Shown: positions 1-64,000 of the stretch, one piece after another
How positions within the stretch are numbered: the stretch's first letter is position 1
Layout: every line of letters begins with the position of its first letter
Source: Candidatus Micrarchaeota archaeon
GTDB lineage: Archaea > Micrarchaeota > Micrarchaeia > Anstonellales > Bilamarchaeaceae
DNA: 64,000 nucleotides
NCBI GenBank assembly: GCA_964435235.1
Contig: CAYSXZ010000047.1
Coordinates: forward strand, 4,594 to 68,593
Reading direction: 5' to 3'
Notes under the pieces: generated by a model
What the model was told of the DNA's origin: nothing
Seen by the model: only the letters and a program-made list of their open reading frames with translations
Databases searched by the model: none
Translations under genes and position numbers: made by a program

Positions 1-19
1 GGCACAAGATTATTGGAAA

Positions 20-2566
20 ATGGAAATTGCCGAGCTGCTTAAGGCACTAGAGACGGATGGTGAGAGGGGCCTATCCGCAAAGGAAGTCGCTGCAAGGCAG
101 AGGGTATATGGTAAAAATGTCATACCGGAGAAGGACAGAAGAAATATTATTCAGATTCTCCTTTCGCAATTTAACAATCCCTTCATCTACATTCTTCTTA
201 TAGCAGCAGTTATCGCTTTCTTTACCGGAGAAGTTACAGAAGGAACAACGATAATTGTGCTTATCCTTATGAGCGGTTTTCTAAGTTTCTATCAGGAGTA
301 CCGCTCTGAAAATGCAATAAACGAACTGAAAAAATATCTCTCCCCACGTGCCACTGTTATAAGAGACGGCCAGCAGATGCAGATTCGCGCAACCGAACTC
401 GTTCCCGGGGATATTGTGATTCTTCATATAGGGGACGTCGTTCCAGCGGATGTAAGACTAATAAAAGAGGAAGACTTACGAGTAAATGAAGCATCAATAA
501 CAGGAGAATCGAAAGACGTAGAGAAGACATCAAATCCCTTGAGAATAGAAAACCCAGCACCACATGAACTTTCGAATTATGCGCTTATGGGCACGACTAT
601 TACGTACGGGTTCGGAAAGGGAGTCGTAATAGCTATAGGGCAGGGTACGTTTTTTGGAAAGACAGCAACCCTTTTGAGCGCAAAGATACCGGAATCCGAT
701 TTTCAGGCCAATCTCAGAAATTTTAGTAGCATGATACTTAGAGTAATAGTAATATTCACCGTTGTCATCTTCCTCTCGAATGCCATCTTGAATCACGGAA
801 TAATAGAATCCCTCTTGTTTGCATTGGCGATAGCAGTTGGCATAACCCCAGAGATCCTTCCTGTGATAACAACAATCTCGCTCTCCAACGGCGCTCTTCG
901 AATGGCAAGAAAGAAGGTTGTTGTGAAAAAGCTAGCAACTATAGAAGACATAGGGAATATGGATGTTCTATGTATGGATAAAACAGGCACCCTCACCGAA
1001 CCAGGGATGCAGCTCGAAGGAGGGGTGGACCCAGAAGGAAGTCCTACTAAAGAGTTGGTACTCTACGGAATGCTCTGCAACAACGCAAACGTTATGGGAA
1101 AGAAGACGACCGGAAATGTGTTCGATGTTGCGATAGTCGAGTACGCGAAAGAGAAACCTAAGGAAACTGAGGGATACGCTGAATACAAACGAATCGATGA
1201 CATAGAGTTCGATTTCGAGCGAAAGAGGATGAGTGTAGTTGTTGAAGGGAAGGAGAGAATGATTATTACGAAAGGAGAACCAGAATCTGTAATCTCTGTC
1301 TGCTCTCACGTTTCCATCAATGGAAAGGAGAGACCCATCAAAATACTGAAGAAAAAAATAATCAAGACGGTTCAGAGATTTTCAGAAGAAGGATACAGCC
1401 TTCTTGGGGTAGCCACAAAAGCCGTAGAGAAAAAGGAGGATTACACGAAAGAAGATGAAAATGGGTTGACGCTGCATGGTTTCCTTCTATTCAAAAGTCA
1501 GCCAAAGAAGTCTGCTGCAAAATCAATAGTTGAGTTGAAGGAGCTAAATGTAGCGCTCTGTCTTCTGACTGGAGATGACCCTGCTGTGACAGCAAAGCTT
1601 TGTAAGGATGTCGGGCTTGAGATAAATGGCGGAAGGGTTGTAGTCGGGAAGGAGATCGAAGGGATGAGCGATGAAGAGCTTCAGAATGTTGTGACAAAAT
1701 ATAACGTATTCGCAAGAATTACGCCCATTCAAAAGGTTAGAATAATAGAAGCGCTGAGAAGGAACGGCCATCTTGTCGGATTTCTTGGTGATGGGGTAAA
1801 TGATGCTCCCGCCCTTCGGCTTGCGGATGTTGGTATATCCGTGGACACAGCGCTCGATGTTGCGAGAGAAGCAGCAGATATAGTTCTTATGAATAAAAGC
1901 CTTGAGGTGATTGTTGATGGAGTGCGCCAAGGCAGGGAGACATTCTGTAATGTAACGAAATACATATTGAATACCATAAGTGCGAATTACGGCAACATGT
2001 TTACAATTGTGGTTGCATCGTTCTTCCTTCCGTTTATTCCATTGCTCCCATCGCAAATCCTCCTCAACAATTTCCTGAGCGACATTCCTCTTCTCACGAT
2101 TTCAACAGATAAGGTTGATAGAGATTTTGTTAAAAAGCCGAGAAGATGGAGCATGAAGATGATATCTAGATTCATGGTTTACTTCGGTATGATAAGCACC
2201 ATTTTTGATTTTCTTACTATTTGGATATTCCTTTATCTATTTGGTGTCAGCGCTGCACTCTTTAGAACATTGTGGTTCTTAGAATCTTCTTTATCAGAAA
2301 TTGCTGTGACATTCATAATAAGAACGAGGCTTCCGTTCTATAAAAGCATGCCGAGCAAACTTCTCTTAATCGCTTCTATGTTCGTTGCCTCTGTTTGTCT
2401 CTTCGTGGTATCAGCCCCAGCGATAGGGGACTATTTCCAATTCGTTCCACCTCCAACTGAGTATCTACTCGCGGTTGGAGGGATAGTGCTAGCCTATTGC
2501 CTCTTCACAGAAATCGTAAAGCATCTCTTCTTTAGACATTATACAGAATTTGCAGAGCATTACTGA
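20..2566 (+). CDS. P-type cation-transporting ATPase (MgtA / type III-like)
   Basis: 848 aa; phosphorylation motif DKTGTLT (CMDKTGTLTE), hinge motif GDGVNDAPAL, N-terminal cation-ATPase-N-like segment, multiple hydrophobic TM segments at both ends. The sequence around PEILPVITTISLSNGALRMARKKVVVKKL resembles Mg2+-importing MgtA, but substrate is not certain. Confidence 0.85.
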   Translation: MEIAELLKALETDGERGLSAKEVAARQRVYGKNVIPEKDRRNIIQILLSQFNNPFIYILLIAAVIAFFTGEVTEGTTIIVLILMSGFLSFYQEYRSENAINELKKYLSPRATVIRDGQQMQIRATELVPGDIVILHIGDVVPADVRLIKEEDLRVNEASITGESKDVEKTSNPLRIENPAPHELSNYALMGTTITYGFGKGVVIAIGQGTFFGKTATLLSAKIPESDFQANLRNFSSMILRVIVIFTVVIFLSNAILNHGIIESLLFALAIAVGITPEILPVITTISLSNGALRMARKKVVVKKLATIEDIGNMDVLCMDKTGTLTEPGMQLEGGVDPEGSPTKELVLYGMLCNNANVMGKKTTGNVFDVAIVEYAKEKPKETEGYAEYKRIDDIEFDFERKRMSVVVEGKERMIITKGEPESVISVCSHVSINGKERPIKILKKKIIKTVQRFSEEGYSLLGVATKAVEKKEDYTKEDENGLTLHGFLLFKSQPKKSAAKSIVELKELNVALCLLTGDDPAVTAKLCKDVGLEINGGRVVVGKEIEGMSDEELQNVVTKYNVFARITPIQKVRIIEALRRNGHLVGFLGDGVNDAPALRLADVGISVDTALDVAREAADIVLMNKSLEVIVDGVRQGRETFCNVTKYILNTISANYGNMFTIVVASFFLPFIPLLPSQILLNNFLSDIPLLTISTDKVDRDFVKKPRRWSMKMISRFMVYFGMISTIFDFLTIWIFLYLFGVSAALFRTLWFLESSLSEIAVTFIIRTRLPFYKSMPSKLLLIASMFVASVCLFVVSAPAIGDYFQFVPPPTEYLLAVGGIVLAYCLFTEIVKHLFFRHYTEFAEHY

Positions 2567-3087
2567 GGTGGCTGATTATACTTACAGATACCAGCAAGCG
2601 TTTCGCTATTATTTGCCTTCACTACTATTTTTACAAAATCGTTCGCTGCAAATTCGTTTATTTTCATCCAGTCACCAAGAATCTTAAATGCATCTATCGC
2701 TGGAGGAAGATCATTTTGCATGTTAGCAAACATCAACCCAGATATTCTTAAGTAATTCTCCTTTTCATTTCCTTCAAAGTCGCCCGCAACATTTATTATT
2801 ACATTAAATAATTCTTCGTAATGTTGGTAAATGTCTGGCATAAGTTTCTTATCGATGTTCCTAAGTTTTTCGCTTAATGCATTGCTGAATGTTTTTCCCA
2901 GTATGCTGTATTTCTCAATCAATTCCTTTGCTTCTTTTGGCAACGGAATATCTACTAGCACTCTTTCTGTTAGGTTTGGTTGTAGTTGACTCCTTTTCCC
3001 GTTAGCCATCAAATCCCGCGGCACTACTACACAGTATTTTCCATTGTTTTTTCCATTATTATCTCTAGCGTTATTATTCCTATTCAT
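2560..3087 (-). CDS. hypothetical protein (175 aa); C-terminal 24 aa encoded by 73-bp direct repeat copy A
   Basis: Intact ORF with Asn/Lys-rich N-terminus; C-terminus FVKIVVKANNSETLAGICKYNQPPQ is encoded by the repeat at 2567-2639. No recognisable domain. Confidence 0.5.
   Translation of the reverse strand: MNRNNNARDNNGKNNGKYCVVVPRDLMANGKRSQLQPNLTERVLVDIPLPKEAKELIEKYSILGKTFSNALSEKLRNIDKKLMPDIYQHYEELFNVIINVAGDFEGNEKENYLRISGLMFANMQNDLPPAIDAFKILGDWMKINEFAANDFVKIVVKANNSETLAGICKYNQPPQ
2567..2639. repeat. 73-bp direct repeat, copy A (about 96% identical to copy B)
   Basis: ggtggctgattatacttacagataccagcaagcgtttcgctattatttgccttcactactatttttacaaaat matches 3135-3207 with 3 mismatches. Confidence 0.9.
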
Positions 3088-3134
3088 GTTATAGTTTGTG
3101 TCTCATAATATTTATAAATGTTTCAACATACTTA

Positions 3135-3207
3135 GGTGGCCGATTATACTTACAGATACCAGCAAGCGTTTCGCTATTATTTGCCTTCGCTACTATTTTT
3201 ACAAAAT
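3135..3207. repeat. 73-bp direct repeat, copy B
   Basis: Near-identical to 2567-2639. On the minus strand it lies immediately after, and in frame with, the TGA stop of the 3209..3838 ORF. Confidence 0.9.
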
Positions 3208-3208
3208 T

Positions 3209-3838
3209 TCATCTATTCAAAGTATGCTTATTGGATGCACCAAGCTCAACCCCTCTTTTTTCAGCATTTCTTTCTATCTTCCTTGCAGCTTCAATAACCT
3301 CTTTTCCTGAAGGAACATCACGATAACCAAATTTACCCCTGTTCCGCATCTGCTTCTCATCGCCATCCGTTACCAAACCAGCTTCTTTTACAGCTTCATA
3401 AGGAGAGTTATTATAATAATTACTAAGTAAACCCCGTAACCTGTTTTTATTAAAATCTTCCTGTGTTAAATCTCTTGGGTCTTTCTTCAGTTTTTCAACC
3501 AACATTTTAACTACTGTTACTCTGTCGGATACGTCTTTCCACTTTGCGAAATAAGTTATGTATCCGCTATTAAGAAGTTGCTCTGCCTTTCCCTGTTCGA
3601 GCAGCCCTTCGATTTTTCTTACTGCAATGGTTTTCATCTCTTTTCTGGAGAGGCCGACGTTGTATATTATTCTCTCTTCTCTTTCCCTGCTCGAATAATC
3701 CTCAGCAAATTCCATCGTCTGCTTTGGGGTAGCATCCTGCCCGAATTCCTCTATAGCCTTGTCAGTAAGCTTCCAGTTGCCTTTCTTTATGAAGTATAAT
3801 GCAAGCCAGCGTTTGAATTCGAATGATTCTTTAGTCAT
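3209..3838 (-). CDS. hypothetical protein (209 aa); has a paralogous fragment at 19221-19406
   Basis: Intact ORF. The internal segment PKQTMEFAEDYSSREREER recurs as a fragment (PKQAMEFAENDSSREREDR) at 19221-19406 with clear nucleotide similarity. TGA stop at 3206-3208 is followed in frame by a repeat-encoded tail. Confidence 0.5.
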   Translation of the reverse strand: MTKESFEFKRWLALYFIKKGNWKLTDKAIEEFGQDATPKQTMEFAEDYSSREREERIIYNVGLSRKEMKTIAVRKIEGLLEQGKAEQLLNSGYITYFAKWKDVSDRVTVVKMLVEKLKKDPRDLTQEDFNKNRLRGLLSNYYNNSPYEAVKEAGLVTDGDEKQMRNRGKFGYRDVPSGKEVIEAARKIERNAEKRGVELGASNKHTLNR

Positions 3839-3938
3839 TGTGTTTATTATTGTAAGAATATATATTTAAATATTGTTGAGGTGATGGTTTTTAGACTGCT
3901 AATCGTAGACCGATGGGATAAAGGTGGCATTGTGAAAA

Positions 3939-3991
3939 TAGTCGCAAAAAGTTCCAAATTTGATCAAAAAATAGTCGAAAAACCGACTATT
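3939..3991. repeat. about 52-bp direct repeat R1, copy A (upstream of first COG1373 ATPase)
   Basis: agtcgcaaaaagttccaaatttgatcaaaaaatagtcgaaaaaccgactatt; second copy at 5207-5258. Contains stem agtcg...cgact. Confidence 0.85.
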
Positions 3992-4020
3992 TTAAAAAAT
4001 ATTCGGTTTAGAATAATTCC

Positions 4021-5241
4021 ATGGAAAAACCTGATATAAGCCAACTAAGGATAATCGCGCTCTCGCTACTGAATTCTGTGGATAAGCTACGGCGAAGACA
4101 CATCGTTGGAAGGTTGCTTTCTTCGCTACAAACAAAACCACGAATCAAGCTTCTTAGGGGATTTAGAGGCGTTGGTAAAACTACAGCAATGCTTCATGCA
4201 TTTGGTATGATGAAGGAAAAAGCGTTATATTTTTCCGCAGATAATCCAATTGTTAAGAGCCATGGAATATACAACACAGGTAAGGATGCTATAAAAAATG
4301 GATTTGGTTTGCTTTTCATAGATGAGGTTCATACCTATCCAGAATGGAGAGCCGAGATAAAGGCACTGCACGACGAGTTTCCTTCACTTATCATCGTTGC
4401 AAGCGGGAGTGCACCACTTGCCCTCGTCCCTGAAAGAAGGGAAGAATTGATATGCCTCCATGAGATGGATATGGAAGAATCAGCATTTATTGGAACTGGA
4501 AAGAGCGTATTCGCAGACGAAGAATGGCGAGACAGGGAAGAGGCAATGAGATTCATAGCTGCAAATCAAGAAATAGCAAACACCTTTCACAGCTATTCTC
4601 GCGTGGGAGGCTTCCCTCTTTCATTTGAATTGGAGGAAGGAAGAGCGCTAGACGCGATATACAACTCTATAAGAAAGTCCATACGTGAGGATGCCGTATT
4701 CTTCTTGAAGATGTCGAAAGAAAAGATCTTTGCGATGGAAAACCTCTTGAATTTTCTTGCAACATCCAAGCCTGGAGAACTAAGTCTTACTTCGCTTTCT
4801 TCCACACTACGGGTTTCTAAAACAGTAGTCTACGAAATAATCGATAGTCTTTCTGCGATGGAAATCGTGCGTGTTATCAGACCCTACGCTGGTGGGGCTG
4901 CGCTTGTTCGAGCAGAGCCCAAACTACTATTCTTCCATCCAAATATGCGATTTGCGATATGCCGTCAACTTGGAAGACAGGCGGACGAAGGCGCAGTGAG
5001 AGAGGAACTTGCGGTATTCGGCCTCTCAGAACGCGGTTGGACTATCCATACTATTAAGGGAGAGAAGAAATCACCAGACTATGTAATAGAAAAAGGAAAA
5101 GAAAAACTGATTGTTGAAATAGGTGGGGAAAGAAAAACACGTATCCAACTTAAAGGATTTCCGGAGGGACTTGTAATTGGGGAATATCAGCTTATTCCAC
5201 TGCTTTTAGTCGCAAAAAGTTCCAAATTTGACCAAAAATAG
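4021..5241 (+). CDS. AAA+ ATPase, COG1373/DUF4143-type
   Basis: 406 aa; Walker A GFRGVGKTT, Walker B LLFIDEVH, wHTH-like middle region, C-terminal DUF4143-like segment. C-terminus LLVAKSSKFDQK overlaps repeat R1 copy B. Confidence 0.75.
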   Translation: MEKPDISQLRIIALSLLNSVDKLRRRHIVGRLLSSLQTKPRIKLLRGFRGVGKTTAMLHAFGMMKEKALYFSADNPIVKSHGIYNTGKDAIKNGFGLLFIDEVHTYPEWRAEIKALHDEFPSLIIVASGSAPLALVPERREELICLHEMDMEESAFIGTGKSVFADEEWRDREEAMRFIAANQEIANTFHSYSRVGGFPLSFELEEGRALDAIYNSIRKSIREDAVFFLKMSKEKIFAMENLLNFLATSKPGELSLTSLSSTLRVSKTVVYEIIDSLSAMEIVRVIRPYAGGAALVRAEPKLLFFHPNMRFAICRQLGRQADEGAVREELAVFGLSERGWTIHTIKGEKKSPDYVIEKGKEKLIVEIGGERKTRIQLKGFPEGLVIGEYQLIPLLLVAKSSKFDQK

Positions 5242-5258
5242 TCGAAAAACCGACTATT
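5207..5258. repeat. direct repeat R1, copy B
   Basis: Near-identical to 3939-3991 (gaccaaaaatag vs gatcaaaaaatag); encodes the C-terminus of the 4021..5241 ATPase. Confidence 0.85.
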
Positions 5259-5289
5259 AAAAAGGGTCAACAAATTATTTGTTTTAAGG

Positions 5290-5340
5290 TGGTCAATAAA
5301 TTGACCGAATTTGCTATTTTTCGGTCAATAAACTGACCGA
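5290..5340. repeat. about 50-bp direct repeat R2, copy A, containing palindromes ggtcaatAAattgacc and cggtcaataaactgaccg
   Basis: ggtcaataaattgaccgaatttgctatttttcggtcaataaactgaccga; second copy at 6583-6633. Confidence 0.85.
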
Positions 5341-5370
5341 TTTATAAAACTTTGCTTGCTATAGTGATAC

Positions 5371-6591
5371 ATGGGTGTTATTGAATTTCTTAAGGAAGAG
5401 CGCTTTCTGATGGAAGATGCACTTCGTGGATATGTAAAGGAGACAAAGCGTGACGCTTACAGCCAGCTTGGGAAAGCAAACATAGTAGTATTACATGGCT
5501 TGCGTGGAACTGGAAAGACAACCATTATTGCGCAGAAATACTTTGAGAGTGATAAAAGGCTTGCTATTCACGGCGAGCATCTTAAGCTTGCAGGTTATAC
5601 TATAAAGGACCTTATACCAGTTATGAGGTACGTCTTGCCTGAAGGTTATCTTTTCATAGACGAAATAACAAAACTAAGGACATGGCCGGAGGAAATAAAG
5701 ATTCTTTCGGACCTCTATCCAAAAATAAAAATAATATTAACAGGATCGTCTGCTGTGGATCTTCAGAATGCGAAGCTGGTATTGGCACGACGAGCAGTTT
5801 TCGCAACTCTTTCTCCACTTTCCTTCAGCGAATTTTTACGAATAAAGTATGGAAAACAATTGCTCTCTTTTGATCCGTTTGCGAAAGACCCACTCACACA
5901 TGCCTTAAGAGTGGAGATGGATTTTAGAGAAAAAATAAAGGAGGATCCTGTAGATGTACTCTCAGGATACAAAAAGCAAAACCTTCCGTATCTTATCGAA
6001 AGGCCTGCTTCAACTGTGTTGGATATGATAGACAGAGTGATCTACGAAGATATAGGTACAACTGGCTCCTTTACTGAAGATGTAATCGAAAAATTCTGGC
6101 CGCTTCTAAGATTGCTTGCACTTTCTGAGAAAATCAGTTATGACAATCTTTCTAAGGATCTTGGAGTAGGAAAAGGAACTGTAATAAAAATGATTAACTT
6201 TCTTTCATTGGCGCACGTAATTAGACCTGTTTTCCCCTATGTTTTGGGAAAAGGAAAGGTAAGAAGAGAACCAAAGTATCTCTTTGCATCCCCCGTAATA
6301 AGGGAAGTCATACTGAATGTTCTTGGCGAGAGGGAGCGGGGAAGAGGATTAGGACGAGAGGATATGTTTGCAATGCATATCAGCAATGAATTGTTCTATC
6401 TGAAAACAGGACCTGATTATGTATGGAGGGATGGTATATTTGAGGTCGGAGGACCAAACAAGGGTTCTGAGCAGTTTAAAGGTCTGAAAATAAAAGGAAG
6501 AAAATTCATAATCCATGAAGGCGTGGAGATCCTCTCTGGTGATGTGTTGGCAGTACCATTCTATATCTTCCTTTTGCATAATAGTCAATAA
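5371..6591 (+). CDS. AAA+ ATPase, COG1373/DUF4143-type (paralog of 4021..5241)
   Basis: 406 aa; Walker A GLRGTGKTT, Walker B LFIDEIT; same architecture as the upstream paralog. Confidence 0.75.
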   Translation: MGVIEFLKEERFLMEDALRGYVKETKRDAYSQLGKANIVVLHGLRGTGKTTIIAQKYFESDKRLAIHGEHLKLAGYTIKDLIPVMRYVLPEGYLFIDEITKLRTWPEEIKILSDLYPKIKIILTGSSAVDLQNAKLVLARRAVFATLSPLSFSEFLRIKYGKQLLSFDPFAKDPLTHALRVEMDFREKIKEDPVDVLSGYKKQNLPYLIERPASTVLDMIDRVIYEDIGTTGSFTEDVIEKFWPLLRLLALSEKISYDNLSKDLGVGKGTVIKMINFLSLAHVIRPVFPYVLGKGKVRREPKYLFASPVIREVILNVLGERERGRGLGREDMFAMHISNELFYLKTGPDYVWRDGIFEVGGPNKGSEQFKGLKIKGRKFIIHEGVEILSGDVLAVPFYIFLLHNSQ

Positions 6592-6633
6592 ACTGACCGA
6601 ATTTGCTATTTTTCGGTCAATAAACTGACCAAA
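6583..6633. repeat. direct repeat R2, copy B
   Basis: agtcaataaactgaccgaatttgctatttttcggtcaataaactgacc, near-identical to 5290-5340; overlaps the stop of the 5371..6591 gene. Confidence 0.85.
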
Positions 6634-6677
6634 ACCCTACTCGACAATCTTTTAAACCTAAAACTCCCTAGTCCTTC

Positions 6678-7745
6678 ATGATAGTCGATAACCCTCTTGT
6701 TGACGTGGATAAGGATGGTACAATAAACTGCAAGGTATGCGCAAGGCGATGCAGAATACCAAAAGACAGAACAGGATTCTGTGGCATAAGAAAGAACATA
6801 GATGGCAAACTCGATCTCATAGTTTATGGAAGGCCTTCTGCCTTTGGGATAGATCCGGTTGAAAAGAAGCCACAATTTCATTTTCTTCCTGGTACGACCG
6901 CTTACTCTCTAGGGACGTATGGCTGTACTTTTATGTGTAAGTTTTGCTGCAACTGGGAGCTTGCGCAGGCAATACGGGAGCATCTTCCGCTCGATTCTTG
7001 GATCGACCTTCCACCAGAAAAAGCAGTGAAGGATGCAAAGCTTAACAACTGTGCTTCGATGGCTTATACCTATAACGAACCGGCAATATGGTACGAGTAT
7101 CATAGAGACATGGGAAGGATCGCGATACGAGAGGGAATATTTAACATCCTTGTAACAGATGGCTACGGAACTCCGGAATTTTGGGAAAAGGCATCGGAAT
7201 ATATCCATGCAGCGAGCATCGACCTTAAGGGTTTCACAGAGAAGCTTTACAATGAGCTAACAGGAGCGCGACTCGCTCCTGTCTTGGATTCCATCAAGAC
7301 AGCAAAAAGATTAAGTAAAAAACGTGGGCTTTGGGTGGAGATAACAAGTTTGGTAATTCCTGGATGGAACGATAGCGAAGATGAGATACGTCAGGAGACC
7401 GAATGGCTTAAGGAGATAGACCCTGAGATGCCGCTTCATCTCATAGGCTTCTTTCCAAGTTATAAGATGATGAGCACTCCACCAGCAACTGCAGAAAAAC
7501 TTCTTTCGCTCAGAAAGATAGCGCTTGATGTCGGCCTTAAATACGTATACGTTGGAAATGTTTTAACCGAAGAAGGGGAAAACACCTACTGCCCGAACTG
7601 CAGTGAGATGTTGGTTCGTCGTGCCTGGTTTGCTTCAACCATCACAGACGCATTCGATGTAGAAAAATCAAAATGTAGAAACTGCGGGCAAAGGATTGCA
7701 GGGGTGTGGACAGTAGAACAGGCAAAGAGATTCAAAAAGGGATAA
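6678..7745 (+). CDS. radical SAM enzyme, PflA/AmmeMemoRadiSam-system-like
   Basis: 355 aa; N-terminal Cys-rich segment (CKVCARRC...FCGIRKN) followed by radical-SAM CxxxCxxC (CTFMCKFC); C-terminal CPNC...CRNCG zinc-ribbon-like pair. Confidence 0.6.
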   Translation: MIVDNPLVDVDKDGTINCKVCARRCRIPKDRTGFCGIRKNIDGKLDLIVYGRPSAFGIDPVEKKPQFHFLPGTTAYSLGTYGCTFMCKFCCNWELAQAIREHLPLDSWIDLPPEKAVKDAKLNNCASMAYTYNEPAIWYEYHRDMGRIAIREGIFNILVTDGYGTPEFWEKASEYIHAASIDLKGFTEKLYNELTGARLAPVLDSIKTAKRLSKKRGLWVEITSLVIPGWNDSEDEIRQETEWLKEIDPEMPLHLIGFFPSYKMMSTPPATAEKLLSLRKIALDVGLKYVYVGNVLTEEGENTYCPNCSEMLVRRAWFASTITDAFDVEKSKCRNCGQRIAGVWTVEQAKRFKKG

Positions 7746-7813
7746 GGTCAAAATCGAACCCAGGATAAAAGTTTTAATACATTTCATCACATTTTGGTTT
7801 GGGAGGTTGTTTT

Positions 7814-8347
7814 ATGAAAGCGTTTTCTGAAAAAGAAGTTCTAAAGGAGAATAGAGGAACCGGCCAAAGATTTTCTTCTCTGTACAAACCAGGGCCGGAC
7901 GGTCAGCTTGGTTTTAAAACCAACCACAAAGATGTTGAGAGTCGTATTCTCAATGAGCTTAAATGGTTTGGTTGGAAAGAGGATTTTGGTAAAAATATAG
8001 TAGAGATAAAGCGACGGTTGTTTAAGGAGAATGATTGCTTCTCTGGACCGGTTGGCGGACAATTGGAGGCTATAAATTTGCGTAAAAAAATAAATGGTAT
8101 AACTGTCTCTTTAACAATAAACCGCTTCTTTGCATACTTCTCTGTCATTTCAATCTCAGGCGCGAGAAAACACAGATCTGTAAATGAAATATGCGACGTC
8201 ATACGAGAATTACTACCAGAAATGCAGCTTACAATAACCGAGAAAAAGCTTGAAGATATGGATGGCTTCTCTGTATGCGCTGAAGGCAATATTCAGCGTG
8301 AGAAAAAAGAGAAGAGGGACCTACGTTATCATGGATTTGGTTGTTAG
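7814..8347 (+). CDS. hypothetical protein
   Basis: ORF with GGGAGG about 7 nt upstream of ATG 7814 (the ORF track starts at 7799); no recognised domain. Confidence 0.4.
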   Translation: MKAFSEKEVLKENRGTGQRFSSLYKPGPDGQLGFKTNHKDVESRILNELKWFGWKEDFGKNIVEIKRRLFKENDCFSGPVGGQLEAINLRKKINGITVSLTINRFFAYFSVISISGARKHRSVNEICDVIRELLPEMQLTITEKKLEDMDGFSVCAEGNIQREKKEKRDLRYHGFGC

Positions 8348-8359
8348 ACTGAGCACTCA

Positions 8360-9175
8360 TCAGACAGTTACGGTTTCTCCTGGAACACGCCTAAATAGTT
8401 GCACATCCCCAACATGGTCAGCACCGGTGAGATAGCGAACTAGACGCTCGACGCCAAATCCTCCACCTGCAGATGGTACCAAGCCCTCTTTGGCAAGCTC
8501 TAAATACGACTCAAATCTCTTCATGTCTAAACCATGTCTAGTTATTTTTTGTATTATTATATCATACTCATGCTCGCGTTCCGCGCCAGAGAGAGCTTCA
8601 CCGAAACCCTCTGGATATACGAGATCATAGTTCAGATAATGGCCAGGCTCTTTCGGGTCCTCCTTATCATAAAACTCTCTTTTATGACAGAGCGCCCAAA
8701 ATGGTTGCTTTGCTGCTTGTGAAGCATGGATTTCCCAATCTTCCCCATATCTTTCTGCGAGTTCGTGAGTAGTATATCTAGGAAAGGGTTTAACTATCTC
8801 TGGCAACCCCCTTCCAAGAAATTTAAGCTGCTCTGCGCATTCCATCTTTACGTGTTCTACCATGCTTATCAGAAAGTCTTCCATCAGTTCGAATACAGTT
8901 TCCCTTGTTCCATATGCAATCTCAAAATCAACCTGTGAAAACTCAAAAAGATGCCTTCCGGTTTCTTTTCGTTTTGGGTGTTCAAGCCTAATGTTTGGAG
9001 AGATGATAAATATTTTTTCAAGTCTTTCTTTTATCGCAAGCTGTTTGTGAAGAATCATGGATTGGGTTAATGTAAGTCTTTGACCGAGATATTCAATTTC
9101 CCCACTCTTGATGACTGAACTTCCAGGATCAGGACCAAGCGGGTCAGTTACTGGAGAGAGTATTACTGGCATCAT
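8360..9175 (-). CDS. asnA: aspartate-ammonia ligase AsnA-like / class II aaRS catalytic-core paralog
   Basis: 271 aa with class II aaRS motif 3-like GGGFGVERLVRYLTG and no anticodon-binding domain; divergently paired with an AsnC/Lrp regulator as in the classical asnC-asnA arrangement. Confidence 0.55.
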   Translation of the reverse strand: MMPVILSPVTDPLGPDPGSSVIKSGEIEYLGQRLTLTQSMILHKQLAIKERLEKIFIISPNIRLEHPKRKETGRHLFEFSQVDFEIAYGTRETVFELMEDFLISMVEHVKMECAEQLKFLGRGLPEIVKPFPRYTTHELAERYGEDWEIHASQAAKQPFWALCHKREFYDKEDPKEPGHYLNYDLVYPEGFGEALSGAEREHEYDIIIQKITRHGLDMKRFESYLELAKEGLVPSAGGGFGVERLVRYLTGADHVGDVQLFRRVPGETVTV

Positions 9176-9379
9176 TTGGGTAAATTTCTTTCTGTGAAAA
9201 AAAATTCGTAGTATGCTTCAATACCTCAGAAGTTATTTCTGCATATGCGATTTTTCTGCTTTTCATATAAAATCACCAAAAGGATAAGGTTGGACACTAA
9301 TTTATATTTTTTCTCTTATTTTCTGGATAAAATCCAAAAAACATACCACTTTTAAGCGTTTTCTTGGAAATATTCCAAT

Positions 9380-9814
9380 ATGGACCAAAAGGATATGGAG
9401 ATACTTGGAGAATTGATTACTGATGGAAAAGCAAAGATAAAGAAGATCGCAAAGAAACTAGGTTTGCCTATGAGCACCGTCCACCACCGCATTCTTAGAA
9501 TGGAAAAGGAAGGTCTGATAAAGAAGTACACAGCAATTCCTAATTACAAAAAAATTGGCTTACCGATTCTCGCATACGTCTTCGCAAATGTTGATTATTC
9601 GAAAGCAACCTCTCAAGAGGAAGTAGCGTGTGAAATAAAAAAGCTCCCGAATATTATGGAGGTTAACATCGTCGCTGGTGAGATAGATATAGTTGCAAAA
9701 ATAAGAGTGAAGGACATCGATGAGCTGAGTGATGTAGTAATCAAAAAGATGAGGAACATAAAAGGGATGGCTAAGACGGTAACAGCCGTGGTAATGAAAG
9801 AGATAGAAGCTTGA
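9380..9814 (+). CDS. Lrp/AsnC family transcriptional regulator
   Basis: 144 aa; N-terminal HTH (DMEILGELITDGKAKIKKIAKKLGLPMSTVHHRILRMEKEG) plus C-terminal RAM domain. Confidence 0.8.
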   Translation: MDQKDMEILGELITDGKAKIKKIAKKLGLPMSTVHHRILRMEKEGLIKKYTAIPNYKKIGLPILAYVFANVDYSKATSQEEVACEIKKLPNIMEVNIVAGEIDIVAKIRVKDIDELSDVVIKKMRNIKGMAKTVTAVVMKEIEA

Positions 9815-9876
9815 TATTTTAATAAATCTTTAAAATTTTCAATAAATTTTTAAATATTTCGAATTAATATTAAAAC
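9815..9876 (+). promoter_or_regulatory. AT-rich promoter/operator region of the heat-shock operon, with tandem aataaatNtttaaa motifs
   Basis: tattttaataaatctttaaaattttcaataaatttttaaatatttcgaattaatattaaaac immediately upstream of the wHTH gene; TATA-like elements and a direct-repeat motif. Confidence 0.3.
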
Positions 9877-10371
9877 ATGGCAAGCGAAAAGGCAGAGAAA
9901 ATACCAGTAAAGGTGAGGCAAAGAAGCCGGAGCGGGGCAACAGAGGGAGAGTGGGAGGAAGAAAGAAAGATTCAGCCGAGAGAAATCGAGATACGCGAAG
10001 TAGAGGAACCAAAGATTCCGAGCCCTGAAGCGACGATAGATTGGATTTTTAGATGCCTTGGCGGAAGCGAGGAGGACAGGCTTGCACGAGAGATTTTCAA
10101 AGAACTTGTATACGCGGGAAGAAAAGGGGTTCGCTCTAAGGACCTCCAGAAGAAGACAAGGGTGACCCAGGGAGCGATTGTCTATCATCTTAATACATTT
10201 ATGCGTTGCGGATTAGTAAACAAACAGGGAAGATATTATTACTTAAGAAGGCAGAGTCTCGATAGAACGCTGGAAGAGTTGGAAGACGAGATATTAAGAA
10301 GGTTCGAGAGAATGAGAAGGCTTGCCAGGATGATAGAAGAGGAAATGGAAAGAGAGATGGAAAGATTCTGA
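9877..10371 (+). CDS. winged-helix transcriptional regulator, first gene of hsp20-grpE-dnaK-dnaJ operon (candidate heat-shock regulator)
   Basis: 164 aa; charged N-terminus, wHTH segment AREIFKELVYAGRKGVRSKDLQKKTRVTQGAIVYHLNTFMRCGLVNKQGRYYYL, C-terminal coiled coil; stop is 20 nt before hsp20. Confidence 0.55.
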   Translation: MASEKAEKIPVKVRQRSRSGATEGEWEEERKIQPREIEIREVEEPKIPSPEATIDWIFRCLGGSEEDRLAREIFKELVYAGRKGVRSKDLQKKTRVTQGAIVYHLNTFMRCGLVNKQGRYYYLRRQSLDRTLEELEDEILRRFERMRRLARMIEEEMEREMERF

Positions 10372-10390
10372 TATTTAGGAGGTGGTATGT

Positions 10391-10834
10391 ATGGCAAAGG
10401 AAATTAGAATATATGACCCATTTGAGGAAATGAGGAGATTGCGAAGGGAGATGGACGAGATGTTCGAGTCCATGTTCCTCCGACCTAAGAGAGAGGATTG
10501 GATTGTTAGATCACCGTTAAGCGACCTTGTTGACAAGGGAGATTCTTTTGAGCTTACAGTAGAGCTTCCCGGAATGAATAAGGAGGACATCCACATAGAA
10601 GCTGATAAGAATTCTATTTCCGTAAGCGCGGAGAGGAAAAAGGCGGAAGAGGAGAAAAAGAAGAACTACTATTATTGCGAGAGGAGCTACACAGGGTATA
10701 GAAGAGCATTCGGGCTTCCAGAGGAGATAGACCCAGAAACAGTGGACGCAGAATTCAAAAACGGTGTCTTAACAGTTGTTATGAAGAAGGTAAAGCCGAA
10801 GGGGGCAAAGAAGGAGGTAAAGATTAAAGGGTGA
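10391..10834 (+). CDS. hsp20: small heat shock protein, Hsp20/alpha-crystallin family
   Basis: Alpha-crystallin domain with GVLTVVMKK and AFGLPEEID motifs; GGAGG about 10 nt upstream of ATG 10391 (the ORF track starts at 10382). Confidence 0.85.
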   Translation: MAKEIRIYDPFEEMRRLRREMDEMFESMFLRPKREDWIVRSPLSDLVDKGDSFELTVELPGMNKEDIHIEADKNSISVSAERKKAEEEKKKNYYYCERSYTGYRRAFGLPEEIDPETVDAEFKNGVLTVVMKKVKPKGAKKEVKIKG

Positions 10835-10841
10835 ACAGGAG

Positions 10842-11399
10842 ATGGAAAAGAAAGAGACGGAGAAGAGCGAGGAGCCTGTGGAAGCAAATAAGGAGGAGAA
10901 GGAAAAGAAAGAGTCTGAGGAAGAGTTGAAACTAAAAGAGCTAGAGGACAAATTTCTCCGTCTCTATGCAGAATTCGAAAATTTTAGAAAAAGAACAGCC
11001 AAGGAGCAGGAAGGGATCGCAGAAAGAGCAAAGGCTTCCTTACTGCTTAAACTCCTTCCTGTTCTTGATGAGCTTGAGCTTGCAACCGTCCATACGAAGG
11101 ATAAGGGTGAAAAAAGCAATGAAAAGGTTGGCATTGAAATGATATACAAAAATATGATGAAGATACTCACACAAGAAGGACTTTCCGAGATGGATACTTT
11201 GGGAAAGCAGTTTGATCCCTACTACCATGAAGCAGTCCGCGAAGCGGATGGCGAGGAAGGGAAGGTAGTAGAAGTAATTCAGAAAGGTTACATGTTCAAA
11301 GGGGTAGTTCTTCGACATGCAAAGGTTGTAGTAGGAAAGAAGAAAGAAGAAAAAAGAAAAGAGGAGAAGGAAAACAAGGATGATAAAGTAGGTGGTTAA
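10842..11399 (+). CDS. grpE: nucleotide exchange factor GrpE
   Basis: [17 protein letters not shown] signature; KE-rich N-terminal extension. Confidence 0.85.
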
Positions 11400-11400
11400 T

Positions 11401-13272
11401 ATGGGTAAGATAATCGGAATAGATTTAGGAACATCAAATTCAGCAGCAGCATTTTTGGAAGGAGGAAGACCAAGGATAATACCGAGCGCTGAAGGCGCAT
11501 CACAGTACGGAAAATCTTTCCCAAGCTATGTTGCCTTTACAAAGGACGGACAGAGACTTGTAGGAGAGCCGGCAAGGAGACAGATGGTTGCAAATCCAGA
11601 AGGAACTGTGACCGCTTTCAAGAGAAAGATGGGAACGACGTACAAATATAATATATTTGGAAAGGAGTACACCCCGCAAGAACTTTCTGCCATTCTTCTT
11701 CAAAAAATAAAAAGAGATGCAGAGGAATTCATAGGGGAAAAAATCGAGAAGGCAGTGATAACAGTCCCAGCGTATTTTAACGATAATCAGAGGCAGGCGA
11801 CAAAGGATGCTGGAAGGATTGCTGGATTGGAAGTTGTTCGACTTGTAAACGAACCAACAGCAGCATGTCTTGCTTACGGATTAGATAAAGCACAGAAAGA
11901 GATGAAAATTCTTGTTTTCGACCTTGGAGGAGGAACGCTGGATGTAACCATCATGGAGTTTGGCGGTGGGGTATTTGAGGTTAAAGCAACTGCAGGAGAC
12001 ACCCAACTTGGAGGAACAGACATGGACAAAATCATAGCGGAGTTTCTCACAGATGAATTCAGAAAGCAAACCGGTGCTGATGTTTCAAAAGATAAGCAGG
12101 CGCAGAATAGAATCTTAGAAGCTGCTGAGAAGGCTAAGATAGAACTTTCAACAACGCTTGAAACAGAAATTAATCTTCCATTCCTTACATCTGTAAAGGG
12201 AGAGCCAAAGCATTTCACATATAAACTTACTCGAGCGAAGCTTGAGGACCTCATAAGACCGATTATAGAGAGGTGTAGGAACCCGGTCGAGAGAGCATTG
12301 CGAGATGCAAAACTATCCCCAGGGGATATAGATAAAATAATACTAGTTGGCGGGCCAACAAGAATGCCCATAGTGCAGAAATTTGTTGAGGATACCATAG
12401 GGAAAAAAGTCGAGAGAGGGGTCGACCCAATGGAATGTGTTGCTATGGGCGCAGCGATTCAGGGCGGCGTTCTATCTGGTGAGGTAAAGGATATTGTCCT
12501 TCTTGACGTTACGCCGTTATCTCTCGGAATAGAGACGTTGGGCGGAATCGCAACAAAATTGATCGAGAGGAACACAACCATTCCGACGAGAAGGACGCAG
12601 ATATTCACGACTGCAGCAGATATGCAGACAAGCGTTGAGATACATGTTGTTCAGGGTGAGAGACCGATGGCAAAGGACAATGTCTCACTTGGAAGATTTG
12701 TACTTAGTGGAATCCCTCCTGCGCCTCGTGGTGTCCCTCAGATCGAAGTGACCTATGACATAGATGCAAACGGAATACTCACTGTTACAGCTGTTGATAA
12801 GGCAACTGGAAAGAAACAGGACATGAGGATTGTAGCGCCACAAAAGATGAGCGAGGAGGAAATAAAGGCAAAGATGAAGGAAGCGGAACAGTATGCGGAA
12901 GAAGACAGAAAGGCATTAGAGCTTGCTCAGGCAAAGAATGACGCTGAGTCGATGATATACACTGCAAACAAAACGATCGATGAATTTAAAGATAAACTAA
13001 CAGAAGGCCAGAAGAAGGAGATAGAAGAAGCGTCAGCTAAGGTAAGGAGCGCTATCGCGAGCAATGATATTGCAAATATAAGAAACGAGATGGAGGCTCT
13101 CAAAAAATTACTCGAAAAGGTTGGTGCATCCTTCTACAGTGGTGGTCCAGGTATGGGTGGAACAGGACCGACCGGAACTGGTGGGGAGGAAACCACTTCG
13201 CCAGGAGGCGGAACAGGAGGATCAACGCCTGGTTCTGAAGCTGGATGGGAGGACACTGGGTCAAAAGGATGA
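11401..13272 (+). CDS. dnaK: molecular chaperone DnaK (Hsp70)
   Basis: [27 protein letters not shown] and other Hsp70 signatures; Gly-rich C-terminal tail; ATG at 11401 preferred over the track start 11392. Confidence 0.95.
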
Positions 13273-13284
13273 AGGTGAGACTGA

Positions 13285-14406
13285 GTGGCAACAAAGAAGG
13301 ATTATTACGAAGTTCTTGGAGTTCCAAGGAACGCAACAAAGGACGATATCAAAAGAGCGTACAGAAGGCTCGCTATGCAATACCATCCAGACAGGAACAA
13401 ATCTCCTGATGCAGAAGAAAAGTTCAAGGAGATAAGCGAGGCATACGCTGTTCTAAGCGATGACCAAAAGCGCGCCGAGTATGACATGTATGGTCATGCC
13501 GGCTTTGATAGAATGTATTCCACAGAGGATATATTCAGAAGTGCAAACTTCAGAGATTTTGAGGACCTTTTCAGGAGTATGGGCTTTGGGGAGGACCCAT
13601 TCGACCTATTCGGTTCGATGTTTGGATTTGGAAGGGAAGGAAGGGTAAGAAGCTATGACATAGGTGCGGACCTTCAGATGGAAGTTGAAATAACTCTTGA
13701 GGAGGCTGCAAGGGGAACAAAGAGGACGTTATCTTATATGAGGAACGCACCTTGCTCGAAGTGCAAGGGAAGCGGTGCAGAACCAGGAACAGGATTAAGG
13801 ACATGCAGCAAGTGCGGAGGGAGAGGGCAGATAAGGAGCACAAAAAGAATGGGCTTCATGACATTTACCTCTGTTTCAACATGTCCTCAGTGCAAAGGAA
13901 CCGGGCAATCTTACGAGAAACCGTGTAGCGAGTGTAGAGGAACTGGAAGAAAAAGGATAACCCAGGATTTAAGCATCGATATCCCACCAGGTGTTCGTGA
14001 TGGAATGCGCCTTCGCCTTCCTGGATATGGTGAATATGGTAAGGATAGGACAGGAACTCTCTATGTTTATGTTAGGATTGCAAGGCATAAAATATTTGAG
14101 AGAAAAGGGGACAATCTTTTTGTTACGGTGCCAATAAGTTTCACTCAAGCTGCGCTAGGAGCAGAGATAGAGGTACCCACTTTGTTCGGAAAGACGCACC
14201 TAAGAATTCCAGAAGGAACGCAATCGCATTCAGAGTTCGTAATTCGAAATGAAGGGATGCCTCACTTTAACAGCAGGGAACGTGGCGATCTTATTGTAAA
14301 AGTTGTCGTAGAGGTCCCAAAGAAGTTGACAAAGAAGCAAAGGGAACTCCTAAAACAATTCGAAGAAGAATCTGGGAAGAAGAGATGGTTTTTCGGGATT
14401 TTCTGA
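13285..14406 (+). CDS. dnaJ: chaperone DnaJ
   Basis: J-domain with HPD (YHPDRN), G/F-rich region, four CxxCxGxG zinc-finger repeats. Confidence 0.9.
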
Positions 14407-14408
14407 GA

Positions 14409-15105
14409 TCAGATAAAATCTGAGATATCGACAACCTTCAGCTTTGTCGGATAACGGACTTCTTTCTTATCCGGAACGAAAAGAAGCTTTTCATTCGCCT
14501 TAACATTTTCAAGGTTTTTCTCAGCCTTTTCGATATCCGTCTTGTCTATTTTCTTCCATTTTATCTCAACAGCCACCTTGGGTTTCTTGAATTTCAGCAG
14601 ATAAGCGTCCACGTCATAGTCGCTTGCTTCCACTATCGTTTCATCCAAGCCAAGCCGCTCTGCAAGAAACTCCCTTATGCCGTCTTCAACCAGGCGTGGT
14701 ATAAGCTCTCCAGTATTATGAAGGGCAGCTTTTACTTCTTCATCAGAGTAAGAGTCGTTCAATTGTTTTATAACTAACATCAAAACCAAATAGTGGCTGA
14801 AATGCTTCAAGTGCCTCCTCAGTACCTCTATTGGATTTGTTGATCCATCTAGTAAAAAGAAAAAGCATGACCTTCCTTTCAAGATCTATTTTTGGAGGTC
14901 TACCTCGCTCCCGGTCTTCTCTTTGAATCATTTCGACTGCTTTCTTTACATAAACAGAGAGATTTCTTAGGCGTTCTTTTACTTTCTCCCTTTTCTTTTC
15001 CCATTCTGAGTAAGGATACTCCTTTTCTCTCCCCTTAAAGTATCTCTCACGAACTTCATCCAAAACTTCAAGGAGCTCTTTTGCTCTTTTTTTCGTGATC
15101 ATCAT
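14409..15105 (-). pseudogene. disrupted gene: IS4/IS5-like transposase N-terminal fragment (120 aa) frameshifted into a DUF234/PD-(D/E)xK-like C-terminal ORF (157 aa)
   Basis: Two overlapping minus-strand ORFs in different frames (14743..15105 and 14409..14882). Upstream piece has GRPPKIDLERKVMLFLFTRWINKS, resembling the N-terminal region of IS4/IS5 transposases (compare GRPFKFPIAFILFLALLK in the adjacent IS). Downstream piece has D.D...KVAVEIKWKK, like the DUF234 domain at the end of 56266..57636. Confidence 0.35.
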
Positions 15106-15299
15106 GCGATTATATCGAACAGAAAGGTTTTTAAAGTATATACTTAATATATACTATTATGAGAAAGATGAATATCAAGGAAAGAACAGAAATAAAAGTG
15201 ACAGGAATACTTGGTTTTCTTGAAAAGCGAGTTACTCCTTTCGGTAATGGAGCAAAGGTGGATTGCCCCAAAGAGTTCATCGGACGGCGGGTTTATCTA

Positions 15300-16450
15300 A
15301 TTATCTGCAGAGACTAGAAATTATTTTTGTCCCAAAGCCCGGATTTACTGTAAGCATAAAGGCCAAGGAGGTTCTTTGACCAGTTCCTCCATTGGGGCCA
15401 GTGGCGTAAACCTCCTACGCCGATGATAAAATGATAGTATGGCAAATATATAATAAGCATTTGGTGGACAGGATTACTAGGCTCTGGGATTTTTCTTTCC
15501 TTGAAACATGGGATGAAGATCTCAGGAAGATGAATGCCTTGAAAGTTGGCAGACCATTCAAATTTCCAATTGCTTTTATTCTCTTCCTTGCTCTTCTGAA
15601 AGTTACCTATGGCATGCCATACAGGAGCCTCGAAGCCATGCTTATTGGACTTAGGCAATTGAGTAGGAAAATTCAGGTTCCGGATTTCACAACTATATTT
15701 CGAAGAGTAGAAAAACTTGTGATACAGATTCATGAAAAAAAGTCCCTTCAGAAGTCATTAACGCGATAAGGGAAGGACATGCAAAAGTTGCAATTGACAG
15801 TTCTGGCTTATCCGTAACCTGCAGGGGAGAATGGCTGAGATACAAGCACAAGGATGGAAAGATTGCATGCAGAAAGGGGTTTGTCAAAATTCATATCAGT
15901 GTTGATATTTTCAGAGGTACAATTCTAGGAGTTGAGATAACAGATGAAAAGGCTTCTGGTAGTTCTGCCTTGCCCTCCTTAACCTATCAGTCAAAGGAAG
16001 TTGCAGATATTGATGCAGAATTTATGGATGGTGCCTATGATACATATGAAAATTTTAGGGAACTTGATGCGATGGGTATAAAACCAGTGATAAAACCAAG
16101 AAAAACTGGCATCGTCATTAGCTCTAGCCATGGCTATGTTGCAGGCAGGAGAAGCCTGTATATTCACGAGATAAAAAAGCATGGATATGACTATTGGAAA
16201 AAGAAGCACAACTACGGCTGCAGATGGTTAGCAGAAGTTGGTTTCTCAAGCTTCAAGCGGAGGTTTGAGGAGAGTTTGATGAGCAAGAAATTTAAAAATA
16301 TGGTAAACGAGGCAAAATTGAAGGTTATGGCCTACAATATGATTACAAATTGGCCAAGGGGATGGTGAATTTTGCAGTTTTAGCAGTTGATTTAGCAACT
16401 AAGAGAAACAATTATGCAACAGAGTAACTGTTCTAGATCGAAAAAGGATT
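15300..16450 (+). mobile_element. IS4/IS5 (ISH-like)-family insertion sequence; boundaries approximate
   Basis: Contains a DDE transposase in two frames; terminal inverted repeats could not be defined confidently by eye. Confidence 0.5.
15431..16368 (+). CDS. IS4/IS5-family DDE transposase, requires -1 frameshift at A7G (15735-15742)
   Basis: Frame A 15431..15769 (GRPFKFPIAFILFLALLKVTYGMPYRSLEA); frame B is open from 15736 to 16368 and encodes AIDSSG...KIHISVD...DGAYDT DDE-type motifs. The two frames overlap at gaaaaaaag. Confidence 0.7.
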
Positions 16451-16478
16451 TTTAAATCTAATTGTAGATATATCCATC

Positions 16479-16889
16479 ATGAGATTGGAGATAAAAAATG
16501 GTGCTGCAAAATTCGAAACAATAATATCCGAAACACAAAAAAACATCGAGTCAGAAATTGACGTCGATGTTAGCAGGGGCAATGAAATGCTTGGCGTCGA
16601 AGAATCAACTGTGTTGTATAATCTGAAAGGTGCTATTTTCTTCGAGAAGAACGATAAAGATATAATTGCTGATGTAAGAACAAAATCAAAGCCAGCAGAT
16701 AATTTCGTGATTTATTTAGTTATCGTAGCGCTAATCGGGCTATTTACACTCGTTGGTTTCATTTTGTTTCCTATCATACTATGGCTGGTAGAAGAATCTG
16801 AGAGAAAAAAAGCCGAAAAAGAACTTGTAAAAGTTTTGTGGAGATCGGTAAAATACGCTGCTGAAAGGCAGAAATTAGAAGTAAGGTGA
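16479..16889 (+). CDS. hypothetical protein with one TM helix
   Basis: 136 aa; hydrophobic segment FVIYLVIVALIGLFTLVGFILFPIILWLV; no domain recognised. Confidence 0.35.
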   Translation: MRLEIKNGAAKFETIISETQKNIESEIDVDVSRGNEMLGVEESTVLYNLKGAIFFEKNDKDIIADVRTKSKPADNFVIYLVIVALIGLFTLVGFILFPIILWLVEESERKKAEKELVKVLWRSVKYAAERQKLEVR

Positions 16890-16893
16890 AAAA

Positions 16894-17370
16894 GTGGGTG
16901 GCATAAACTTAAAGGCTCTTCTTTTATCGTCTATTTTAACAATTCTTATGGAAGTAATCTCCCAACTTTTTTTGGTTTGGGTTCTTAGGGATCTCTTAAT
17001 TTTATTTTTGATCTGTTTGCCTTTTTTGCATTTCTTCTTTGCTTTTGTGTTATTACCAGCCATCACAGCCTTTTTGTATTATAAGTTCAACAACTCATCG
17101 ATAAGCGTTACAGAAGGTTCAATCGCTGGCGCTTGTTATTTTATTGGAGTAGTAGTAATTAGCATGATTTTACTTGTATTTATACCTGCGCTGTTGGGGC
17201 TTAATAAAAAAACACCCATCTTGTCTTCGTTGACCTACGACTTGCCCATAGCTCTCATTTGCGTTGGCGGGAAATTGATCCTTTCTGTTGCGTCTGGAGC
17301 TGTTGTTGGCGCTCTTTTTGGCAGAAAAAAAGAGGAAATGGCAAAAAAAGCTTGGGAGGATACGTGGTGA
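16894..17370 (+). CDS. hypothetical integral membrane protein
   Basis: 158 aa; about four hydrophobic helices. Confidence 0.4.
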   Translation: MGGINLKALLLSSILTILMEVISQLFLVWVLRDLLILFLICLPFLHFFFAFVLLPAITAFLYYKFNNSSISVTEGSIAGACYFIGVVVISMILLVFIPALLGLNKKTPILSSLTYDLPIALICVGGKLILSVASGAVVGALFGRKKEEMAKKAWEDTW

Positions 17371-17451
17371 TGCCTTCTCAAATCGAAGAACTTTTTCTGA
17401 TCCTGAAAAGTAGTTTAGGGTAATCAGCTTATAAAAAAGCCGGCCAGTTTT

Positions 17452-18249
17452 ATGATTAATACGAAAGCAAAAACAGCGATTATCAAGACCTTTGGATCTA
17501 TCTCAAATCCACCAAGTCTAATATCTGGTGAGAGTGTATTATCCCGAAATAAGTTCCTCTCGATAAAAAGAGAAGAACTTCGGATTTCTCAGGAATACAT
17601 GAAAAAGTTAAACCTGAGGAAAATCCGATGGATATTGAGAGAGATGAAGAAAGGTGAACTATCTGTTTATCAGATAGCAAAACTTCAGAACGTATCCCAA
17701 AGATGGGTGAGGCAGCTACCAAGAAAATATGCCAACATCCCGTTTTTAGGACAAAAAGAAACACTTATAAATCTCACAATTAATAGCTTAGATGTGATGA
17801 CTATGAATATTGGAAAGGCGTTTGGTTTGGCAAAACTACCTGTCCTGGCTATTATTGGACTTGGGTTATTGGCGTCATTGATAAGCGTGGTCCCAATAGT
17901 TCAATTTTTAATGTGCCTATTAGGGTTACCATTGCTCATCATCAGCATTATCCTGTACGCCTATATAGGTTATCTCATCGCAAAAGGAGGCCTTGAGATA
18001 GTCGACAGCGCAGCAATTGGTGCGCTTACCGCTCTTGTGTCCGGAGTTATAGGCATGATAATTTCGTTAGTTGCAAGTATGCTTGGTATGGGAGTCGACG
18101 TGGCAACCGGAGGCGATGTTGCAAGTAGCGCTCTTGGCGTTGGAATTGGGGTTATCGCTTCAATAATTGGAATCATAATAAAAATGATAATTGGTGCGGT
18201 AATCGCAGTGATCGGACATATTATCGGCGGCGCTGCTATGAAGAAGTAA
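17452..18249 (+). CDS. hypothetical membrane protein with Gly-rich TM helices; N-terminal HTH-like segment
   Basis: 265 aa; N-terminal LSVYQIAKLQNVSQRWVRQL resembles a transposase-type HTH; C-terminal half has Gly/Ala/Ile-rich TM helices; true start uncertain. Confidence 0.4.
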   Translation: MINTKAKTAIIKTFGSISNPPSLISGESVLSRNKFLSIKREELRISQEYMKKLNLRKIRWILREMKKGELSVYQIAKLQNVSQRWVRQLPRKYANIPFLGQKETLINLTINSLDVMTMNIGKAFGLAKLPVLAIIGLGLLASLISVVPIVQFLMCLLGLPLLIISIILYAYIGYLIAKGGLEIVDSAAIGALTALVSGVIGMIISLVASMLGMGVDVATGGDVASSALGVGIGVIASIIGIIIKMIIGAVIAVIGHIIGGAAMKK

Positions 18250-18262
18250 TTTTTTTTCTTTT
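18250..18262. terminator. oligo-T tract between convergent genes (archaeal-type terminator)
   Basis: taattttttttctttttcc immediately after the stop of 17452..18249 and opposite the end of 18283..19203. Confidence 0.3.
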
Positions 18263-18282
18263 TCCTATTTTTTAACTTATCT

Positions 18283-19203
18283 CTATTTGAGCCAATCTAC
18301 AATCAGTGGAAGTAGGGGCTCTTCCTTGTTCTTTGTTGCATTAAATAAATCGGTACCGTGAGAAGAGATCCCATAATATATCTTAAGCACCTTTTTATCA
18401 GATGGGGAATTTGCATGTATAGTATTCGCAGACACCATAGAATAACTGTCTTCAGAAGCAGCGACAATGTATAGCTCATGAAGATATGTTTGCGCCTCTT
18501 CGGTTATATCGAAATTGCGATACGCGGTGCCAGGCGAAATCATAACTACCTTCGCAACCTCACCGTGGCTCGCTGCATAATCTATTGCAATCGAGCTACC
18601 GATACTCGCGCCTACGAGATAATAAGTAGTAATTGACGGCCTTGAAACGCTAAGATAATCCTTAAGTGCACTCAAATCGTTTTTTGATGCGCGAAAATCT
18701 CCTGTTTGAAATGCTTGATAGGTTCCTAGATTCGTGCTTTTTCCATGACCACGCATGTCCAGGGCTACTATATCCGCACCAGGAATAGCAGTATGAAGCA
18801 GGGGGATAAGCTCGTTATAACTATTTCTATCCTTACCCAATTGCGGTATTAGCACTATAACCTTTGTTGGTCTCGAATTCTGGTTAGAACCTGAGTAATA
18901 CAACGTACCGTAAATCTTCCAACCATCTTTCGTCGTGAAGTATATTTCCTTGTGAGCTATAGCAGTCAGCGCATCGATCTCTGTAGTTGAAGATGGAGTT
19001 GTTCCACTTGTCTGCGTACCTTCATTAACAGTTTCATTACTGATTTCTCCAGCCTGTTGAATTTCAGTTTCGCTAACTGTGATGTTTACAACAACAGGTG
19101 CTTCTTCCCCACTAACGCCTTCTCTCTGAGGAGTTATGCAACCAAACAGAAAGATAGGCAGAAACACCATCCATGCAACAAAGAAGATTTTATTCATACT
19201 CAT
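18283..19203 (-). CDS. secreted alpha/beta hydrolase (lipoprotein)
   Basis: 306 aa; signal peptide with lipobox-like LFGC; Thr/Ser-rich linker; nucleophile elbow GASIG; DMRGHGKS region. Confidence 0.65.
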   Translation of the reverse strand: MSMNKIFFVAWMVFLPIFLFGCITPQREGVSGEEAPVVVNITVSETEIQQAGEISNETVNEGTQTSGTTPSSTTEIDALTAIAHKEIYFTTKDGWKIYGTLYYSGSNQNSRPTKVIVLIPQLGKDRNSYNELIPLLHTAIPGADIVALDMRGHGKSTNLGTYQAFQTGDFRASKNDLSALKDYLSVSRPSITTYYLVGASIGSSIAIDYAASHGEVAKVVMISPGTAYRNFDITEEAQTYLHELYIVAASEDSYSMVSANTIHANSPSDKKVLKIYYGISSHGTDLFNATKNKEEPLLPLIVDWLK

Positions 19204-19220
19204 ACTCTTAGGTTAGGCTA

Positions 19221-19406
19221 ATGCAAATTAAAAAACATTACTATCACCTTAGCAATATGGAATATGAAGCACCCAAACAAGCAATGGAATTTGCTGAGAA
19301 TGATTCAAGCAGGGAAAGAGAAGATAGAAGGGCTCTTCTTAAAAAAGGCAGCTTTTTAAATGTTTTTATCGAAAATAAACGATACCTTAAGTCCAGAAGG
19401 TGCTAG
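19221..19406 (+). pseudogene. gene fragment paralogous to the 3209..3838 ORF
   Basis: 61-aa ORF sharing PKQAMEFAENDSSREREDR with PKQTMEFAEDYSSREREER of the 209-aa protein, with nucleotide similarity; lacks the rest of the gene. Confidence 0.4.
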
Positions 19407-19453
19407 TCTAAGGATTAGACCTTATAGTTTCACATAATTTTAGGTGATCCTGC

Positions 19454-19720
19454 TTGGGGAAAAAATCTAAAAAAACAAAGGAGAAAAAAGCGGTGGATGT
19501 CCTTTCCTACCACCTTGTTCCTAAGATGGAGATAGTAAGCGAAAATGAAAAAAATCGAATCCTGCAGAAGTACGAAATAACACCAGAGCAACTTCCGAAG
19601 ATGCTTACAAGCGATCCGTCTGTTATTGCACTAGGCGCAAAAAAAAGCGACGTTATAAAAATATATCGAGAGGACAAGACTGGAAAGTATCTTGCTTATA
19701 AAATTGTGGTAGAAGGGTAG
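19454..19720 (+). CDS. rpoH: DNA-directed RNA polymerase subunit H (Rpb5 homolog)
   Basis: 88 aa; LSYHLVPKMEIVSENE...DVIKIYREDKTGKYLAYKIV typical RpoH; sits at the head of the RNAP operon. Confidence 0.85.
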   Translation: MGKKSKKTKEKKAVDVLSYHLVPKMEIVSENEKNRILQKYEITPEQLPKMLTSDPSVIALGAKKSDVIKIYREDKTGKYLAYKIVVEG

Positions 19721-19796
19721 GGCGAGCTAGTCTTTACCCAATACTTATTCGTCCACAGAAAAAAATAAAATATAAAAAAGATAGAGGGGTTTTTCG

Positions 19797-21251
19797 ATGA
19801 TAGAAGCACTTGTAAGCTCTTATTTCAGGAGTAATAGTCCAGTCAGTCAGCAGTTACAATCCTACAATAAATTTATTGATGTCGGCCTCCAGCAAGTCAT
19901 AGACAGGATAGGAACGATACAGACAAATGTTGAAGGCTTTGAACTAAAGCTTGGAAAGATAAGGGTGGAACAGCCACGATACTATGAGGTAAGGGGTGGC
20001 TACAGGCATATACTGCCGCAAGAGGCGAGACTTAGAAACATAACATATTCCTCCCCGCTGTTTCTGGAAATCATACCCGTTTTTAATGGGATAGAAAGAC
20101 CTACATATGCAGATGTTTTTATAGGTGAAATTCCAGTGATGGTAAAATCAAAGCTCTGTTATTTATCAGGTATGAGCAGGAATGAGCTTATAGAAAATGG
20201 CGAGGATCCAGACGATCCGGGAGGATATTTTATCATCAACGGCTCGGAAAGGGTTTTGGTTAGTATAGAAGACCTTGTACCTAATAAACTTATGGTTACA
20301 AAGGAAAGAAACGGGATAATATCTAAGATTTTCTCTACGCGTTTTGGTTTTAGGGCTAGATGTGTTGTTGAGAGAAATAATGAAGGTCTTTTTACAGTGG
20401 AGTTCCCTTCAACGCCTCCAGGCATAACGCTTGTGCAGATGCTTAGGGTGCTTGGTCTTCCAAGTGATAAAGAGATAAAGGAAGCATTCTCTCAGGATGA
20501 AATAATAAAAAATGACATAATATTAAATCTATCCGAAGACAGTTCTAAAACAAAAGAGGAAGCAATAGACAGCCTAAGCAGAAAATTATCCCCGGGCCAG
20601 CCACCAGAGTTTAGGTTAACGAGAATGGAAAATCTAATAGACAATTACCTCCTTCCGCATATTGGTGTAGAAAAATCAAAGAGAATAGAAAAAGCGCGAT
20701 TCTTGATAACAATGGCTGAAAGGGCAACGAGGGTTGCCTATAAACAGATGGCGCCAGATGATAAGGACCATTATTCCAACAAGAGGGTAAAACTAGCCGG
20801 AGACCTTATGGAAGAACTCTTCAGATATGCATTTCAATTTCTTGTGAAGGATCTTATCTACCAGGCCTCACGGGCAGATGCACGCGGTCGTAGATTGCAG
20901 GTTCACACGCTTGTAAGGCAAGATGCTATGGCTGATAGAATAAGATACGCGATGGCGACTGGAAATTGGATTGCGGGACAAACTGGGGTCTCGCAGCTCT
21001 TGGACAGGGTAAGCTATCTTTCGACTTTGTCGCATCTTAGAAGGGTGATCTCCCCCCTAAGCAAAAAACATCCTCACTTTAAGGCGAGAGATCTCCATGG
21101 TACTCATTTGGGTAAGCTTTGCCCGAACGAAACTCCAGAAGGCCCAAGCTGCTCGCTTGTAAAAAATATAGCAGTAATGGCAGAGGTCTCGACAGGAGTA
21201 GAGGACGATGAAATAATGCGCATTCTAAAGTCCTATGATGTAAAAGAATAG
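19797..21251 (+). CDS. rpoB2: DNA-directed RNA polymerase subunit B'' (N-terminal part of split B)
   Basis: 484 aa; the usual rpoH-rpoB2-rpoB1-rpoA1-rpoA2 gene order. Confidence 0.9.
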   Translation: MIEALVSSYFRSNSPVSQQLQSYNKFIDVGLQQVIDRIGTIQTNVEGFELKLGKIRVEQPRYYEVRGGYRHILPQEARLRNITYSSPLFLEIIPVFNGIERPTYADVFIGEIPVMVKSKLCYLSGMSRNELIENGEDPDDPGGYFIINGSERVLVSIEDLVPNKLMVTKERNGIISKIFSTRFGFRARCVVERNNEGLFTVEFPSTPPGITLVQMLRVLGLPSDKEIKEAFSQDEIIKNDIILNLSEDSSKTKEEAIDSLSRKLSPGQPPEFRLTRMENLIDNYLLPHIGVEKSKRIEKARFLITMAERATRVAYKQMAPDDKDHYSNKRVKLAGDLMEELFRYAFQFLVKDLIYQASRADARGRRLQVHTLVRQDAMADRIRYAMATGNWIAGQTGVSQLLDRVSYLSTLSHLRRVISPLSKKHPHFKARDLHGTHLGKLCPNETPEGPSCSLVKNIAVMAEVSTGVEDDEIMRILKSYDVKE

Positions 21252-23102
21252 GTGACCGCTATGGTACGAAAAAAACTAAAGGTATCGGAAAAAACTGCGG
21301 TTTATCTAAACGGAAAACTTGTCGGTTATCACCATGATGGAAAAAACCTTGCGCAGAGGCTCAGAGAAAGAAGAAGGATGAATGAGTTAAATTATCAGAT
21401 AAATATTTATCTTAACGAAAAGCTTAACGAGCTTCATATCATATCTGACAAAGGAAGAGTTAGGAGGCCATACATAGTAGTTGAAAATGGAAAATCAAGA
21501 CTTACTCCAGAAATTCTAAACAGAATAAAGAATAACGAACTCAGTTGGCATCATCTTGTTAAGATGGGCATTATTGAGTACTTGGACGCGCAGGAAGAAG
21601 AAAACGCTCTCATAGCTTCTAATGAAAAGGAATTAACAAGTGAGCATACTCATTTAGATATAGATCCTGCCAACATATTCGGAGTAGTTGCTTCTGTTCT
21701 TCCTTACCCAGAGTACAACTCCTCTCCTAGAATTACAATGGCATGCGCTATGGCGAAACAATCTCTTGGTACATATGCGGTAAATTTTGCTGCGAGGTAT
21801 GACACGAAAGCTTATGTAATGTATTATCCCCAAGAGCCGCTTGTAAGGACGAACATATATAACGTGCTGAACATGCGGGAAAGAGCAGCGGGCCAGAATT
21901 GCGTTGTTGCGCTCGTTAGCTATTATGGGTATAACATGGCCGATGCAATTGTTGTAAATCGATCCGCTATAGAGCGAGGACTTGCGAGAACAGTAATGTT
22001 CAAAACATATGAAACAGAGGAAAGACTTTATCCAGGAGGACAAAAGGATACGATAGAGCTTCCGACTGCAGATGTTGTTGGCTACAGAGGAGAGGAGGCT
22101 TACGCGCATCTCGACGAAGACGGAATAGTAATTCCGGAAAGTACAGTAACTGGAAAAGATGTTCTAGTTGGTAAAACATCACCGCCGAGATTTCTGGAAG
22201 AAATTTCTGTATTTGGAGGAGTGGAAGAAAAGAAAAGAGAAAGCTCTCTCGCATTAAAACCTGGAGAGGAAGGGAAAGTGGACTCCGTGCTAATAACAGA
22301 AGGGCCGAGCGGAAATCGTCTCGTGAAAGTAAAGATAAGAACGATAAAGATACCTGAGGCAGGAGATAAACTCGCTTCGAGACACGGGCAGAAGGGAGTA
22401 ATTGGTTTGTTGGTTCCACAGCACGAAATGCCATTCACAGAAAGCGGGATAGTGCCTGATTTGGTAGTCAATCCCCACGCAATACCAAGCCGTATGACTG
22501 CCGGTCATCTTCTTGAAATGCTTGGTGGAAAGGCTGCTTCGATGGTCGGAAGGTTTATGAATGGAAGCGCGTTCACTGGAAATACAGAGGAAGAATACAG
22601 GGAGATGCTAAAGAAGATAGGTTTTGATGAATATGGAGAAGAGGTGCTGTACGATCCTAGAACAGGAAAACAAATGAAGGTTAAAATATTCATTGGAGTG
22701 ATATATTACCAACGCCTCCACCACCTTGTATCAAATAAAATGCATATGAGAAGTCGTGGGCCGGTTCAGCTTCTTACCCACCAACCAACAGAAGGAAGAG
22801 CAAGGGAAGGAGGTTTAAGATTTGGAGAGATGGAAAGGGACTGCCTCCTTGGTTACGGCGCGTCTATGCTCATAAAAGAAAGATTACTAGAGGAAAGCGA
22901 CAAGACAATACAGCTTATCTGTACCGAATGCGGCTCCACTGCAACACACGATTTTGCAAGAAATAGAGATGTCTGTCCGATATGCGGAGGAGAAAATGTA
23001 GAACCGATAGAGATGAGCTATGCTTTCAAACTTCTTCTCGATGAAATAAAATCACTATATATATTTCCAAGGCTTTTACTGAAAAAAAAGGGTGCTGAAT
23101 AA
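21252..23102 (+). CDS. rpoB1: DNA-directed RNA polymerase subunit B' (C-terminal part of split B)
   Basis: 616 aa; GDKLASRHGQKGVIG and other beta-subunit C-terminal catalytic motifs; C-terminal zinc motif CTECGS...CPICGG. Confidence 0.9.
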   Translation: MTAMVRKKLKVSEKTAVYLNGKLVGYHHDGKNLAQRLRERRRMNELNYQINIYLNEKLNELHIISDKGRVRRPYIVVENGKSRLTPEILNRIKNNELSWHHLVKMGIIEYLDAQEEENALIASNEKELTSEHTHLDIDPANIFGVVASVLPYPEYNSSPRITMACAMAKQSLGTYAVNFAARYDTKAYVMYYPQEPLVRTNIYNVLNMRERAAGQNCVVALVSYYGYNMADAIVVNRSAIERGLARTVMFKTYETEERLYPGGQKDTIELPTADVVGYRGEEAYAHLDEDGIVIPESTVTGKDVLVGKTSPPRFLEEISVFGGVEEKKRESSLALKPGEEGKVDSVLITEGPSGNRLVKVKIRTIKIPEAGDKLASRHGQKGVIGLLVPQHEMPFTESGIVPDLVVNPHAIPSRMTAGHLLEMLGGKAASMVGRFMNGSAFTGNTEEEYREMLKKIGFDEYGEEVLYDPRTGKQMKVKIFIGVIYYQRLHHLVSNKMHMRSRGPVQLLTHQPTEGRAREGGLRFGEMERDCLLGYGASMLIKERLLEESDKTIQLICTECGSTATHDFARNRDVCPICGGENVEPIEMSYAFKLLLDEIKSLYIFPRLLLKKKGAE

Positions 23103-23121
23103 AATAAGAACAAAATAAAAA

Positions 23122-25758
23122 TTGTGTGATGGTGTTATTATGGAGATTCAAAGCGTGCTTGATAAGATAAGATTTTCTATATTCTCTCCAGAAATGGTAA
23201 GGAAGATGTCTGCTGCAAAGATAATAGTTCCGGACACTTATGACGATGACGGTTATCCAATAGACGGCGGACTTGTTGATACGCGCCTTGGGGTTGTGGA
23301 CCCTGGTCTCCGCTGTAAAACCTGCGGAGGACGCGTAAAGGAATGCCCTGGGCATTTTGGCCACATAGACTTAATAAGACCGGTTATTCACGTCGAATTC
23401 GTTAAACAGATATATGAGGTGCTAAAAGCAACTTGCCCATCTTGTCATAGAATTATTGGGGAAGCAGCAAAGATTAAACCTTCCGAAGAGACAGCTGTAA
23501 AAAAAGAAGAGAAAAAGGAGGAAGAAGAGATACCATCCCTACTAGAAATTGTAGAGAAAGAAAAGGTGGCAGTAAGCGAAGAGGAAAAAGAAGAGGAAGA
23601 AACAGTCGAAAGGGCAAAAGGAGCAAAGAGATACTGCCCACACTGCGGAGAGGAACTTCCAGAGATAAAAATACTTAAGCCTACCACGTTCTTAAAAAAT
23701 GGCGTTTCCATGCTGCCAACGGAAGTAAGGGATTGGCTTGCATCCATAAAAGATGAAGATCTGCGCGCGCTTGGATTCGATCCTGTTTATTCAAGGCCGG
23801 AGTGGATGGTTCTTACAGTTCTACCAGTACCGCCTGTAAATGTAAGGCCTTCCATTACTCTAGAAACAGGGGAGCGGAGCGAGGATGATCTTACTCACAA
23901 GCTTGTTGACATAATCAGAATAAATCAAAAACTCGAAGCAAACATCAATGCCGGCGCACCGCAATTAATTATCGAGGATCTTTGGGAACTTCTTCAATAT
24001 CACGTTACAACATATTTCAATAATGAAACTGCTAATATCCCACCAGCAAGGCATAGAAGCGGAAGACCTCTTAAGACCCTTGCACAGAGGCTTAAGGGAA
24101 AGGAAGGAAGATTTAGGTACAATCTTTCAGGAAAGAGAGTAAATTTTTCTGCAAGAACTGTTATCTCACCAGATCCGCGTATAAGCATTGATGAGGTTGG
24201 TGTTCCCAGAAGAATTGCTGAAGAGCTTACGGTTCCGGTTGCTGTTACGGAATGGAATATTGAGAAAATAAAGAAATACATCCTCGCTGATGATTATCCG
24301 AAGGCGCTTTACGTGATAAGAAGCGACGGAAGAAGAGTAAAGGTTGGGGATGACCCAGCACTGAAAAAAGAAATTGCTGAAAACCTTAAGGTTGGTTGGA
24401 TCGTGGAGAGGCAGATAGAAGACGGAGATATTTCTATATTCAATAGGCAGCCGTCTCTTCATAGAATCTCTATGATGGGGCACCTTGTTAAGGTACTACC
24501 TGGTAAAACATTCAGGCTTAACCCCCTTGTTTGTCCGCCGTATAACGCTGATTTTGATGGAGACGAGATGAACCTACACATTATACAGACAGAAGAGGCA
24601 CAAGCAGAGGTGCGATATCTAATGAAGGTAGAAAAACAAATACTTTCCCCCAGGCATGGTCACGCAATAATAAAACCACAAGAAGATCATGTTTCTGGGC
24701 TTTATTTTCTTACTAAAGATGACAGCGAATTTACCAAGGCCGAGGCCGCGAATATGCTCTATCTAATAGGTATAAAAGATTTGCCAGAACCAGATAGGAA
24801 AAATGGGATGTATTCTGGTAAGCTTATATTCTCACAAATTCTTCCAAAAGACTTTAGCGTAAGGGTTGCTGAAACTAAGATGGGAGAGGAGGTTGTTGTG
24901 AAGAAAGGTTTGCTAATAAAAGGAGCAGTAGAAAGCAAGACCATGGAGGGAGAATTGCTTGAGAAGATATTCATAAAATACGGTCCTGATTTTACGAAGG
25001 ATTTTCTGAACAAGGCTGCCATTCTTGCACTCGAAGCAATAACAATCCACGGGTTGAGTGTCTCTTTGAAGGATTACACTCTCTCCGAAAAGGCACAAAA
25101 GAAAATAGATGAAATAAACGCAAAGATGAATAGAGAGATAGATAATCTTATAATGCAGTATAAGAACAAATCACTCGAAAGAGCGCCAGGCATGACACTT
25201 AAGGAGACATTGGAGGCTCTCATTGTACAGATAACCTCGCAGGCAAGAAATGATATGGGAAAAGTTGTAGAGGAGGATTTAACAACAAATAATCCATCAA
25301 TAATTATGGCAAAGATAGGAGCGAGAGGGAGCCTGCTTAATGCAATTCAGATGTCTGCAGCAGTTGCACAGCAAACTGTAAGAAATAAGAGACCCTCCAG
25401 AGGATACAAGGGAAGATTACTTCCTTACTTCACACAAGGTGCGCTCACCGGAAAAGAAAGGGGCTTCGTTTATTCCTCCTTCAGAAATGGCTTGAAGATC
25501 TACGAGTTTATTGTGCACGCAATGGGTGGAAGAGAAGCCCTTGTCAATACAGCAATAAGAACGGCGCGCTCTGGCTATATGCAACGTAGGCTGATAAACG
25601 CTCTTCAGGATCTTGTTGCTTACGAAGATTTAACAGTTAGAAATGCAGACATGAGCATAGTGCAGTTTATATATGGAGGAGATGGGAAGGATCCGATGTA
25701 TGCTTCTAAGACTGAACTAATCGATGTAGTAAAACAAGATGATGTTGATACTGCATAG
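23122..25758 (+). CDS. rpoA1: DNA-directed RNA polymerase subunit A'
   Basis: 878 aa; zinc motif CKTCGG...CPGHFGHIDL, catalytic NADFDGDEMN; carries an about 58-aa Lys/Glu-rich insertion between CPSCHR and CPHCG. Confidence 0.9.
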   Translation: MCDGVIMEIQSVLDKIRFSIFSPEMVRKMSAAKIIVPDTYDDDGYPIDGGLVDTRLGVVDPGLRCKTCGGRVKECPGHFGHIDLIRPVIHVEFVKQIYEVLKATCPSCHRIIGEAAKIKPSEETAVKKEEKKEEEEIPSLLEIVEKEKVAVSEEEKEEEETVERAKGAKRYCPHCGEELPEIKILKPTTFLKNGVSMLPTEVRDWLASIKDEDLRALGFDPVYSRPEWMVLTVLPVPPVNVRPSITLETGERSEDDLTHKLVDIIRINQKLEANINAGAPQLIIEDLWELLQYHVTTYFNNETANIPPARHRSGRPLKTLAQRLKGKEGRFRYNLSGKRVNFSARTVISPDPRISIDEVGVPRRIAEELTVPVAVTEWNIEKIKKYILADDYPKALYVIRSDGRRVKVGDDPALKKEIAENLKVGWIVERQIEDGDISIFNRQPSLHRISMMGHLVKVLPGKTFRLNPLVCPPYNADFDGDEMNLHIIQTEEAQAEVRYLMKVEKQILSPRHGHAIIKPQEDHVSGLYFLTKDDSEFTKAEAANMLYLIGIKDLPEPDRKNGMYSGKLIFSQILPKDFSVRVAETKMGEEVVVKKGLLIKGAVESKTMEGELLEKIFIKYGPDFTKDFLNKAAILALEAITIHGLSVSLKDYTLSEKAQKKIDEINAKMNREIDNLIMQYKNKSLERAPGMTLKETLEALIVQITSQARNDMGKVVEEDLTTNNPSIIMAKIGARGSLLNAIQMSAAVAQQTVRNKRPSRGYKGRLLPYFTQGALTGKERGFVYSSFRNGLKIYEFIVHAMGGREALVNTAIRTARSGYMQRRLINALQDLVAYEDLTVRNADMSIVQFIYGGDGKDPMYASKTELIDVVKQDDVDTA

Positions 25759-26814
25759 GTGATAATTATGGGCATCGCAAATAAAAACACAACAAAGGCA
25801 ACGATTTCGCCTTACGAGGGAGTTGGTGTTGTTGCTGCGCAGAGTATAGGTGAACCAGGTACCCAAATGACGATGAGGACGTTTCACTATGCGGGTGTTG
25901 CCGAGCACGTACCAACTGGCCTGCCGAGGCTCATAGAAATTGTTGATGCAAAAAAGGAGCCAAAAAAACCAATCATAGACATTTATCTCAAGAAGCAGTA
26001 TGCGAAAAGTCACACTGAGGCTGAAAGGGTTGCAAAGGAACTTAGCAGCATTTTCGTTTCTGATGTCGCGGATGTTTCCGATGATCTTGAAGAACTCACT
26101 ATTCGCATTAAATACAGAGAAAAAGATGGTAAGGCACTTGGGGTAACATTCGCTATGCTAAGAAAGATTATAGAAGAAATTTCGGACAATATAAAAATAA
26201 GCGGGAATGTCATAACACTAAAGCCAAAAATCATAAAATCAAAAAAGGAAAAAGAGGAAAAGAATATCACTCCTAAATATGTAAGAAGGTTAACAAATAG
26301 AATCAAGGAGCATATGGTGAAGGGAGTAGATGGAATTCGCCGTGCAGTAGTAATAAGAAATGAAGAAGGGGAGTATTTTATAAGAGCGAGCGGCTATAAT
26401 ATTCTTGGTGCATGTCAGAACGAATGCGTAGATCAGAGTAGGGTTTATACAAACAACATAAAGGAAATAGAAAATATTTATGGGATAGAGGCAGCTAGAA
26501 ATGCTATAATTAAGGAAATAAATGATGTTATGGAGATGCAAAAGCTTAATGTTGATATAAGACATATTACACTAATAGCAGACGCAATGACCAATTCTGG
26601 AAAGATAAAGTCCATAGGGAGGCATGGGTTAAGCGGTCAAAAAGTTGGCATATTAGGAAGGGCCGCGTTTGAGGAGACAGTAAAACACTTAATAGCCGCA
26701 GCTTCTTCAGCCTCTGAAGAGCTTTTGGCTGGAGTAACTGAAAACATAATAGTTGGGCAAACAGTGCCGGTTGGAACCGGAAAGATAAAGTTGTTAATGA
26801 AAAGGATAAAATAA
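25759..26814 (+). CDS. rpoA2: DNA-directed RNA polymerase subunit A''
   Basis: 351 aa; conserved A'' region [22 protein letters not shown]. Confidence 0.9.
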
Positions 26815-26840
26815 ACTACGATGTATCTATTTAGAGGAGT

Positions 26841-27269
26841 GTGGGTCAGATGGTTGAAGAAAAAAAATTGGCCGAAAAAGAAACTGAAAGCGAAGAAAAA
26901 GAAACTGAAAAAAAAGAAAAGAAAAAGAAGGTTGTCAGAAGAAGAAAGAGTACAAAGGAGAAGGAAGATCCAATTATTGGTGCGATAAGACTTGCTGTAG
27001 AGAGTGGAAAAGTAGCGTTTGGTTCTAGGAGCAGTATGGCGGCTTCTTCTAAAGGAGTAAAATTACTCGTGATAGCAAAAAATGCTCCTGCTGAGATAAG
27101 AACGAATGTGTTAGAAATATCAAAAGCATCAAAAACACAAATATTGGAATTTGAAGGAAGTACGATGGAATTAGGTTCTGTTTGCGGGAAGCCGTTCCCG
27201 GTTTCCGTTTTAAGTATATTCGATGAAGGCAATTCAAACATACTCGAACTCGCAAAGAAAAAGCAGTGA
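26841..27269 (+). CDS. rpl30e: ribosomal protein L30e (eL30) with Lys/Glu-rich N-terminal extension
   Basis: L30e core IGAIRLAVESGKVAFGSRSS...LLVIAKNAP preceded by about 45 aa of KE-rich low complexity. Confidence 0.8.
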   Translation: MGQMVEEKKLAEKETESEEKETEKKEKKKKVVRRRKSTKEKEDPIIGAIRLAVESGKVAFGSRSSMAASSKGVKLLVIAKNAPAEIRTNVLEISKASKTQILEFEGSTMELGSVCGKPFPVSVLSIFDEGNSNILELAKKKQ

Positions 27270-27275
27270 CAATAA

Positions 27276-27710
27276 ATGGTAGAACTCACAGAAAAAGGAT
27301 TGGGCTATTTCTCGATTTTCGAAAGTGTAGCAGGCGTTATGCCCCTGGATTATGTCGAAAGCGAGAACTTTATAATATTTATAATAAACCAACTAAAGAT
27401 CGGAAAGGCTATAGGAAAGGGAGGAATCAACATAGAAAAACTTAGCAGGATATTTAAGAAAAAGGTAATTGCTGTAGCCGACAGCGACGATCCAGAAATC
27501 TTCATAAGAAATTTTCTCAAAAATACAAATATTCTCTCTATAGAATCAAGGGATGTGATGGGCGAGAACGAATTTATAATTACTGTTGATGAGAGGGACA
27601 GAGGAATCGCAATCGGAAGGGGAGGGGAACGCATAAAGGCACTAAAAGAATTAATGAGAAAAAAATTCAAATCAAACATTCATTTAAGAACGAGAAGGAT
27701 TTTAGAGTAG
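27276..27710 (+). CDS. nusA: transcription termination/antitermination factor NusA (archaeal, two KH domains)
   Basis: 144 aa; KH signatures IGKAIGKGGINIEKL and GIAIGRGGERIKAL; canonical position after rpl30e. Confidence 0.8.
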   Translation: MVELTEKGLGYFSIFESVAGVMPLDYVESENFIIFIINQLKIGKAIGKGGINIEKLSRIFKKKVIAVADSDDPEIFIRNFLKNTNILSIESRDVMGENEFIITVDERDRGIAIGRGGERIKALKELMRKKFKSNIHLRTRRILE

Positions 27711-28100
27711 TCTTATTACTCCTTTTTCACCATCCACCTCTATTTTCATTCCATTTTTTAGTAGCTTGAATACGTCCTGCTCTGGCTTATCAACCATTGG
27801 TATTTTTGATATTATTGCCCCGACAACTATTATCGGTTCGGCTTCGATGTTTATTATTGCTGCGGGTGCCTTTTTATTTTTTGCAAGATCTAAAAGAACA
27901 TAGGAACCAACAGTTGACCCTTTTCCGTATGGAAAAATCATTACCTTTCCTGTAAGAGACTTTCCTTCGAGCTCATGGCCTTTTTCTATTATTATTCCAG
28001 TCGCCGGGTCAACCCCTCCGAGAAAGGAAAATGGCTCTTTAGTAATGAGCACTTCACCGACTGCCTTACCCTTCGCGATAGGTCTTGCTTTTATCTCCAT
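27702..28100 (-). CDS. DUF126 / aconitase-X swivel-domain protein (AcnX small-subunit family)
   Basis: 132 aa; GEVLITKEPFSFLGGVDPATG...GSTVGSYVLL...APAAII pattern typical of DUF126; no AcnX large subunit adjacent. Confidence 0.5.
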   Translation of the reverse strand: MEIKARPIAKGKAVGEVLITKEPFSFLGGVDPATGIIIEKGHELEGKSLTGKVMIFPYGKGSTVGSYVLLDLAKNKKAPAAIINIEAEPIIVVGAIISKIPMVDKPEQDVFKLLKNGMKIEVDGEKGVIRLL

Positions 28101-28114
28101 CTAACCCAGCCAAC

Positions 28115-28654
28115 TTATTCACTTACTATTGTTCCTGTAAGCGTTGCAGTTGCCACCCGCTCCGGTGCTCCTGTAACTTCGTTTGCATAGTTATATAAAA
28201 TTACAACCGTGCCTCTGAAATTAGAGTTCGGCGACCCGATAAAGTAGCTTGGTGGTTTGGCGTCATTTAGACAATAAATTTTCTGAGTAAATTCGTAGTT
28301 TCCTCCGGATGGAATAAGCTGCGGTGGCGTCAATTTCGTCGCATATGTTTTATCTATGGCTCCAGGTGTTGCGGTTGTACACATCACGCCTTTAAGGTAG
28401 ATGTCTTGCCCCTGCTGATTATCAACCCTCAGAAGAATGTATACCTTGTTTGTACCGCTCTCTGAAACTATCACTGGTTTTTTAACATCACAACTGAAGC
28501 CTGGCTGAGAGAACAAACAGCTTTCCGGCATCCTAAGAATGCTCGGCAGATAGAATGCAAGAATAACGAGCACTATAAATATTACCAGAAGCGCCCATCC
28601 ATAGGTCATCAAATATTCCATGGCAGCCTGACCTTTTTTATGTCCATCAAACAT
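28115..28654 (-). CDS. archaeal type IV pilin-like protein (class III signal peptide)
   Basis: 179 aa; N-terminus KKGQAAMEYLMTYGWALLVIFIVLVIL matches the class III signal plus hydrophobic helix cleaved by a prepilin peptidase; distal globular beta-rich domain. Confidence 0.6.
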   Translation of the reverse strand: MFDGHKKGQAAMEYLMTYGWALLVIFIVLVILAFYLPSILRMPESCLFSQPGFSCDVKKPVIVSESGTNKVYILLRVDNQQGQDIYLKGVMCTTATPGAIDKTYATKLTPPQLIPSGGNYEFTQKIYCLNDAKPPSYFIGSPNSNFRGTVVILYNYANEVTGAPERVATATLTGTIVSE

Positions 28655-28674
28655 TTCAAATCACCTCTTAATGT

Positions 28675-29733
28675 TTATCCAAATGTTGCAAAGAAAGACG
28701 ATAGGAATGCTGATACGAACCAGTAAACTATGTACGAAGTTATTAAAATAAATGGAAAATATTTAAGTCCTTGTGTCTTCGAACCAGTTCTTATCGTGCT
28801 TATTATAAAGGATGAAATTAGTGATGTAACAAAGATTACTGGGATTGTAAAAAGGAAGAAGTCATTAGAGCTTATTATCGGACCTGCAAAGCCTCTTAGC
28901 ACACCCAAGTACCCAAACTGAGCCCCTGCGGTTGATGGTACGCTACTGGCGATTCTCTCAAAGACTTCTATCAGTTTCTTTGCAACTGCAAATAGAAATG
29001 GTGTACCTATAACTGCAGCAAAGATAATAAAAATCTCGTACATGACAAGTGATGCGCTTATCTCCTTTCTTGTTATTATTGTGTTCCTAACATCCGTAGC
29101 GGTCCTTTCTAATATCGCTGTGAGTTCCCCTCCGGTGGTGCTTGCCTGCTGCAAAAGGAGTATTGTCCTTTTAAAAACCTTCGAATCAAATCTCGAACTT
29201 AGTTTGCCCAACGCTTCTTCTAAAGACTCCCCACTGAAAGAGCCTTTTACTACAAAACGGACTTCGTCTGACAGAAGACCAAACTCCGGCTTTGCTGCGT
29301 ACCACATCGCTTGATCGAGTGTCATGCCTGCCTTAATATTGGAGGAAACAAGCATAAGGAAGTCTGGTAAGACAGCCTCCATCTTGTTTCTTCTATCTTC
29401 GACTTTCATTATTATGTATGAAGAAAGAATAAAGAACGCGACGAAATAAAGCAGAATTAGCGTTGCTATGAAGATGATCAACCAGATAAGAATGGTCGGA
29501 AGCTGGATTACACTTGATATGCTAGAGGTTATCATTTCCGAAGTTGGATAATACAATATCAAAAAAATAGAGATAAAGAATGAAATAACCAAGACGTCCA
29601 GTACCACATAACCAGCGAAGGCGTCCGCCGGTAGATTCACTCCAGCGCTGTTCAGCTCTCCCTCGAGTTTCTTTATCCTTTCCCTTGTAAAGAGGAGCCG
29701 TCCAATGCTTTCGAATATAGTTTCATTTGTCAT
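28675..29733 (-). CDS. type II secretion system F-domain membrane protein (TadC/FlaJ-like)
   Basis: 352 aa polytopic membrane protein with a GspF-like cytoplasmic domain; in an operon with the FlaI/TadA-type ATPase. Confidence 0.6.
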   Translation of the reverse strand: MTNETIFESIGRLLFTRERIKKLEGELNSAGVNLPADAFAGYVVLDVLVISFFISIFLILYYPTSEMITSSISSVIQLPTILIWLIIFIATLILLYFVAFFILSSYIIMKVEDRRNKMEAVLPDFLMLVSSNIKAGMTLDQAMWYAAKPEFGLLSDEVRFVVKGSFSGESLEEALGKLSSRFDSKVFKRTILLLQQASTTGGELTAILERTATDVRNTIITRKEISASLVMYEIFIIFAAVIGTPFLFAVAKKLIEVFERIASSVPSTAGAQFGYLGVLRGFAGPIISSNDFFLFTIPVIFVTSLISSFIISTIRTGSKTQGLKYFPFILITSYIVYWFVSAFLSSFFATFG

Positions 29734-29743
29734 TCAAGACCAC

Positions 29744-30604
29744 CTATAATAGATATCTAGGCCTAGAACTTTCTATCATCCCAAGGAAAAGGAATTGAAT
29801 TATTGCTATAAGCAAGAATATTGGGATGAGGATTGAAGAACCGAATTGCCCGCCGCTTATAAACGATAAGACCGCAGCAGCAAAGACTATTCCTATAGAC
29901 GGCACTATTATGCCGAAAAGCATGTAGAACATAACTGCTGGGGTAAGCTTTTGGCTGTACTCTTTCAATTGTATTATCTGCTCTTTTGAAATCTGATCCA
30001 GAACAGCTTCCAATGAGTCGCCAACATCAGCACCGCTTGCTACCGAGTTTGCAATCTGCATCGTCATCTGAACAAAATATTTTGATGGATTATTCTGCGC
30101 GACCTCTCGGATAGCTTGCGTGGTTGGAACTCCAGCTATTATTTTATCTACTATTTTCTTAAACTCCTTGCTTACTTCTCCGTAGCCACTAGAGACTCCA
30201 ACAAAAGTTTCAAAGAGCGGCATGCCAGATTTCAGCGCGATTACAATATGTCTCCCGGCAAAAATTATCTCGTAATCGAGCTCTTTCTTTCTCTTTACCA
30301 GCGCAGCATCTGGATAAAGCATAAAGTAATTGAACGCCATCAGAATGATAACTAGTGCGAGTGGAAGCAACCACACCAGAGAGATCTGATATATTGTCAG
30401 AAAAACAAAGGATAACAAAAGAAGAAGTAATGACGCTATAATCGTTGAACCTATCACCTTTTCTAAGAATGCGGTATGCGTGCTTGGGATATCCGCCAAT
30501 TCGAGCTTTTTTTTCAAACCTGGAAACCGTGGAGCGAGAAACTCCGCGATTGGATAGAAAATTCCGCGTTTTTCTTTTCCTGCTTCCTTTGGATTTGGCG
30601 TCAT
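29744..30604 (-). CDS. type II secretion system F-domain membrane protein (TadB/FlaJ-like)
   Basis: 286 aa; GspF-like domain (TTQAIREVAQNN...DSLEAVLDQISKEQ) flanked by TM helices. Confidence 0.6.
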   Translation of the reverse strand: MTPNPKEAGKEKRGIFYPIAEFLAPRFPGLKKKLELADIPSTHTAFLEKVIGSTIIASLLLLLLSFVFLTIYQISLVWLLPLALVIILMAFNYFMLYPDAALVKRKKELDYEIIFAGRHIVIALKSGMPLFETFVGVSSGYGEVSKEFKKIVDKIIAGVPTTQAIREVAQNNPSKYFVQMTMQIANSVASGADVGDSLEAVLDQISKEQIIQLKEYSQKLTPAVMFYMLFGIIVPSIGIVFAAAVLSFISGGQFGSSILIPIFLLIAIIQFLFLGMIESSRPRYLL

Positions 30605-30607
30605 GGG

Positions 30608-32215
30608 TTATCCCTCAACAGTTCCGAAATACTTTCTTATTATATCAGGATTTAAACCTTTCTCCTTTGCCATAAGGATCTTAGCCACGGTAAGTGCTTC
30701 TGTGTGTGAAACATGTTTCCTTTCATATTTCTTAAAGTAATCAGGATTTTTAGAATGTAAATAGTAGAGCAAGGTTCCAGAGTCGAGATTATTTATCTCT
30801 GATATTATTTCGTCTACATTTGCTTCTTCACTTACAGCCTCTTCTTCACCAGCCTTCTTTTCGAATATGTCTCGCGCAGCAGTTCTTATCAAGCCATCTA
30901 TCCTTTTCGCTATTATATCTTGTAAGGCCGCGAATTCCTCTTCATATTTCTTTTCTATGATATTTATTCTTTTATCTATCTCATCAGAAATATCTTTTTC
31001 TTCAGCGCCTATACTTTCTCTTAATTTTTTCAGTTCGGCGAGATGTTTTTTCGTTGTATAATCTCTAAATTTTTTAATTGTTTCAGGAAGCTGTTCACTA
31101 AGTTTTGTGAGTTCAAAAACGAGATTATCGTAGAGTTTTTTCTTATTATCTACGCTTTCAGCCATTGTTAGATCTTCGTAGAATTTTTCCTGTAATGTAT
31201 CCATCTTATGCTTATATGAATCTGTTATCGAATCCTTTGTCTGCGCAACTTCTGATGATTGTGTGGACAGAAGAGTCTGGAAAACCTGGAAATGTGCAAC
31301 TGGGACTTCACTTGGTTTTTTTGTCTTTCTTGCCTTCGCTATAATTTTTCTTCCAGCCTCTGTCTTCATTGCACTTAGCATATTCTTAAGAGCAGCTATT
31401 TCATGCTTTATTGCTTCCCTCCTATCAATGCTTTTTTCTTTGAATAGCTCCTTTGTTAGTTCGAGCATCTTTTTCTTTATTGCAGCTTCGTCAGCCTTTT
31501 CGCCAATAGTGCTCACAACCTCTTTTTCTATCTGCTTATACTTCTTCTCAGCAGCTTCATCTGGGCTTTCCAATATCTTTGGCATGAGTATCTCAGCTTC
31601 TTCTGATGGCAGTTTTTCTTCTTCTGGTTTTTTCTCCACAAATTTTTCCTCAGGGGGCGCTCTCTCACGAGGAGGAGCTTCCTCGGTTGGTTTTTTCAGC
31701 ATCCCACTTTCTTCATATGCCTTTTCCGGCTTTTCAAATTCCAATTCGAGCTCGCTTGGAAGTTCTACCGGCTTTTCTCTTTCAAGTTCTATTTCAAGAT
31801 GCGGTTTTGGTTTTTCTTCTGGTTTAGCTTCTAGAGTTGGAGGAGCCGCAGCCGCTATTTCTTCTGCTTTTTTGAGTGCTTCTGTAGTTATCGTTCTGAG
31901 TTTTGATTCTGCTTCTTCGATTTTCTTTGCCTCTGTTTCAGTAATAACCTTCTTCTTGGCTGCTTCCAGCGGAGCTACTTCGGTTGGTACTCTTGGTGCG
32001 AATATCTTCATTTTTGAGGCGGTTATTATCTTCTCTGCTCTCTCATAAAGATTGAGTAAATCTGGATAATCTACATCAACATACTCAGCAGGATAAAGGT
32101 CGACGTATCTTTTTATCTCCACTACCCCTTCGTATCCTTTGTATCCGATGGTCTTCTTCTCAAGCCTCTTAATTTCCTCTACTACTTCGGCAAATGCACT
32201 ATTCTCTTCTACCAA
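30608..32215 (-). CDS. hypothetical Glu/Lys-rich coiled-coil protein (pilus-locus accessory component)
   Basis: 535 aa; long predicted coiled coil of E/K/A-rich heptads with globular N- and C-terminal ends; no known domain. Confidence 0.4.
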   Translation of the reverse strand: MVEENSAFAEVVEEIKRLEKKTIGYKGYEGVVEIKRYVDLYPAEYVDVDYPDLLNLYERAEKIITASKMKIFAPRVPTEVAPLEAAKKKVITETEAKKIEEAESKLRTITTEALKKAEEIAAAAPPTLEAKPEEKPKPHLEIELEREKPVELPSELELEFEKPEKAYEESGMLKKPTEEAPPRERAPPEEKFVEKKPEEEKLPSEEAEILMPKILESPDEAAEKKYKQIEKEVVSTIGEKADEAAIKKKMLELTKELFKEKSIDRREAIKHEIAALKNMLSAMKTEAGRKIIAKARKTKKPSEVPVAHFQVFQTLLSTQSSEVAQTKDSITDSYKHKMDTLQEKFYEDLTMAESVDNKKKLYDNLVFELTKLSEQLPETIKKFRDYTTKKHLAELKKLRESIGAEEKDISDEIDKRINIIEKKYEEEFAALQDIIAKRIDGLIRTAARDIFEKKAGEEEAVSEEANVDEIISEINNLDSGTLLYYLHSKNPDYFKKYERKHVSHTEALTVAKILMAKEKGLNPDIIRKYFGTVEG

Positions 32216-32217
32216 GT

Positions 32218-33879
32218 CTAAAACCTCTTAAATTCCCACGGCTTCTTAGCGTTAACAGCTTCAAGAACCGTATCTGGATCTAGGTAGTAATTCGAAACTA
32301 TTTCGCCAACTTGATCGACGTCATCATAACCATTCTTAACCATCCAGTTTAGAACCTCTATTTTCTCTTCGATATCTTCTTCTATCTCCCTCTCTTCCAT
32401 CCCAGCATAAAGAGAAAGGAGCTCTCCCAATCTTCCTAACCTTCCTGTTCCCTTTATTTTATCTGTTTTCACATCCCATTTATAGAGAACGTTTGCTTTT
32501 TCTTTAGCAATCTCTGAAAATTCTAGGACACGCCTTATATTAAATCTCCTGTGCCTGAAAGTGACAACTATTCCAGCAAGCGCGTCAAGCATGGCAGGAG
32601 GAATATTTATCGGAGGGTTGGTGAGTCTTGAAATTGTCTGCTCCGAATTATCAGCGTGTAGTGTTGCGTATACACTATGGCCTGTGTGCATAGCCTCAAA
32701 CATTACCTCCGCCTCCCTCTGCCTTCTTATTTCTCCTACAAGTATCCTATCTGGTCTCATTCTCAAGGCATTTACAAGAAGATCGAGCATAGTAACCTCT
32801 CCCTTGCCTTCAGGATTCGCTTCCCTGACAACCAGAGGCACCCAATGGAGGAAGCTTGGCAGGGTGAGTTCTCTCGTGTCCTCTATGCTTACTATGCGTT
32901 GATTGGACGGAATAAGACCAGCCATTGCGTTAAGAAACGAAGTTTTACCAGAGCCGGTACCACCAGTTACAAGTAAAGATAGTTCGTTTTGAACGCACAA
33001 CCATATAAGCGCTGCAACTTCAGAGGAAACTGTTCTTGAACGAATAAAGTTCGTTATCGTCCACGGATTCTTTGAGAATTTTCTTATCGTTATTGTATTA
33101 CCAAAGCTCGATATTGGGGCAAGTGTAGAATTGACACGATCGCCGGAAGGAAGGTGAGCATCAAGCATAGGATTGAGGATGTTTATCTGCCTTCCAATCT
33201 TTCTTGCAATCATAGACGAGTAATCATAAATCGTCTCTTCATCCTTTATTCTAACATTGGTTTTACACCATCCAAATTTCTTGTGATACACCCAAAGCGG
33301 CTCTCTCGAGTTGTTAACAACAACTTCTTCTAACTGCTCGTCGGCAAGGAGGGATTCCATTTCTCCAAGTCCCAATGTATTTTGAAGAAGGTAAACCGCA
33401 AGTATCTCTCTCTTATCTTCAGGCAAGGAAGGGAAATTGCGTTCAAGAATCTTATGCGCCGCCGCAAGGAATTTTGATTTTACTTCTTCAAATTTTTTAG
33501 GATCAAGAATCTCGCTTATATCGAGTTTTACCTCTGATACTAGCTCTCCCTTTAGTTTTGTTTGTAAAATGAGTTTTGTTCCCTCAGCAATGCCAGGTAT
33601 GGTAATTTCGTATCTTGGCACAAAATCTTTTTTTCTTACTATCTTAACTTCAACCGGGAGCCCTTCGTTCTTAAACGAATACGAAGCAAGGAGCGCAAGC
33701 TGAGAGCGCATAATTTGTTGTCTTTCTTCGTATTGAGGTTTTTCCTCTTCCCCCGGCATCTTTTCTTCTTCAGTTTCTACATCTTCAGTTTCCTCTGATA
33801 GTTCTTTTTCCTCACTTACTGCTTCTTTCCTGAGTTTCTCCCTAATCTTCTCCTTTATATCTTTCTCCTCTTTGCCCAT
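32218..33879 (-). CDS. type IV pilus/archaellum-type secretion ATPase (FlaI/TadA/VirB11 family)
   Basis: 553 aa; Walker A LLVTGGTGSGKTS, Asp box IVSIEDTRELTLP, His box, Walker B DRILVGEIR; KE-rich N-terminal extension. Confidence 0.85.
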   Translation of the reverse strand: MGKEEKDIKEKIREKLRKEAVSEEKELSEETEDVETEEEKMPGEEEKPQYEERQQIMRSQLALLASYSFKNEGLPVEVKIVRKKDFVPRYEITIPGIAEGTKLILQTKLKGELVSEVKLDISEILDPKKFEEVKSKFLAAAHKILERNFPSLPEDKREILAVYLLQNTLGLGEMESLLADEQLEEVVVNNSREPLWVYHKKFGWCKTNVRIKDEETIYDYSSMIARKIGRQINILNPMLDAHLPSGDRVNSTLAPISSFGNTITIRKFSKNPWTITNFIRSRTVSSEVAALIWLCVQNELSLLVTGGTGSGKTSFLNAMAGLIPSNQRIVSIEDTRELTLPSFLHWVPLVVREANPEGKGEVTMLDLLVNALRMRPDRILVGEIRRQREAEVMFEAMHTGHSVYATLHADNSEQTISRLTNPPINIPPAMLDALAGIVVTFRHRRFNIRRVLEFSEIAKEKANVLYKWDVKTDKIKGTGRLGRLGELLSLYAGMEEREIEEDIEEKIEVLNWMVKNGYDDVDQVGEIVSNYYLDPDTVLEAVNAKKPWEFKRF

Positions 33880-33979
33880 TAGATCACCATGATCTCGTAA
33901 CAGATATTCAATACATTAAAATGCGAAGTTTTTAAATATAAGTTCAGCCCCAACGAAAATTAAAAATATGAACATATGG

Positions 33980-35680
33980 CTACTGCTCTTCCCACAATTT
34001 CTTTATAAGTTTTTTAAGTTCTTCGCGCTTTTTTCTAAACTCTAATTCTTCTACTTCTGTAAGTCTAAGCTGCTCCTTTACTACTGCTTCCTTTTCTGCC
34101 GCCTCTGCTGCCCTTTCTGTTCTCAATTCAAGAAGGCTGGCCTGGCGAGAAAGGAGCATTATTCTCTTATTAAGATTGTCTGCACTCTCGGCTAGGGTTG
34201 CGAGCGAATCCCTTATTTCCTCAAGGGCCTTTTTCTTTTCGTTTATACTTTCTGCAAATGCAACCATGCTGCTTATCTCTCCTTCCTTCACAGTCTGTTT
34301 GAATTTCTTTGCTTCCTCTCTAAGTTGCTGCTGCTGAATGCTTGCGCTTTCCTTTATTTTTTCAAGTTCTTTCTCAAGGCGGACCACTTCATTGTTATAT
34401 TTCTCTATAGAGGGAACAACCCTTTCTTTTACTTGCTGAAATGTTAAATAAGTTGATTTATCAGCCTCAAGGGCTTTCATGAGTTGTTCGGATTCCGCCC
34501 TTAACTCCGAGAGCTTCTTCTCGACCTCTTCAGCAATCTCCATTGTTCGCTTCGCGTTCAGTTGCTTTCCGCCCATGAGCTCTGTTAGCTTTCTTAGGGC
34601 CGTCGTCTTTTCTTCAATAATCGCTTCCTTTTTAGAAAGTTCTTTTAATTCCTCCAAGAGCTTTTTTTGAGAAGGGAATTTTGTAACTATGGTTTTTGCT
34701 ATCTCAAGCGAATCTGAGAATCTCTCTATAGTCTCTAGATTTTCCTTTAGTTTATCATCAATATCTTTACTCTTTTTGAAAAGAGAGTCTGCCTGTTTTG
34801 AGAGCTCACTAAGCTCTTTTTTTAGATTTGCTGCATTCTTTTCATAGTCTTTGAGTTCTTTACCAACCATGTTCACTATTTCTGTACTCTCCTGAATATT
34901 TCTCAGGTCCTCTGCCAATGCAGTGTTTCTCCTTTTCACTTCCTTGAAATCTTCCATTATTCCGTCGAGTTTCTTTTTTAACTCTACAGCAGTTGGGAGA
35001 GAAACGCCCCTTGAAACCTCTTCCATTTCAGTTGCCATCTTCTTCTTTAATTCTGTCATCTCGGATAGAAGGGATGGTATTTCCTTTTCTAGCTGTTTCA
35101 CTCTTTCAAACAGTTTCTCTGTTTTGGATTCTTTTATCGCTTCTTCCGCAGTGCGAACGTCTTCCTTTAATGCCTTTATACTATCCCTAAGCAGTTTTAT
35201 ATTCCGAAGCATATCCTCTATTTTTTCTGCATTTTCCTCGAACTTTTTTTCAGAAATCGCGCCGGTTGCTACGCTAGGCGAAATCTTCCTCTCCATCTCT
35301 TCCAGTTTTTTATAAACATCCTCGTAGAACTTTTTGAATGAGTCGCTTAATGTTGCTATTTCTTCTATCTGCGGCGTCACCTTTCCTTTTACAGCAGCTA
35401 TCTCTTTTTCAAGCTCGGCCTTTTCCTTATAAAAAGATTCTCTTTCTATTGCAATCTCCTCCTCGCTTGGCGTCACCCAAACAAGATAAACCTTAGCGAG
35501 CCTATACTCAACCCGTATTATCCCTTCTTCCTCTAGCACACTTGCCCATTCTTCTATAGTACTGCTATCTATCTTAAGTTCACTTGAGCATTCCTTAAGC
35601 TCCACCCTTCCCCTTTCCTTCACGAGCTTTACAAGAGCATCCACACCAGTAGTAACAAGAAGCTCGTCGAATTCAGTCAT
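33980..35680 (-). CDS. hypothetical protein: N-terminal winged-helix-like domain plus long coiled coil
   Basis: 566 aa; N-terminal about 70 aa globular (KECSSELKIDSSTIEEWASVLEEEGIIRVEYR) then about 480 aa of predicted coiled coil; leading gene of the pilus-like operon. Confidence 0.4.
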   Translation of the reverse strand: MTEFDELLVTTGVDALVKLVKERGRVELKECSSELKIDSSTIEEWASVLEEEGIIRVEYRLAKVYLVWVTPSEEEIAIERESFYKEKAELEKEIAAVKGKVTPQIEEIATLSDSFKKFYEDVYKKLEEMERKISPSVATGAISEKKFEENAEKIEDMLRNIKLLRDSIKALKEDVRTAEEAIKESKTEKLFERVKQLEKEIPSLLSEMTELKKKMATEMEEVSRGVSLPTAVELKKKLDGIMEDFKEVKRRNTALAEDLRNIQESTEIVNMVGKELKDYEKNAANLKKELSELSKQADSLFKKSKDIDDKLKENLETIERFSDSLEIAKTIVTKFPSQKKLLEELKELSKKEAIIEEKTTALRKLTELMGGKQLNAKRTMEIAEEVEKKLSELRAESEQLMKALEADKSTYLTFQQVKERVVPSIEKYNNEVVRLEKELEKIKESASIQQQQLREEAKKFKQTVKEGEISSMVAFAESINEKKKALEEIRDSLATLAESADNLNKRIMLLSRQASLLELRTERAAEAAEKEAVVKEQLRLTEVEELEFRKKREELKKLIKKLWEEQ

Positions 35681-35753
35681 GGGTGGATTACAGAATGTAG
35701 ATTAATAAATATTTCTAAGGATGGCTCTTTCTCTTTCGTAATGATGAGGAGCA

Positions 35754-36737
35754 TCATCGTGGTAGTTGTTTTACCAACTTACAGAACTTGCATTCCCCTT
35801 CGCTGCTCGGTTCCCCACATATACTACAATAATTGATTATCATCTTGCTCTTATCATCGCCCCTCTCGCGGAACATTCTCTGCAACGAAAGGAAGCTGTT
35901 TAGGATTTTGAACATCGAACCCGGATACTTATTTTCGAGCTGTTCGACTTCCGCTCGTACAAAACTCCTGAACGCATAAGAGGAATACGGACAGCATTTC
36001 TTATCGAGAAGATTTAGTCCTTTTAGTCTTCCGTAGAGCACAACCTCGCGTTCCGGAGAGCGCAAAAACGGTTTTATACGCGGTACAAATCTTCCATCGT
36101 GCACGAGGTGTTCATTGTAGCGTAAAAGTCGCATAGGTTCGTTTCTAATTATGTTCATGAGAATTGTTTGTGCAGTATCATTGAGAGTGTGCGCTATCGC
36201 TAGTTTATCTGCACCAAGCTCTCGCGCATGTTTGTTTAGGAGGTATCTTCGCACTACTCCACATTCGCTGCACGGATTCCGCGTTCCTGTTTTTGCTACA
36301 AGTTCGTCCAACGTGTAGCCGATGTCATTCTTAAGGGAGAATATACTGTGCGGTACGTCCAAGGATTTACACGTCCCCCGCGCGATTTCGATTATTTTTC
36401 TATTATAGTCGCATTCTATTCCGAGATCGATTGTGATCGCGATGAGCTTGAATGGAAATCTTTTTTTCAATTTATTGAGCATGTAAAGAAGGGTCGTGCT
36501 GTCTTTTCCTCCAGAGAGGCCGAGAGCGATGGTCTCACCTTTTTTAATCATTTCAAACTCGCGAATAGTTTCAAAGAAACGTTTTTCGAAATGCCTGAAG
36601 AAATGCCTTTGACACATATATTTGTTTGCGTACGGAAGGAAGATTACAGCGTCCCTGCTGCAGATGGAGCATTTCTTATCCTTAGGCACGTCAATGACGC
36701 TCTCGCGTTCGCAGCTTAAATTCTTGCTTACGCTCAT
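35754..36737 (-). CDS. ttuA: tRNA 2-thiolation PP-loop ATPase, TtuA/NcsA (Ncs6/Ctu1) family
   Basis: N-terminal zinc finger CSICS...CQRH, PP-loop SGGKDS, central CSECG, C-terminal CSICGE...CKFCK. Confidence 0.75.
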   Translation of the reverse strand: MSVSKNLSCERESVIDVPKDKKCSICSRDAVIFLPYANKYMCQRHFFRHFEKRFFETIREFEMIKKGETIALGLSGGKDSTTLLYMLNKLKKRFPFKLIAITIDLGIECDYNRKIIEIARGTCKSLDVPHSIFSLKNDIGYTLDELVAKTGTRNPCSECGVVRRYLLNKHARELGADKLAIAHTLNDTAQTILMNIIRNEPMRLLRYNEHLVHDGRFVPRIKPFLRSPEREVVLYGRLKGLNLLDKKCCPYSSYAFRSFVRAEVEQLENKYPGSMFKILNSFLSLQRMFRERGDDKSKMIINYCSICGEPSSEGECKFCKLVKQLPR

Positions 36738-36776
36738 AAGATCAGCATTAGAATTATATATAGATTAGACTTTATT

Positions 36777-37310
36777 TCTTTGCTCGCTTTCCGAAACCAT
36801 CCTTAGAATTCCCTGAATGTCTTCCTCTGTTACGGTCGCTTCCCTGGATAATCTCCAGCCATAATTCTCCTCGAATTTTGTAAAGTGGGGCGGAAGGCAG
36901 AATCGGAGCCGGTATTTCAATCATTGCACTCCTGTCAATATTTTTAGAAAGAATGTCCAGGAGAGTGATGTAATTTGCGCGCGCCTCGTCCAGTCTAAGT
37001 TCAAAGCATTCGAGGATATCTAGATGCTGTTTATTATCTATATCAAGTTCAGAGAGCCCTTTTTCTATAGGAATTTTGGAGTCTTATCCATCCATCCTTC
37101 AGCTTGAACAATCTTTCAATTAAAATTCGGTCATCCTTTGAAAGCTTTAGCATAGAAAGTTGGTTGATTATCTTGTGGATCCACTGAAAGTTTTGAGAGT
37201 AATGGAGTAACAGCAATGTATTCGCTTGTATGGGGCACAAAAAGGATAACCTTATCTCCATTCTTCAATCTAACATCCTTATAAACAACGTCCTTGAATC
37301 TTTTGATCAT
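36777..37310 (-). pseudogene. possible decayed gene in three frame-shifted pieces downstream of 37329..38633
   Basis: A 59-codon ORF with GGAG 7 nt upstream (MIKRFKDVVYKDVRLKNGDKVILFVPHTSEY...) is followed by two further open stretches in other frames (to 37049 and to 36777); no intact ORF spans the 530-bp gap. Confidence 0.25.
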
Positions 37311-37328
37311 AGGCTCCTCACATTTATT

Positions 37329-38633
37329 TCATTTATTTTCATTTTTAGAACTCTTATACGAATACTCTTTTTCTAAGTACTCTTTTCTCCATTTCCAAAA
37401 TCTTTTCACAAGTTCTTTATCGCCAAGTCCTTCGAACACTTTTTTTAAACCGTAGCAGACATTTCCTCCATAGTCAAAATCGAATAGTATACTAGATGAG
37501 TCGTCGTAGTTCTTTTCCGCAATTTTCTGCCCTAAGTTGCGAATGTCTTCATCCTTATGTTTGCATGCTTCTTCCAATAGTGCCTTCGAAGCCTCTAAAG
37601 GAATCTTCTCAGTTAAAGGCCCATACTTCTTACAAAGCTGCTTTATCCTGGGCTCATACCACTTATAAATCTTATATGCCCTCTTATATCCATCCAACAG
37701 AATCTCTTTAACATCAGTTCCAATTTTTGGGTCGTTTCCCATCTTAACCAGATTGTCGATGGAGTCTAGGTAGCAACTGCTTTTACTCAGTTTATCTATT
37801 TCAGCCTTTACTTTTACACTAAATTTTATATCTTCATACTGCGGAGTTGACTGTCTTGTTGTGTTTGACTTAATCTCGATGGAAGGGAGCGAAATCATCG
37901 TCTCTGCCTTCTCATAATTTTTGCTCGAATCATCGCTCTGTCGTTTTAAACCAACAAGTTCTTTTTGGAAGAGTGAACATATATAGTCTGCTACATCTTC
38001 ATCGCCACGTTGTTCCGCCATGGTAAAGATTTCTTTGAAGATGTCAGCGATGATTCCACGAATCCGTCCTGCTCTTTCATATTCCTCAGAAAATTTGCTG
38101 TTGGAAGAGCGCTCCTCTCTTGCCTTGTCAAATTTATCTTTAAGAAGCGGTATGAGGATATAATAATCTATCGAATTTAATAATTCTTTTTTTGTAGATT
38201 CAACTTTATTCGCATCGTCTATATCGCCCAAAGATGAAAGCAACTGCTCGGCCCTCTTTCTCTGAGCATCTTTCCGCGTTTTTCCGATTTCTTTTAAAGA
38301 TTCCGAGAGGATGGTTGTGCCATATTTTTTTAGCATGCGGTTTATTGCTCTTACTGCCTCCTTATCGAGCTCTTCGTATGCAAGGGCGTCCACAAGCGGC
38401 TTTATTGCTTTTTTGCCAATCTTTTCTATTTTCAAGTAGTCTTTTCTAACCAAGGATGAAAAAACAATAACTTCTAAATTCTGCTTTTTCAGTTTTTTGT
38501 CTTTGATCTCTTCTGCAAGTTTGCGATAAAGACTTTCGTTTCCTTCATGAAGCGCCTCTTTGAACTTCTGCCAAAGGTGGTTGTTTTGCTCCTTTTGTTT
38601 ATTCCCTGGTCTCAAAAACCTCAACAAATGCAT
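37329..38633 (-). CDS. hypothetical Lys-rich alpha-helical protein
   Basis: 434 aa; no recognisable catalytic motif; predicted mostly helical. Confidence 0.4.
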   Translation of the reverse strand: MHLLRFLRPGNKQKEQNNHLWQKFKEALHEGNESLYRKLAEEIKDKKLKKQNLEVIVFSSLVRKDYLKIEKIGKKAIKPLVDALAYEELDKEAVRAINRMLKKYGTTILSESLKEIGKTRKDAQRKRAEQLLSSLGDIDDANKVESTKKELLNSIDYYILIPLLKDKFDKAREERSSNSKFSEEYERAGRIRGIIADIFKEIFTMAEQRGDEDVADYICSLFQKELVGLKRQSDDSSKNYEKAETMISLPSIEIKSNTTRQSTPQYEDIKFSVKVKAEIDKLSKSSCYLDSIDNLVKMGNDPKIGTDVKEILLDGYKRAYKIYKWYEPRIKQLCKKYGPLTEKIPLEASKALLEEACKHKDEDIRNLGQKIAEKNYDDSSSILFDFDYGGNVCYGLKKVFEGLGDKELVKRFWKWRKEYLEKEYSYKSSKNENK

Positions 38634-38667
38634 GTGTTATTTTATATATGGTTGAGTTTTTAAGTGT

Positions 38668-39210
38668 TTACTTACTGCGCCATTCGCATCTTTGATTTAC
38701 GCATTTGCAGGAAAGACCGTAAGATTGGGCATTATAGCATTCTCGGTACTCGCATGTTGTGGCGATCGGCTCCTCGTATTTAGATTGGCATACTTGCCCT
38801 GAGCATCCTCCAGCAATGCAGTCAGAATCAGAGGAGCATGGACCGTTAGTTGACCAACCGCAGAAATGATTTGGTTGCTGCCCTGCACACTGATCCCATA
38901 CTATAAGAGAATTATCGCATGAGCTGTACCAACCCTCTGAACGTGTTCCGATTGCACCGCATTCTGCCTTGCATTTTGCACAGTTGTCATATCTTATCAA
39001 CTTTCCATCCCTGTACCATCCCTCGCTTCTCGTTCCTATTGCACCACAGTAGGGAATACCAGGACTTCCTTCACCAGTGCTCTCATTTACACTATTGTTT
39101 ATCGTATCATTTGTAGTAGTGTCATTCACACCCCCAGTGGATGGCGGTTGCTGAATACATCCAAAAGCAAGAATCGCACCTAAAAGCAATATTCCAAACA
39201 GTATTCTCAT
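38668..39210 (-). CDS. secreted Cys-rich lipoprotein with internal repeat and N-glycosylation-sequon linker
   Basis: 180 aa; signal peptide with lipobox-like AFGC; NDT/NNS/NES sequon-rich linker; tandem CGAIGTRSEGWY repeat; 17 Cys. Confidence 0.5.
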   Translation of the reverse strand: MRILFGILLLGAILAFGCIQQPPSTGGVNDTTTNDTINNSVNESTGEGSPGIPYCGAIGTRSEGWYRDGKLIRYDNCAKCKAECGAIGTRSEGWYSSCDNSLIVWDQCAGQQPNHFCGWSTNGPCSSDSDCIAGGCSGQVCQSKYEEPIATTCEYRECYNAQSYGLSCKCVNQRCEWRSK

Positions 39211-39779
39211 ATTATCGACCTTCCTTTTCGTCCTTTCATTAGCAAGAGCAATGATACTCCTACTATCAAAAGGCCTAATAAAACTAAAATGAGCGAGAAG
39301 TCGTTTGTTGTCGTGATGGAAATTGCTGTCCCGGTTTCCTGATGTGGAACTGCTTCTGCTGTCTTAACGAGAGCATCTCCAGCAAACACCATTTCTCCCT
39401 CGGCTTGTGTGGTCATGCCCTTTTCAGTCAAACCATATATTCCGTAAAGCGAAATAAGGATGCCAAAGATGCATGTCGCAATAAGTATGACAACTCGCTT
39501 TGGCCCCTCCTCGCCAACAAGCTTTCTTCCGTCTTTCGTGAGCGTGTAATACTTCCATATGTTCGTTGAAGGAACCTGCTCTATGAGCCTTCCCTTTATT
39601 AGAATATCAAGGTGCTCCTTTGCTGTCGTCTTTGAAATCTTAAGCGCCTCTGCAATTTCAGAAAGTGTGTAATTTCTTTTCTTAAGCAGTTTCAATATCT
39701 CGGTTCTAGTCTCTGAAGTGAGCGACCTAAACGTTTTTTGATCCATCACAATCGCATCTTCGATTCCTCGTTCGTCCAT
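39207..39779 (-). CDS. membrane-anchored winged-helix (ArsR/TrmB-like) transcriptional regulator
   Basis: 190 aa; N-terminal wHTH (LSEIAEALKISKTTAKEHLDILIKGRLIE) followed by two TM helices; overlaps the start of the downstream Cys-rich protein by 4 nt. Confidence 0.6.
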   Translation of the reverse strand: MDERGIEDAIVMDQKTFRSLTSETRTEILKLLKKRNYTLSEIAEALKISKTTAKEHLDILIKGRLIEQVPSTNIWKYYTLTKDGRKLVGEEGPKRVVILIATCIFGILISLYGIYGLTEKGMTTQAEGEMVFAGDALVKTAEAVPHQETGTAISITTTNDFSLILVLLGLLIVGVSLLLLMKGRKGRSII

Positions 39780-39904
39780 GTATTGAGATTAATGCGGATA
39801 CATTTATAAAGAAAAAGAAATCGTCAGGTTTTTTACTTACTTCGCAAATTTCGTTTGCCCTACGCATGTACGTTTTATAAATCTTTCTAACTCTAAAACA
39901 AATT

Positions 39905-40336
39905 ATGGGTTCAGATTTGAAAGTAGGAGACATAATGACTAAAAAAGTCATAGTTATCCCGTACGGGAAGAACATCCAAGATGTCGCAAAGCTGATGAAG
40001 AAAAACGAGATCGGCTCGATTGTCGTTGTAGAAGATATGACAAATAAAAGGGCCAAGGGAATAATAACTGAGAGAGATATTGTACACAACATCATTGCAA
40101 AAGGAAAAGACCCGTACAAGACTCTAGTAGAGGAAGTAATGTCAAAACCCCTTAGAGTCATAAAGCCTGATACTCCGATAGAAGATGCGGCTAAGGCAAT
40201 GAGGGAGAATAGGATTAAAAGATTGCCAGTCGTTGACGAAGAGAACGAGCTCGTAGGGATAATAAGCGAGGGAGACATAATGAAGGTGTTTCCCCTTGTA
40301 GTAGATCTTATAGAAGAAAAGGCTTCCCTAAGATGA
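39905..40336 (+). CDS. CBS-domain pair protein
   Basis: 143 aa; two CBS motifs (VGDIMTKKVIVI... and VMSKPLRVIKPD...RLPVVD). Confidence 0.8.
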   Translation: MGSDLKVGDIMTKKVIVIPYGKNIQDVAKLMKKNEIGSIVVVEDMTNKRAKGIITERDIVHNIIAKGKDPYKTLVEEVMSKPLRVIKPDTPIEDAAKAMRENRIKRLPVVDEENELVGIISEGDIMKVFPLVVDLIEEKASLR

Positions 40337-40447
40337 ATACTCATGCTGTGCATGGATGGCCGGCAGAGCTTAAAGCCATGAAGTTTTGGTCAACAATGCA
40401 CAGCTCATCGCACTCCTACTTATTCTATCTAGCCCATAGGTAAGAAC

Positions 40448-40858
40448 GTGAAATATGGAAAAAGGGCTGAAATGAGAAAAAAATACAAGACGCTCCAGCG
40501 ATTACTCCGTCTCATAGAGAACAGGGTTGTTCTTGTAGAAGGTAAGCGAGACAAAAAAGCGCTTGAAGAACTTGGTTGTAGAAGAGTGATAACAATATCT
40601 GGGAGGGCGCGGAATGTTTGCGAAAGTCTTAGATACGAAACCGAACCAATTGTAATAGCGACCGACCTAGACGAAAGCGGAAACGAACTTGCACGGATGG
40701 TAAAAGAGGAATTGGAGGGGTTGTCTCTCTCTGCTGACGATGAGACGAGGATACGTCTATCTAAGGTGCTTAGAATAAAACATTTCGAAAATGCAAAAAG
40801 AGGTTTTGACGATCTAATCGAGGAGATAATGAAAATGGATTTAGAGAAGGTGAGGTGA
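40448..40858 (+). CDS. small Toprim-domain protein
   Basis: 136 aa; Toprim motifs VVLVEGKRDKKAL (conserved Glu) and IVIATDLDESG (DxD); overlaps the dnaG start by 4 nt. Confidence 0.55.
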   Translation: MKYGKRAEMRKKYKTLQRLLRLIENRVVLVEGKRDKKALEELGCRRVITISGRARNVCESLRYETEPIVIATDLDESGNELARMVKEELEGLSLSADDETRIRLSKVLRIKHFENAKRGFDDLIEEIMKMDLEKVR

Positions 40859-42177
40859 AGGTTATGGCAAAAACATATATAGATACTGTAAAATACCTGG
40901 TTTACACAGATATAGAAATAGATGGTCTTGTTGAAAAACCAGACGTAGTAGGTGCAATATTCGGGCAAACAGAGGGGCTTCTAGGCGACGAGCTCGATTT
41001 GCGCGAATTGCAGAAAAACGGTAGGATAGGAAGAATAGAAGTGGAGCTTCAAGGAAAGGGAGGAAAGACTGTCGGCACAATAAAGATACCAAGCAGCCTC
41101 GACATGGTTGAAACATGTATAATAGCAGCGGCTCTAGAAACAGTGGATAGGGTTGGACCGTGCGAGGCTAAAATGAAGGTCACAAAGGTCGAGGATACAA
41201 GAAGCGTAAAGAGAAAAGTACTGCTGAATAGAGCAAAGGAGCTTCTTAGAAATCTTGTGACAACGGAAATACCAGAAAGTAGAGAAATAACAGATATGGT
41301 AAGAGACGAGGTAAAGATTGCCGAAATAATGGAATATGGGCCGGATAAACTTCCTGCTGGTCCGGGCGTCAACTTAAGTCAGGAAATAATAATCGTGGAG
41401 GGAAGAGCTGACGTTGTAAATCTACTAAAGAATAATATCACGAATGTGATCGCAATAGAAGGGGCAAAAGTACCTGCTAGTCTTGTCGAGCTTTCAAAGA
41501 GAAAAGAAGTTACTGTATTCCTCGATGGCGATCGTGGCGGAGACATCATCCTTAACGAGCTTATCCAAGGCGGTGTTGAGATAGATTACGTAGCAAGAGC
41601 CCCTATAGGGATGGAGGTCGAGGAATTAACAAGAAAAGAACTTATAAAATGCATAAGGAACAAGGTGCCGTTTGAGCAGGGAGAGGAGGTTGTGAAAGGG
41701 GTTCAACTTGAGAAACAACCAAGAAGAATGGAAGAGTTTAAAACACAAAAAAAGAGAGAACTGCCGTCCGTCCACCCCATTGTTCACCCCCGTTACATGC
41801 CTCAGAGAGGTATTGCACAAGAGCCTATAGTTGTAACAGAAGAGAAAGGAGAACAGGCAGCAAGCGAAGAGAAAAAGCCTCTTCCGAAAATAGTTGGTGG
41901 AAAAGAAGGTTTTCTTGCAGAACTTAATGAACTTGAAAATACCTTGAATGCAAGATTCTATAACATAAACTACGAAAGGATTGCTGAGGTTCCAGTAAGG
42001 GACGTCATAAAGAAACTAAGTGAAAGCAGGGATATAAACGCGATAGTGTTCGATGGTATCATAACCCAGCGTCTCGTGGACCTTGCAGCAAAGCAAGGAG
42101 TAAAAACTCTCGTAGGACTGAAGATAGGTAATGTGAATAAAACCCCTGAAGGAATAGAGATAATAACCAAGAGCTAG
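40855..42177 (+). CDS. dnaG: archaeal DnaG-type primase / exosome-associated Toprim protein
   Basis: 440 aa; Toprim core IIIVEGRADVVNLL...VFLDGDRGGD; length and architecture match archaeal DnaG. Confidence 0.8.
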   Translation: MKVMAKTYIDTVKYLVYTDIEIDGLVEKPDVVGAIFGQTEGLLGDELDLRELQKNGRIGRIEVELQGKGGKTVGTIKIPSSLDMVETCIIAAALETVDRVGPCEAKMKVTKVEDTRSVKRKVLLNRAKELLRNLVTTEIPESREITDMVRDEVKIAEIMEYGPDKLPAGPGVNLSQEIIIVEGRADVVNLLKNNITNVIAIEGAKVPASLVELSKRKEVTVFLDGDRGGDIILNELIQGGVEIDYVARAPIGMEVEELTRKELIKCIRNKVPFEQGEEVVKGVQLEKQPRRMEEFKTQKKRELPSVHPIVHPRYMPQRGIAQEPIVVTEEKGEQAASEEKKPLPKIVGGKEGFLAELNELENTLNARFYNINYERIAEVPVRDVIKKLSESRDINAIVFDGIITQRLVDLAAKQGVKTLVGLKIGNVNKTPEGIEIITKS

Positions 42178-42222
42178 CATTTTTGGCAAAGAAATTTAAA
42201 GTTTGTTAGGCGAGAGAGTAGT

Positions 42223-43434
42223 ATGACATCTAAAAAAGCAATACTATTTATAATAGATGGACTTGGGGATTTACCGACACCTAAAACGCCGCTTCAAGCC
42301 GCAAAGAAACCAAATCTTGATAGGCTTGCAAAAAACGGATGCACTGGTTTGCTAAGCCCGCTTGGAAGAGGTGTTGTTCCTGGGAGCGACACCAGTCATC
42401 TTAGATTGCTCGGTTATGATCCCGAGGCATTCTACTGTGGGAGAGGTCCTCTTGAAGCACTTGGGGTTGGGATGAAATTAGAAGAAGGAGATGTTGCATT
42501 TAGGGCGAATTTTGCAACTGTGAAAAATGGGCAGGTCGTTGACAGAAGGGCAGGAAGAATACCAACCAGTGAGGCAAGAGAATTGGAAAAATACCTAAGC
42601 ACGAAAATAGAAGATGTTGAAATAATCTTCAAGCACTCTGTGCAACATAGAGGGGTGGTTGTTTTCCGCGGCAGTGGTTTAAGTCCTATGGTTTCTGATA
42701 CAGACCCACACGGTGAAGGGCAAGTTGCAGAATGCATTCCATGCGATCAGATCGGAGAAGCATCCAAAACAGCCAGAATAGTTAATAAGTATATGAAATT
42801 TGCAATTCAAAGATTATCCGAGGTACCTGAGAATAAAGAAAGAATAAGAAAGAACCTTCCTCCTGCGAATGCTCTTCTTCTTAGGGGTGCGGGTGCCTAC
42901 AAAAAGGTACCTAGTATAATAGAAAGGTTTGGATTGAATTCTGTTTGCATAGCTGGAGGGGCGCTTTATCGCGGGGTAGCTACTTATATCGGCATGGATG
43001 TTTATATGGTTCTTGGCGATCCTTCAACTGGCATGATAAAGCTTGAGGAAAAGGTTAAAGCTGTAGAGAATGCGATTAAGAATTATGATTTTATATTTCT
43101 TCATGTAAAGGCGACCGATAACTACGGCCACGATGGCGATTTCAAAGGCAAAAAGGAAACTATAGAAAAGATAGATAAAGAGATCATCCCTGTGCTTGAA
43201 AGGAGCGGTGCGTATTTGATAATAACCGGAGATCATTCTACTCCATGCTCAAGAAGAGAACATTCAGGCCATGAGGTTCCGATACTTATATACGGAAGGG
43301 ACGAAAGACCAGACAAGGTAAAGAAGTTTGACGAAATAAGCTGTATGGCTGGAGGTCTTGGCCACATAGAAGGAAAGGATGTCATGCCAATTATTCTAAA
43401 TCTTATCGGAAAAGCGGAGAAGTATGGAAGTTAG
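42223..43434 (+). CDS. apgM: 2,3-bisphosphoglycerate-independent phosphoglycerate mutase, archaeal type
   Basis: 403 aa; N-terminal ILFIIDGLGDLP and metal-binding His/Asp pattern of the ApgM family. Confidence 0.85.
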   Translation: MTSKKAILFIIDGLGDLPTPKTPLQAAKKPNLDRLAKNGCTGLLSPLGRGVVPGSDTSHLRLLGYDPEAFYCGRGPLEALGVGMKLEEGDVAFRANFATVKNGQVVDRRAGRIPTSEARELEKYLSTKIEDVEIIFKHSVQHRGVVVFRGSGLSPMVSDTDPHGEGQVAECIPCDQIGEASKTARIVNKYMKFAIQRLSEVPENKERIRKNLPPANALLLRGAGAYKKVPSIIERFGLNSVCIAGGALYRGVATYIGMDVYMVLGDPSTGMIKLEEKVKAVENAIKNYDFIFLHVKATDNYGHDGDFKGKKETIEKIDKEIIPVLERSGAYLIITGDHSTPCSRREHSGHEVPILIYGRDERPDKVKKFDEISCMAGGLGHIEGKDVMPIILNLIGKAEKYGS

Positions 43435-43453
43435 GCACTCATTTATTGATATG

Positions 43454-44023
43454 TTATTTCTTCTTAAGTTTCATGAGTAAATCATAGAATATTTCTGCGT
43501 TTATCCATTCGCAGCCTATCTTGTCAGCGAATTTTATAACGCCTTCATCAGAGGTTACAATAGGCGCATCGAGCTCCTTTGCGAGAAGGAGAAGCTCAAA
43601 ATCTTCTTTGCTGTCTAAAATCCCAGCACGGAGAAGAGAGCGGTATTTCTCCCTCAACCTTTTCAGCTTCTCCGGATTGTTTGGCCTGTTATCCACTGCA
43701 AATTCCTCTGCAAGCCTAAGTCCCCTATTTATTCTTTCTCTTATGTCTTCTATGAAATCCTCGAATACAGCTGCTGGAAGATAGATCGCATGCATGTTTG
43801 CAGATCTTTTCTTTATGAACACTTCCCATTCTTTCGTTGTCTTAGCATCCAGGAATGTGTAGAGTTCCTTGATTACAAGCGGTGGCATGTAGAAGTCGAC
43901 ATCTAAATCGCTTGTTTTTTTAATGAAGGATCGCACTGCTTCGCTTGGAGTCTTGCCAAACCTTTTCCTTGCTGCTGGATTTACGAAAAGAGACGTATCG
44001 ATAACAAATCTTTTCTCAGGCAT
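43454..44023 (-). CDS. PIN-domain protein (MJ_0950 / RNA-ligase-partner-like)
   Basis: 189 aa; N-terminal RFVIDTS and C-terminal ELDAPIVTSDEGV acidic motifs typical of PIN nucleases. Confidence 0.5.
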   Translation of the reverse strand: MPEKRFVIDTSLFVNPAARKRFGKTPSEAVRSFIKKTSDLDVDFYMPPLVIKELYTFLDAKTTKEWEVFIKKRSANMHAIYLPAAVFEDFIEDIRERINRGLRLAEEFAVDNRPNNPEKLKRLREKYRSLLRAGILDSKEDFELLLLAKELDAPIVTSDEGVIKFADKIGCEWINAEIFYDLLMKLKKK

Positions 44024-44064
44024 GATTGACTATCGCATAGCAGAATTAAAACCTTTCGCTGCGA

Positions 44065-45072
44065 ATGGCTTGCATGAAAATGGTTCCATTCGATGAATAT
44101 CAGCATGCGGCAAATGAAAAATTTTACAAGAAGGCCGGTCTCTCGTTTAGTAAGAAATTCAAAACCTTTGCATCTGATACAAGGTTTGCGATGGCGCTAG
44201 CAACAGATTTCTATAAAAGAATGAAAGCACGCATAAAGCAGAAGGAAACGCTTAGGGTATACGAATTTGGAATAGGAGAGGGGAGCCTTGGCGTGAGATT
44301 TCTTCTGGAACTAAGAAAACTCAGTGAAACGCTCGCTGAAAATACACTTTATTACTTCTGCGATTTTTCTGAAGAACTCATAAAAAATGCGGTAGGCAGA
44401 GCAGATGCATTTGGTTTCAATGCTGAAGGGGTAGTCTATGATGGAATAAGAGAACCAGAATTCCTTACCGAACCAGATTATATATTTATGAGCGAATTTT
44501 ATGATGACCTGCCAACGAAGATATTGCTGCGCAACGAGAAGGAAGTTCTGGAGATTATGATGGAAGGAAAAAAACAAACACTCGCAACGTTCGAAGGAGA
44601 CGAAAAAATTTACACATATATGGAAAAAATGCCTGAAGGCTATTACATTCCGATAAATATAACCGCCAAGAGACATCTGGATTTCTGTGCATCTTCGCTT
44701 GCTAAGGATGGTTGCATTGATATTTTTGATTACGGATTCAGAAGCACAGACGAAATAAAAAAGATACCAAAAGATATGTGGAACAACTCAGTAATGCGGG
44801 AATACGACGGACAGATTACAACCGATGTAAATTTTGATTTTCTCTCTGCCGGACTAAACGCAGAGATAGAAACGCAGCTCGAATTTGTCGAAAAGACTTT
44901 ATGCAAAAAATTTTATGAAGTCGAAATGGATAGGTTGCGCTATCTCAGTGAAAAGGAGTTGAGATGCAGTAAGCGTAAACTAAAAAAATACGGCTATCCT
45001 TCCAATTTTTGGAAGGAAGCAAGCGAGTCCACTGGCTACATTCATATGAGGGTAAGAAGCAATAGCATCTGA
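44065..45072 (+). CDS. putative SAM-dependent methyltransferase-like protein
   Basis: 335 aa; motif-I-like VYEFGIGEGSLGVRFL (ExGxGxG); otherwise unassigned. Confidence 0.3.
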   Translation: MACMKMVPFDEYQHAANEKFYKKAGLSFSKKFKTFASDTRFAMALATDFYKRMKARIKQKETLRVYEFGIGEGSLGVRFLLELRKLSETLAENTLYYFCDFSEELIKNAVGRADAFGFNAEGVVYDGIREPEFLTEPDYIFMSEFYDDLPTKILLRNEKEVLEIMMEGKKQTLATFEGDEKIYTYMEKMPEGYYIPINITAKRHLDFCASSLAKDGCIDIFDYGFRSTDEIKKIPKDMWNNSVMREYDGQITTDVNFDFLSAGLNAEIETQLEFVEKTLCKKFYEVEMDRLRYLSEKELRCSKRKLKKYGYPSNFWKEASESTGYIHMRVRSNSI

Positions 45073-45104
45073 ATTTAAATTATTATTCTGAAATATATAA
45101 TACT

Positions 45105-45995
45105 ATGCGAATTCTCCTACAGTTTCCGGAAGGCCTGAAGAAGGAAGCTATCAGGCATGCTGAGAAATACGAAAAAGAAGGTCACGAGGTTTTCATTTCT
45201 GGTGCATCATGCTATGGTGGATGCGACCTTGCGCTTGATGAAGCTAAAGCAATAGGCGCGGAAAAGATAATTCATTTTGGGCATGCACCATTTCTGAAGG
45301 GTAGCATTGGCATACCGGTCGAATATATCGAATACGCAATAGATGTTAATCTTGACGTGCTGAAAAACGCTGTCGGACAGATAAAAGAAAAAAGGATTGC
45401 TCTCGGAACTACTGTTCAACACATCCATCAATTCGGTGAAATTAAGCGGATTTTCGAAGCCTCGGGCAAAACAGTGTTTACGGGAAAGGGTGCGCTTGCA
45501 TATTATGAAGGTCAGGTGCTTGGTTGCGATAACCTTGCAGTCACACAGTTTGGAGAGGCAGAGGCAATAGTTATTGTAGGGGATGGGCTTTTCCATGGTA
45601 TAGGAATAGTAAGCAAAAAACCTGTTTATGTCATCCATCCAAAGAGTGGTACGGTGCGAAACATCACAGACGATATAGAAAGGATTAGAAAGCGAAGGAG
45701 GGGCGCTATCGCAAAGGCGCTGGAGTGTAAAAGGTTCGCCATTCTAGTTAGCACAAAGCCCGGTCAGTTCAATCTAAGGGTTGCTAAAAAAATTAAGGAC
45801 AAACTTCGTTCGGTTGGAAAAAAGGGGGAGATAATTATTGCGAATGAGTTCTCTCCTATTACGCTTGCAAATTTTACAGAATTCGAATGCTACATTAATA
45901 CCGCATGCCCAAGAATTGCAGATGATGCGGAGGAATTTGGAAAACCGATACTGAACCCAGACATGCTCGAAGAGATGCTCTCCATGCTGCGTTAA
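45105..45995 (+). CDS. dph2: diphthamide biosynthesis protein Dph2 (2-(3-amino-3-carboxypropyl)histidine synthase)
   Basis: 296 aa; three-domain Dph2 pattern with conserved Cys in CYGGCD, GQVLGCD and NTACPR; colinear with my recollection of archaeal Dph2. Confidence 0.8.
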   Translation: MRILLQFPEGLKKEAIRHAEKYEKEGHEVFISGASCYGGCDLALDEAKAIGAEKIIHFGHAPFLKGSIGIPVEYIEYAIDVNLDVLKNAVGQIKEKRIALGTTVQHIHQFGEIKRIFEASGKTVFTGKGALAYYEGQVLGCDNLAVTQFGEAEAIVIVGDGLFHGIGIVSKKPVYVIHPKSGTVRNITDDIERIRKRRRGAIAKALECKRFAILVSTKPGQFNLRVAKKIKDKLRSVGKKGEIIIANEFSPITLANFTEFECYINTACPRIADDAEEFGKPILNPDMLEEMLSMLR

Positions 45996-46024
45996 ATCGA
46001 ACTCCTTCACATAGATCAGATAAA

Positions 46025-47113
46025 TTAGATAAGTTTAACAAGGCCTCTGCCTATCTCAGGAATGTTTCCTCCGAAAAGATTTGTAGTGTTCAGAATAAAG
46101 GTGAGCATAAGAATGGCTGCCGCAAGAGGAGCGAGACATATCGAGGCAAAAACCCTTTTAAAGAGCTTCCCTATGTATCCAGTCCTAAAATCGAGAAGAT
46201 TTACAATTTGATCATAACTACTTTTGATGATTAGAGGTATCTCACCAATTATCTTCGAGAAAGATGCGGGATTATTCCTAAATTGTTCTTCATTAAACGG
46301 CAAGGCAGGCAGGCTGCACAGGTAGTACGGAGAACCTTTTTCAATAGCTGCTTGGCATCCTCCAACCGGTGTTAGCACCCCCTCCTGAGCTTCAGGTAGG
46401 GAGATGTTCGCTATGAGAACGTAGCCGAATGGAAATATAAAATAAAACCCTATAGAGGCAGCCATGAGGTATGCACCGGCGCCTCTTGTTGGAGGAAAGG
46501 CCCTAAGCGCAACCCCTATTGCAAAGAAAAATCCAGCATAGTGTTTTACGAAGTTAAGAGAGTGGAGAAGAACATAGTAGATATAAAGATAGAAAGAGAG
46601 CATCTGTGTAGTGTTTTTTATTCTTTCAGCAATCGCCTTTACACCGTAGCCAGTTGCTTGCTCTGACATGAACACTTCCATATAAACAGAGGCTGCAGAT
46701 TCTATTGGGATGCTTGCAATATAAAGAGTATGGAGAGTATCTTGAACGCATCTTGCAGGAGTCTCCATATACAGTTTTGTGTAATCTATCAAGGTAGTGG
46801 CTGGTATGTTGCCTACCATAGGCGTAAAGGAACAGGTGGTGCAGTCGATTCCAAAGCTGTTGAAGTAAAGGCATCTAACAACTGCAACAATTGCATTCTC
46901 TCCAACATAAAGAAGACCGATTACCATCAGAACTATAAAAACAGTGGATGCTGCATAAACAAATTCTACCTTTGCAGTCTGTTCAAGATTTCTTAAATTC
47001 AACGCCCTTGACAATATGATAAGCATAGCAGCGCCCATGACAGATATTCCTGCGGCTGCAAACGAGATCGTCTGCCAGTCAAGCCATCCACTTATATTAG
47101 TTGCAAAGGCCAT
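46025..47113 (-). CDS. paralogous polytopic membrane protein, family member 6 of 6
   Basis: 362 aa; shares GVALRAFPPTRGAG...FIFPF and C-terminal NIPEIGRGLVKLI with five upstream paralogs. Confidence 0.5.
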   Translation of the reverse strand: MAFATNISGWLDWQTISFAAAGISVMGAAMLIILSRALNLRNLEQTAKVEFVYAASTVFIVLMVIGLLYVGENAIVAVVRCLYFNSFGIDCTTCSFTPMVGNIPATTLIDYTKLYMETPARCVQDTLHTLYIASIPIESAASVYMEVFMSEQATGYGVKAIAERIKNTTQMLSFYLYIYYVLLHSLNFVKHYAGFFFAIGVALRAFPPTRGAGAYLMAASIGFYFIFPFGYVLIANISLPEAQEGVLTPVGGCQAAIEKGSPYYLCSLPALPFNEEQFRNNPASFSKIIGEIPLIIKSSYDQIVNLLDFRTGYIGKLFKRVFASICLAPLAAAILMLTFILNTTNLFGGNIPEIGRGLVKLI

Positions 47114-47128
47114 GGTATCATCCTTATA

Positions 47129-48211
47129 CTATATCATCCTTGTTAATGAACTTATGTCTACCTCCTCGCCGAAACTTTTGCTAAGAGATAATGCTGCTTG
47201 CGTGAATATTAGAATATTAAACGCTGGCATTAAATAACCAATCATGAAAGCCTTCCCGACAACAGAGATTGGAAAAACCATAATTACTAAGAAGATGCTT
47301 CCAAAAACATCCTGCAGCAGATTGCCTATACTGCCTAGCGCTCCGGTTACGAACCCGAAAAGACCACTACTGTAAGTGAATGGATTAAGAAAGTGCGATA
47401 TCTTAGTCCAAAAATCACCACCAGGTCCGTAATACTGTACAATAAAACTTCTGAAAGTTATCATCGGCCCATTTTCATTGTAAAAAATAAAATAAGTAAG
47501 GGTAGTAAGAAAAGGAAAAATCAAGAGAAAACTAAGACATACTGCGATCAGTGTGCCACCGAGCCTTCTTGTTGGAAGAAAACAACGCAGGAAAACGCCT
47601 ATCGGAAGGTAATAACCAAGAAAGACCTCTGTGGCAAAGAGAAATGTGTAGTATTGGGCGTAATTTATAACGTATGCTATGGTAAGCGCAGTAGTGCAGT
47701 TATAAAGAAGTTGCTTAAGAGGGGTTGCAAAACCAGCAAGAGGAGCGGAAACAAGACCTATCCCTAGCGGTCTTGCATATTGAGTTATTGAAGAAGCCAT
47801 ATCTACGTACACATTAATAACGTAATTAAGGTTCAGCCAAACCTCCATATCCCTACCTACCTCAAGAAAATAATTTTCGGTTATTTCATAGATAGTGGCA
47901 TCAGGGCTCACGCCAGATGGTAGGACCGATGGCGGAAGCAGTTTTCCTATACCTAGGTTTGAAAGAGAACCTGCAATACCAATAACATAAAATACTAGAA
48001 TGGCAGTGACAACTACCTCGTAAAGTTCTAGTTTTACAAACGATATCAATTCATTGTTGCGGAAAAGCGTGCCCCAGGCATATATGAATGCAAGAATGAC
48101 TACTGAGGTTAGAAGAGCTGCGCCGCAGAGGGCAACCCACGACCAGAAGCCGCCCCCAGAAGCAGCAAACGCAGGTATACTTGTTATAGGTATCGGTGGC
48201 ATATTGACCAC
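47129..48211 (-). CDS. paralogous polytopic membrane protein, family member 5 of 6
   Basis: 360 aa; KLELYEV after TM1, GVFLRCFLPTRRLGG...LIFPF, C-terminus GEEVDISSLTRMI. Confidence 0.5.
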   Translation of the reverse strand: MVNMPPIPITSIPAFAASGGGFWSWVALCGAALLTSVVILAFIYAWGTLFRNNELISFVKLELYEVVVTAILVFYVIGIAGSLSNLGIGKLLPPSVLPSGVSPDATIYEITENYFLEVGRDMEVWLNLNYVINVYVDMASSITQYARPLGIGLVSAPLAGFATPLKQLLYNCTTALTIAYVINYAQYYTFLFATEVFLGYYLPIGVFLRCFLPTRRLGGTLIAVCLSFLLIFPFLTTLTYFIFYNENGPMITFRSFIVQYYGPGGDFWTKISHFLNPFTYSSGLFGFVTGALGSIGNLLQDVFGSIFLVIMVFPISVVGKAFMIGYLMPAFNILIFTQAALSLSKSFGEEVDISSLTRMI

Positions 48212-48212
48212 A

Positions 48213-49436
48213 TCATAATATTCTAAGGAATCCTAGGAAATTGATATTTACATTAAATACTCTTGCCCACTCCCTAGCTAGCGTTAGCGTTATAAATATA
48301 TTAAGGAAGGGCAGTAGCATGCTCATTATAACAATATAATAAACACTAGACCTTATAAGCTCAAATGCAACGGATACTGCGCTGCCCACAAAGAATGGAA
48401 ATATCACTCCTCCCATCAGTAATGCCAGCACTATAAGAGCTCCGGAGACCGAAAATATCCCGCTCCTTGCTACAAAGGACTGGAGTACAGAATCTCCATC
48501 TATGAGAGTGAGCTTCATTAGCTTATGTGCTTCATAATCGAATATAAACATGAACGGATATATTGTACCAAGCGCAAAGGTTAGCATCAGCAGAGCTTCT
48601 CCAGCATTTCTCGTATACGGAACCGCTCTTAGCACCATACCTAGGGGTATAAAGAGGCCCCACATCCAGCGCTTTATAAAGCATAGCACGATTATATGGA
48701 TCATCCATTCGCTTATTGCAAGCGAGAGGTACTGGGTTGCCGTTCCAACTATATCCAGTAATGGTTTGAGGACAGGTCCGAGATTGAAGTTGTACATCGC
48801 TCGCCAGCTTACTCCTACCCACATCGTTGATGAATAAATTGTGTGGATTACCATGTTATACATAACGAGAATACTATAATTGTCTATCATTTCCGCAACC
48901 ATTGTTCTTGAGAATGCCATAGCTGCATCTAGCATATAAGGATTATGGAGGTAGAGTGGGTCTGATGTTCCGGTCGCGGATATGCTATAAAATAGATTTC
49001 CTGCGGTTATGGTTCCGATGATAAAGACAACTCTAAGGATTGTAATTATGGTTTGATATAATTCGTCCTTTGCTAGCGCGATGAGATTTGGAGACTGAAA
49101 AAATTGCCCGCCCATATAAAGTACGGCTAACGAGAAGAGGATTATAATCGTTACCATTATCGCTGGGGCAAACCATGTTTCTATTATTATGGTCGGGTCG
49201 AAGACAAATTCTGGCCCGCAATACCCTGGATCGAAAGCTGAATAGACGTTTTGGAAGAAGCCTGGCACAGTTCCTCCTGCTGTTTCAAACGAATTTATGA
49301 AAGCGCTTCCTTCTCTTTCTAATCTTTGTACCGCCCTGTCAGTAAAATGTTTGAACTCCCCGGATTCTTCTTGAGCATAAGCAATTTCTAGAAGGAAAAG
49401 AAATATCGCAAGCGATACAAAGAAAATTTTTCTCAT
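48213..49436 (-). CDS. paralogous polytopic membrane protein, family member 4 of 6
   Basis: 407 aa; signal-peptide-like N-terminus, SPNLIALAKDELYQ, GMVLRAVPYTRNAG...IYPF. Confidence 0.5.
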   Translation of the reverse strand: MRKIFFVSLAIFLFLLEIAYAQEESGEFKHFTDRAVQRLEREGSAFINSFETAGGTVPGFFQNVYSAFDPGYCGPEFVFDPTIIIETWFAPAIMVTIIILFSLAVLYMGGQFFQSPNLIALAKDELYQTIITILRVVFIIGTITAGNLFYSISATGTSDPLYLHNPYMLDAAMAFSRTMVAEMIDNYSILVMYNMVIHTIYSSTMWVGVSWRAMYNFNLGPVLKPLLDIVGTATQYLSLAISEWMIHIIVLCFIKRWMWGLFIPLGMVLRAVPYTRNAGEALLMLTFALGTIYPFMFIFDYEAHKLMKLTLIDGDSVLQSFVARSGIFSVSGALIVLALLMGGVIFPFFVGSAVSVAFELIRSSVYYIVIMSMLLPFLNIFITLTLAREWARVFNVNINFLGFLRIL

Positions 49437-49437
49437 G

Positions 49438-50811
49438 TTATATCAGCCTCGTCAATCCAGCTATCTCTATATCCCCTCCGAATGTTATCGAAAGCGACCT
49501 TATCGCAGCTATCGTTCCCAGGAGTCCGAAAAGAGAGAAAAAAAGAGAGAAAAATGTGAGCCTTGCAAGAACATCAATAAAACCACCAGGCCCCCAGTAT
49601 GAAGGACCACCAGGAATACTCTGCGCGAGCCTATCTATCAGGTTCATTCTAAAAACACTTTCACGCCAACTCTGAGATGCTTCCTGCATCCTGTTAAACG
49701 CTCTTTCTTTCTCATTATCGCTCATGCTACCAAAATTTTTACTCAAATCTATGTTTGGGGCCAATCCTCCACCCGCGCTGCCGCATCTCCCTTCTTCAAC
49801 GCATTGTTTAAATTCCTCATCGCTCATATCTTCATAAGCTCTTAGCCTTTCCTCTAGCTCTTGATTGCTAACATCCCCGCCAACCATATTTATGGTGCCG
49901 TCAACATAGAGGGTATTAGCGAGAGGAGGGTTGTGGCTTATTGGCGTCCCAAGATATCTGTTGCCTGGATTTGCAGGATCATTCTCCCACATAGGTCTTG
50001 CCTTTTCCTTCAAATCTATCAGCACCAAACCACCGAATGCGTAGAATGCGGGATAGATGAAATAAAGCGCAATTGCAATGCCGAGAAGAAGCCCGCCTAG
50101 TTTTCTAGTGAATACAAATGTCCTAAGAATACAGCCTAGTATGAGAAGGGCTGGGAAGAGGGCGACTGCGACGAACCTAAGCATGAGTTCCTGGAATTTT
50201 GTAAGGAGATTTATCTTCATCGCCCAATCGAATGCCAGATCCTTTATTAAATTACCCATCGTATAGAAGCCCCTAAACGGGTTCCATGTAAAGAAGCCCG
50301 CTTGTTCGAAAACAAATTCGATGTTTATAGAAAACTCAGCCGCGATGGATGTCCAGAGATAACTGCGATAAACTGCATAAGCAAAATCTCTTCCCTCTGC
50401 GAAAATTTCCCTTAGATAGTAAGTTGCAAGTCTGATGTGACAGGACTCAAGGTCTCCGTAAATTCCGCTCCTTGCCATACGAGGACCGCATATGTCTATT
50501 AACGTTTCATCCGGAAAGCCAGCTTCCGGGTCTCGTATCCATGTTTGAGTAGACTGCCCACCTCCCAAATTAGAAACTCCGAGTGCGCCCTGCACAATCG
50601 CATCTACAATTCCTACTGAAGATATACATAAGGAGAATACTAACGCTGAGTAGAATATCTCAAGAAGCTCCATCTTCGCCCATGTCTTCATCTTTTCATT
50701 CATAAGAAGGGAGCCTAGAGCATACACAAGGGCTACCAATGCAGTCATGATAGAGAATGCAGCTGCCGCAATCCAGCCCCAAAAAATAAACAATCCAACT
50801 ATGTCAGGCAT
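49438..50811 (-). CDS. paralogous polytopic membrane protein, family member 3 of 6
   Basis: 457 aa; KMELLEIFY, GCILRTFVFTRKLGG...IYPAF, large soluble insert, C-terminus GGDIEIAGLTRLI. Confidence 0.5.
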   Translation of the reverse strand: MPDIVGLFIFWGWIAAAAFSIMTALVALVYALGSLLMNEKMKTWAKMELLEIFYSALVFSLCISSVGIVDAIVQGALGVSNLGGGQSTQTWIRDPEAGFPDETLIDICGPRMARSGIYGDLESCHIRLATYYLREIFAEGRDFAYAVYRSYLWTSIAAEFSINIEFVFEQAGFFTWNPFRGFYTMGNLIKDLAFDWAMKINLLTKFQELMLRFVAVALFPALLILGCILRTFVFTRKLGGLLLGIAIALYFIYPAFYAFGGLVLIDLKEKARPMWENDPANPGNRYLGTPISHNPPLANTLYVDGTINMVGGDVSNQELEERLRAYEDMSDEEFKQCVEEGRCGSAGGGLAPNIDLSKNFGSMSDNEKERAFNRMQEASQSWRESVFRMNLIDRLAQSIPGGPSYWGPGGFIDVLARLTFFSLFFSLFGLLGTIAAIRSLSITFGGDIEIAGLTRLI

Positions 50812-50814
50812 ACT

Positions 50815-52362
50815 CTATCCCTTCATAACAATAAACTTTGTCATCGCATTTATAGATGCGATCGTTATAATAGTAGCTACTCCTGGAGAGAAGATACCAA
50901 GTAAGGAAACGGCTGCAAGAGACTTAAGTACTGGGAGAAAGATGGACATGCTTAGCCCGTGAATAAATCCCTCAGAGAATATCGTTTGAAATCGTTGTAC
51001 AATAGCAGAAGCGTAGGGAAGATCCATTGCGCTTATAAGGACTGGAGGTATGCTAGCGTACACGTAAATTAGGCCGCACAGACTGCTTATTGGAAAACTT
51101 AATGACGTGTATTCGGAAAGCCCAACATTTCCAAGAGCAATTGTGTTTATGAAATACGCGGTCGGAAAGATTATTTGAAAACCGAAGGCAAGTGATATTA
51201 AAAATGCACCTGCCTCGCGCGTTGGTGGGAAAAAGCGCAGAACCAAACCTGCTGGAAGAAGAAAACGTACCATTACAACATCTATAAAATTAAGTAAAAA
51301 TATCTGCACAGAAAGACTTGCGTATATCATGACAAAACCTAGTGCGAGAATATTTGTCATGGAAACGAAGGTGTCTATTCCAGGAAATACCTTAAAGGTT
51401 GGTGATAACACCTGCTCCCCTATTCTTTTTTGAAATGTGTTTAGCACTGAGGTGCATGCTTGAATGGTGTAAACATCCATCAGCGCCTTATAGACGTTGT
51501 CTGCATAACCGCGAAGTTGTTCTGCTGCCGCAAGAGGAGGGGACGAGCTACCAACTACCGCAGTTGAAATAGTACTACTAACAGCAAAGAAGCTTATAAC
51601 AAATATCAAAAGAAGAAAGGAATTAATGAGATTCGTAAGCTCGATATTCAGATAGGCCTCCCATTCCGGTACCCTGAATATCTTTGCTACGAGATAAGTT
51701 ATAAGAATTATAGAAGATATCATCAGAACAACAAAGACTACTGCGTCTCTGTATGGAGTAAGAACGACTTCCTTGCCTCCTATAGAGAAGCTAACTATCA
51801 TCATTGAAAGAATGTTGGTTGCGATGTAGAAAAGAATGATATAAATAAGCGCTGCTATAAGGGCAGACCCAAGAAGCACCTGCGACCATACAGTTGCCCT
51901 TGCCCTTGTTTCTGCACCGAAAAGTTGACCTATGGCAAACGCACCAGCTGCGATTACCACCATAATTACTATAAGGTAGAGAAGGGCGCGCTGTGCGAGA
52001 CTGCTCAATCTCTGCAATAACACAGAGAGGTCTAATGTTGGCATCCCTCCTCCTGAAAAGATTGGAACAAAAAATGAGAATAAAATTATAACAAGTGCTG
52101 AAACCCCTATAGCAGCAAGCAGCCCACCAGACCATGCTTGTATCCTTGCCCTTGTTTCTGCTCCAAAGAATTGCCCGAATACATAGCCACCTGCGGCTAT
52201 CACTGCCATCACTATCATTAACATTATCAAGATTGCTTGAACTGTATAGAAAACATTAATCGTCTCCTCCCTGGGCTCAAGAGGGGTTGTGGAAAACTGC
52301 GCAAGTGCGAGCGGTAGAAGAACAAGAAAGGCAAATACCGCAATAACTGCCATTTTATTCAT
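50815..52362 (-). CDS. paralogous polytopic membrane protein, family member 2 of 6 (N-terminal internal duplication)
   Basis: 515 aa; signal-peptide-like N-terminus; duplicated segment AAGGYVFGQFFGAETRARIQAW / AAGAFAIGQLFGAETRARATVW; GLVLRFFPPTREAG...IIFPTAYF. Confidence 0.5.
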   Translation of the reverse strand: MNKMAVIAVFAFLVLLPLALAQFSTTPLEPREETINVFYTVQAILIMLMIVMAVIAAGGYVFGQFFGAETRARIQAWSGGLLAAIGVSALVIILFSFFVPIFSGGGMPTLDLSVLLQRLSSLAQRALLYLIVIMVVIAAGAFAIGQLFGAETRARATVWSQVLLGSALIAALIYIILFYIATNILSMMIVSFSIGGKEVVLTPYRDAVVFVVLMISSIILITYLVAKIFRVPEWEAYLNIELTNLINSFLLLIFVISFFAVSSTISTAVVGSSSPPLAAAEQLRGYADNVYKALMDVYTIQACTSVLNTFQKRIGEQVLSPTFKVFPGIDTFVSMTNILALGFVMIYASLSVQIFLLNFIDVVMVRFLLPAGLVLRFFPPTREAGAFLISLAFGFQIIFPTAYFINTIALGNVGLSEYTSLSFPISSLCGLIYVYASIPPVLISAMDLPYASAIVQRFQTIFSEGFIHGLSMSIFLPVLKSLAAVSLLGIFSPGVATIITIASINAMTKFIVMKG

Positions 52363-52371
52363 ATTCTACAC

Positions 52372-53631
52372 CTAAACTAACTTTGTTATTCCTGCAAGTT
52401 CCATTTCTCCACCTATTACCCATGCGATATTCCTATACATTGTTATTGTAATTATTATCTCTATGACTGATGTAATTATTACTAAAACTATAAACTGCCC
52501 AACGTGTGATACCTCTCTAACTATAAAATAATAAAGGCCGGCCGCAACATTCGAAGGGAGAAAAGGACCGGTGAGACCGGAATAAAAATCACCCGTAAAC
52601 CCCATCATAAACTTCCAAATACCAATCGCTGTGTTAATGAAATTTTTTGCAAGATTATATGCTCCCTTCCATAACCTCTCGAAACTACACAGTATTTCAT
52701 GTCCGGCGCAGTACGTATCTCCACTGGCGACCCTCTCTGCCAGAGGCTCGGAACGGAAAAGCGCTTCCCGTTCTTCGCTTTGCTTTCTCATATCAGTAAG
52801 GGCCTTTTCTCCGGTGGCTTGGTCCACGTTAGTCTTAAAGAGCGAGAATGAGCTGAGCATCGGTGGTGGCTCTGAAGGATGATAAAGGTCGAACACGGTA
52901 TAATAAGAAAATAATACTGAAAAAGGATAGGCAAAATAAGCAGCAAAGCATAGTGCTATGATACTGGAGCCAGTTGTCCTGGAGAACGGAAATGCTCTCA
53001 GAAATATCCCTATCGGCAGAAGTATCAATGGTACCACATATTCGCAGAAGAAAAGCAGAAACTCCTTAACCCATACCGCCGCAACAAGAAGTCCTATGCT
53101 CTCTACAACGCTTGTATGAATCGTGCTCAACATCCCAAGCGATATGTAGGGCATGAAAGAGAATGAAACTATCGCTGGACCAGAGAATATAGCTCCTATT
53201 GGAAAGGAAATGGTTGAAAGAAAACCAATTAAAATCTCGTAAAGATAGAGATTCGTATAAAGACTTATGAGTTTACTCTTAAAAACAGCATTGGCCTGCA
53301 ATGCCAATTCTACATGAGTTACAGAAAGACCGCTCAATTGCGGGCCGCCAGGAATAGTAATTCCTATAAGACCTGATGTTAAGCTATTAAAAAAACCATC
53401 ACCCATTATCCATACAAATATTATGATTGCAGTAAAGATAAGAGCAGCAAATTCGTCATGAGCAACTGCAGTAAGTTGCGGGCTTTGGAAAAAATATGCT
53501 ACAAGAAAGAAAAGAGCAGTGACTACGATGGAGAAACCTAGGGCGCCGGCTATCATCCCTGTGGCTGCTTGTGGAATCGTGACTAGCAAAGGAAGTATGA
53601 AATCCATCCTAACCGCAATTGTATAAAGCAT
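52372..53631 (-). CDS. paralogous polytopic membrane protein, family member 1 of 6
   Basis: 419 aa; SPQLTAVAHDEFAAL, GIFLRAFPFSRTTG...AYPF, C-terminus GGEMELAGITKLV. Confidence 0.5.
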   Translation of the reverse strand: MLYTIAVRMDFILPLLVTIPQAATGMIAGALGFSIVVTALFFLVAYFFQSPQLTAVAHDEFAALIFTAIIIFVWIMGDGFFNSLTSGLIGITIPGGPQLSGLSVTHVELALQANAVFKSKLISLYTNLYLYEILIGFLSTISFPIGAIFSGPAIVSFSFMPYISLGMLSTIHTSVVESIGLLVAAVWVKEFLLFFCEYVVPLILLPIGIFLRAFPFSRTTGSSIIALCFAAYFAYPFSVLFSYYTVFDLYHPSEPPPMLSSFSLFKTNVDQATGEKALTDMRKQSEEREALFRSEPLAERVASGDTYCAGHEILCSFERLWKGAYNLAKNFINTAIGIWKFMMGFTGDFYSGLTGPFLPSNVAAGLYYFIVREVSHVGQFIVLVIITSVIEIIITITMYRNIAWVIGGEMELAGITKLV

Positions 53632-53676
53632 GTTAATTATTAAAACGTTGCAGATGTTTTCGAACAGAGTAAATTT

Positions 53677-53967
53677 TCAAAATTTCTGTTCCATAACGTC
53701 AAATCTCTTAGATGTATTATTAGAAAACTTATCAAGTTTATCTCCTAATTTCGTAAAGCCTTCATCCATCTTATTACCAAGCTCTTCTCTTGTCATTTTC
53801 ATCTCAGTAGCTAATTTTCTCATATAAATGGCTCCCGCTTCTATGCTTTCTCTATTTTCAATCTCTAATTTTATTTTCTCTACGAACCTTCTTATGATTG
53901 CCATATCTTCATGCTCGGCAAAAATCTCTACGGTTTTCTTGTCATCAAGGTTCTTGACCATTCCCAT
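53677..53967 (-). CDS. small coiled-coil protein heading the six-gene membrane-protein operon
   Basis: 96 aa, charged, predicted helical; ends 45 nt upstream of family member 1 on the same strand. Confidence 0.35.
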   Translation of the reverse strand: MGMVKNLDDKKTVEIFAEHEDMAIIRRFVEKIKLEIENRESIEAGAIYMRKLATEMKMTREELGNKMDEGFTKLGDKLDKFSNNTSKRFDVMEQKF

Positions 53968-54061
53968 TAAGCTATGGAGGGTGGCTATTTAAAGCCTTGT
54001 GGCTGGTAATGCTATTAGTTTTTATTTACTTTCGGATTTACTGTGTTAATCTGACAATGCG

Positions 54062-55366
54062 GTGTCCTGTATGGATAGAACACATTACATCTCAGAAGCT
54101 AAAAAAGACATAGGAAAAATTGTTAAGATAGCTGGTTGGGTGCACGATGTTCGCGACCTTGGAAAACTAAAATTTGTACATCTGCGCGACCAAACAGGGA
54201 TAATCCAAGTTACGATGAAAAAAGGAGTAGTCGATGATAGCATTCTTGAATCCATAAATGTTAATAAAGAGGATGTCATCTCGTTTGAAGGAGAGATAAA
54301 GGAAAATAGAATAGCACCAGATGGTGTTGAGCTTATCCCAAATAACTTTAAACTTCTAAATAAAGTAACTATGAAACTACCTGTTGACCCAACAGGAAAC
54401 GTTCCCTCCGAGCTCGATACCCGCCTTAATTACAGATATATAGACTTAAGAAAAAAGGAGATTAATCTAATATTCAAAATAAAATCCTTGTTAATAAATA
54501 GTTTCAGAGAGCAATTAACATCGAATGGATTTGTTGAGATACAGCCATCAGCAATAACAGGAGCAGCAACAGAAGGAGGAACCGAGGTTTTTCCGGTCCA
54601 ATATTTCGAAACGCAAGCATATCTCGTGCAATCTCCTCAACTTTACAAACAACTTGCAGTTATAGGCGGCCTTGACCGGGTAATGATTACTATGCCTGTA
54701 TTCCGTGCTGAGAAGCACAACACCACAACGCATCTTAACGAAATAACGCAGATGGATATAGAGATGGGTTTTGCAGACCACCACGATGTTATGACTGTTC
54801 TAGAGGACGTCGTACTTTATATGCTTAAAAAAACGGATGAAAGATTTGGTGAAGACATCGAAAGAACATTTGGAGCGAAAGTAACTGCACCGAAAAAAAT
54901 TCCTCGCTATACCTATAAAGAACTTGTAGATAAACTGAATTCAGAGAAATTCGAAATGAAATTTGGAGACGATTTCTCGAAAGAAGCAGAAAAGAAGCTA
55001 TACGAAATACTTAACAAAGAGCTGTATTTTATATATGATTGGCCAACTGCGGTAAGAGCGTTCTATTCTATGCCATCTGAAGAGAACGAGGAGATATGCC
55101 ATGCGTTTGATTTGGTCTATCGTGGTTTGGAGATAGCCAGCGGAGCAAAGCGTATTCACATAGTAGAAATTCTTGAAAAGCAATTGAAGAAGAGGGGAAT
55201 GAATTTGGCGAATTTTGAGTTTTATCTTAATGCATTCAGAATGGGTGCGCCGCCACACGCTGGTTGGAGTATCGGACTCGAGAGATTTGCGATGAAACTT
55301 TGTTGTCAATCCAACATTCGGGAGGCCATGCTCTTTCCTCGGGATAGGATGAGGGTTTCGCCATGA
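54062..55366 (+). CDS. aspS: aspartyl-tRNA synthetase (archaeal type)
   Basis: 434 aa; N-terminal OB-fold anticodon-binding domain (KLKFVHLRDQTGIIQV), class II motifs including FRAE and GAPPHAGWSIGLER. Confidence 0.9.
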   Translation: MSCMDRTHYISEAKKDIGKIVKIAGWVHDVRDLGKLKFVHLRDQTGIIQVTMKKGVVDDSILESINVNKEDVISFEGEIKENRIAPDGVELIPNNFKLLNKVTMKLPVDPTGNVPSELDTRLNYRYIDLRKKEINLIFKIKSLLINSFREQLTSNGFVEIQPSAITGAATEGGTEVFPVQYFETQAYLVQSPQLYKQLAVIGGLDRVMITMPVFRAEKHNTTTHLNEITQMDIEMGFADHHDVMTVLEDVVLYMLKKTDERFGEDIERTFGAKVTAPKKIPRYTYKELVDKLNSEKFEMKFGDDFSKEAEKKLYEILNKELYFIYDWPTAVRAFYSMPSEENEEICHAFDLVYRGLEIASGAKRIHIVEILEKQLKKRGMNLANFEFYLNAFRMGAPPHAGWSIGLERFAMKLCCQSNIREAMLFPRDRMRVSP

Positions 55367-56094
55367 TAATTGCGATAACTGATGATGATGGATATACAGA
55401 AGGAGTTGAAATACTATTAGATGTGGCAAGCAAGATAGGAAAGGCCTATGCAATTCTTCCAGAAAGGCAGAGAAGTGCGATTTCCATTGCGCTAACATTG
55501 CATAAACCGTTAAGACTCACTTATATTAAAAAGAATATCTATACCTTGAATGGAAATCCGGCCGATTGCACGCTTTTTGCTATCCATTCGAATGAGTTCC
55601 CAAAGCCAGATGTAATCTTCTCCGGAATTAATTGGGGGGACAACTGCGGCTTAAGCCCATTGATAAGCTCTGGAACTATAGGTGCATGCTGGAAGGCTGC
55701 TATCTACAAGGTACCAGCAATAGCATTTTCTGTTCATCGGCCACACCGAAGGTTGGGTTGGGAGAAGAAAGAGAATTGGGATAGGGAAGGATTAAAGAAC
55801 GGCGTTCTGAGGGTATGGGCTGCTCTAAAATCAAAACTTAAGAAGGGAGATTTTTATGTAGTGAATTTTCCTGAAGAGCGATATATCAAAAAAGCGAAGA
55901 TAGTTTTTTCAAAGAGGAGACAATGGATGAGAACCTTCGCAGTGATAGAGAAAAGAAAGGACCCGCACGGTAATCCTTATTATTGGTTAAGTGGAAAGAG
56001 CATAAAGCCAGAAAAGGGTACCGATTATTATGAGCTTGTAGCAAAAAAGAACATAGTCGTTACAAAGGTACCACTCGAAAAACTTTTGAAGTAA
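55363..56094 (+). CDS. surE: 5'/3'-nucleotidase SurE
   Basis: 243 aa; N-terminal IAITDDDGYTEG (SurE DDG motif), GINWGDN; overlaps the aspS stop. Confidence 0.8.
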   Translation: MIIAITDDDGYTEGVEILLDVASKIGKAYAILPERQRSAISIALTLHKPLRLTYIKKNIYTLNGNPADCTLFAIHSNEFPKPDVIFSGINWGDNCGLSPLISSGTIGACWKAAIYKVPAIAFSVHRPHRRLGWEKKENWDREGLKNGVLRVWAALKSKLKKGDFYVVNFPEERYIKKAKIVFSKRRQWMRTFAVIEKRKDPHGNPYYWLSGKSIKPEKGTDYYELVAKKNIVVTKVPLEKLLK

Positions 56095-56132
56095 AATTTA
56101 TATAAGATATTTGAACATAAGGTTATTTTTAT

Positions 56133-56204
56133 GGGCTAGTAGATCAACGGTAGATCGCCTTCTTGGCGTGGAGGAGGCTGGGGGTTCAAATCCCTCCTAG
56201 TCCA
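56133..56204 (+). tRNA. tRNA-Ala (anticodon GGC)
   Basis: Cloverleaf folded by eye: acceptor GGGCTAG/CTAGTCC with G3:U70 Ala identity pair, D-arm GATC/AACGGTA/GATC, anticodon stem CCTTC/GGAGG with loop TTGGCGT (U33, GGC, G37), T-arm GGGGG/TTCAAAT/CCCTC, discriminator A; CCA not encoded. Confidence 0.85.
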
Positions 56205-56265
56205 CAAAAAGATCCGAGTTGGGAAAATTTATATACTTATTGAGTATAATACTTATTAGGTATAT

Positions 56266-57636
56266 ATGAAATTCGTCGATAGGGAAAAGGAATTAGAGCT
56301 TCTAGCCAAGTTAAAAAGGCCGAGAATTGCAGTAGTCGGAAGGCGACGGATAGGGAAGACGACACTTGTTGAGCACGGTTGTCAAAACGTGCTAACTCTC
56401 TTTATCCCTGCTGAAAAGACCGAAGCCGAAATAATTGCTGATTGGGTAGCGGAATATCCTGAACTTCTACTTCCACGACTTGCATCTTTCAGGGAGTTTT
56501 TCGAATACCTGCTCTCAAAGGAAAGAGAGCGTACAATATTCATAGACGAGTTGCAAAATGTTCTGAAAGTTAACAGCTCTTTCATATACGACCTTCAGCG
56601 ACTTATGGATAAGCATAAGAATTGCAGTATAGTCGTTTCTGGCTCTTACATCTCATTGATGAAGGGTCTCATCGAAAAGTACAAAAGTCCCCTGTACGGC
56701 AGATTTGATTTTGTAATAAAGCTCAATGAATTGAATTTCAGAGCCGTTGTTGCACTGTGCGGTCAGCTTGGCTATTCATTTGAGGACATGATCCGTTTCT
56801 ACCTAGTCTTTGGCGGCATCCCAAAATATTACGAAACTCTTGAAAATATGGGCAGTCCATCATTTGAAGACGCTGTAAAAGCACTCTTCTTACTTTATCC
56901 ACGTCCTCTGAATGAAGAAATACGCACAATGCTCAAGGAAGAATTTGGAAAGGAACATAAGATGTTTTTTACAATCCTGACAGCTGTCGCTTCAGGAAAA
57001 AACATCCTTAAGGAAATCGCATATTACAGCGGCAAAAGGCCCACAGAGCTTACAAAATATCTAGCTTTATTAAAAGATGATTTTGACATCTTGCGAAGAG
57101 AAATTCCAGTTACAGAAAAAAAAATAAAAACAGGGCGTTACGTTATAGTCGCTAACATTTTTTCCTTCTGGTTTTATTTTGTGTGGCGGCAATATTATAT
57201 CCTGGAGAGAAATCTCGATAATGTTGCAGCTGACTTTTTTGACAAGGAAATAAATTTATATCTCGGCAGGAGATTTGAAAATTTATGCAGAGAAGCGTTA
57301 ACTGAATTAAATAGTGTAAGTCAGCTTCCATTTGAAATATCAGAGATAGGAAGGCAGTGGGGGAAGGATCACAACGGCAATCCCTATGAAATTGATCTGG
57401 TTGCTCTGAACAAAAAGACAGGTGATATACTATTTGCGGAGTGCAAATGGAGCGAGAACGTGAATGCTGAGACCGTTCTCACAGAACTCAAGAGAAAAGC
57501 TGAATTAGTTGAGTGGAACAAAGGAAAAAGAAAGGAGCACTATATAGTGTTTGCAAAAAGCTTTAAAAAACGCGTTGAAGAAGAGAATGTGTTGCTGTTT
57601 GATTTGAAAGATCTCGAAACACTATTCAAAAGGTAG
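56266..57636 (+). CDS. archaeal ATPase (Arch_ATPase, PF01637-like) with C-terminal DUF234 domain
   Basis: 456 aa; Walker A GRRRIGKTT, Walker B IFIDELQ; C-terminal EIDLVALNKKTGDILFAECKWSE DUF234-like motif. Confidence 0.75.
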   Translation: MKFVDREKELELLAKLKRPRIAVVGRRRIGKTTLVEHGCQNVLTLFIPAEKTEAEIIADWVAEYPELLLPRLASFREFFEYLLSKERERTIFIDELQNVLKVNSSFIYDLQRLMDKHKNCSIVVSGSYISLMKGLIEKYKSPLYGRFDFVIKLNELNFRAVVALCGQLGYSFEDMIRFYLVFGGIPKYYETLENMGSPSFEDAVKALFLLYPRPLNEEIRTMLKEEFGKEHKMFFTILTAVASGKNILKEIAYYSGKRPTELTKYLALLKDDFDILRREIPVTEKKIKTGRYVIVANIFSFWFYFVWRQYYILERNLDNVAADFFDKEINLYLGRRFENLCREALTELNSVSQLPFEISEIGRQWGKDHNGNPYEIDLVALNKKTGDILFAECKWSENVNAETVLTELKRKAELVEWNKGKRKEHYIVFAKSFKKRVEEENVLLFDLKDLETLFKR

Positions 57637-57670
57637 ATTCGCGATGAAAAATTAATAAAAGAGGAGATTG

Positions 57671-57895
57671 TTACGACGGAGAAATGAACGTTACAGAATC
57701 TCCTCTCAGAAGAACAGTGCCTACGCCTCTCTTAACTTCGCCGTTCTGAAGCTGTTCTGCTTTCTCGAGTACTATGTTCATATGGACATCATATGCAACC
57801 ATCACTCCACGGAACTCGTACCCTCCCTTCATACCTACAATCACTGTATTGTTCAGTGCATTGTTTAAGATATCAAACGGTCTTTTCTCAGCCAT
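57671..57895 (-). CDS. Sm-like archaeal protein (SmAP/LSm)
   Basis: 74 aa; Sm1/Sm2 motifs (VIVGMKGGYEFRGVMVAYDVHMNIVL...LLRGDSVTFI). Confidence 0.85.
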   Translation of the reverse strand: MAEKRPFDILNNALNNTVIVGMKGGYEFRGVMVAYDVHMNIVLEKAEQLQNGEVKRGVGTVLLRGDSVTFISPS

Positions 57896-57946
57896 TTATT
57901 TCACCTCAAAAATCAAAAGAGAATGTTATTCTAAGTAAATAGGTTT

Positions 57947-58459
57947 TTATTTATTGAGTATGGTTTCAATATTTCCTTTTCCTTTAAAGATAAGCACTAT
58001 ATCTGCCGTGTTACGAAGAGCAGCGCTGAATGCAATGTCAGTTGCGATTATTATAGTCTTCTTCCCTTTTGCTTTTGCCTTTACTAATACCGGTCTATAA
58101 TCGGTATCGCGCGTCATAAAAGCAAGTATATCTATGTCTTTATCGAGTATGTACTCCATTCCTTCAATTGCCATGGTGACATCCACATCCCCAGTGGTTA
58201 TTTCAACATCAAAACCCTGGTTTATCATCGCCTCTATCAGCTTTTCTGATGCGTACTGGTCCAGATATATCTTTGCTATGCGTATTCTACCGTACTTCGC
58301 TACTTCTTCTTTTATCTCACGCACGTCAAGATGGAAGGATTTTCTTAAGGTATTTGGACCATCAACAAGAAGCGCAACATTAGGTTCTTTTTTGAATAAC
58401 TTCTCAAAAAAATCATGCATGAGCGCACCTTCAAAATTATAATAGCGTAAATCTCTCAT
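57947..58459 (-). CDS. NYN-domain (LabA-like, PIN-related) protein
   Basis: 170 aa; VALLVDGPN near the N-terminus plus further acidic residues (DTDYRP...IIATDIAF) matching the NYN fold. Confidence 0.6.
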   Translation of the reverse strand: MRDLRYYNFEGALMHDFFEKLFKKEPNVALLVDGPNTLRKSFHLDVREIKEEVAKYGRIRIAKIYLDQYASEKLIEAMINQGFDVEITTGDVDVTMAIEGMEYILDKDIDILAFMTRDTDYRPVLVKAKAKGKKTIIIATDIAFSAALRNTADIVLIFKGKGNIETILNK

Positions 58460-59166
58460 TAAAAATTAAAAAACCTATGTGCATTCCTTGCAGTCTGTTC
58501 TGCTACAATATCGAAATCTATATTTTTTACCTCTGCAACGTACGCTACGGATTCCTCAACCTGCTCTGGCATCCTCACAACATATGGCGAATCTGTCTCA
58601 ACAACAATATTTTCCAGCGGCGTTTCTTCTATTACAACTCTTCGCTCTTTGGAATGCAATGGCGGTATCGATATCAAACCCCCTTGCTCAACAACCCATC
58701 TTGCTTCCGACAGGGTGCCGGAAAAGAAATGCATCATAAGCGGCGGGCATGTCTTTCTCATCTCAAGCGTGTCTATCACATCTCGCATCGCTTTTCTGCT
58801 ATGGATTACTATCGGAAGTCCCATCTCTTCTGCAAGGTCGAGCATTCTCGCAAAAACCTCCTCCTCTCTTTTCACATCTTCCTCGCCTTTGGCCCAATGA
58901 TAATCAAGACCTATCTCTCCAATCGCATTAGGTCTGCTCGCTCTTATGAATTCTATCCATTCTTCCAAAGTGCTAAGATCGGTATTTCCAATTACAGATT
59001 GAGGAGCTATACCAAGAGAAAATGGCAGATTTAATTTTTTTGCAATCTCTACTGTCTTAACGTTGGTAGCATGCGAATATCCACAGGTAACCGGCAACAC
59101 TCTTCCAGTTAGTTTGTAATCCTTAATGTCAGAGAGGTGGCAGTGCGCATCGACGATGGTAGTCAT
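58459..59166 (-). CDS. tatD: TatD-family metal-dependent hydrolase/DNase
   Basis: 235 aa; IVDAHCHL, IGEIGLDYHW, IVIHSRKA, VVETDSPY motifs. Confidence 0.8.
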   Translation of the reverse strand: MTTIVDAHCHLSDIKDYKLTGRVLPVTCGYSHATNVKTVEIAKKLNLPFSLGIAPQSVIGNTDLSTLEEWIEFIRASRPNAIGEIGLDYHWAKGEEDVKREEEVFARMLDLAEEMGLPIVIHSRKAMRDVIDTLEMRKTCPPLMMHFFSGTLSEARWVVEQGGLISIPPLHSKERRVVIEETPLENIVVETDSPYVVRMPEQVEESVAYVAEVKNIDFDIVAEQTARNAHRFFNF

Positions 59167-59221
59167 GATTATATTTTAAAAGACTAAGGTTTTATAATAT
59201 AACCTCCAATTTACAACTAAT

Positions 59222-59638
59222 TTGCAGCTCGTTGTAGGTGTTAGAATGGTTGAGAAGGTATTCAGTGTAGCTAAGGGGTTGAAACCTGGAAACTACATTC
59301 TCATAGACGGCGTTCCATGCAAGGTTGTGGATGTAGAAAGTTCAAAGCCAGGAAAGCATGGCGCGGCAAAGATGAGGATAACTGCAATAGGTATATTTGA
59401 AGGGCAGAAAAAAACCCTTCTTTCGCCTGGAGACGCAGATGTAGAGGTTCCGATAATAGAAAGGAAGACTGTTCAGATAATGTCTGTAAGCGGAAAAACC
59501 GCGCAGGTTATGGATTCGCAAACCTATGAGATGTATGAGATGGAGATACCGGATGAGCTGCTAAATCAGGCTGCCCCAGGCAAGGAGGCGGAGATAATAG
59601 AAGCTATGGGAAGGAGAAAGATGGAGAGGATTAGGTAG
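59222..59638 (+). CDS. eif5a: translation initiation factor 5A (aIF-5A)
   Basis: Hypusination loop SSKPGKHGAAKM; true start possibly ATG at about 59246 (MVEKVF...). Confidence 0.9.
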   Translation: MQLVVGVRMVEKVFSVAKGLKPGNYILIDGVPCKVVDVESSKPGKHGAAKMRITAIGIFEGQKKTLLSPGDADVEVPIIERKTVQIMSVSGKTAQVMDSQTYEMYEMEIPDELLNQAAPGKEAEIIEAMGRRKMERIR

Positions 59639-59650
59639 CGGGGTGCGAAA

Positions 59651-59995
59651 ATGGAAGTAGAAATAATTTCAGCGACAGAGAATGAGCTTCTCAAAAGGAA
59701 GGAGATAAATGCTGCTCTTCATTTCGAAAACGCAACACCAACCAGAAAGGAGATGAGAGAGGCAATTAGCACGAAGCTTGGATTGAATCCGGAACTTACT
59801 GTGCTCAGCAGCGTTGTCAACGAATTTGGGAATAAAAGGGTTCGTGTTATAGCTCATGCCTACAAAGACATAAAGAAGCTTATGGAAATAGAACCACTTT
59901 ACATAAGAAAAAGAGACGGTGTAGGAGTACCGCCAGAGGCAGAAAAACCAAAAAAGGAGGCTGCACCTGTGGAAAAAAAGGAAGGTAAAAAGTAG
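59651..59995 (+). CDS. rps24e: ribosomal protein S24e
   Basis: 114 aa; N-terminal S24e fold ([34 protein letters not shown]...) plus K/E-rich tail. Confidence 0.85.
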
Positions 59996-60033
59996 CTGTA
60001 AAGAAACAAGTAAAGAAAAACAGGTGGACAAAA

Positions 60034-60207
60034 ATGGCTGAAGAAAAGAAAGAGAAGAAATCTGTTGGAACAAAAAAAGAGAAGAAGGAAGGACCAACCG
60101 CTTACATTCCTCACAAATATTGTCCAAAATGTGGGGCTGGCGTAAGACTGGCTGAGCATAAGGATAGGCGGGCCTGTGGAAAGTGCGGCTATTATGAAAA
60201 GAAGTAG
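60034..60207 (+). CDS. rps27ae: ribosomal protein S27ae (zinc-ribbon); not in the ORF track (<60 aa)
   Basis: Hand translation: [57 protein letters not shown]; C4 zinc ribbon CPKCG...CGKCG; canonical position after rps24e. Confidence 0.75.
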
Positions 60208-60212
60208 GAAAA

Positions 60213-60812
60213 ATGGACGCTAAAAAAATTTTTCTTATAGTCCTTATTCTTTCAGTGCTATCCTTTTTTACTCTGTTCTTTTTGGATAAGAAAAGCTATC
60301 TTTATGAAGCTCCTCTACACATCGGGCTTTTTTCTGCGGCTCTTTATTTTTTATGGAATAAGGATCTAAAAACAACATTGCATGAATTGGGCGTTCCTGG
60401 AGATTTGAAAACAAATCTTGTATTCTCTCTTTCAGGTTTTCTTGCAATAATTGCATCGCTCTTTATCATCGCTCATACGATGAATTTTTTTGGCATTAAT
60501 GATCAAAGCAAGATTATTGATATAGTAGATAAGCTTCCGCTCTATCTTCTAATCATGGCCATTCTCTTCGCTCCGTTCAGCGAAGAGCTTTTCTTTAGGG
60601 GTTTGCTTGTTCGTCGTTTTGGCATCCTTCCAGCTGCAGTACTATTTTCCATCCTTCATATTTCATACGGTTCAGTAGGAGAGATTATCGGGGCATTCAC
60701 AATAGGTCTTATACTTGGATTAATTTACAAACAATCAAAAAGCATAGTGCCGCCCATAGTCATTCATATGATTTATAATTTGCTCGCGATAGCGATCATG
60801 CGTTCGCTGTAA
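60213..60812 (+). CDS. CPBP-family intramembrane metalloprotease (CAAX protease/Abi-like)
   Basis: 199 aa; EExxxR motif (FSEELFFRGLL), FSILHISYG and HMIYN His motifs, about six TM helices. Confidence 0.75.
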   Translation: MDAKKIFLIVLILSVLSFFTLFFLDKKSYLYEAPLHIGLFSAALYFLWNKDLKTTLHELGVPGDLKTNLVFSLSGFLAIIASLFIIAHTMNFFGINDQSKIIDIVDKLPLYLLIMAILFAPFSEELFFRGLLVRRFGILPAAVLFSILHISYGSVGEIIGAFTIGLILGLIYKQSKSIVPPIVIHMIYNLLAIAIMRSL

Positions 60813-60823
60813 TTTTTACCGGT

Positions 60824-61798
60824 GTGAATATGATAACGCTCGGAATAGAATGCACTGCCCACACCCTCTCCGTTGGTATCGTTCGAGATGGGGTTGTTCT
60901 TTCAAACGTAATCGATATGTTTCGACCGCCGAAAGGAGAAGGAATGATTCCGAGAAAGCTTGCCGACCATCATGCTCAGGTTTTCGGCGATGTTGTGCGA
61001 AGAGCAATTGTAGAATCAAAATTAACCATGAAGGACATAAACCTCATTGCATTTTCCCAAGGACCGGGCATAGGCTCTGCGCTTGCAGTTGGATGTGGCG
61101 GCGCGAAATATCTAGCAGCACGAACTGGAAAAATGTTAATAGGAGTAAACCATTGCTACGCTCATGTAAAGATAAGCGAGCATTTAACAGGAATCAAAAA
61201 CCCTCTTATCCTATATGTATCAGGTGGGAATAGTCAAATAATAATAGAAGAAAACGGTAAGTATCATGTTCTTGGCGAAACACTTGATATAGGGTTAGGT
61301 AATCTGTTCGATAATTTTGCGAGGGCTATAGGAATGGAACACGCGCATGGTTCAGCATTGGAAAAATTTGCTGAGGGCGGAAGGTATGTTGAACTTCCTT
61401 ATTCAGTTAAGGGAATGAATCTCGTGTTTTCTGGTTTACTTACCCATGCAGAGAAGATTGCAAGAGAAAAACCAAAGAGGGATGTCGCTTATTCGCTCAT
61501 GGAAACAGCATTTGCTATGACGTGCGAGGCGACCGAGCGTGCTCTTTTCTTAACAAAAAAGAAGGGACTAATCGTTTGCGGAGGAGTTGCGCAAAATAGG
61601 AGACTTCAACACATGTTAAAAACAATGTGCGAAGAAGACGGCGTTAGATTTGGAGTCGCAGCAGACGAGTTCAACAGAGACAATGGGGCAATGATCGCCT
61701 ATGCCGGCGAGTTTTTATACAAGAAAAACAGGGCTGCTGCAAAAAGAAGAATAGAAAGCTGGAAGCCCATTCCAAATCAGAGAATAGATAGATTGTGA
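60824..61798 (+). CDS. kae1: tRNA N6-adenosine threonylcarbamoyltransferase Kae1 (KEOPS catalytic subunit), not fused to Bud32
   Basis: 324 aa; GIECTAHTLSVGIV N-terminus, metal-binding NHCYAHV, YVSGGNSQ, GGVAQN motifs. Confidence 0.9.
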   Translation: MNMITLGIECTAHTLSVGIVRDGVVLSNVIDMFRPPKGEGMIPRKLADHHAQVFGDVVRRAIVESKLTMKDINLIAFSQGPGIGSALAVGCGGAKYLAARTGKMLIGVNHCYAHVKISEHLTGIKNPLILYVSGGNSQIIIEENGKYHVLGETLDIGLGNLFDNFARAIGMEHAHGSALEKFAEGGRYVELPYSVKGMNLVFSGLLTHAEKIAREKPKRDVAYSLMETAFAMTCEATERALFLTKKKGLIVCGGVAQNRRLQHMLKTMCEEDGVRFGVAADEFNRDNGAMIAYAGEFLYKKNRAAAKRRIESWKPIPNQRIDRL

Positions 61799-61799
61799 G

Positions 61800-62438
61800 C
61801 TATCCTTCTAAAATTGATTTTATCTTTATGAATGCAATATCCTCTGGATATCCACCTACATATTCACCTCTTCCATCATTCACAATTGTTTTTGGAACAC
61901 TCATTACCCTGTATTTAGATGCTATCTCTGGAAATTCCATCGCTTCGTATACATACCCCTTGACCCTTGAACTCACCATCGCAAATTTAAGAGCAACATA
62001 AGCAGATGCTGGGCAATGCGGGCATGTGGGTGTGACGAAAACCTCAAGTTTCACCCCATCGCTTAAATCAAAGAACTCCTTTACCTTGTTATCTACCATC
62101 AATTCTCCTCCAGCCATTTTTAAAACTTCTAGGAATGTGGCGAATTCAAAGCCAGAAGGCATCCCATAGAATCTTGCATCTCCTTTTACATTTTCGCTTT
62201 TGAAAATTATTACAGGCCCTGTCGTTACATCATACTGAGCAGCTGCCGTCTTATCCCTCTCAAGATCATATATCTCAATTTTTACCTTATCTGAAAGAGA
62301 GGTAATTTCAGAAAGTAATGATTTTATCTGGTCATTTAATTGTGTTTTTTTCTCAAAATAAACAAGAGTAACTGTGGATTTCATATCCTTAAGCCTTTTC
62401 AAAACCACATTCCTAGCATATTCATCCAAAATTGTCAT
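61800..62438 (-). CDS. protein disulfide oxidoreductase (two thioredoxin-like units; CPHC active site)
   Basis: 212 aa; C-terminal unit with CPHCP active site and cis-Pro region MSVPKTIVN; N-terminal unit lacks the CxxC. Confidence 0.7.
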   Translation of the reverse strand: MTILDEYARNVVLKRLKDMKSTVTLVYFEKKTQLNDQIKSLLSEITSLSDKVKIEIYDLERDKTAAAQYDVTTGPVIIFKSENVKGDARFYGMPSGFEFATFLEVLKMAGGELMVDNKVKEFFDLSDGVKLEVFVTPTCPHCPASAYVALKFAMVSSRVKGYVYEAMEFPEIASKYRVMSVPKTIVNDGRGEYVGGYPEDIAFIKIKSILEG

Positions 62439-62457
62439 AACCTTACCTCCAGATTAA

Positions 62458-62760
62458 TCAAAGCCTTTTACTAAAGCCGCAACGCATACATTCTATGCGT
62501 AGGCAGTTGTGCTTTCTATCAAAAAAAACCTTTACAGTTACGCCAGGTATCCATATCAGATAGCATTTCCTACAGAAACTATTACGATATTCTTCTGGGA
62601 GACGAATCTTATGCTTTTTAATGTATGAAACCGTCATTCTTACGTATCTATCCGCCAGCTCTTTTTTTCCTTTCATATATTCCTTGCGTGCTTCATCGAG
62701 AAGTCGCTTGACGCTCTCAGATACGCTCTCTTTAATAATCTTTTTTCGCTTACTCCTCAT
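62458..62760 (-). CDS. rnp4: RNase P protein component Rpp21/Rpr2 (zinc ribbon)
   Basis: Internal start M97 of the 62458..63048 ORF gives about 100 aa: ...YVRMTVSYIKKHKIRLPEEYRNSFCRKCYLIWIPGVTVKV...CMRCGF (CxxC...CxxC, conserved LIPG-type motif). The upstream 96 codons overlap the opposite-strand gene and are likely spurious. Confidence 0.65.
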   Translation of the reverse strand: MRSKRKKIIKESVSESVKRLLDEARKEYMKGKKELADRYVRMTVSYIKKHKIRLPEEYRNSFCRKCYLIWIPGVTVKVFFDRKHNCLRIECMRCGFSKRL

Positions 62761-62772
62761 GTAGTTGGTTCG

Positions 62773-63606
62773 ATGGAAAGATTTATATATGAATATTTTA
62801 TTAATCCGATTTGGAGCCGTAGTGGTTATAATATAGTCAACACCCTTACCTATGCAATTATAGCGATAGTTTCGGTCTATATCCTCTATCATAAGATGCA
62901 TGGGAGAATACGAATAGATGAATTGTTTATTCGCTCTGTAATGTGTTTCGTCCTCTTCGGTTCGACCTTGCGTGTTGTTACAGACAGCATAGACGCTGGA
63001 GTTATGAAACCAATAACACCAGTCCACGAACTGGTTTTGAATAGCCATATCTACGATTATGGTTATTTCACAGTGACGCCCGGCATATACATCGTTGTTG
63101 CAACCATCCTCCTCTTTTTTATGATCATTCTCTACAAATTGAAACGAATGGATTTGCTTGGTTACGTGGGGCTTGCGCTATGGCTTCCTCATTTTCTCCT
63201 TATCCTTCCTTTTATGAAATATTGGATCTTTATGATCCCAGTTATAATACTAGCAGCCTTGCCTGCTTATTTAGCCTTTGGATTCTTTAAGGACAGGATA
63301 TTAGCATCCATAGTCGCTGCCCATTCTCTTGATGGCGCAGCTACCTTCTTTGCGATAGACCTCTTTCCAAAATTTACAGGTATAGGGTATAGTGAACAAC
63401 ACGTTTTTTCCGGCGCTATAGGAGTTTTCAGCGGGAGTTATTTTGCATTTTATCTTGTAAAGGCCGCAATTTCCTTCCTTGCAGCTTGGCTTCTGGTAAA
63501 GGAGAACATTAAGGATGAAGAGAGAAATTACATAGCCCTTATCCTTATAATAATTGGTTTTGCCCCAGGCTTGCGTGATATTCTTAGGATGGGGTGCGGA
63601 GCGTAG
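62773..63606 (+). CDS. hypothetical integral membrane protein (possibly DUF63-like)
   Basis: 277 aa; about seven hydrophobic helices; no catalytic motif recognised. Confidence 0.4.
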   Translation: MERFIYEYFINPIWSRSGYNIVNTLTYAIIAIVSVYILYHKMHGRIRIDELFIRSVMCFVLFGSTLRVVTDSIDAGVMKPITPVHELVLNSHIYDYGYFTVTPGIYIVVATILLFFMIILYKLKRMDLLGYVGLALWLPHFLLILPFMKYWIFMIPVIILAALPAYLAFGFFKDRILASIVAAHSLDGAATFFAIDLFPKFTGIGYSEQHVFSGAIGVFSGSYFAFYLVKAAISFLAAWLLVKENIKDEERNYIALILIIIGFAPGLRDILRMGCGA

Positions 63607-63647
63607 AATGAGAAGTATTTTAATTTTATTCTTCCCATGCAGAAGCA

Positions 63648-64000
63648 ATGGCCAATAATCCGCCCATTTCGTTAAAAAGGGATATTGAAAGTATAAAAAA
63701 AGTTACTTCTGAGATTATTAGAGAATATGGTCTAAAAACCCCATGCCTTTATTGCCGCAATTTTTCAAGATGCGCATTTATCGGAAGCATCGCTTTTATC
63801 GTAGGCGGGCAGTACTGTACGAGAAACTGCAGATTCTGCATTATCAAGCATCACAAGAAACCTCTAAAGCCTGATAGGGAAGAACCGGAGAGAATAGCTG
63901 CTGCTGTAAGAGCGCTTGGACTTAGGCATGTCGTGCTCAGTTCAGTAAGCCGTGACGATTTGGAGGACATGGGCGCGGGACATCTCGCACGCTGTATAAT
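63648..64000 (+). CDS. lipA: lipoyl synthase, N-terminal fragment (runs off the window end)
   Basis: Hand translation from ATG 63648: ...CLYCRNFSRCAF...GGQYCTRNCRFC...LRHVVLSSVSRDDLEDMGAGHLARCI, matching the LipA auxiliary-cluster and radical-SAM CxxxCxxC motifs and the VVITSVDRDDL region. Confidence 0.7.
   Translation, partial: MANNPPISLKRDIESIKKVTSEIIREYGLKTPCLYCRNFSRCAFIGSIAFIVGGQYCTRNCRFCIIKHHKKPLKPDREEPERIAAAVRALGLRHVVLSSVSRDDLEDMGAGHLARCI

Follow-up and report, generated by a model that had tools for sequence, protein, structure and literature searches.

Proteins in which an ATPase domain is fused to a PD-(D/E)XK nuclease have been described as PDC-S01 and PDC-S27, which are abundant in archaea and enriched in DPANN, and both are putative defence candidates whose experimental validation is pending (PMC12988326). 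Our literature searches returned no description of flanking repeats, dyads or unit-like mobility for these genes, and the repeat-gene-repeat arrangement reported below is undescribed in the literature as searched. An integron cassette has a single attC at its 3' end, shares only a 7-bp core with its neighbours, is usually promoterless and lies near IntI and an attI platform; integrons have been reported in Archaea also. Integrative elements bounded by attL and attR use tyrosine or serine integrases, and the developmentally excised type is represented by the Anabaena fdxN element with XisH. A homing endonuclease gene is a nuclease gene that splits its own recognition site and has no terminal repeats, while archaeal origins contain inverted pairs of origin recognition boxes (ORB) around an A/T-rich unwinding element.

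The stretch of DNA analysed here (64 kb of a small-genome archaeon of the Micrarchaeota, DPANN; referred to as the window) contains two adjacent genes, each located between its own pair of direct repeats as the earlier note had described. Gene 1 (4021..5241) and gene 2 (5371..6591), both on the + strand, are ORFs of 406 aa in which the predicted domains come in the same order: AAA+ ATPase, winged helix and, at the C-terminus, a domain of PD-(D/E)XK fold. Both proteins matched PF13173 (AAA_14) above the Pfam gathering score (E 8.2e-17 for gene 1 and 2.2e-21 for gene 2), gene 2 had a sub-threshold match to DUF4143 (PF13635) of 20.4 bits against a cutoff of 28.1, and the Pfam and NCBIfam searches of the two proteins returned nothing besides these two families. 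The PADLOC profile HMMs for PDC-S01 (COG1373, AAA_14 with DUF4143), which are supplied with no curated cutoff, matched gene 1 (E 5.6e-22) and gene 2 (E 4.4e-24). In gene 1 the Walker A (GFRGVGKTT) and Walker B (IDE) residues are invariant in the family alignment, the winged helix occupies approximately residues 256-304, and the nuclease-fold domain approximately residues 323-395 with D353, E366 and K372 invariant; the PDY...FEVGGPNK motif is also present in gene 2 in the BLASTP alignment. A whole-protein Foldseek search returned generic AAA+, ORC and STAND neighbours only, and the nuclease fold emerged when the C-terminal domain was modelled by itself, structure comparison then giving Hjc and VRR-NUC. 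As modelled, the encoded protein thus combines an AAA+ ATPase, a winged helix and a nuclease domain of PD-(D/E)XK fold that resembles Hjc and VRR-NUC.

Each gene forms part of a unit in which a terminal direct repeat, a putative TATA-like promoter, the gene and a second terminal direct repeat follow one another, element 1 (3939..5263, ~1.32 kb) and element 2 (5290..6633, ~1.34 kb) both reading on the + strand. The left copy of repeat R1 (3939..3996) lies upstream of gene 1 and the right copy (5207..5263) overlaps its final 11 codons and stop. The R1 cores (3939-3991, 53 nt, and 5207-5258, 52 nt) are 96% identical with a single 1-nt indel. A half-site-like ATAGTCGCAAAA (3938-3949) and a full dyad ATAGTCG-AAAAAC-CGACTAT (3971-3990) are located 33 nt apart in the left copy. 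Over the whole 64 kb, the dyad ATAGTCGAAAAACCGACTAT is present at 3971-3990 and, in the right copy, at 5238-5257 and nowhere else, and shuffled sequence contained none. The left copy of R2 (5290..5340) lies upstream of gene 2 and the right copy (6583..6633) overlaps its last codons and stop; the cores (5292-5338 and 6584-6630) are 47 nt long and 98% identical, with one mismatch. In a strain variant (L165) the right copy has the T form, making both R2 copies identical; this was the sole informative contig added by look-ups with the remaining neighbours, and an exact-match look-up with a 209-aa neighbour found nothing. The left copy contains GGTCAAT-AA-ATTGACC (5291-5306) and CGGTCA-ATAAAC-TGACCG (5322-5339) with centres 32 nt apart and a T5 run in the spacer, and the right copy contains dyads at 6583-6598 and 6614-6631. 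Dyads of the GGTCAATAAAYTGACC type occur in the window at 5291, 5323, 6583 and 6615 only, and the search for this dyad type gave 5 matches against 0.07 expected, a number reached in 0/100 shuffles. The coordinates, repeats and palindromes given earlier were thus confirmed. The repeats do not recur throughout intergenic DNA, which would have spoken against the earlier note, and the 64-kb window contains no further copy of either. In sequence, R1 and R2 have no relation to each other. An A/T-rich TATA-like box TTTTAAAAAATATT (3990..4003, + strand) is located directly 3' of R1 with the ATG at 4021, and a second, TTTATAAAA (5341..5349, + strand), directly 3' of R2 with the ATG at 5371, 30 nt past the start of the box; judged by their sequence and position, these boxes are probably promoters.

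Loci of relatives were retrieved with an alignment of the gene-1 clade, because a mixed gene-1/gene-2 alignment had no conserved stretch, and gene-2 relatives were therefore sampled incidentally only. An own repeat pair bracketed 41/62 ORFs of AAA_14 homologues in DPANN loci, compared with 4/186 other ORFs of at least 250 aa in these loci, at least three of the four being other ATPases. Among non-redundant DPANN homologues, 32/53 had their own 43-62-nt repeat pair, called when the score exceeded the 99th percentile obtained from mismatched upstream/downstream pairs; the scores were distributed bimodally. The bracket is consequently a family-wide trait in DPANN archaea rather than a local accident, and it was also found around single, isolated homologues in many genomes. 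In contrast to the DPANN cassettes, the bacterial PDC-S01 members had no clear repeat bracket in any of 44 loci; together with the ~40% of DPANN homologues that are without repeats, this indicates that the repeats are not required for the role of the protein. The same architecture, with dyads of its own, was present in another ATPase family that combines PF01637 with an MCM_C-like winged helix and matches PDC-S27 as the window proteins match the PDC-S01 models. No relatives were found among IMG/VR viral contigs. All of the fetched loci were also searched for extra solo copies of known repeats with nothing convincing found, the matches being repeats of neighbouring or truncated elements.

The geometry of the repeats was conserved across these relatives. 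In ~20 of them a TATA-like box follows directly on the upstream repeat, and the ATG lies 23-40 nt past the repeat end. The downstream repeat begins at the stop codon, and in some elements it lies wholly beyond the stop. Dyad arms of 5-7 nt surround a 4-8-nt A/T-rich centre, the spacers contain T4-T6 runs, and the spacing between dyad centres was exactly 32.0 nt in 8/8 repeats with two perfect terminal dyads, window R2 among them. The dyads had earlier been proposed as sites of the dimeric-regulator type, and their geometry (~18 bp long, paired in each repeat with centres separated by 32 bp) fits this proposal. Repeat types differed by sub-lineage (GGTCG, TTTCC, GGTCAAT, ACTATCG) and tracked the encoded protein.

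Element 1 was 69-73% identical at the nucleotide level to elements in unrelated contexts (L003, L085, L086, L087 and L094), and this homology spanned from ~3936-3942 to ~5254-5258, which are the outer edges of the repeats. Dozens of pairwise comparisons at 63-88% nucleotide identity placed the beginning of homology at a median offset of +1 to +2 nt relative to the first position of the left repeat, and its end at a median offset of 0 to -1 nt relative to the last position of the right one. Thirteen elements of the gene-1 clade, 64-88% identical at the nucleotide level, were located in at least nine contexts, and their flanking genes within 4 kb were unshared except for three same-locus pairs and neighbouring ATPase cassettes. 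Several elements were syntenic between genomes ~10-25% diverged, so movement would be rare at best.

Two variants differ by the presence of a unit. In contig L083 the 3' end of gene 1, the right-hand R1 copy, one R2 and a radical-SAM gene are joined, so that exactly the segment between the two R2 copies, with gene 2, is missing and a solo R2 is kept; this is a short Logan contig with adapter at its end, and because its assembly at k=31 runs through 37 nt of exact repeat, the junction could conceivably be a low-coverage mis-join. Locus L088 has both flanks of its orthologue L087 conserved, but the repeat-bracketed PDC-S27-type element that L087 carries is absent in its entirety and no repeat is left. 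One variant retains a repeat and the other none, a disagreement that calls for two or more processes. Further indels of 1-1.3 kb, in the syntenic comparisons L008/L010 and L025/L006, were ordinary genes without repeats. No near-identical or identical copies at two sites of one genome were found, and neither a circular form nor a target-site duplication was seen.

The spacers of the two repeats at one locus undergo concerted evolution. Across L008, L010 and L096, which were shown to be syntenic, and L095, which was assigned by matching repeats and immediate flanks, dyad 1 was invariant while the spacer differed between loci, yet the spacer was identical in both copies within L095 and within L096. 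In each of the four loci, the middle of dyad 2 was where the identity tract ended.

We consider it probable that each ATPase gene and the repeat pair around it make up a discrete ~1.3-kb single-gene cassette that moves, or once moved, as a unit. Most archaeal relatives have the same layout, which suggests that these are self-contained and probably mobile single-gene cassettes, and the cassette-like mobility raised in the earlier note is in keeping with the boundaries, the contexts and the L083 and L088 variants. The dyads, whose 32-bp spacing puts them on one face of the helix, would most likely be binding sites of the cassette's own protein. This protein may bind the dyads in each of the two repeats, and the upstream repeat could double as a promoter-proximal operator. 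The identical repeats could then pair and exchange strands in the tract between the dyads, and the nuclease domain might resolve the resulting joint with one of two outcomes, excision of the gene leaving a solo repeat behind or homogenisation of the repeats by gene conversion only. Insertion at new sites would carry both repeats along. The protein itself may catalyse recombination or mobility, although PD-(D/E)XK enzymes hydrolyse DNA and no enzyme of this fold is known to perform strand transfer on its own. The stronger proposal is less probable than not. It holds that these cassettes are an unrecognised minimal class of DNA mobile element in DPANN, whose single gene encodes an AAA+, winged-helix and Hjc-like nuclease protein that recognises the two dyads, 32 bp apart, of its own ~50-bp repeats and drives excision, homogenisation and insertion without a known transposase or recombinase fold. 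If it were true, PDC-S01 and PDC-S27, counted among the most abundant archaeal defence candidates, would be selfish elements or their descendants, and their "embedding" in other loci would reflect insertion and not immunity. A new route of single-gene movement may exist in organisms with very small genomes. Caution applies in general, as the abundance and "embedding" of such genes may stem from selfish spread instead of immunity. The double-dyad repeats provide a concrete and testable DNA ligand for orphan ATPase-nucleases, and repeat-bounded units also account for metagenome assemblies breaking at these genes.

The cassettes resemble several described elements in part. In structure and population pattern only, they are analogous to LTR elements: the near-identical direct repeats at the ends are part of the element itself, each element's two repeats resemble each other more than they do the repeats of sister elements, and full elements, a solo repeat and a repeat-free empty site coexist. 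They differ in that a single ATPase-nuclease ORF lies between the repeats without reverse transcriptase, integrase or protease, the repeats measure ~50 bp and not hundreds, and the TATA-like promoter lies within the element, downstream of the left repeat, which means that a transcript cannot regenerate the repeats. Members of IS200/IS605 and TnpB-only elements are likewise 1.2-1.5 kb with a single ORF of ~400 aa, same-orientation hairpins near the ends and no terminal inverted repeats, but the cassette protein is neither an HUH Y1 TnpA nor a RuvC-like TnpB, and the cassette ends are long near-identical double-dyad repeats compared with the short dissimilar LE/RE hairpins. The repeat-bounded layout also differs from that of a homing endonuclease gene. 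An AAA+ protein with a winged helix and dyad-containing boxes beside its own gene recalls Orc1/Cdc6 with ORB, structural neighbours included RuvB and ORC/Cdc6, and the nuclease domain of the cassette protein is like Hjc, which recalls RuvB combined with Hjc or RuvC. The likeness to Orc1/Cdc6 is at the fold level only (TM 0.2-0.3), no Pfam or NCBIfam match to Orc1/Cdc6, RuvB or Hjc was found for the gene 1 and gene 2 proteins, and the cassette boxes are direct repeats 1.27 kb apart, not inverted around an unwinding element as at an origin.

An unlikely alternative that nevertheless accounts for several of these features is that the repeats are purely regulatory. The upstream dyads would be an operator beside the TATA box through which a potentially toxic defence nuclease (PDC-S01) regulates its own gene. 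The downstream copy would be a second operator acting by looping or as a roadblock and/or a terminator-insulator. The unit would spread by generic horizontal transfer only, with ordinary gene conversion keeping the copies identical and an accidental inter-repeat deletion giving the variant without gene 2. A plain autoregulatory operator would look equal to the upstream repeat, which abuts a TATA-like box in all cases, and between orthologous loci the drift affects the spacers, the dyads being conserved; persistence of elements at syntenic sites, the T-runs in the spacers (T4-T6) and the listing of the family as a candidate defence gene also agree with regulation. This explanation does not, however, account for homology across unrelated contexts that stops a few nt from the outer repeat edges, for identical non-dyad spacers in copies 1.27 kb apart, or for whole repeat-gene-repeat units being present or absent between orthologous loci, and the bacterial homologues and ~40% of those in DPANN work without such sites.

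Mobilisation in trans is less likely still. A tyrosine or serine recombinase of the host or of another element (Xer-, integron- or integrase-like) would act on dyad core sites and the ATPase-nuclease would be a cargo defence gene. The dyad arms and A/T-rich centres recall recombinase core sites, cassettes cluster side by side in the window and at L003, L004, L013 and L038, the adjoining 175-aa ORF, which is no ATPase, is repeat-bracketed too, and L083 retains a solo repeat. Like integron cassettes, these are gene-sized units with an imperfectly palindromic ~50-60-bp site, often side by side in variable regions; they differ from integron cassettes in having the full same site on both sides of the gene, their own TATA-like promoter and a site type that tracks the protein, a diversity that one recombinase would not tolerate. 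The bracket is almost confined to ATPase-winged-helix genes, and no integrase was called next to any cassette within the gene tables of the flanking contigs. Elements with attL and attR differ as well, as the cassette is 1.3 kb with one gene and encodes no integrase, the AAA_14 protein being the only ORF between the repeats, and its identical tract of ~45-60 bp is element-specific and not target-derived. A copy corresponding to attB was seen at one of the two sites without an element (one R2 in L083, none in the PDC-S27-type L088).

Local tandem duplication of a COG1373 gene through the repeats, the reading proposed in the earlier note with the upstream R1 copy as the relic 3' end of a lost member, is very improbable. 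Two paralogues do lie head to tail and the downstream R1 copy does overlap coding sequence, encoding the C-terminus of gene 1 (VAKSSKFDQK*) as had been noted. The two proteins are only 30% identical (BLASTP), their genes have no DNA similarity above chance, R1 and R2 are unrelated, and each protein has closer relatives, of 78-81% aa identity, in other genomes and contexts. The relic reading is unsupported since the gene 1 ORF runs ~11 codons into the right-hand R1 with a tail that is disordered in the model (pLDDT 37), and own-repeat pairs are the rule in the clade, including repeats wholly beyond the stop and those around single, isolated homologues. Two independent cassettes, each from a different sub-lineage, lie adjacent in the window, and local duplication did not produce them.

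Concatenation of strain variants with a k-mer-length overlap can practically be dismissed, for although the repeat lengths of 47-79 nt fall in the assembler k-mer range and metagenome contigs tend to break at repeats, the repeats are inexact (the R1 indel, mismatches in R2 and the 79-nt pair), their copies have evolutionary substitution patterns, and the arrangement recurs in dozens of MAGs from different assemblers and in two independent JGI metagenome assemblies of different samples (L001 and L002).

Two other candidates were rejected. A diversity-generating retroelement would need a reverse transcriptase, of which there was none, and differences between the copies were not adenine-specific; for an RNA element, the Rfam scan of the window returned one tRNA and no further RNA family, and the upstream copy lies before the promoter. 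Low-complexity matches aside, the long direct repeats in the 64-kb window were the R1, R2 and 79-nt pairs only. The last of these (2561-2639 and 3129-3207, 96% identity) brackets a third, adjoining gene that the earlier note does not mention, the 175-aa ORF on the - strand (2560-3087), which is an ORFan with a single homologue.

Two plus-strand ORFs of 406 aa each were found in the region 3700-6900 of the window, gene 1 (4021-5241) and gene 2 (5371-6591), both encoding Pfam AAA_14 ATPases, with a sub-threshold DUF4143 match in gene 2. Gene 1 was flanked by the R1 direct repeats at 3939-3991 and 5207-5258 (53 and 52 nt, 96% identity, one indel) and gene 2 by the R2 repeats at 5292-5338 and 6584-6630 (47 nt, one mismatch). 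The R1 palindromic dyad ATAGTCGAAAAACCGACTAT occurred exactly twice in the 64-kb window and never in shuffles, and the R2 dyads were confined to the four expected places (5 matches versus 0.07 expected). Low-complexity matches aside, a whole-window search returned only three pairs of long direct repeats, all adjacent. The claim of the earlier note that each ATPase gene is bracketed by its own repeat pair was reproduced in coordinates, repeats and dyads, and two independent JGI metagenome contigs had the identical gene and repeat arrangement. An assembly artefact was rejected as its source. The bracketing is real and more general than that note had recognized. A perfect palindrome (AACAAAT-T-ATTTGTT, 5269-5283) in the 31-nt spacer separating the two cassettes was similar to the outer repeat arms of other cassettes (L009, L003a) and may have been left behind by another element.

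The last residues of gene 1 are encoded by the downstream R1 copy, and the upstream copy had been taken for the relic 3' end of another gene. It is instead the left repeat of the element, because ORFs of the gene-1 clade extend into the right-hand repeat and this tail is disordered in the structural model. Recent or local tandem duplication, also proposed earlier, was rejected as the two proteins are 30% identical and each has much closer relatives elsewhere (73-80% aa for gene 1, 65-78% for gene 2). These were almost all in Micrarchaeota and other DPANN MAGs and metagenomes, the closest species representative being a Candidatus Anstonellales MAG (L003, 75%), and no further copy was present in the window.

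When loci with DPANN homologues (36 from genomes and about 36 from metagenomes) were compared with themselves, most of the genes proved to have their own repeat pair, with lengths of 43-62 nt, within-pair identities of 86-100% and spacings of 1205-1302 nt. Brackets were present around 41 of 62 homologue ORFs. Among the other ORFs in these loci that reached 250 aa, 4 of 186 were bracketed, and at least three of those four encode other ATPases. After genes more than 95% identical were collapsed, 53 homologues remained. For 32 of these, local alignment of the upstream with the downstream sequence scored higher than the 99th percentile of mismatched pairs; the scores were clearly bimodal, and approximately 40% of DPANN homologues were without repeats. 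The 44 bacterial loci (mostly Bacteroidota) obtained with the same search, which served as the negative control, had no clear bracket. The sole possible bacterial case, the doubtful L043 (Saprospiraceae), had a 40-nt repeat (5815-5854 and 7258-7297, 97.5%) whose copies were located some 130-150 nt beyond either end of the gene, with no obvious dyads. Dense short interspersed repeats (AACGACAACTAGAACAACA, GGTTCCTCGC...GCTCGGAACG), unrelated in sequence to the archaeal ones, surrounded a Bacteroidia homologue (L053, ~4000-7600).

A TATA-like box was located at the end of the upstream repeat with the ATG 23-40 nt past the repeat end, and the downstream repeat started between -34 and +40 nt relative to the end of the stop codon. 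Repeat sequences varied by sub-lineage, with half-site types including GGTCG/CGACC, TTTCC/GGAAA, GGTCAAT/ATTGACC, TGTTCA/TGAACA and ACTATCG/CGATAGT, and all types shared a plan of two ~18-bp dyads with arms of 5-9 nt and an A/T-rich centre of 2-8 nt. Eight repeats, R2 of the window among them, had two perfect terminal dyads, and in every one the dyad centres were exactly 32.0 nt apart. Such a geometry would be expected if two winged-helix protein dimers sat on the same face of the DNA. Some repeats were nested palindromes of two different half-site types rather than two equal dyads (L015 5908-5965, TTTCCG...CCGACT / AGTCGG...CGGAAA, and L003 4574-4625, TGTTCA..CCGACC / GGTCGG..TGAACA), and half-sites may therefore be read individually.

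Homology between elements on different contigs (63-88% nt) began and stopped at most a few nucleotides away from the outer edges of the repeats, with median offsets of +1 to +2 nt at the start and 0 to -1 nt at the end. Element 1 of the window, for example, was homologous to those on L003, L085, L086, L087 and L094 from ~3936-3942 through ~5254-5258. In tblastx, the 4-kb flanks of 13 gene-1-clade elements had no shared neighbours other than ATPase cassettes next door and those of three same-locus pairs. The clade occupied at least nine genomic contexts, and two elements from one metagenome (L086 and L094) were 88% identical in differing contexts. Other sets were syntenic (L008/L010/L096, L019/L025 and L020/L021/L110), so elements can also remain in place over long periods. 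The 98%-identical loci L085 (3642-3858) and L094 (3847-3858) differed by an indel of ~205 nt, the end of which was 55 nt upstream of the cassette's left repeat, and L021, L110 and L020 differed likewise by 160-290-nt indels just outside it. Both ATPase cassettes of the Anstonellales MAG adjoined a 232-nt direct repeat (L003 2309-2540 and 4242-4473, 98.7%, spacing 1933 nt).

A second bracketed family, Pfam ATPase_2 (PF01637) with an MCM_C-like winged helix, was assigned to PADLOC PDC-S27 and was represented by elements at L087 1573-2738 and L094 6107-7253. Its repeats of 31-34 nt were each made up of a 17-nt dyad (ACTATCG-GG-CGATAGT) occurring twice in tandem. The geometry matched that of the AAA_14 cassettes: a TATA-like box followed the upstream repeat, and the downstream repeat was located at the stop codon. 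Contig L088, orthologous to L087 on both flanks (75-80%), was without the entire repeat-bracketed element, as L087 1557-2757 was replaced by 15 nt (L088 335-349) with no repeat remaining.

A Logan contig (L083, SRR10519663) contained, in order, the gene-1 3' end, R1b, the 31-nt spacer, a single R2 and a radical-SAM gene. Gene 2 was missing exactly between the repeats, with the left flank as in R2a and the right flank as in R2b. This contig is short and starts with adapter (1-18, Nextera sequence GATGTGTATAAGAGACAG), a probable sign of low coverage there; assembled with k=31, it also spans an exact repeat of 37 nt. A low-coverage mis-join could account for it, although with gene 2 at comparable coverage the graph would branch and the contig should have been interrupted at this repeat. 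Gene 2 was present in sample 3300010308 (L165); both R2 copies there had T, whereas R2a and R2b of the window differ by T/C. Full elements thus coexist with a solo repeat and with an empty site devoid of repeats, a population pattern characteristic of elements with their own terminal direct repeats. Contigs of the window organism repeatedly ended in or beside R2, R1 or a 79-nt repeat (ends of L001 and L165, starts of L002 and L163), and many homologue-bearing Logan contigs were 1271-1324 nt, as would be expected of unitigs whose bounding repeat exceeds k in length.

The repeats were compared further among the syntenic L008, L010 and L096 together with L095, which was assigned by its matching repeats and immediate flanks. 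All eight copies had the same dyad 1. Between loci the spacer separating the dyads varied, yet the upstream and downstream copies were the same within L095 and within L096. The identity tract ended at the dyad 2 centre in every locus (upstream ...GGTCGGAAAA/TCGGAAAATTTATAAA, downstream ...GGTCGGAAAA/CCGACC), and both L021 copies had a T>C change relative to L020. Together these patterns show that the two copies exchange sequence in place, within a tract delimited by the dyads.

The AF2 model (pLDDT 87.6) featured an AAA+ module, a helical lid, a winged helix (~256-304) and a small alpha/beta C-terminal domain. Whole-chain structural neighbours, at low TM-scores, were RuvB, ORC/Cdc6, DnaA and STAND NTPases (Avs4, CED-4). 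The nuclease is probably active, since D353, E366 and K372 were invariant across the clade. Both window proteins were assigned to PADLOC PDC-S01, which like PDC-S27 has been listed as an abundant, DPANN-enriched putative defence candidate combining an ATPase with PD-(D/E)XK (PMC12988326, PMC3424549).

The best-supported reading, which we regard as reasonably probable, is that a gene and its two repeats together form a discrete cassette, either still mobile or recently so. The repeats would be both the unit ends and binding sites for the cassette's own protein, with the upstream copy serving additionally as operator. The ATPase-winged-helix part would bring the two identical repeats into pairing, strand exchange would occur between the dyads and the joint would be resolved by the Hjc-like domain, resulting in excision with a solo repeat left behind or in gene conversion homogenizing the spacer. 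This mechanism is coherent but unproven. A new insertion might gain its two repeats if the lone repeat of a circular form were cut with a long stagger and then filled in, or alternatively if the inserted copy were slightly longer than the unit. The main rival, in which both repeats purely regulate a toxic defence gene, appears unlikely. Mobilization in trans by a host recombinase fits poorly with protein-specific repeat types and is more improbable still. The protein family is already known, solely as an uncharacterized defence candidate, and literature searches found no published mention of these repeats. The repeat-bounded double-dyad architecture, its polymorphism and its concerted evolution appear to be undescribed, and it is conceivable, if doubtful, that the cassettes represent a new class of mobile element.

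A 79-nt direct repeat (2561-2639 and 3129-3207, 96% identity) flanked a minus-strand 175-aa ORFan (2560-3087) that is unrelated to the ATPase genes, yet its bracket geometry was the same. The upstream copy ended ~8 nt ahead of a TTTATAAATA box and began directly after the TGA stop of a 209-aa ORF (3209-3838, minus strand) in the same frame, and the downstream copy formed the last 26 codons of the 175-aa ORF. All three differences between the copies were non-synonymous. The sole homologue of the ORFan (L163, 78%) was located in the same context adjoining the P-type ATPase, on a contig that stops ~90 nt upstream.

Follow-up and report, generated by a model that had tools for sequence, protein, structure and literature searches.

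What regulates a dnaK operon of bacterial type in an archaeon? The question is raised by a locus in a 64,000-nucleotide (64-kb) stretch of Micrarchaeota DNA, here called the window, in which genes for a winged helix-turn-helix (wHTH) protein, Hsp20, GrpE, DnaK, and DnaJ follow one another on the + strand from position 9877 to 14406. Nearly all of our full-text literature searches turned up no regulator described for any archaeal dnaK operon and, to our knowledge, hardly any transcription factors of DPANN archaea have an assigned target.

The list of ORFs and their Pfam matches bear out the gene order given in the initial annotation, including the placement of the wHTH gene (9877 to 10371; 164 aa, ArsR-like) in the first position, as is hrcA in bacteria. 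It is followed by the small heat-shock protein gene hsp20 (10391 to 10834; HSP20, E 2e-23), grpE (10842 to 11399; GrpE, E 6e-41), dnaK (11401 to 13272; HSP70, E 5e-221), and dnaJ (13285 to 14406; DnaJ, DnaJ_CXXCXGXG, and DnaJ_C), which begins with GTG. The hsp20 and dnaK genes start with ATG at 10391 and 11401, with an in-frame GTG also present at 10382 and a GTG at 11392, respectively. The genes are indeed closely spaced, although the intervals are 19, 7, 1, and 12 nt rather than the 6 to 20 nt first reported. Purine runs resembling Shine-Dalgarno (SD) sequences precede hsp20 (aggaggtgg), grpE, dnaK, and dnaJ; none precedes the wHTH gene. There are no runs of six or more T residues between 9800 and 14500. 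Judged from these sequence features, the cluster looks like one transcription unit. Scans for sigma-70 promoters and intrinsic terminators yielded results at the level of chance, in keeping with an archaeal origin of the DNA.

The gene downstream of dnaJ is convergent, and upstream a gene for an Lrp/AsnC regulator (9380 to 9814) ends immediately before the spacer that precedes the wHTH gene. Pfam was run on 40 ORFs of the window, namely 31 of the 40 that reach 200 aa and nine shorter ones, and revealed no other chaperone gene.

In fold class, the 164-aa protein resembles the ArsR/SmtB winged-helix proteins, and it carries in addition a long C-terminal helix. Its AF2 model (pLDDT 80) has a disordered N terminus (residues 1 to 32), a winged helix (68 to 123), and a single long C-terminal helix (128 to 163), consistent with the coiled coil proposed earlier. 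ArsR and SmtB are the best Foldseek matches, and the topology assigned by DSSP agrees with a winged-helix core. Profile comparison with family alignment A2 likewise detects ArsR/SmtB proteins (2oqg, E 1.7e-8; 6j05, E 3e-4), whereas the Pfam HTH_5 match lies under the threshold (19.4 versus 22 bits) and is accompanied at E ≤ 0.1 only by B-block_TFIIIC, MarR_2, and HTH_20. The protein that had been called novel is thus neither a new fold nor an orphan, but an ArsR/SmtB-like member of a large family.

ArsR/SmtB metalloregulators (2oqg, 6j05, and SmtB) are the best matches in both sequence and fold; the core wHTH topology is common to both groups, and a C-terminal helix is present in 2oqg too. However, the genomic context of metalloregulators is metal resistance, and that of the present family is chaperones. 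The conserved set of Cys/His metal ligands of alpha3N/alpha5 sites is absent across alignment A2, in which G112 is the sole invariant residue. A redox or metal sensor acting through Cys60 was dropped because this residue is not conserved family-wide: it is kept within Micrarchaeota (alignment A1) only, and the Woesearchaeota-type branch (alignment A3) keeps a different cysteine, C44. The window protein also carries a conserved I-x-I-R-x-V-x-x-P segment.

Counted as clusters at 90% identity, the family comprises at least 950 proteins, which databases label generically as "ArsR/wHTH regulator"; A3 served as the profile for the metagenome scan. Its hosts are Micrarchaeota, Woesearchaeota, Nanoarchaeota, and at least one Bathyarchaeia genome. 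Absence of the gene from this position in relatives, which would have spoken against a regulatory link, is refuted: in Micrarchaeota the wHTH gene directly adjoins (hsp20)-grpE-dnaK-dnaJ in 15 of 15 loci, 11 co-directional with the wHTH gene first and four divergent, and the remaining flanking genes vary. The branch in Woesearchaeota and Nanoarchaeota consists of full-length homologues of the window protein (hhalign 99.6%, E 8e-24), and there the gene is divergent from grpE-dnaK-dnaJ in all 59 loci with enough flanking sequence (among L001 to L097). More distant members, whose homology is seen when A1 is compared with A4 (hhalign 99.9%), are divergent from hsp20-hsp20, hsp20-cdc48, hsp20-glutaredoxin, or thermosome-TIP49.

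If the protein is a regulator, an operator should lie close to its gene. The 62-nt spacer upstream of the wHTH gene (9815 to 9876) is AT-rich, as had been noted, and contains two + strand copies of aataaatNtttaaa 20 nt apart, AATAAATCTTTAAA (9821 to 9834) and AATAAATTTTTAAA (9841 to 9854). These are the only exact matches in the 64 kb; when one mismatch is allowed there are 3, versus 0.74 expected. The initial annotation took the two copies for a tandem operator. Both copies exist and a conserved candidate operator is present, but what was taken for a direct repeat makes more sense as a dyad, TTTTAAT-N5-TTTAAAA (9816 to 9836), followed by BRE/TATA elements, with the second copy being mostly TATA box. 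The dyad, ATTTTAAT-AAATC-TTTAAAAT, is the first candidate operator site and is centered ~51 nt upstream of the ATG. Even when one mismatch is allowed, ATTTTAA-N7-TTAAAAT occurs nowhere else in the 64 kb (expected 0.11).

The dyad is separated from the TATA box by a conserved segment, TTTTCAAnAnAT (9837 to 9848, + strand), whose columns are near-invariant in alignment A5. This segment is probably a BRE, the left half of a second, degenerate dyad, or both. The TATA box itself, tttaaata (9849 to 9856, + strand), fits the archaeal consensus TTTAWATA, and its TAAA is invariant in A5. The TATA box is 20 to 21 nt from the ATG in all Micrarchaeota loci. This constant spacing, together with the lack of an SD sequence at the wHTH gene, implies a leaderless mRNA.

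Micrarchaeota promoters keep a 47-nt block, consisting of TTTTAAY-N5-RTTAAAA and then the BRE/TATA elements, at only 42 to 50% protein identity. The dyad consensus is conserved in 13 of these promoters, and the pattern TTTAA-N7-TTAAA occurs 11 times in Micrarchaeota promoter regions versus once in the remaining 187 kb. An alternative register with adjoining arms, RTTAAAA-TTTTAAY, is perfect in locus L013 but was not preferred. We kept TTTTAAY-N5-RTTAAAA as the putative, still unproven, Micrarchaeota operator because 5-N5-5 spacing fits all other subfamilies and also HSR1, a heat-shock regulator of Archaeoglobus fulgidus. Within the window, long operator motifs were not found beyond 9816 to 9856, and no second target was seen, although the ORFs scanned there also included no other chaperone gene at whose promoter the motif could have recurred.

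The Woesearchaeota-type loci carry a different palindrome. Of 78 upstream regions, 69 contain a perfect GTTGA-N7-TCAAC, and all 70 of its sites in 622 kb fall inside the spacer between the wHTH gene and grpE. In 52 of 57 non-redundant spacers it starts either 23 nt (44 spacers) or 26 nt (8 spacers) downstream of a grpE-facing TATA box. These offsets would place the candidate operator at approximately +1 to +17 relative to the predicted start. Across the family the dyads, read as TTAAC-N5-GTTAA, TTGAC-N5-GTCAA, TTAAT-N5-ATTAA, and TAGAC-N5-GTCTA, all have 5-N5-5 architecture, and related dyads lie beside hsp20 and hsp20-cdc48 at loci where family members occur. Given this constant proximity to chaperone genes and the conserved palindrome beside the wHTH gene, the family very probably regulates the DnaK system in DPANN archaea.

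Could the AT-rich block instead be a strong basal promoter, made of BRE/TATA elements and phased A-tracts, with the wHTH protein a general chromatin protein or an unrelated co-transcribed regulator? Tracts of the AAAATTTT type are common in AT-rich promoters, and among the structural neighbors of the protein are Sso10a and Lrs14, both of them chromatin proteins. Within the window, statistics on short motifs are also weak because the sequences are very AT-rich; for example, the short dyad TTAAY-N5-RTTAA with one mismatch has 7 matches versus 17 expected, which is below chance. However, the Woesearchaeota-type palindrome contains G and C, so it cannot be a basal element, and within the 622 kb it is confined to this one spacer. 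The gene linkage survives whether the genes are co-directional or divergent and extends across phyla, and the half-site heptamer TTTTAAC is ~50-fold enriched at Micrarchaeota family promoters. We therefore regard a basal promoter as a very improbable explanation.

The 164-aa protein is probably a dedicated regulator, and most probably an autorepressor, of a leaderless, BRE/TATA-driven wHTH-hsp20-grpE-dnaK-dnaJ operon. As a dimeric, ArsR-like winged-helix protein it would act as a DNA-binding regulator, and one leaderless mRNA for the whole operon would come from the single BRE/TATA promoter. The protein would bind the BRE-abutting dyad TTTTAAY-N5-RTTAAAA and probably also a second, weaker dyad located 20 bp further downstream, with the TATA box as its right arm. 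In the bound state it would deny TBP/TFB or RNA polymerase access to the promoter. Stress from heat or unfolded proteins might then release it, either through an intrinsically labile fold or dimer helix, which is the release mode proposed for Phr of Pyrococcus furiosus and for HSR1, or through chaperone titration. In this model the fold class, the family, the constant neighborhood of chaperone genes, and the conserved dyads with their spacing are observed, and DNA binding, the direction of regulation, the signal, and the structure of the transcript are inferred.

One feature does not sit easily with repression. The best Micrarchaeota dyad is upstream of the BRE/TATA elements (center at approximately -51), which in archaea is often the position of an activator; sites upstream of BRE/TATA usually activate, as for Ptr2, SurR, TrmBL1, and EarA. 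The protein might thus be a dedicated activator, comparable to HSF or Ptr2, that binds this dyad and recruits TFB/TBP under stress. In its favor, the strongest dyad in the window and in other Micrarchaeota loci adjoins the putative BRE and has its center ~51 nt before the start. However, part of the second, degenerate dyad of the window coincides with the TATA box, and the Woesearchaeota-type operator, which begins 23 nt past the grpE-facing TATA box, would lie over the start site, which is a repressing position. Moreover, both characterized heat-shock wHTH regulators of archaea are repressors (PMC9133787), and Phr in particular represses from an operator at the same position, approximately +1 to +17 (PMC9133787). 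We consider an activator quite unlikely. The Phr-like geometry of Woesearchaeota-type loci is not directly transferable to Micrarchaeota because conservation is absent downstream of the TATA box in the promoters of the latter.

If the protein is a repressor, does it simply belong to a known archaeal group? HSR1 (AF1298) is a small HTH protein whose gene comes first in an autoregulated operon with hsp20 and cdc48, and its operator is the 5-N5-5 palindrome CTAAC-N5-GTTAG (PMC9133787). The window resembles this arrangement in that the wHTH gene and hsp20 are in one predicted operon, and elsewhere members of the family adjoin hsp20-cdc48. The family dyads and the HSR1 site belong to the same motif class (5-N5-5 with a TAAC-N5-GTTA core) but are not identical. 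The present targets differ from that of HSR1 in being bacterial-type grpE-dnaK-dnaJ genes in DPANN hosts, and the two regulators are likened by gene order and motif only.

Phr (PF1790; PDB 2p4w) combines an ArsR-like wHTH domain with a C-terminal helical dimerization element. In the heat-shock response it represses its own gene together with hsp20 and a gene for an AAA+ ATPase. The Phr operator covers the transcription start, which is also where the Woesearchaeota-type operator is predicted to lie, whereas the dyad in the window is upstream of the TATA box. Phr is also longer than the window protein (202 aa) and recognizes a different site, TTTA..TGGTAA..AAAA.

It is possible, though doubtful, that the protein is a mere orthologue of HSR1 or Phr (arCOG01684) and that only the target operon differs. 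The fold class is the same, as is the logic of an autoregulated first gene followed by hsp20, and the family members beside hsp20-cdc48 coincide with the HSR1 regulon. The shared operator spacing and TAAC/GTTA core (PMC9133787) point the same way, and arCOG01684 is broad enough to include SurR (PMC5852551, PMC9426492). For Phr, however, phmmer gives no match at E ≤ 10, and the family profile reaches only E 0.069 over 34 HTH residues. The NCBIfam model Phr_regulator (NF053602) does not match the window protein and scores 19.8 bits on P0100 against a cutoff of 320. Thus, of the ArsR and Phr relationships that had been suggested for comparison, the ArsR match was recovered (2oqg, as above), but no specific sequence or structural affinity of the family to Phr (2p4w) was found.

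By analogy, the protein is best read as a candidate repressor closest in kind to HSR1 and Phr, and analogous to HrcA and HspR of bacteria. In the HrcA/CIRCE system the repressor is likewise encoded first, in hrcA-grpE-dnaK-dnaJ, is autoregulated, and acts at an inverted repeat at the promoter. HrcA itself was rejected: the 164-aa protein has no PF03444 or PF01628 domain in the Pfam scan (E ≤ 0.1), and HrcA has about 340 aa. The CIRCE element, TTAGCACTC-N9-GAGTGCTAA, has no match in the window with up to three mismatches. The protein would therefore be an analogue of HrcA and not a homologue, at a promoter with archaeal BRE/TATA elements. In the HspR/HAIR system of Streptomyces and other bacteria, the repressor gene is inside the dnaK operon, and DnaK is a co-repressor in a feedback loop. 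However, HspR belongs to the MerR family, and its gene is the last of the operon; the wHTH gene is the first. HspR was also rejected, as Pfam finds no MerR domain in the 164-aa protein. The HAIR element, CTTGAGT-N7-ACTCAAG, occurs in the window only at 30115, with two mismatches, below chance expectation.

The claim of an archaeal heat-shock regulator of a new type largely stands as to the regulator. Newness of type was overstated because archaeal heat-shock wHTH autoregulators at the head of an hsp20 operon were already known in HSR1 and Phr. What is new is the connection with dnaK and with DPANN archaea. The comparative evidence yields a candidate triplet of regulator, operator, and target across hundreds of uncultured lineages, with two promoter geometries in one family, in which the putative operator is either at the start site or adjoining the BRE. 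The case would illustrate how archaea put an acquired bacterial chaperone operon under a regulator of archaeal type. The additional links to hsp20, cdc48, and the thermosome suggest that this heat-shock regulator family is wider than Phr and HSR1.

An unlikely variant holds that the family is a separate, undescribed group of heat-shock repressors different from both Phr and HSR1, a functional replacement of HrcA over the acquired bacterial dnaK operon in DPANN archaea that senses stress by chaperone titration. The conserved N-terminal segment, Ile-rich and flanked by basic residues, would then be a DnaK client site, and free DnaK would maintain repression, for which HspR and sigma-32 provide the parallels. 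This segment reads R-I-T-I-I-x-x-R-K-P in the Woesearchaeota-type branch and E-I-E-I-R-E-V in the window protein.

The 164-aa winged-helix (wHTH) gene (9877-10371, + strand) is followed on the same strand by hsp20 (10391-10834), grpE (10842-11399), dnaK (11401-13272), and dnaJ (13285-14406). ORFs and Pfam matches for the four chaperone genes confirm this order, as proposed in the initial annotation. The gaps are short, as stated there, but measure 19, 7, 1, and 12 nt in order rather than "6-20 nt." Shine-Dalgarno-like purine-rich stretches precede each chaperone gene, a scan of the window sequence found no run of six or more Ts within the wHTH-dnaJ unit, and the gene 3' of dnaJ is convergent. 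Pfam scans of 40 window ORFs found no further chaperone genes in the 64 kb. Upstream of the wHTH gene is an AT-rich spacer of 62 nt (9815-9876). An Lrp/AsnC gene (9380-9814, + strand; HTH_24 plus AsnC_trans_reg) ends immediately before the chaperone promoter. Because it is kept at this position in no related locus, a connection with the operon is improbable; read-through into the operon is possible.

Pfam yields only sub-threshold wHTH matches for the 164-aa protein (HTH_5, E 1e-3). An AlphaFold2 model built on a 13-sequence alignment (pLDDT 80) has a disordered stretch (residues 1-32), a short helix (50-60), a winged helix (68-123), and one long C-terminal helix (128-163). The best Foldseek matches are ArsR, SmtB, Sso10a, and Lrs14-like proteins, and 2oqg is matched at E 3.5e-5 by the Micrarchaeota-branch profile and at 1.7e-8 by the broad family profile. 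Sequence and fold searches place the protein in the ArsR/SmtB-like class. Each branch keeps one cysteine, at differing positions: Cys60 (WIFRCLG) is invariant within the Micrarchaeota branch; in the Woese-type branch this position is Ser, and the invariant Cys is elsewhere (DKSCFRVF, column Cys44 of the Woese-type profile).

Only 13 close relatives came out of a word-indexed search, and one carries the name Bilamarchaeaceae; the loci of a later genome scan are labelled Micrarchaeota or Bilamarchaeaceae. An exhaustive profile search with E up to 1e-3 produced 273 clusters (50% identity), most of them 130-145 aa long and spanning all of the conserved core as well as the C-terminal helix. The family numbers 954 proteins in a profile search of 90% clusters, where the named ones are Woesearchaeota or Nanoarchaeota labelled 'ArsR/wHTH transcriptional regulator'; a Bathyarchaeia MAG belongs to a further branch. 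Profile-profile comparison of the Micrarchaeota branch with other branches gave full-length homology at 99.6% and 99.9% probability.

Relatives keep the gene beside the chaperone genes, as the initial annotation would predict. It adjoins (hsp20)-grpE-dnaK-dnaJ in 15 of 15 Micrarchaeota loci (the window and L001-L014), as co-directional first gene in 11 and divergently in 4, and the remaining neighbours vary. Four of four randomly picked distant Woese/Nano-type members are divergent from grpE-dnaK-dnaJ. A metagenome scan added 80 loci, the best-scoring 80 of at least 546, so that rarer arrangements are perhaps under-sampled. With the metagenome loci limited to this best 80 of at least 546, grpE, dnaK, or hsp20 is a neighbour in all 59 of the Micrarchaeota and Woese/Nano-type loci (L001-L097) that have at least 1500 nt upstream. 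Farther out in the family, the gene is transcribed divergently from hsp20-hsp20 (L098), hsp20-cdc48 (L099), hsp20-glutaredoxin (L102-104; 42% identity to the window protein), or, in Bathyarchaeia, thermosome-TIP49 (L100/101). Because the place beside chaperone genes is kept through inversions, phyla, and different chaperone classes, the family is, judged by its gene context, very probably a dedicated chaperone-gene regulator.

Four Woese/Nano-type dnaK operons (L015, L016, L017, and the P0263 contig) have extra conserved genes. The grpE-dnaK interval holds a gene for a CxxCxxCC (PF03692) protein. The dnaK-dnaJ interval encodes either a protein with an HD domain or an unannotated one of ~200 aa, and in L016 also a PEP-utilizers-domain protein.

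A 47-nt block (consensus A..TTTTAAY-N5-RTTAAAA-TTTTCAAAAG-ATTTTTAAATaTTT) is kept upstream in Micrarchaeota loci whose proteins share only 42-50% identity. In the window, the candidate operator dyad ATTTTAAT-AAATC-TTTAAAAT (9816-9836) is unique, and a TATA box (tttaaata) is at 9849-9856. Because the wHTH ATG lies 20-21 nt after the TATA box with no Shine-Dalgarno sequence, the predicted promoter geometry is that of a leaderless mRNA. The initial annotation had taken two tandem copies of aataaatNtttaaa as a candidate operator. Both copies (9821-9834 and 9841-9854) are present, with no other exact match in 64 kb; the second is the BRE/TATA region. Within the Micrarchaeota clade, this region also resembles a degenerate second dyad, which lies 20 bp away from the first and whose right arm is the TATA box.

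The half-site heptamer TTTTAAC/GTTAAAA occurs 10.1 times per kb in Micrarchaeota promoter regions versus 0.20 per kb elsewhere. The dyad TTTAA-N7-TTAAA has 11 occurrences in these promoters against one in the remaining 187 kb, and this sole exception is in L007, where the entire block is present a second time in decayed form. That partly decayed copy (attattttaacaattcattaaaattttcaatacctttttag; 1783-1825) precedes the real block by ~750 nt, with a 171-aa minus-strand ORF in the interval; the arrangement looks like a promoter duplication from an insertion.

Woese/Nano-type loci carry a different dyad, GTTGA-N7-TCAAC (often GTTGAC-N5-GTCAAC), and 69 of 78 upstream regions have it without a mismatch (metagenome loci being the best 80 of at least 546). 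It occurs 70 times in the 622,467 nt of these loci, each time no more than 400 nt upstream of the wHTH gene. A canonical TATA box facing grpE (TTTAWATA, grpE strand) is exactly 23 nt from the palindrome in 44 of 57 non-redundant spacers and 26 nt from it in 8, and the grpE or hsp20 ATG usually follows the palindrome by about 7-35 nt, more in some loci. Archaeal TATA boxes sit at a usual distance from the transcription start. Because of this distance and the TATA-palindrome spacing, the predicted extent of the palindrome on the chaperone promoter is about +1 to +17. Phr, the Pyrococcus furiosus heat-shock regulator, blocks RNA polymerase recruitment from that same position (PMC9133787). Of the 46 spacers with a scorable TATA-like octamer, 31 have a second TATA box, 20-23 nt ahead of the wHTH ATG; thus, the wHTH gene is probably leaderless here too.

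Related spacer dyads are found in further subfamilies: L099 (GTTAAT-N5-ATTAAC), L102 (TTAAT-N5-ATTAA), and L098 (TAGAC-N5-GTCTA). Each of them has the same 5-N5-5 layout as the site published for HSR1 from Archaeoglobus fulgidus, CTAAC-N5-GTTAG (PMC9133787). Nearly all Woese-type spacers (L015-L097) also keep a TACC (GGTA on the wHTH strand) in the stretch that separates the operator from the grpE-facing TATA box, 8 nt upstream of the GTTGA arm (taccNNNNNNNNGTTGA). This TACC may be an operator extension or a promoter-proximal element; the Phr site also holds TGGTAA.

Most likely, the wHTH protein would act as a homodimeric repressor, dimerizing through its long C-terminal helix. Without stress, the dimer would sit on the dyad or dyads at its own or the chaperone promoter, and heat or proteotoxic stress would release it; in the window, the whole wHTH-hsp20-grpE-dnaK-dnaJ operon would thereby be autoregulated. 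Activation of the window operon, to which the location of the strongest window dyad upstream of the BRE might point, is improbable given the Woese-type operator geometry and the analogy with Phr and HSR1, which favor repression. The repressor might sense stress by being thermolabile itself, the mechanism suggested for Phr and HSR1, or through chaperone titration, as with HspR-DnaK and HrcA-GroEL. A conserved N-terminal hydrophobic segment with basic flanks could, speculatively, be a DnaK client site.

The bacterial repressors HrcA and HspR are functional counterparts of the wHTH regulator but are not homologous to it. Phr and HSR1, the latter compared by its published description, are of the same kind; sequence searches do not support specific homology of the family to Phr. 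The broad arCOG01684 contains Phr, HSR1, and SurR (PMC5852551, PMC9426492). The literature searched describes no regulator for archaeal dnaK loci, nor this DPANN wHTH family. The "new type" of regulator first proposed is thus new in part: an archaeal ArsR-like heat-shock regulator was already known, whereas recruitment to the dnaK operon, breadth across DPANN, and sharply defined candidate operators are new, all on comparative evidence.

Elsewhere in the window, an IS5/IS4-type DDE transposase split between two + strand ORFs (DDE_Tnp_1_5, 15431-15769; DDE_Tnp_1, 15970-16368) lies ~1 kb downstream of dnaJ and probably represents a decayed insertion sequence. Six successive large ORFs at 46025-53631 (- strand; 362, 360, 407, 457, 515, and 419 aa) have no Pfam match within an E cutoff of 1e-5 (for the first two, 1e-3). 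A 271-aa protein (8360-9175, - strand) consists of a class II aminoacyl-tRNA synthetase catalytic core (tRNA-synt_2) only, lacking an anticodon-binding domain, and a full-length AspRS/AsnRS-like gene is at 54062-55366. Two tandem 406-aa AAA_14 ATPase paralogues (4021-6591, + strand) and a third, ATPase_2/AAA_14/DUF234 protein (56266-57636, + strand) are also encoded, and L002 and L003 have similar ATPase_2/AAA_14 genes flanking their chaperone locus.

Follow-up and report, generated by a model that had tools for sequence, protein, structure and literature searches.

DPANN archaea are abundant organisms of reduced genome size, and the ways in which they assemble an envelope and exchange material with their hosts are poorly understood. 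VirB6/TrwI (PF04610) and its homolog DotA form the inner-membrane base of the stalk or protochannel of type IV secretion systems (T4SS), and the known VirB6 assemblies are homo-pentamers. The mycobacterial Mce systems have six tandem paralogs (MceA-F), encoded in fixed order, that combine into one hetero-hexamer with long helices spanning the envelope; these bacterial subunits have an MCE domain and a single transmembrane (TM) helix, their operon includes YrbE permeases, and the system is ATPase-dependent. The archaeal Ced/Ted DNA import systems reportedly contain a VirB6-like polytopic membrane component, CedA, which in Ced loci is a single protein accompanied by the VirB4-like ATPase CedB and the pilin-like CedA1/A2. 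VirB6 itself has seven long helices, of which five are hydrophobic and only two are inserted in the membrane (Protein Data Bank entry 7o3v for the TrwI/VirB6 fold; PMC9259494). Tandem arrays of VirB6 paralogs occur in Rickettsia, and the rvh system of the Rickettsiales has five (RvhB6a-e) (PMC2653234).

Here we describe a locus in Micrarchaeota (DPANN) that shares features with each of these systems. Like rvh, it is a tandem array of divergent polytopic paralogs conserved within a lineage whose members depend on hosts and have reduced genomes (PMC2653234); the RvhB6 proteins differ in having a recognisable PF04610 domain, a position beside virB3/virB4, and lengths of 674-1154 aa with large flanking domains. 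Mce is the best precedent for six tandem paralogs making one complex, but the Micrarchaeota family lacks the MCE domain. Like Ced/Ted, the locus is archaeal and chromosomal and encodes polytopic membrane proteins of putatively VirB6-like build; unlike Ced, it has no CedB-type ATPase or pilin-like partners. We found no description of the six-gene cluster in the literature on Micrarchaeota or DPANN.

A tight operon of six paralogous membrane proteins

The window analysed is a stretch of 64,000 nucleotides from a Micrarchaeota genome. ORF calls in its minus-strand block 46025-53631 gave six consecutive ORFs (B to G) with the sizes and coordinates first noted and with intergenic gaps of 9, 3, 1, 1, and 15 nt, verifying the tight operon of divergent, paralogous polytopic membrane proteins that had been proposed from the sequence. 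Every motif quoted in that original prediction was found in the translations. All positions that follow are on the minus strand. Paralog 1, B419 (52372..53631, 419 aa, conserved Glu60), carries the motif GIFLRAFPFSRTTG at 52969-53010 and the C-terminal tail IGGEMELAGITKLV at 52375-52416; its start is probably Met9 (53607), which matches the ortholog starts. Paralog 2, C515 (50815..52362, 515 aa, Glu241), has a signal-like N-terminus, an extra tandem-duplicated TM hairpin preceding the family core, the motif GLVLRFFPPTREAG (51208-51249), and a deviant tail ending in ...TKFIVMKG. Paralog 3, D457 (49438..50811, 457 aa, Glu48), with the motif GCILRTFVFTRKLG (50095-50136) and the tail FGGDIEIAGLTRLI (49441-49482), is set apart by a long, acidic, Cys-containing second outer domain. 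The signal-like N-terminus of paralog 4, E407 (48213..49436, 407 aa, Glu125), is accompanied by a predicted N-terminal outer segment of ~65 aa; its motif is GMVLRAVPYTRNAG (48600-48641) and its tail FNVNINFLGFLRIL. Paralog 5, F360 (47129..48211, 360 aa, Glu62 and Pro233), is close to the minimal core, with the motif GVFLRCFLPTRRLG at 47558-47599 and the tail FGEEVDISSLTRMI at 47132-47173, and may start three codons further downstream (judging from P0122). Paralog 6, G362 (46025..47113, 362 aa, Glu50), is identical to the database protein P0002 and carries GVALRAFPPTRGAG (46475-46516) and the tail GNIPEIGRGLVKLI (46028-46069).

Pairwise blastp among the six proteins gave E values of 4e-12 to 8e-3 at 20-45% identity. 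When ortholog alignments of 57 sequences each were compared with HHalign, all 15 pairs scored probabilities of 97.9-99.8% (E 1e-13 to 1e-28). By sequence, the six proteins are true paralogs, with similarity far above chance; no further family members were found elsewhere in the window. Cleavable-signal-like N-termini had been noted for two members, and the orthologs of C515 and E407 share this feature. One member was also thought to have duplicated its first TM pair. The duplication is present in C515 (residues ~41-103 versus ~123-186, z=17 against shuffles), but the duplicated hairpin has no significant similarity to the canonical TM1-TM2 pair of the family (z≤3.4).

Gene order is constant across the sampled Micrarchaeota

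The order B-C-D-E-F-G on one strand was found in 60 of 72 fetched loci; in the other 12, a contig end or a frameshift interrupted the array. The sample of complete loci comprised the window and all 56 other non-redundant loci without a contig-end cut; the same six genes stood in the same order in 57 of 57, even at 25% identity (L072). Orthology was 1:1 and collinear, with 42-52% identity between distant genomes, and every sampled, labelled family member came from Micrarchaeota or its closest neighbours only; a deep search gave ~670 weak matches as well, with E between 1e-10 and 1e-3. The locus is a self-contained six-gene unit held constant in a phylum with very small genomes. It occurs throughout the phylum, and the system is almost certainly important to Micrarchaeota cells. 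That six non-redundant paralogs are retained in streamlined genomes argues for a joint function.

The neighbourhood is conserved and of a housekeeping kind, with genes for AspRS, SurE, Dph2, a methyltransferase, PIN_5, and an RNA ligase flanking the operon. No conserved co-directional partner gene was detected within 5 kb in 56 loci, and clusters of co-directional upstream ORFs were rejected as partners, being antisense shadow ORFs of AspRS/SurE. An origin from a mobile element was rejected because a scan of viral contigs gave no relatives.

Conserved residues and predicted topology

The shared motifs align across the family. In an alignment of 342 proteins, only seven columns reached at least 80% conservation: E (96.8%), G (94%), R (98.5%), F (80%), R (98.2%), G (100%), and P (100%). 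The original prediction had called for an alignment of the six to locate invariant Asp, Glu, or Arg residues; this larger one yielded one Glu and two Arg. In a pan-family alignment with sequences from the loci of relatives, no segment was well enough conserved to serve for scanning loci. The Glu lies in a loop between TM1 and TM2 that is constant at 18 aa, the pattern G-x3-R-x-F-x3-R-x2-G in a basic loop between TM3 and TM4, and the Pro after it. The TM3-TM4 loop is invariably 11 aa long, has a charge of +2 to +3, and is almost free of acidic residues (mean D+E of 0 in five paralogs and 1.0 in C). Exceptions to the conserved Glu and Arg followed no informative pattern between adjacent paralogs. 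The last 14 residues are highly conserved too, with consensus frequencies of 0.68-0.91 versus 0.50-0.57 protein-wide; a conserved extreme C-terminal tail had been seen in five of the six proteins, and the tail of C515 is deviant.

These loop and charge features point to a topology in which ~5 hydrophobic helices and two acidic outer domains lie between an outside N-terminus and an inside C-terminus. The outer domains are length-variable, net acidic, and Cys-bearing. AlphaFold2 monomer models of B419 (pLDDT 80.6, pTM 0.71) and F360 (pLDDT 85.6, pTM 0.81) were confident and all-helical, with helices 40-59 residues long.

Outer domains of this kind could belong to a structural scaffold without transport activity, a heteromer that anchors or spaces the S-layer or shapes the membrane. 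An S-layer is reported for Micrarchaeota (bioRxiv 10.1101/2021.04.28.441871), and the housekeeping neighbourhood and phylum-wide occurrence suggest a core role in the cell envelope. The most conserved elements (the Glu loop, the Arg loop, and the tails), however, are predicted to be cytoplasmic, on the side opposite to an S-layer anchor, and we regard a pure scaffold as distinctly improbable.

No match to characterised families

Searches of Pfam, NCBIfam, and PHROGs with the six proteins, of Pfam with 43 family members, and of PDB sequences with four family profiles as query returned only noise. None of the six proteins could be annotated from these databases, which agrees with the earlier description of the family as uncharacterised. 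Foldseek against the PDB likewise gave no match (best E 0.22, TM-score at most 0.24), and the earlier failure to place the family among known transporters held for Pfam, NCBIfam, PDB sequence profiles, and Foldseek. The six proteins had no match to T2SSF (PF00482), the domain of GspF/PilC/TadB-C. Two genuine T2SSF proteins are encoded elsewhere in the window (E 2e-16 and 3e-16).

GT-C glycosyltransferases (STT3/AglB, PMT, ArnT) have the GT-C fold and at least 10-13 TM helices, and their first extracytoplasmic loop carries an acidic catalytic motif. Wzy, O-antigen ligases, and SEDS proteins have 10-14 TM helices, periplasmic Arg motifs, and a domain of the Wzy_C or FtsW/RodA type. The acidic residue that follows TM1 and the conserved Arg had suggested proteins of these types, and six independent permeases or enzymes, each with its own substrate, would fit the separate maintenance of every paralog since before the phylum radiated. 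The helix number, the Glu placement, the profile and fold searches, and the neighbourhood all speak against the glycosyltransferase or polymerase idea. Only ~5 hydrophobic helices are present, versus at least 10-13 in GT-C, Wzy, WaaL, and SEDS proteins; the Glu falls in a predicted cytoplasmic loop, and the Arg loop is short, basic, and also predicted to be cytoplasmic. No match to STT3, PMT, Wzy_C, or similar was found in Pfam, Wzy, O-antigen ligase, and SEDS families gave none in Pfam, NCBIfam, or fold searches, and no glycosylation genes were found near the operon. The fixed gene order and the 1-15 nt spacing, moreover, indicate co-assembly. Independent permeases or enzymes are a very remote prospect.

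The same conserved charges could instead serve a new type of transporter or flippase, built of several subunits and acting on lipids or on polyprenyl-phosphate-linked glycans. The Arg-x5-Arg loop and the Glu would bind the phosphate head group, and the translocation path would be made up of the six subunits. DPANN cells have to acquire or move lipids that they are unable to synthesise. A cultured Micrarchaeon has incomplete lipid pathways and no known amino acid transporters (PMC8975820), and cationic and anionic residues conserved at a predicted cytoplasmic interface, in polytopic proteins whose operon lacks a dedicated ATPase, would suit this function. MurJ/Wzx, MprF, DedA, and ABC exporters nevertheless gave only noise matches, and no transporter or flippase family or fold was found; an assignment to ABC-2 or other housekeeping permeases had no support, with no profile match and with ABC exporter TM-scores of at most 0.17 in Foldseek. 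A carrier would not usually have such long protruding helices or such large outer domains, and Micrarchaeota proposed to be free-living have the operon as well (Bilamarchaeum; PMC8561730). We consider a transporter or flippase unlikely.

Comparison with VirB6 and a possible envelope complex

The original prediction also mentioned VirB6/TrbL-like channel components; the layout agrees with this idea, and membership of the family does not. PF04610, which all genuine VirB6 homologs carry, gave no match at E≤1 in the six window proteins or in any of the 43 members. HHalign of the pan-family and six per-paralog profiles against a VirB6 alignment gave probabilities of 0.1-1.5%, the alignment being a narrow, A. 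tumefaciens-type one of 116 sequences (at least 40% identity). The TrwI/VirB6 fold (7o3v) was not among the Foldseek PDB matches listed. No Trp is conserved at 80% or more across the 342 proteins, unlike the invariant, essential Trp of VirB6, and no VirB4, VirB2-like, or other T4SS genes were found within 5 kb in 56 loci. Further differences from VirB6/TrwI are the six distinct paralogs in place of a homo-pentamer, the lack of VirB3 and VirB8 nearby, and the archaeal, chromosomal, phylum-wide fixed setting among housekeeping genes.

The family and A. tumefaciens VirB6 have parallel hydropathy layouts. In VirB6, a short charged loop separates TM1 from TM2 and a loop of ~75 aa separates TM2 from TM3, and TM3 is followed by the short basic loop DRTRDIAAKW and more hydrophobic helices. 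The likeness to the Micrarchaeota proteins (N-out, ~5 hydrophobic helices, a large loop between helices 2 and 3, a conserved TM3 with a short cytoplasmic loop, C-in) is a prediction from the signal-like N-termini, the hydropathy, and statistics on charge and length (PMC2653234). Both families appear to be all-alpha, their 5-7 helices long and mostly hydrophobic, and to share a hydrophobic hairpin at the N-terminus, a large outer loop that follows helix 2, a C-terminal tail, and a peak of conservation at TM3, TM4, and the short basic loop joining them; the Micrarchaeota proteins may likewise form an oligomeric ring or cone.

Given this VirB6/TrwI-like overall build, we tentatively propose, at somewhat less than even confidence, that the six products are obligate partners in one hetero-oligomer, which would be a VirB6-like conduit or assembly platform of the envelope and not an enzyme. 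A Micrarchaeota-specific, all-alpha integral membrane family would have arisen by serial duplication before the phylum radiated, and the six-cistron unit would then have been held invariant in the order 1-2-3-4-5-6. Within the cytoplasmic membrane, the products would assemble into a single ring or dome that probably contains each of them once. From its outside N-terminus, each subunit would comprise a TM1-TM2 hairpin closed cytoplasmically by the Glu loop, an acidic outer helical domain of ~90-140 residues, a TM3-TM4 hairpin with the basic loop and the invariant Pro in TM4, a second outer domain that is variable, acidic, and Cys-containing, and a final long hydrophobic helix leading to the conserved 14-residue cytoplasmic tail. 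At the cytoplasmic face, the Glu and Arg may make up a charged clasp or collar, either inside one subunit or from one subunit to another, and the tails may dock on a soluble partner encoded outside the operon. Such a complex would serve the export, uptake, or display of a lipid or macromolecule across the membrane in the direction of the S-layer.

A more specific version, which we consider doubtful, is a hetero-hexameric VirB6-like protochannel that operates without the canonical T4SS apparatus and exchanges lipids, metabolites, or nucleic acids across the membrane and S-layer, its tails docking a hexameric cytoplasmic motor encoded elsewhere. If it were correct, this envelope conduit, chromosomally fixed in archaea, would define a new class among machines for secretion or uptake. 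A VirB6-like conduit in general would mean that the architecture of the T4SS channel base also occurs in archaea as a free-standing machine; should the VirB6-like reading fail, both the fold and the complex of these membrane proteins are probably new. Six proteins, seven conserved residues, and the conserved tails make a concrete target.

The region upstream of the operon

A small coiled-coil protein had been placed at the head of the operon. The 96-aa ORF exists (53677..53967, minus strand, 45 nt upstream of B419), but it was missing from all relatives checked, including one with a 90% identical first-gene product. It is an insertion specific to the source organism, and its absence from relatives rules it out as a component of the six-gene system. 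Directly before gene 1 lies a short, A/T-rich, TATA-like segment, ctgcaacgttttaataattaac (53632..53660, minus strand). In the closest relative (L005) this segment is identical save for one base and falls inside a 60-nt spacer between AspRS and gene 1. It is a putative promoter region for the operon.

A conserved array of six paralogous membrane protein genes

The array consists of six minus-strand ORFs, numbered from the upstream end: gene 1 (encoding B419, 419 amino acids; 53631..52372), gene 2 (C515; 52362..50815), gene 3 (D457; 50811..49438), gene 4 (E407; 49436..48213), gene 5 (F360; 48211..47129) and gene 6 (G362; 47113..46025). These positions agree exactly with the original prediction, and all motifs quoted there were found in the six proteins. 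The intergenic gaps are 9, 3, 1, 1 and 15 nt, the GC content is in line with that of the rest of the window, and no additional family member occurs elsewhere in the window. The paralogy proposed for the six products was borne out by pairwise blastp (E 4e-12 to 8e-3, 20-45% identity). When ortholog alignments of 57 sequences per paralog were compared profile to profile, all 15 pairs matched with 97.9-99.8% probability (E 1e-13 to 1e-28), the nearest pairs being B-D, E-F and D-F.

Seventy-two fetched loci were scanned with per-paralog HMMs. The order B-C-D-E-F-G on a single strand was found in 60; the other 12 have contig-end cuts or frameshift splits. Gene order persists in L072, which at 25% identity is the locus that has diverged furthest, and distant genomes carry 1:1 collinear orthologs at 42-52% identity. 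The flanking genes are of housekeeping type and mostly syntenic, with divergent AspRS and SurE genes upstream and genes for Dph2, a Methyltransf_28 protein, PIN_5 and RNA ligase downstream. Clustering of all flanking ORFs yielded no conserved co-directional partner gene, and the system therefore comprises the six genes alone. Clusters of upstream ORFs considered as a partner family were rejected as antisense shadow ORFs of AspRS/SurE, conserved across genomes because the sense genes are conserved. Such long plus-strand ORFs upstream of gene 1 were seen in L001-L004 and many other loci.

In the spacer between AspRS and gene 1 is a 96-aa charged helical ORF (53677-53967, minus strand) with its own TATA-like element (ctttaaata). 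It had been taken for the operon head, a role that did not hold up: the gene tables of five distinct relatives were read and none lists it, not even that of a relative whose gene 1 product shares 90% identity with B419. The spacer is 430 nt in the window versus 60 nt in that relative, and alignment places the ORF in a ~370-nt insertion. Its product forms a singleton cluster seen solely in the window's organism; the ORF is an orphan small gene.

In C515 an extra N-terminal TM hairpin is tandem-duplicated (z=17 vs shuffles). The predicted internal duplication is present, and similarity of this hairpin to the canonical first TM pair was not significant. Gene 2 was viewed in deep-branching Micrarchaeota loci (L047, L048, L050-L052, L054-L056, L058-L072). 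The paralog C ORF has ~300-350 codons in many of them (e.g. L047, L048, L061, L066, L068-L071) and ~430-510 in L050, L052 and L056. The short ORFs suggest that some lineages gained the duplicated hairpins later.

Distribution of the family

Relatives were retrieved in two protein searches, 151 in one and 135 in the other; none has a Pfam domain. Those with a name are all called "hypothetical protein", and their source is Candidatus Micrarchaeota, Micrarchaeia or Bilamarchaeum, with the sole exception of the database entry P0090, from "ainarchaeum sp."; for G362 and F360, identical proteins are in the database, from a 72-kb contig. When 1.84 billion cluster representatives were searched exhaustively with an HMM, 3044 proteins matched at E≤1e-3, among them 2378 with E≤1e-10 and 416 with E≤1e-30. 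Ten weaker proteins were sampled among the best 150 of the 3044 matches; four are named, as hypothetical or uncharacterised proteins, and an organism is given for three (Micrarchaeota, Micrarchaeia or uncultured archaeon).

Scanning a single genome for each GTDB species identified 65 loci. By our own reading of the titles, 57 name Micrarchaeota, Micrarchaeia, Bilamarchaeum or Bilamarchaeaceae, five say just "archaeon" or "uncultured archaeon", and three (L011, L028, L057) read "Candidatus ainarchaeum sp.", by which Iainarchaeum of the sister phylum Iainarchaeota is probably meant. The labels of these three MAGs may be wrong; otherwise the family may range a little outside Micrarchaeota. No relatives were found in the viral contigs scanned.

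Conserved residues and predicted topology

Among 342 proteins (57 genomes x 6), just seven columns are conserved at ≥80%. In F360 numbering these are E62 (96.8%), G205 (94%), R209 (98.5%), F211 (80%), R215 (98.2%), G218 (100%) and P233 (100%), so that the alignment check suggested for invariant acidic and Arg residues yielded one Glu and two Arg columns. The Glu lies in a loop between TM1 and TM2 with a constant length of 18 residues. The loop between TM3 and TM4 that holds both Arg is always 11 residues long, carries a charge of +2 to +3 and has almost no acidic residues, C orthologs averaging one. Two long inter-helix regions are variable in length and net acidic, and hold the cysteines. From the positive-inside rule we infer an N-out/C-in topology in which the Glu loop joins TM1 to TM2 on the inner side and the Arg loop joins TM3 to TM4 likewise; outer domain 1 lies between TM2 and TM3, outer domain 2 follows TM4, and a final long hydrophobic helix leads to the inward C-terminal tail. 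The predicted signal-peptide-like N-termini of two members were recovered in paralogs C and E and many of their orthologs. Each paralog has some of its strongest conservation in the final 14 residues (consensus frequency 0.68-0.91 vs 0.50-0.57 overall). As predicted, five of the six members share a conserved tail (e.g. FGGDIEIAGLTRLI, FGGNIPEIGRGLVKLI, GEEVDISSLTRMI), the exception being paralog C, with ...TKFIVxKG.

Comparison with VirB6

AF2 models built from 100-110 orthologs were confident and all-helical for both B419 (pLDDT 80.6, pTM 0.71) and F360 (pLDDT 85.6, pTM 0.81), with helices of 40-59 residues. VirB6, at the base of the type IV secretion stalk, is described as forming a pentameric cone and as having seven long helices, of which five are hydrophobic and just the first two lie in the membrane (PMC9259494); Rickettsia has five tandem VirB6 paralogs (PMC2653234). 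The original suggestion of a VirB6/TrbL-like protein survives as a parallel in hydropathy layout. A. tumefaciens VirB6 likewise runs from TM1 through a short charged loop, TM2, a ~75-aa loop, TM3 and a short basic loop (DRTRDIAAKW) to further hydrophobic helices, and in both families the best-conserved block is TM3 with the short loop after it (PMC2653234). Homology, however, was not supported: none of 43 family members matches PF04610, HHalign against a 116-sequence VirB6 alignment gave a probability ≤1.5%, and Foldseek against the PDB found no match (best E 0.22, TM ≤ 0.24). The lack of a conserved Trp in the 342 proteins and of a VirB4 gene near the array also counts against it. Even if the resemblance is real, a chromosomal six-paralog array with phylum-wide fixation and no ATPase in the operon would represent a distinct kind of system. 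No database models cover the family, which the sequence and profile tests place outside known families, and no description of the cluster was found in the searchable literature.

Candidate function

Six non-redundant paralogs strictly kept in fixed order, in near-overlapping genes and in a phylum of very small genomes, lead us to conclude with fairly high confidence that the products are subunits of one hetero-oligomeric complex. The most plausible, though unproven, function of such a complex would be as an envelope conduit or assembly platform, in which the Glu and Arg residues may form a cytoplasmic collar and the C-terminal tails may dock a partner encoded elsewhere. Rival readings are a structural scaffold of the S-layer or membrane, a new kind of transporter for lipids or glycolipids, and six enzymes or permeases acting independently.

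Other features of the window

An archaeal ATPase_2/DUF234 gene (56266-57636, plus strand) sits between SurE with its adjacent tRNA-Ala (56133-56205) and NYN/TatD genes. It is not at the corresponding position in the gene tables of L003-L007 and is another local insertion in the window's genome. ORFs of 434 aa (37329-38633) and 180 aa (38668-39210), both on the minus strand and without a Pfam match, are adjoined by genes for an ArsR-type HTH regulator (39207-39779) and a TtuA-like PP-loop enzyme (35754-36737). About 12 kb from the array lies a Tad/archaeal type IV pilus-like locus (28115-35680, minus strand). It encodes a T2SSE ATPase (32218-33879), two T2SSF platform proteins (28675-29733 and 29744-30604) and unannotated ORFs of 179 aa (28115-28654, no Pfam match), 535 aa (30608-32215) and 566 aa (33980-35680, weak DUF948 match).
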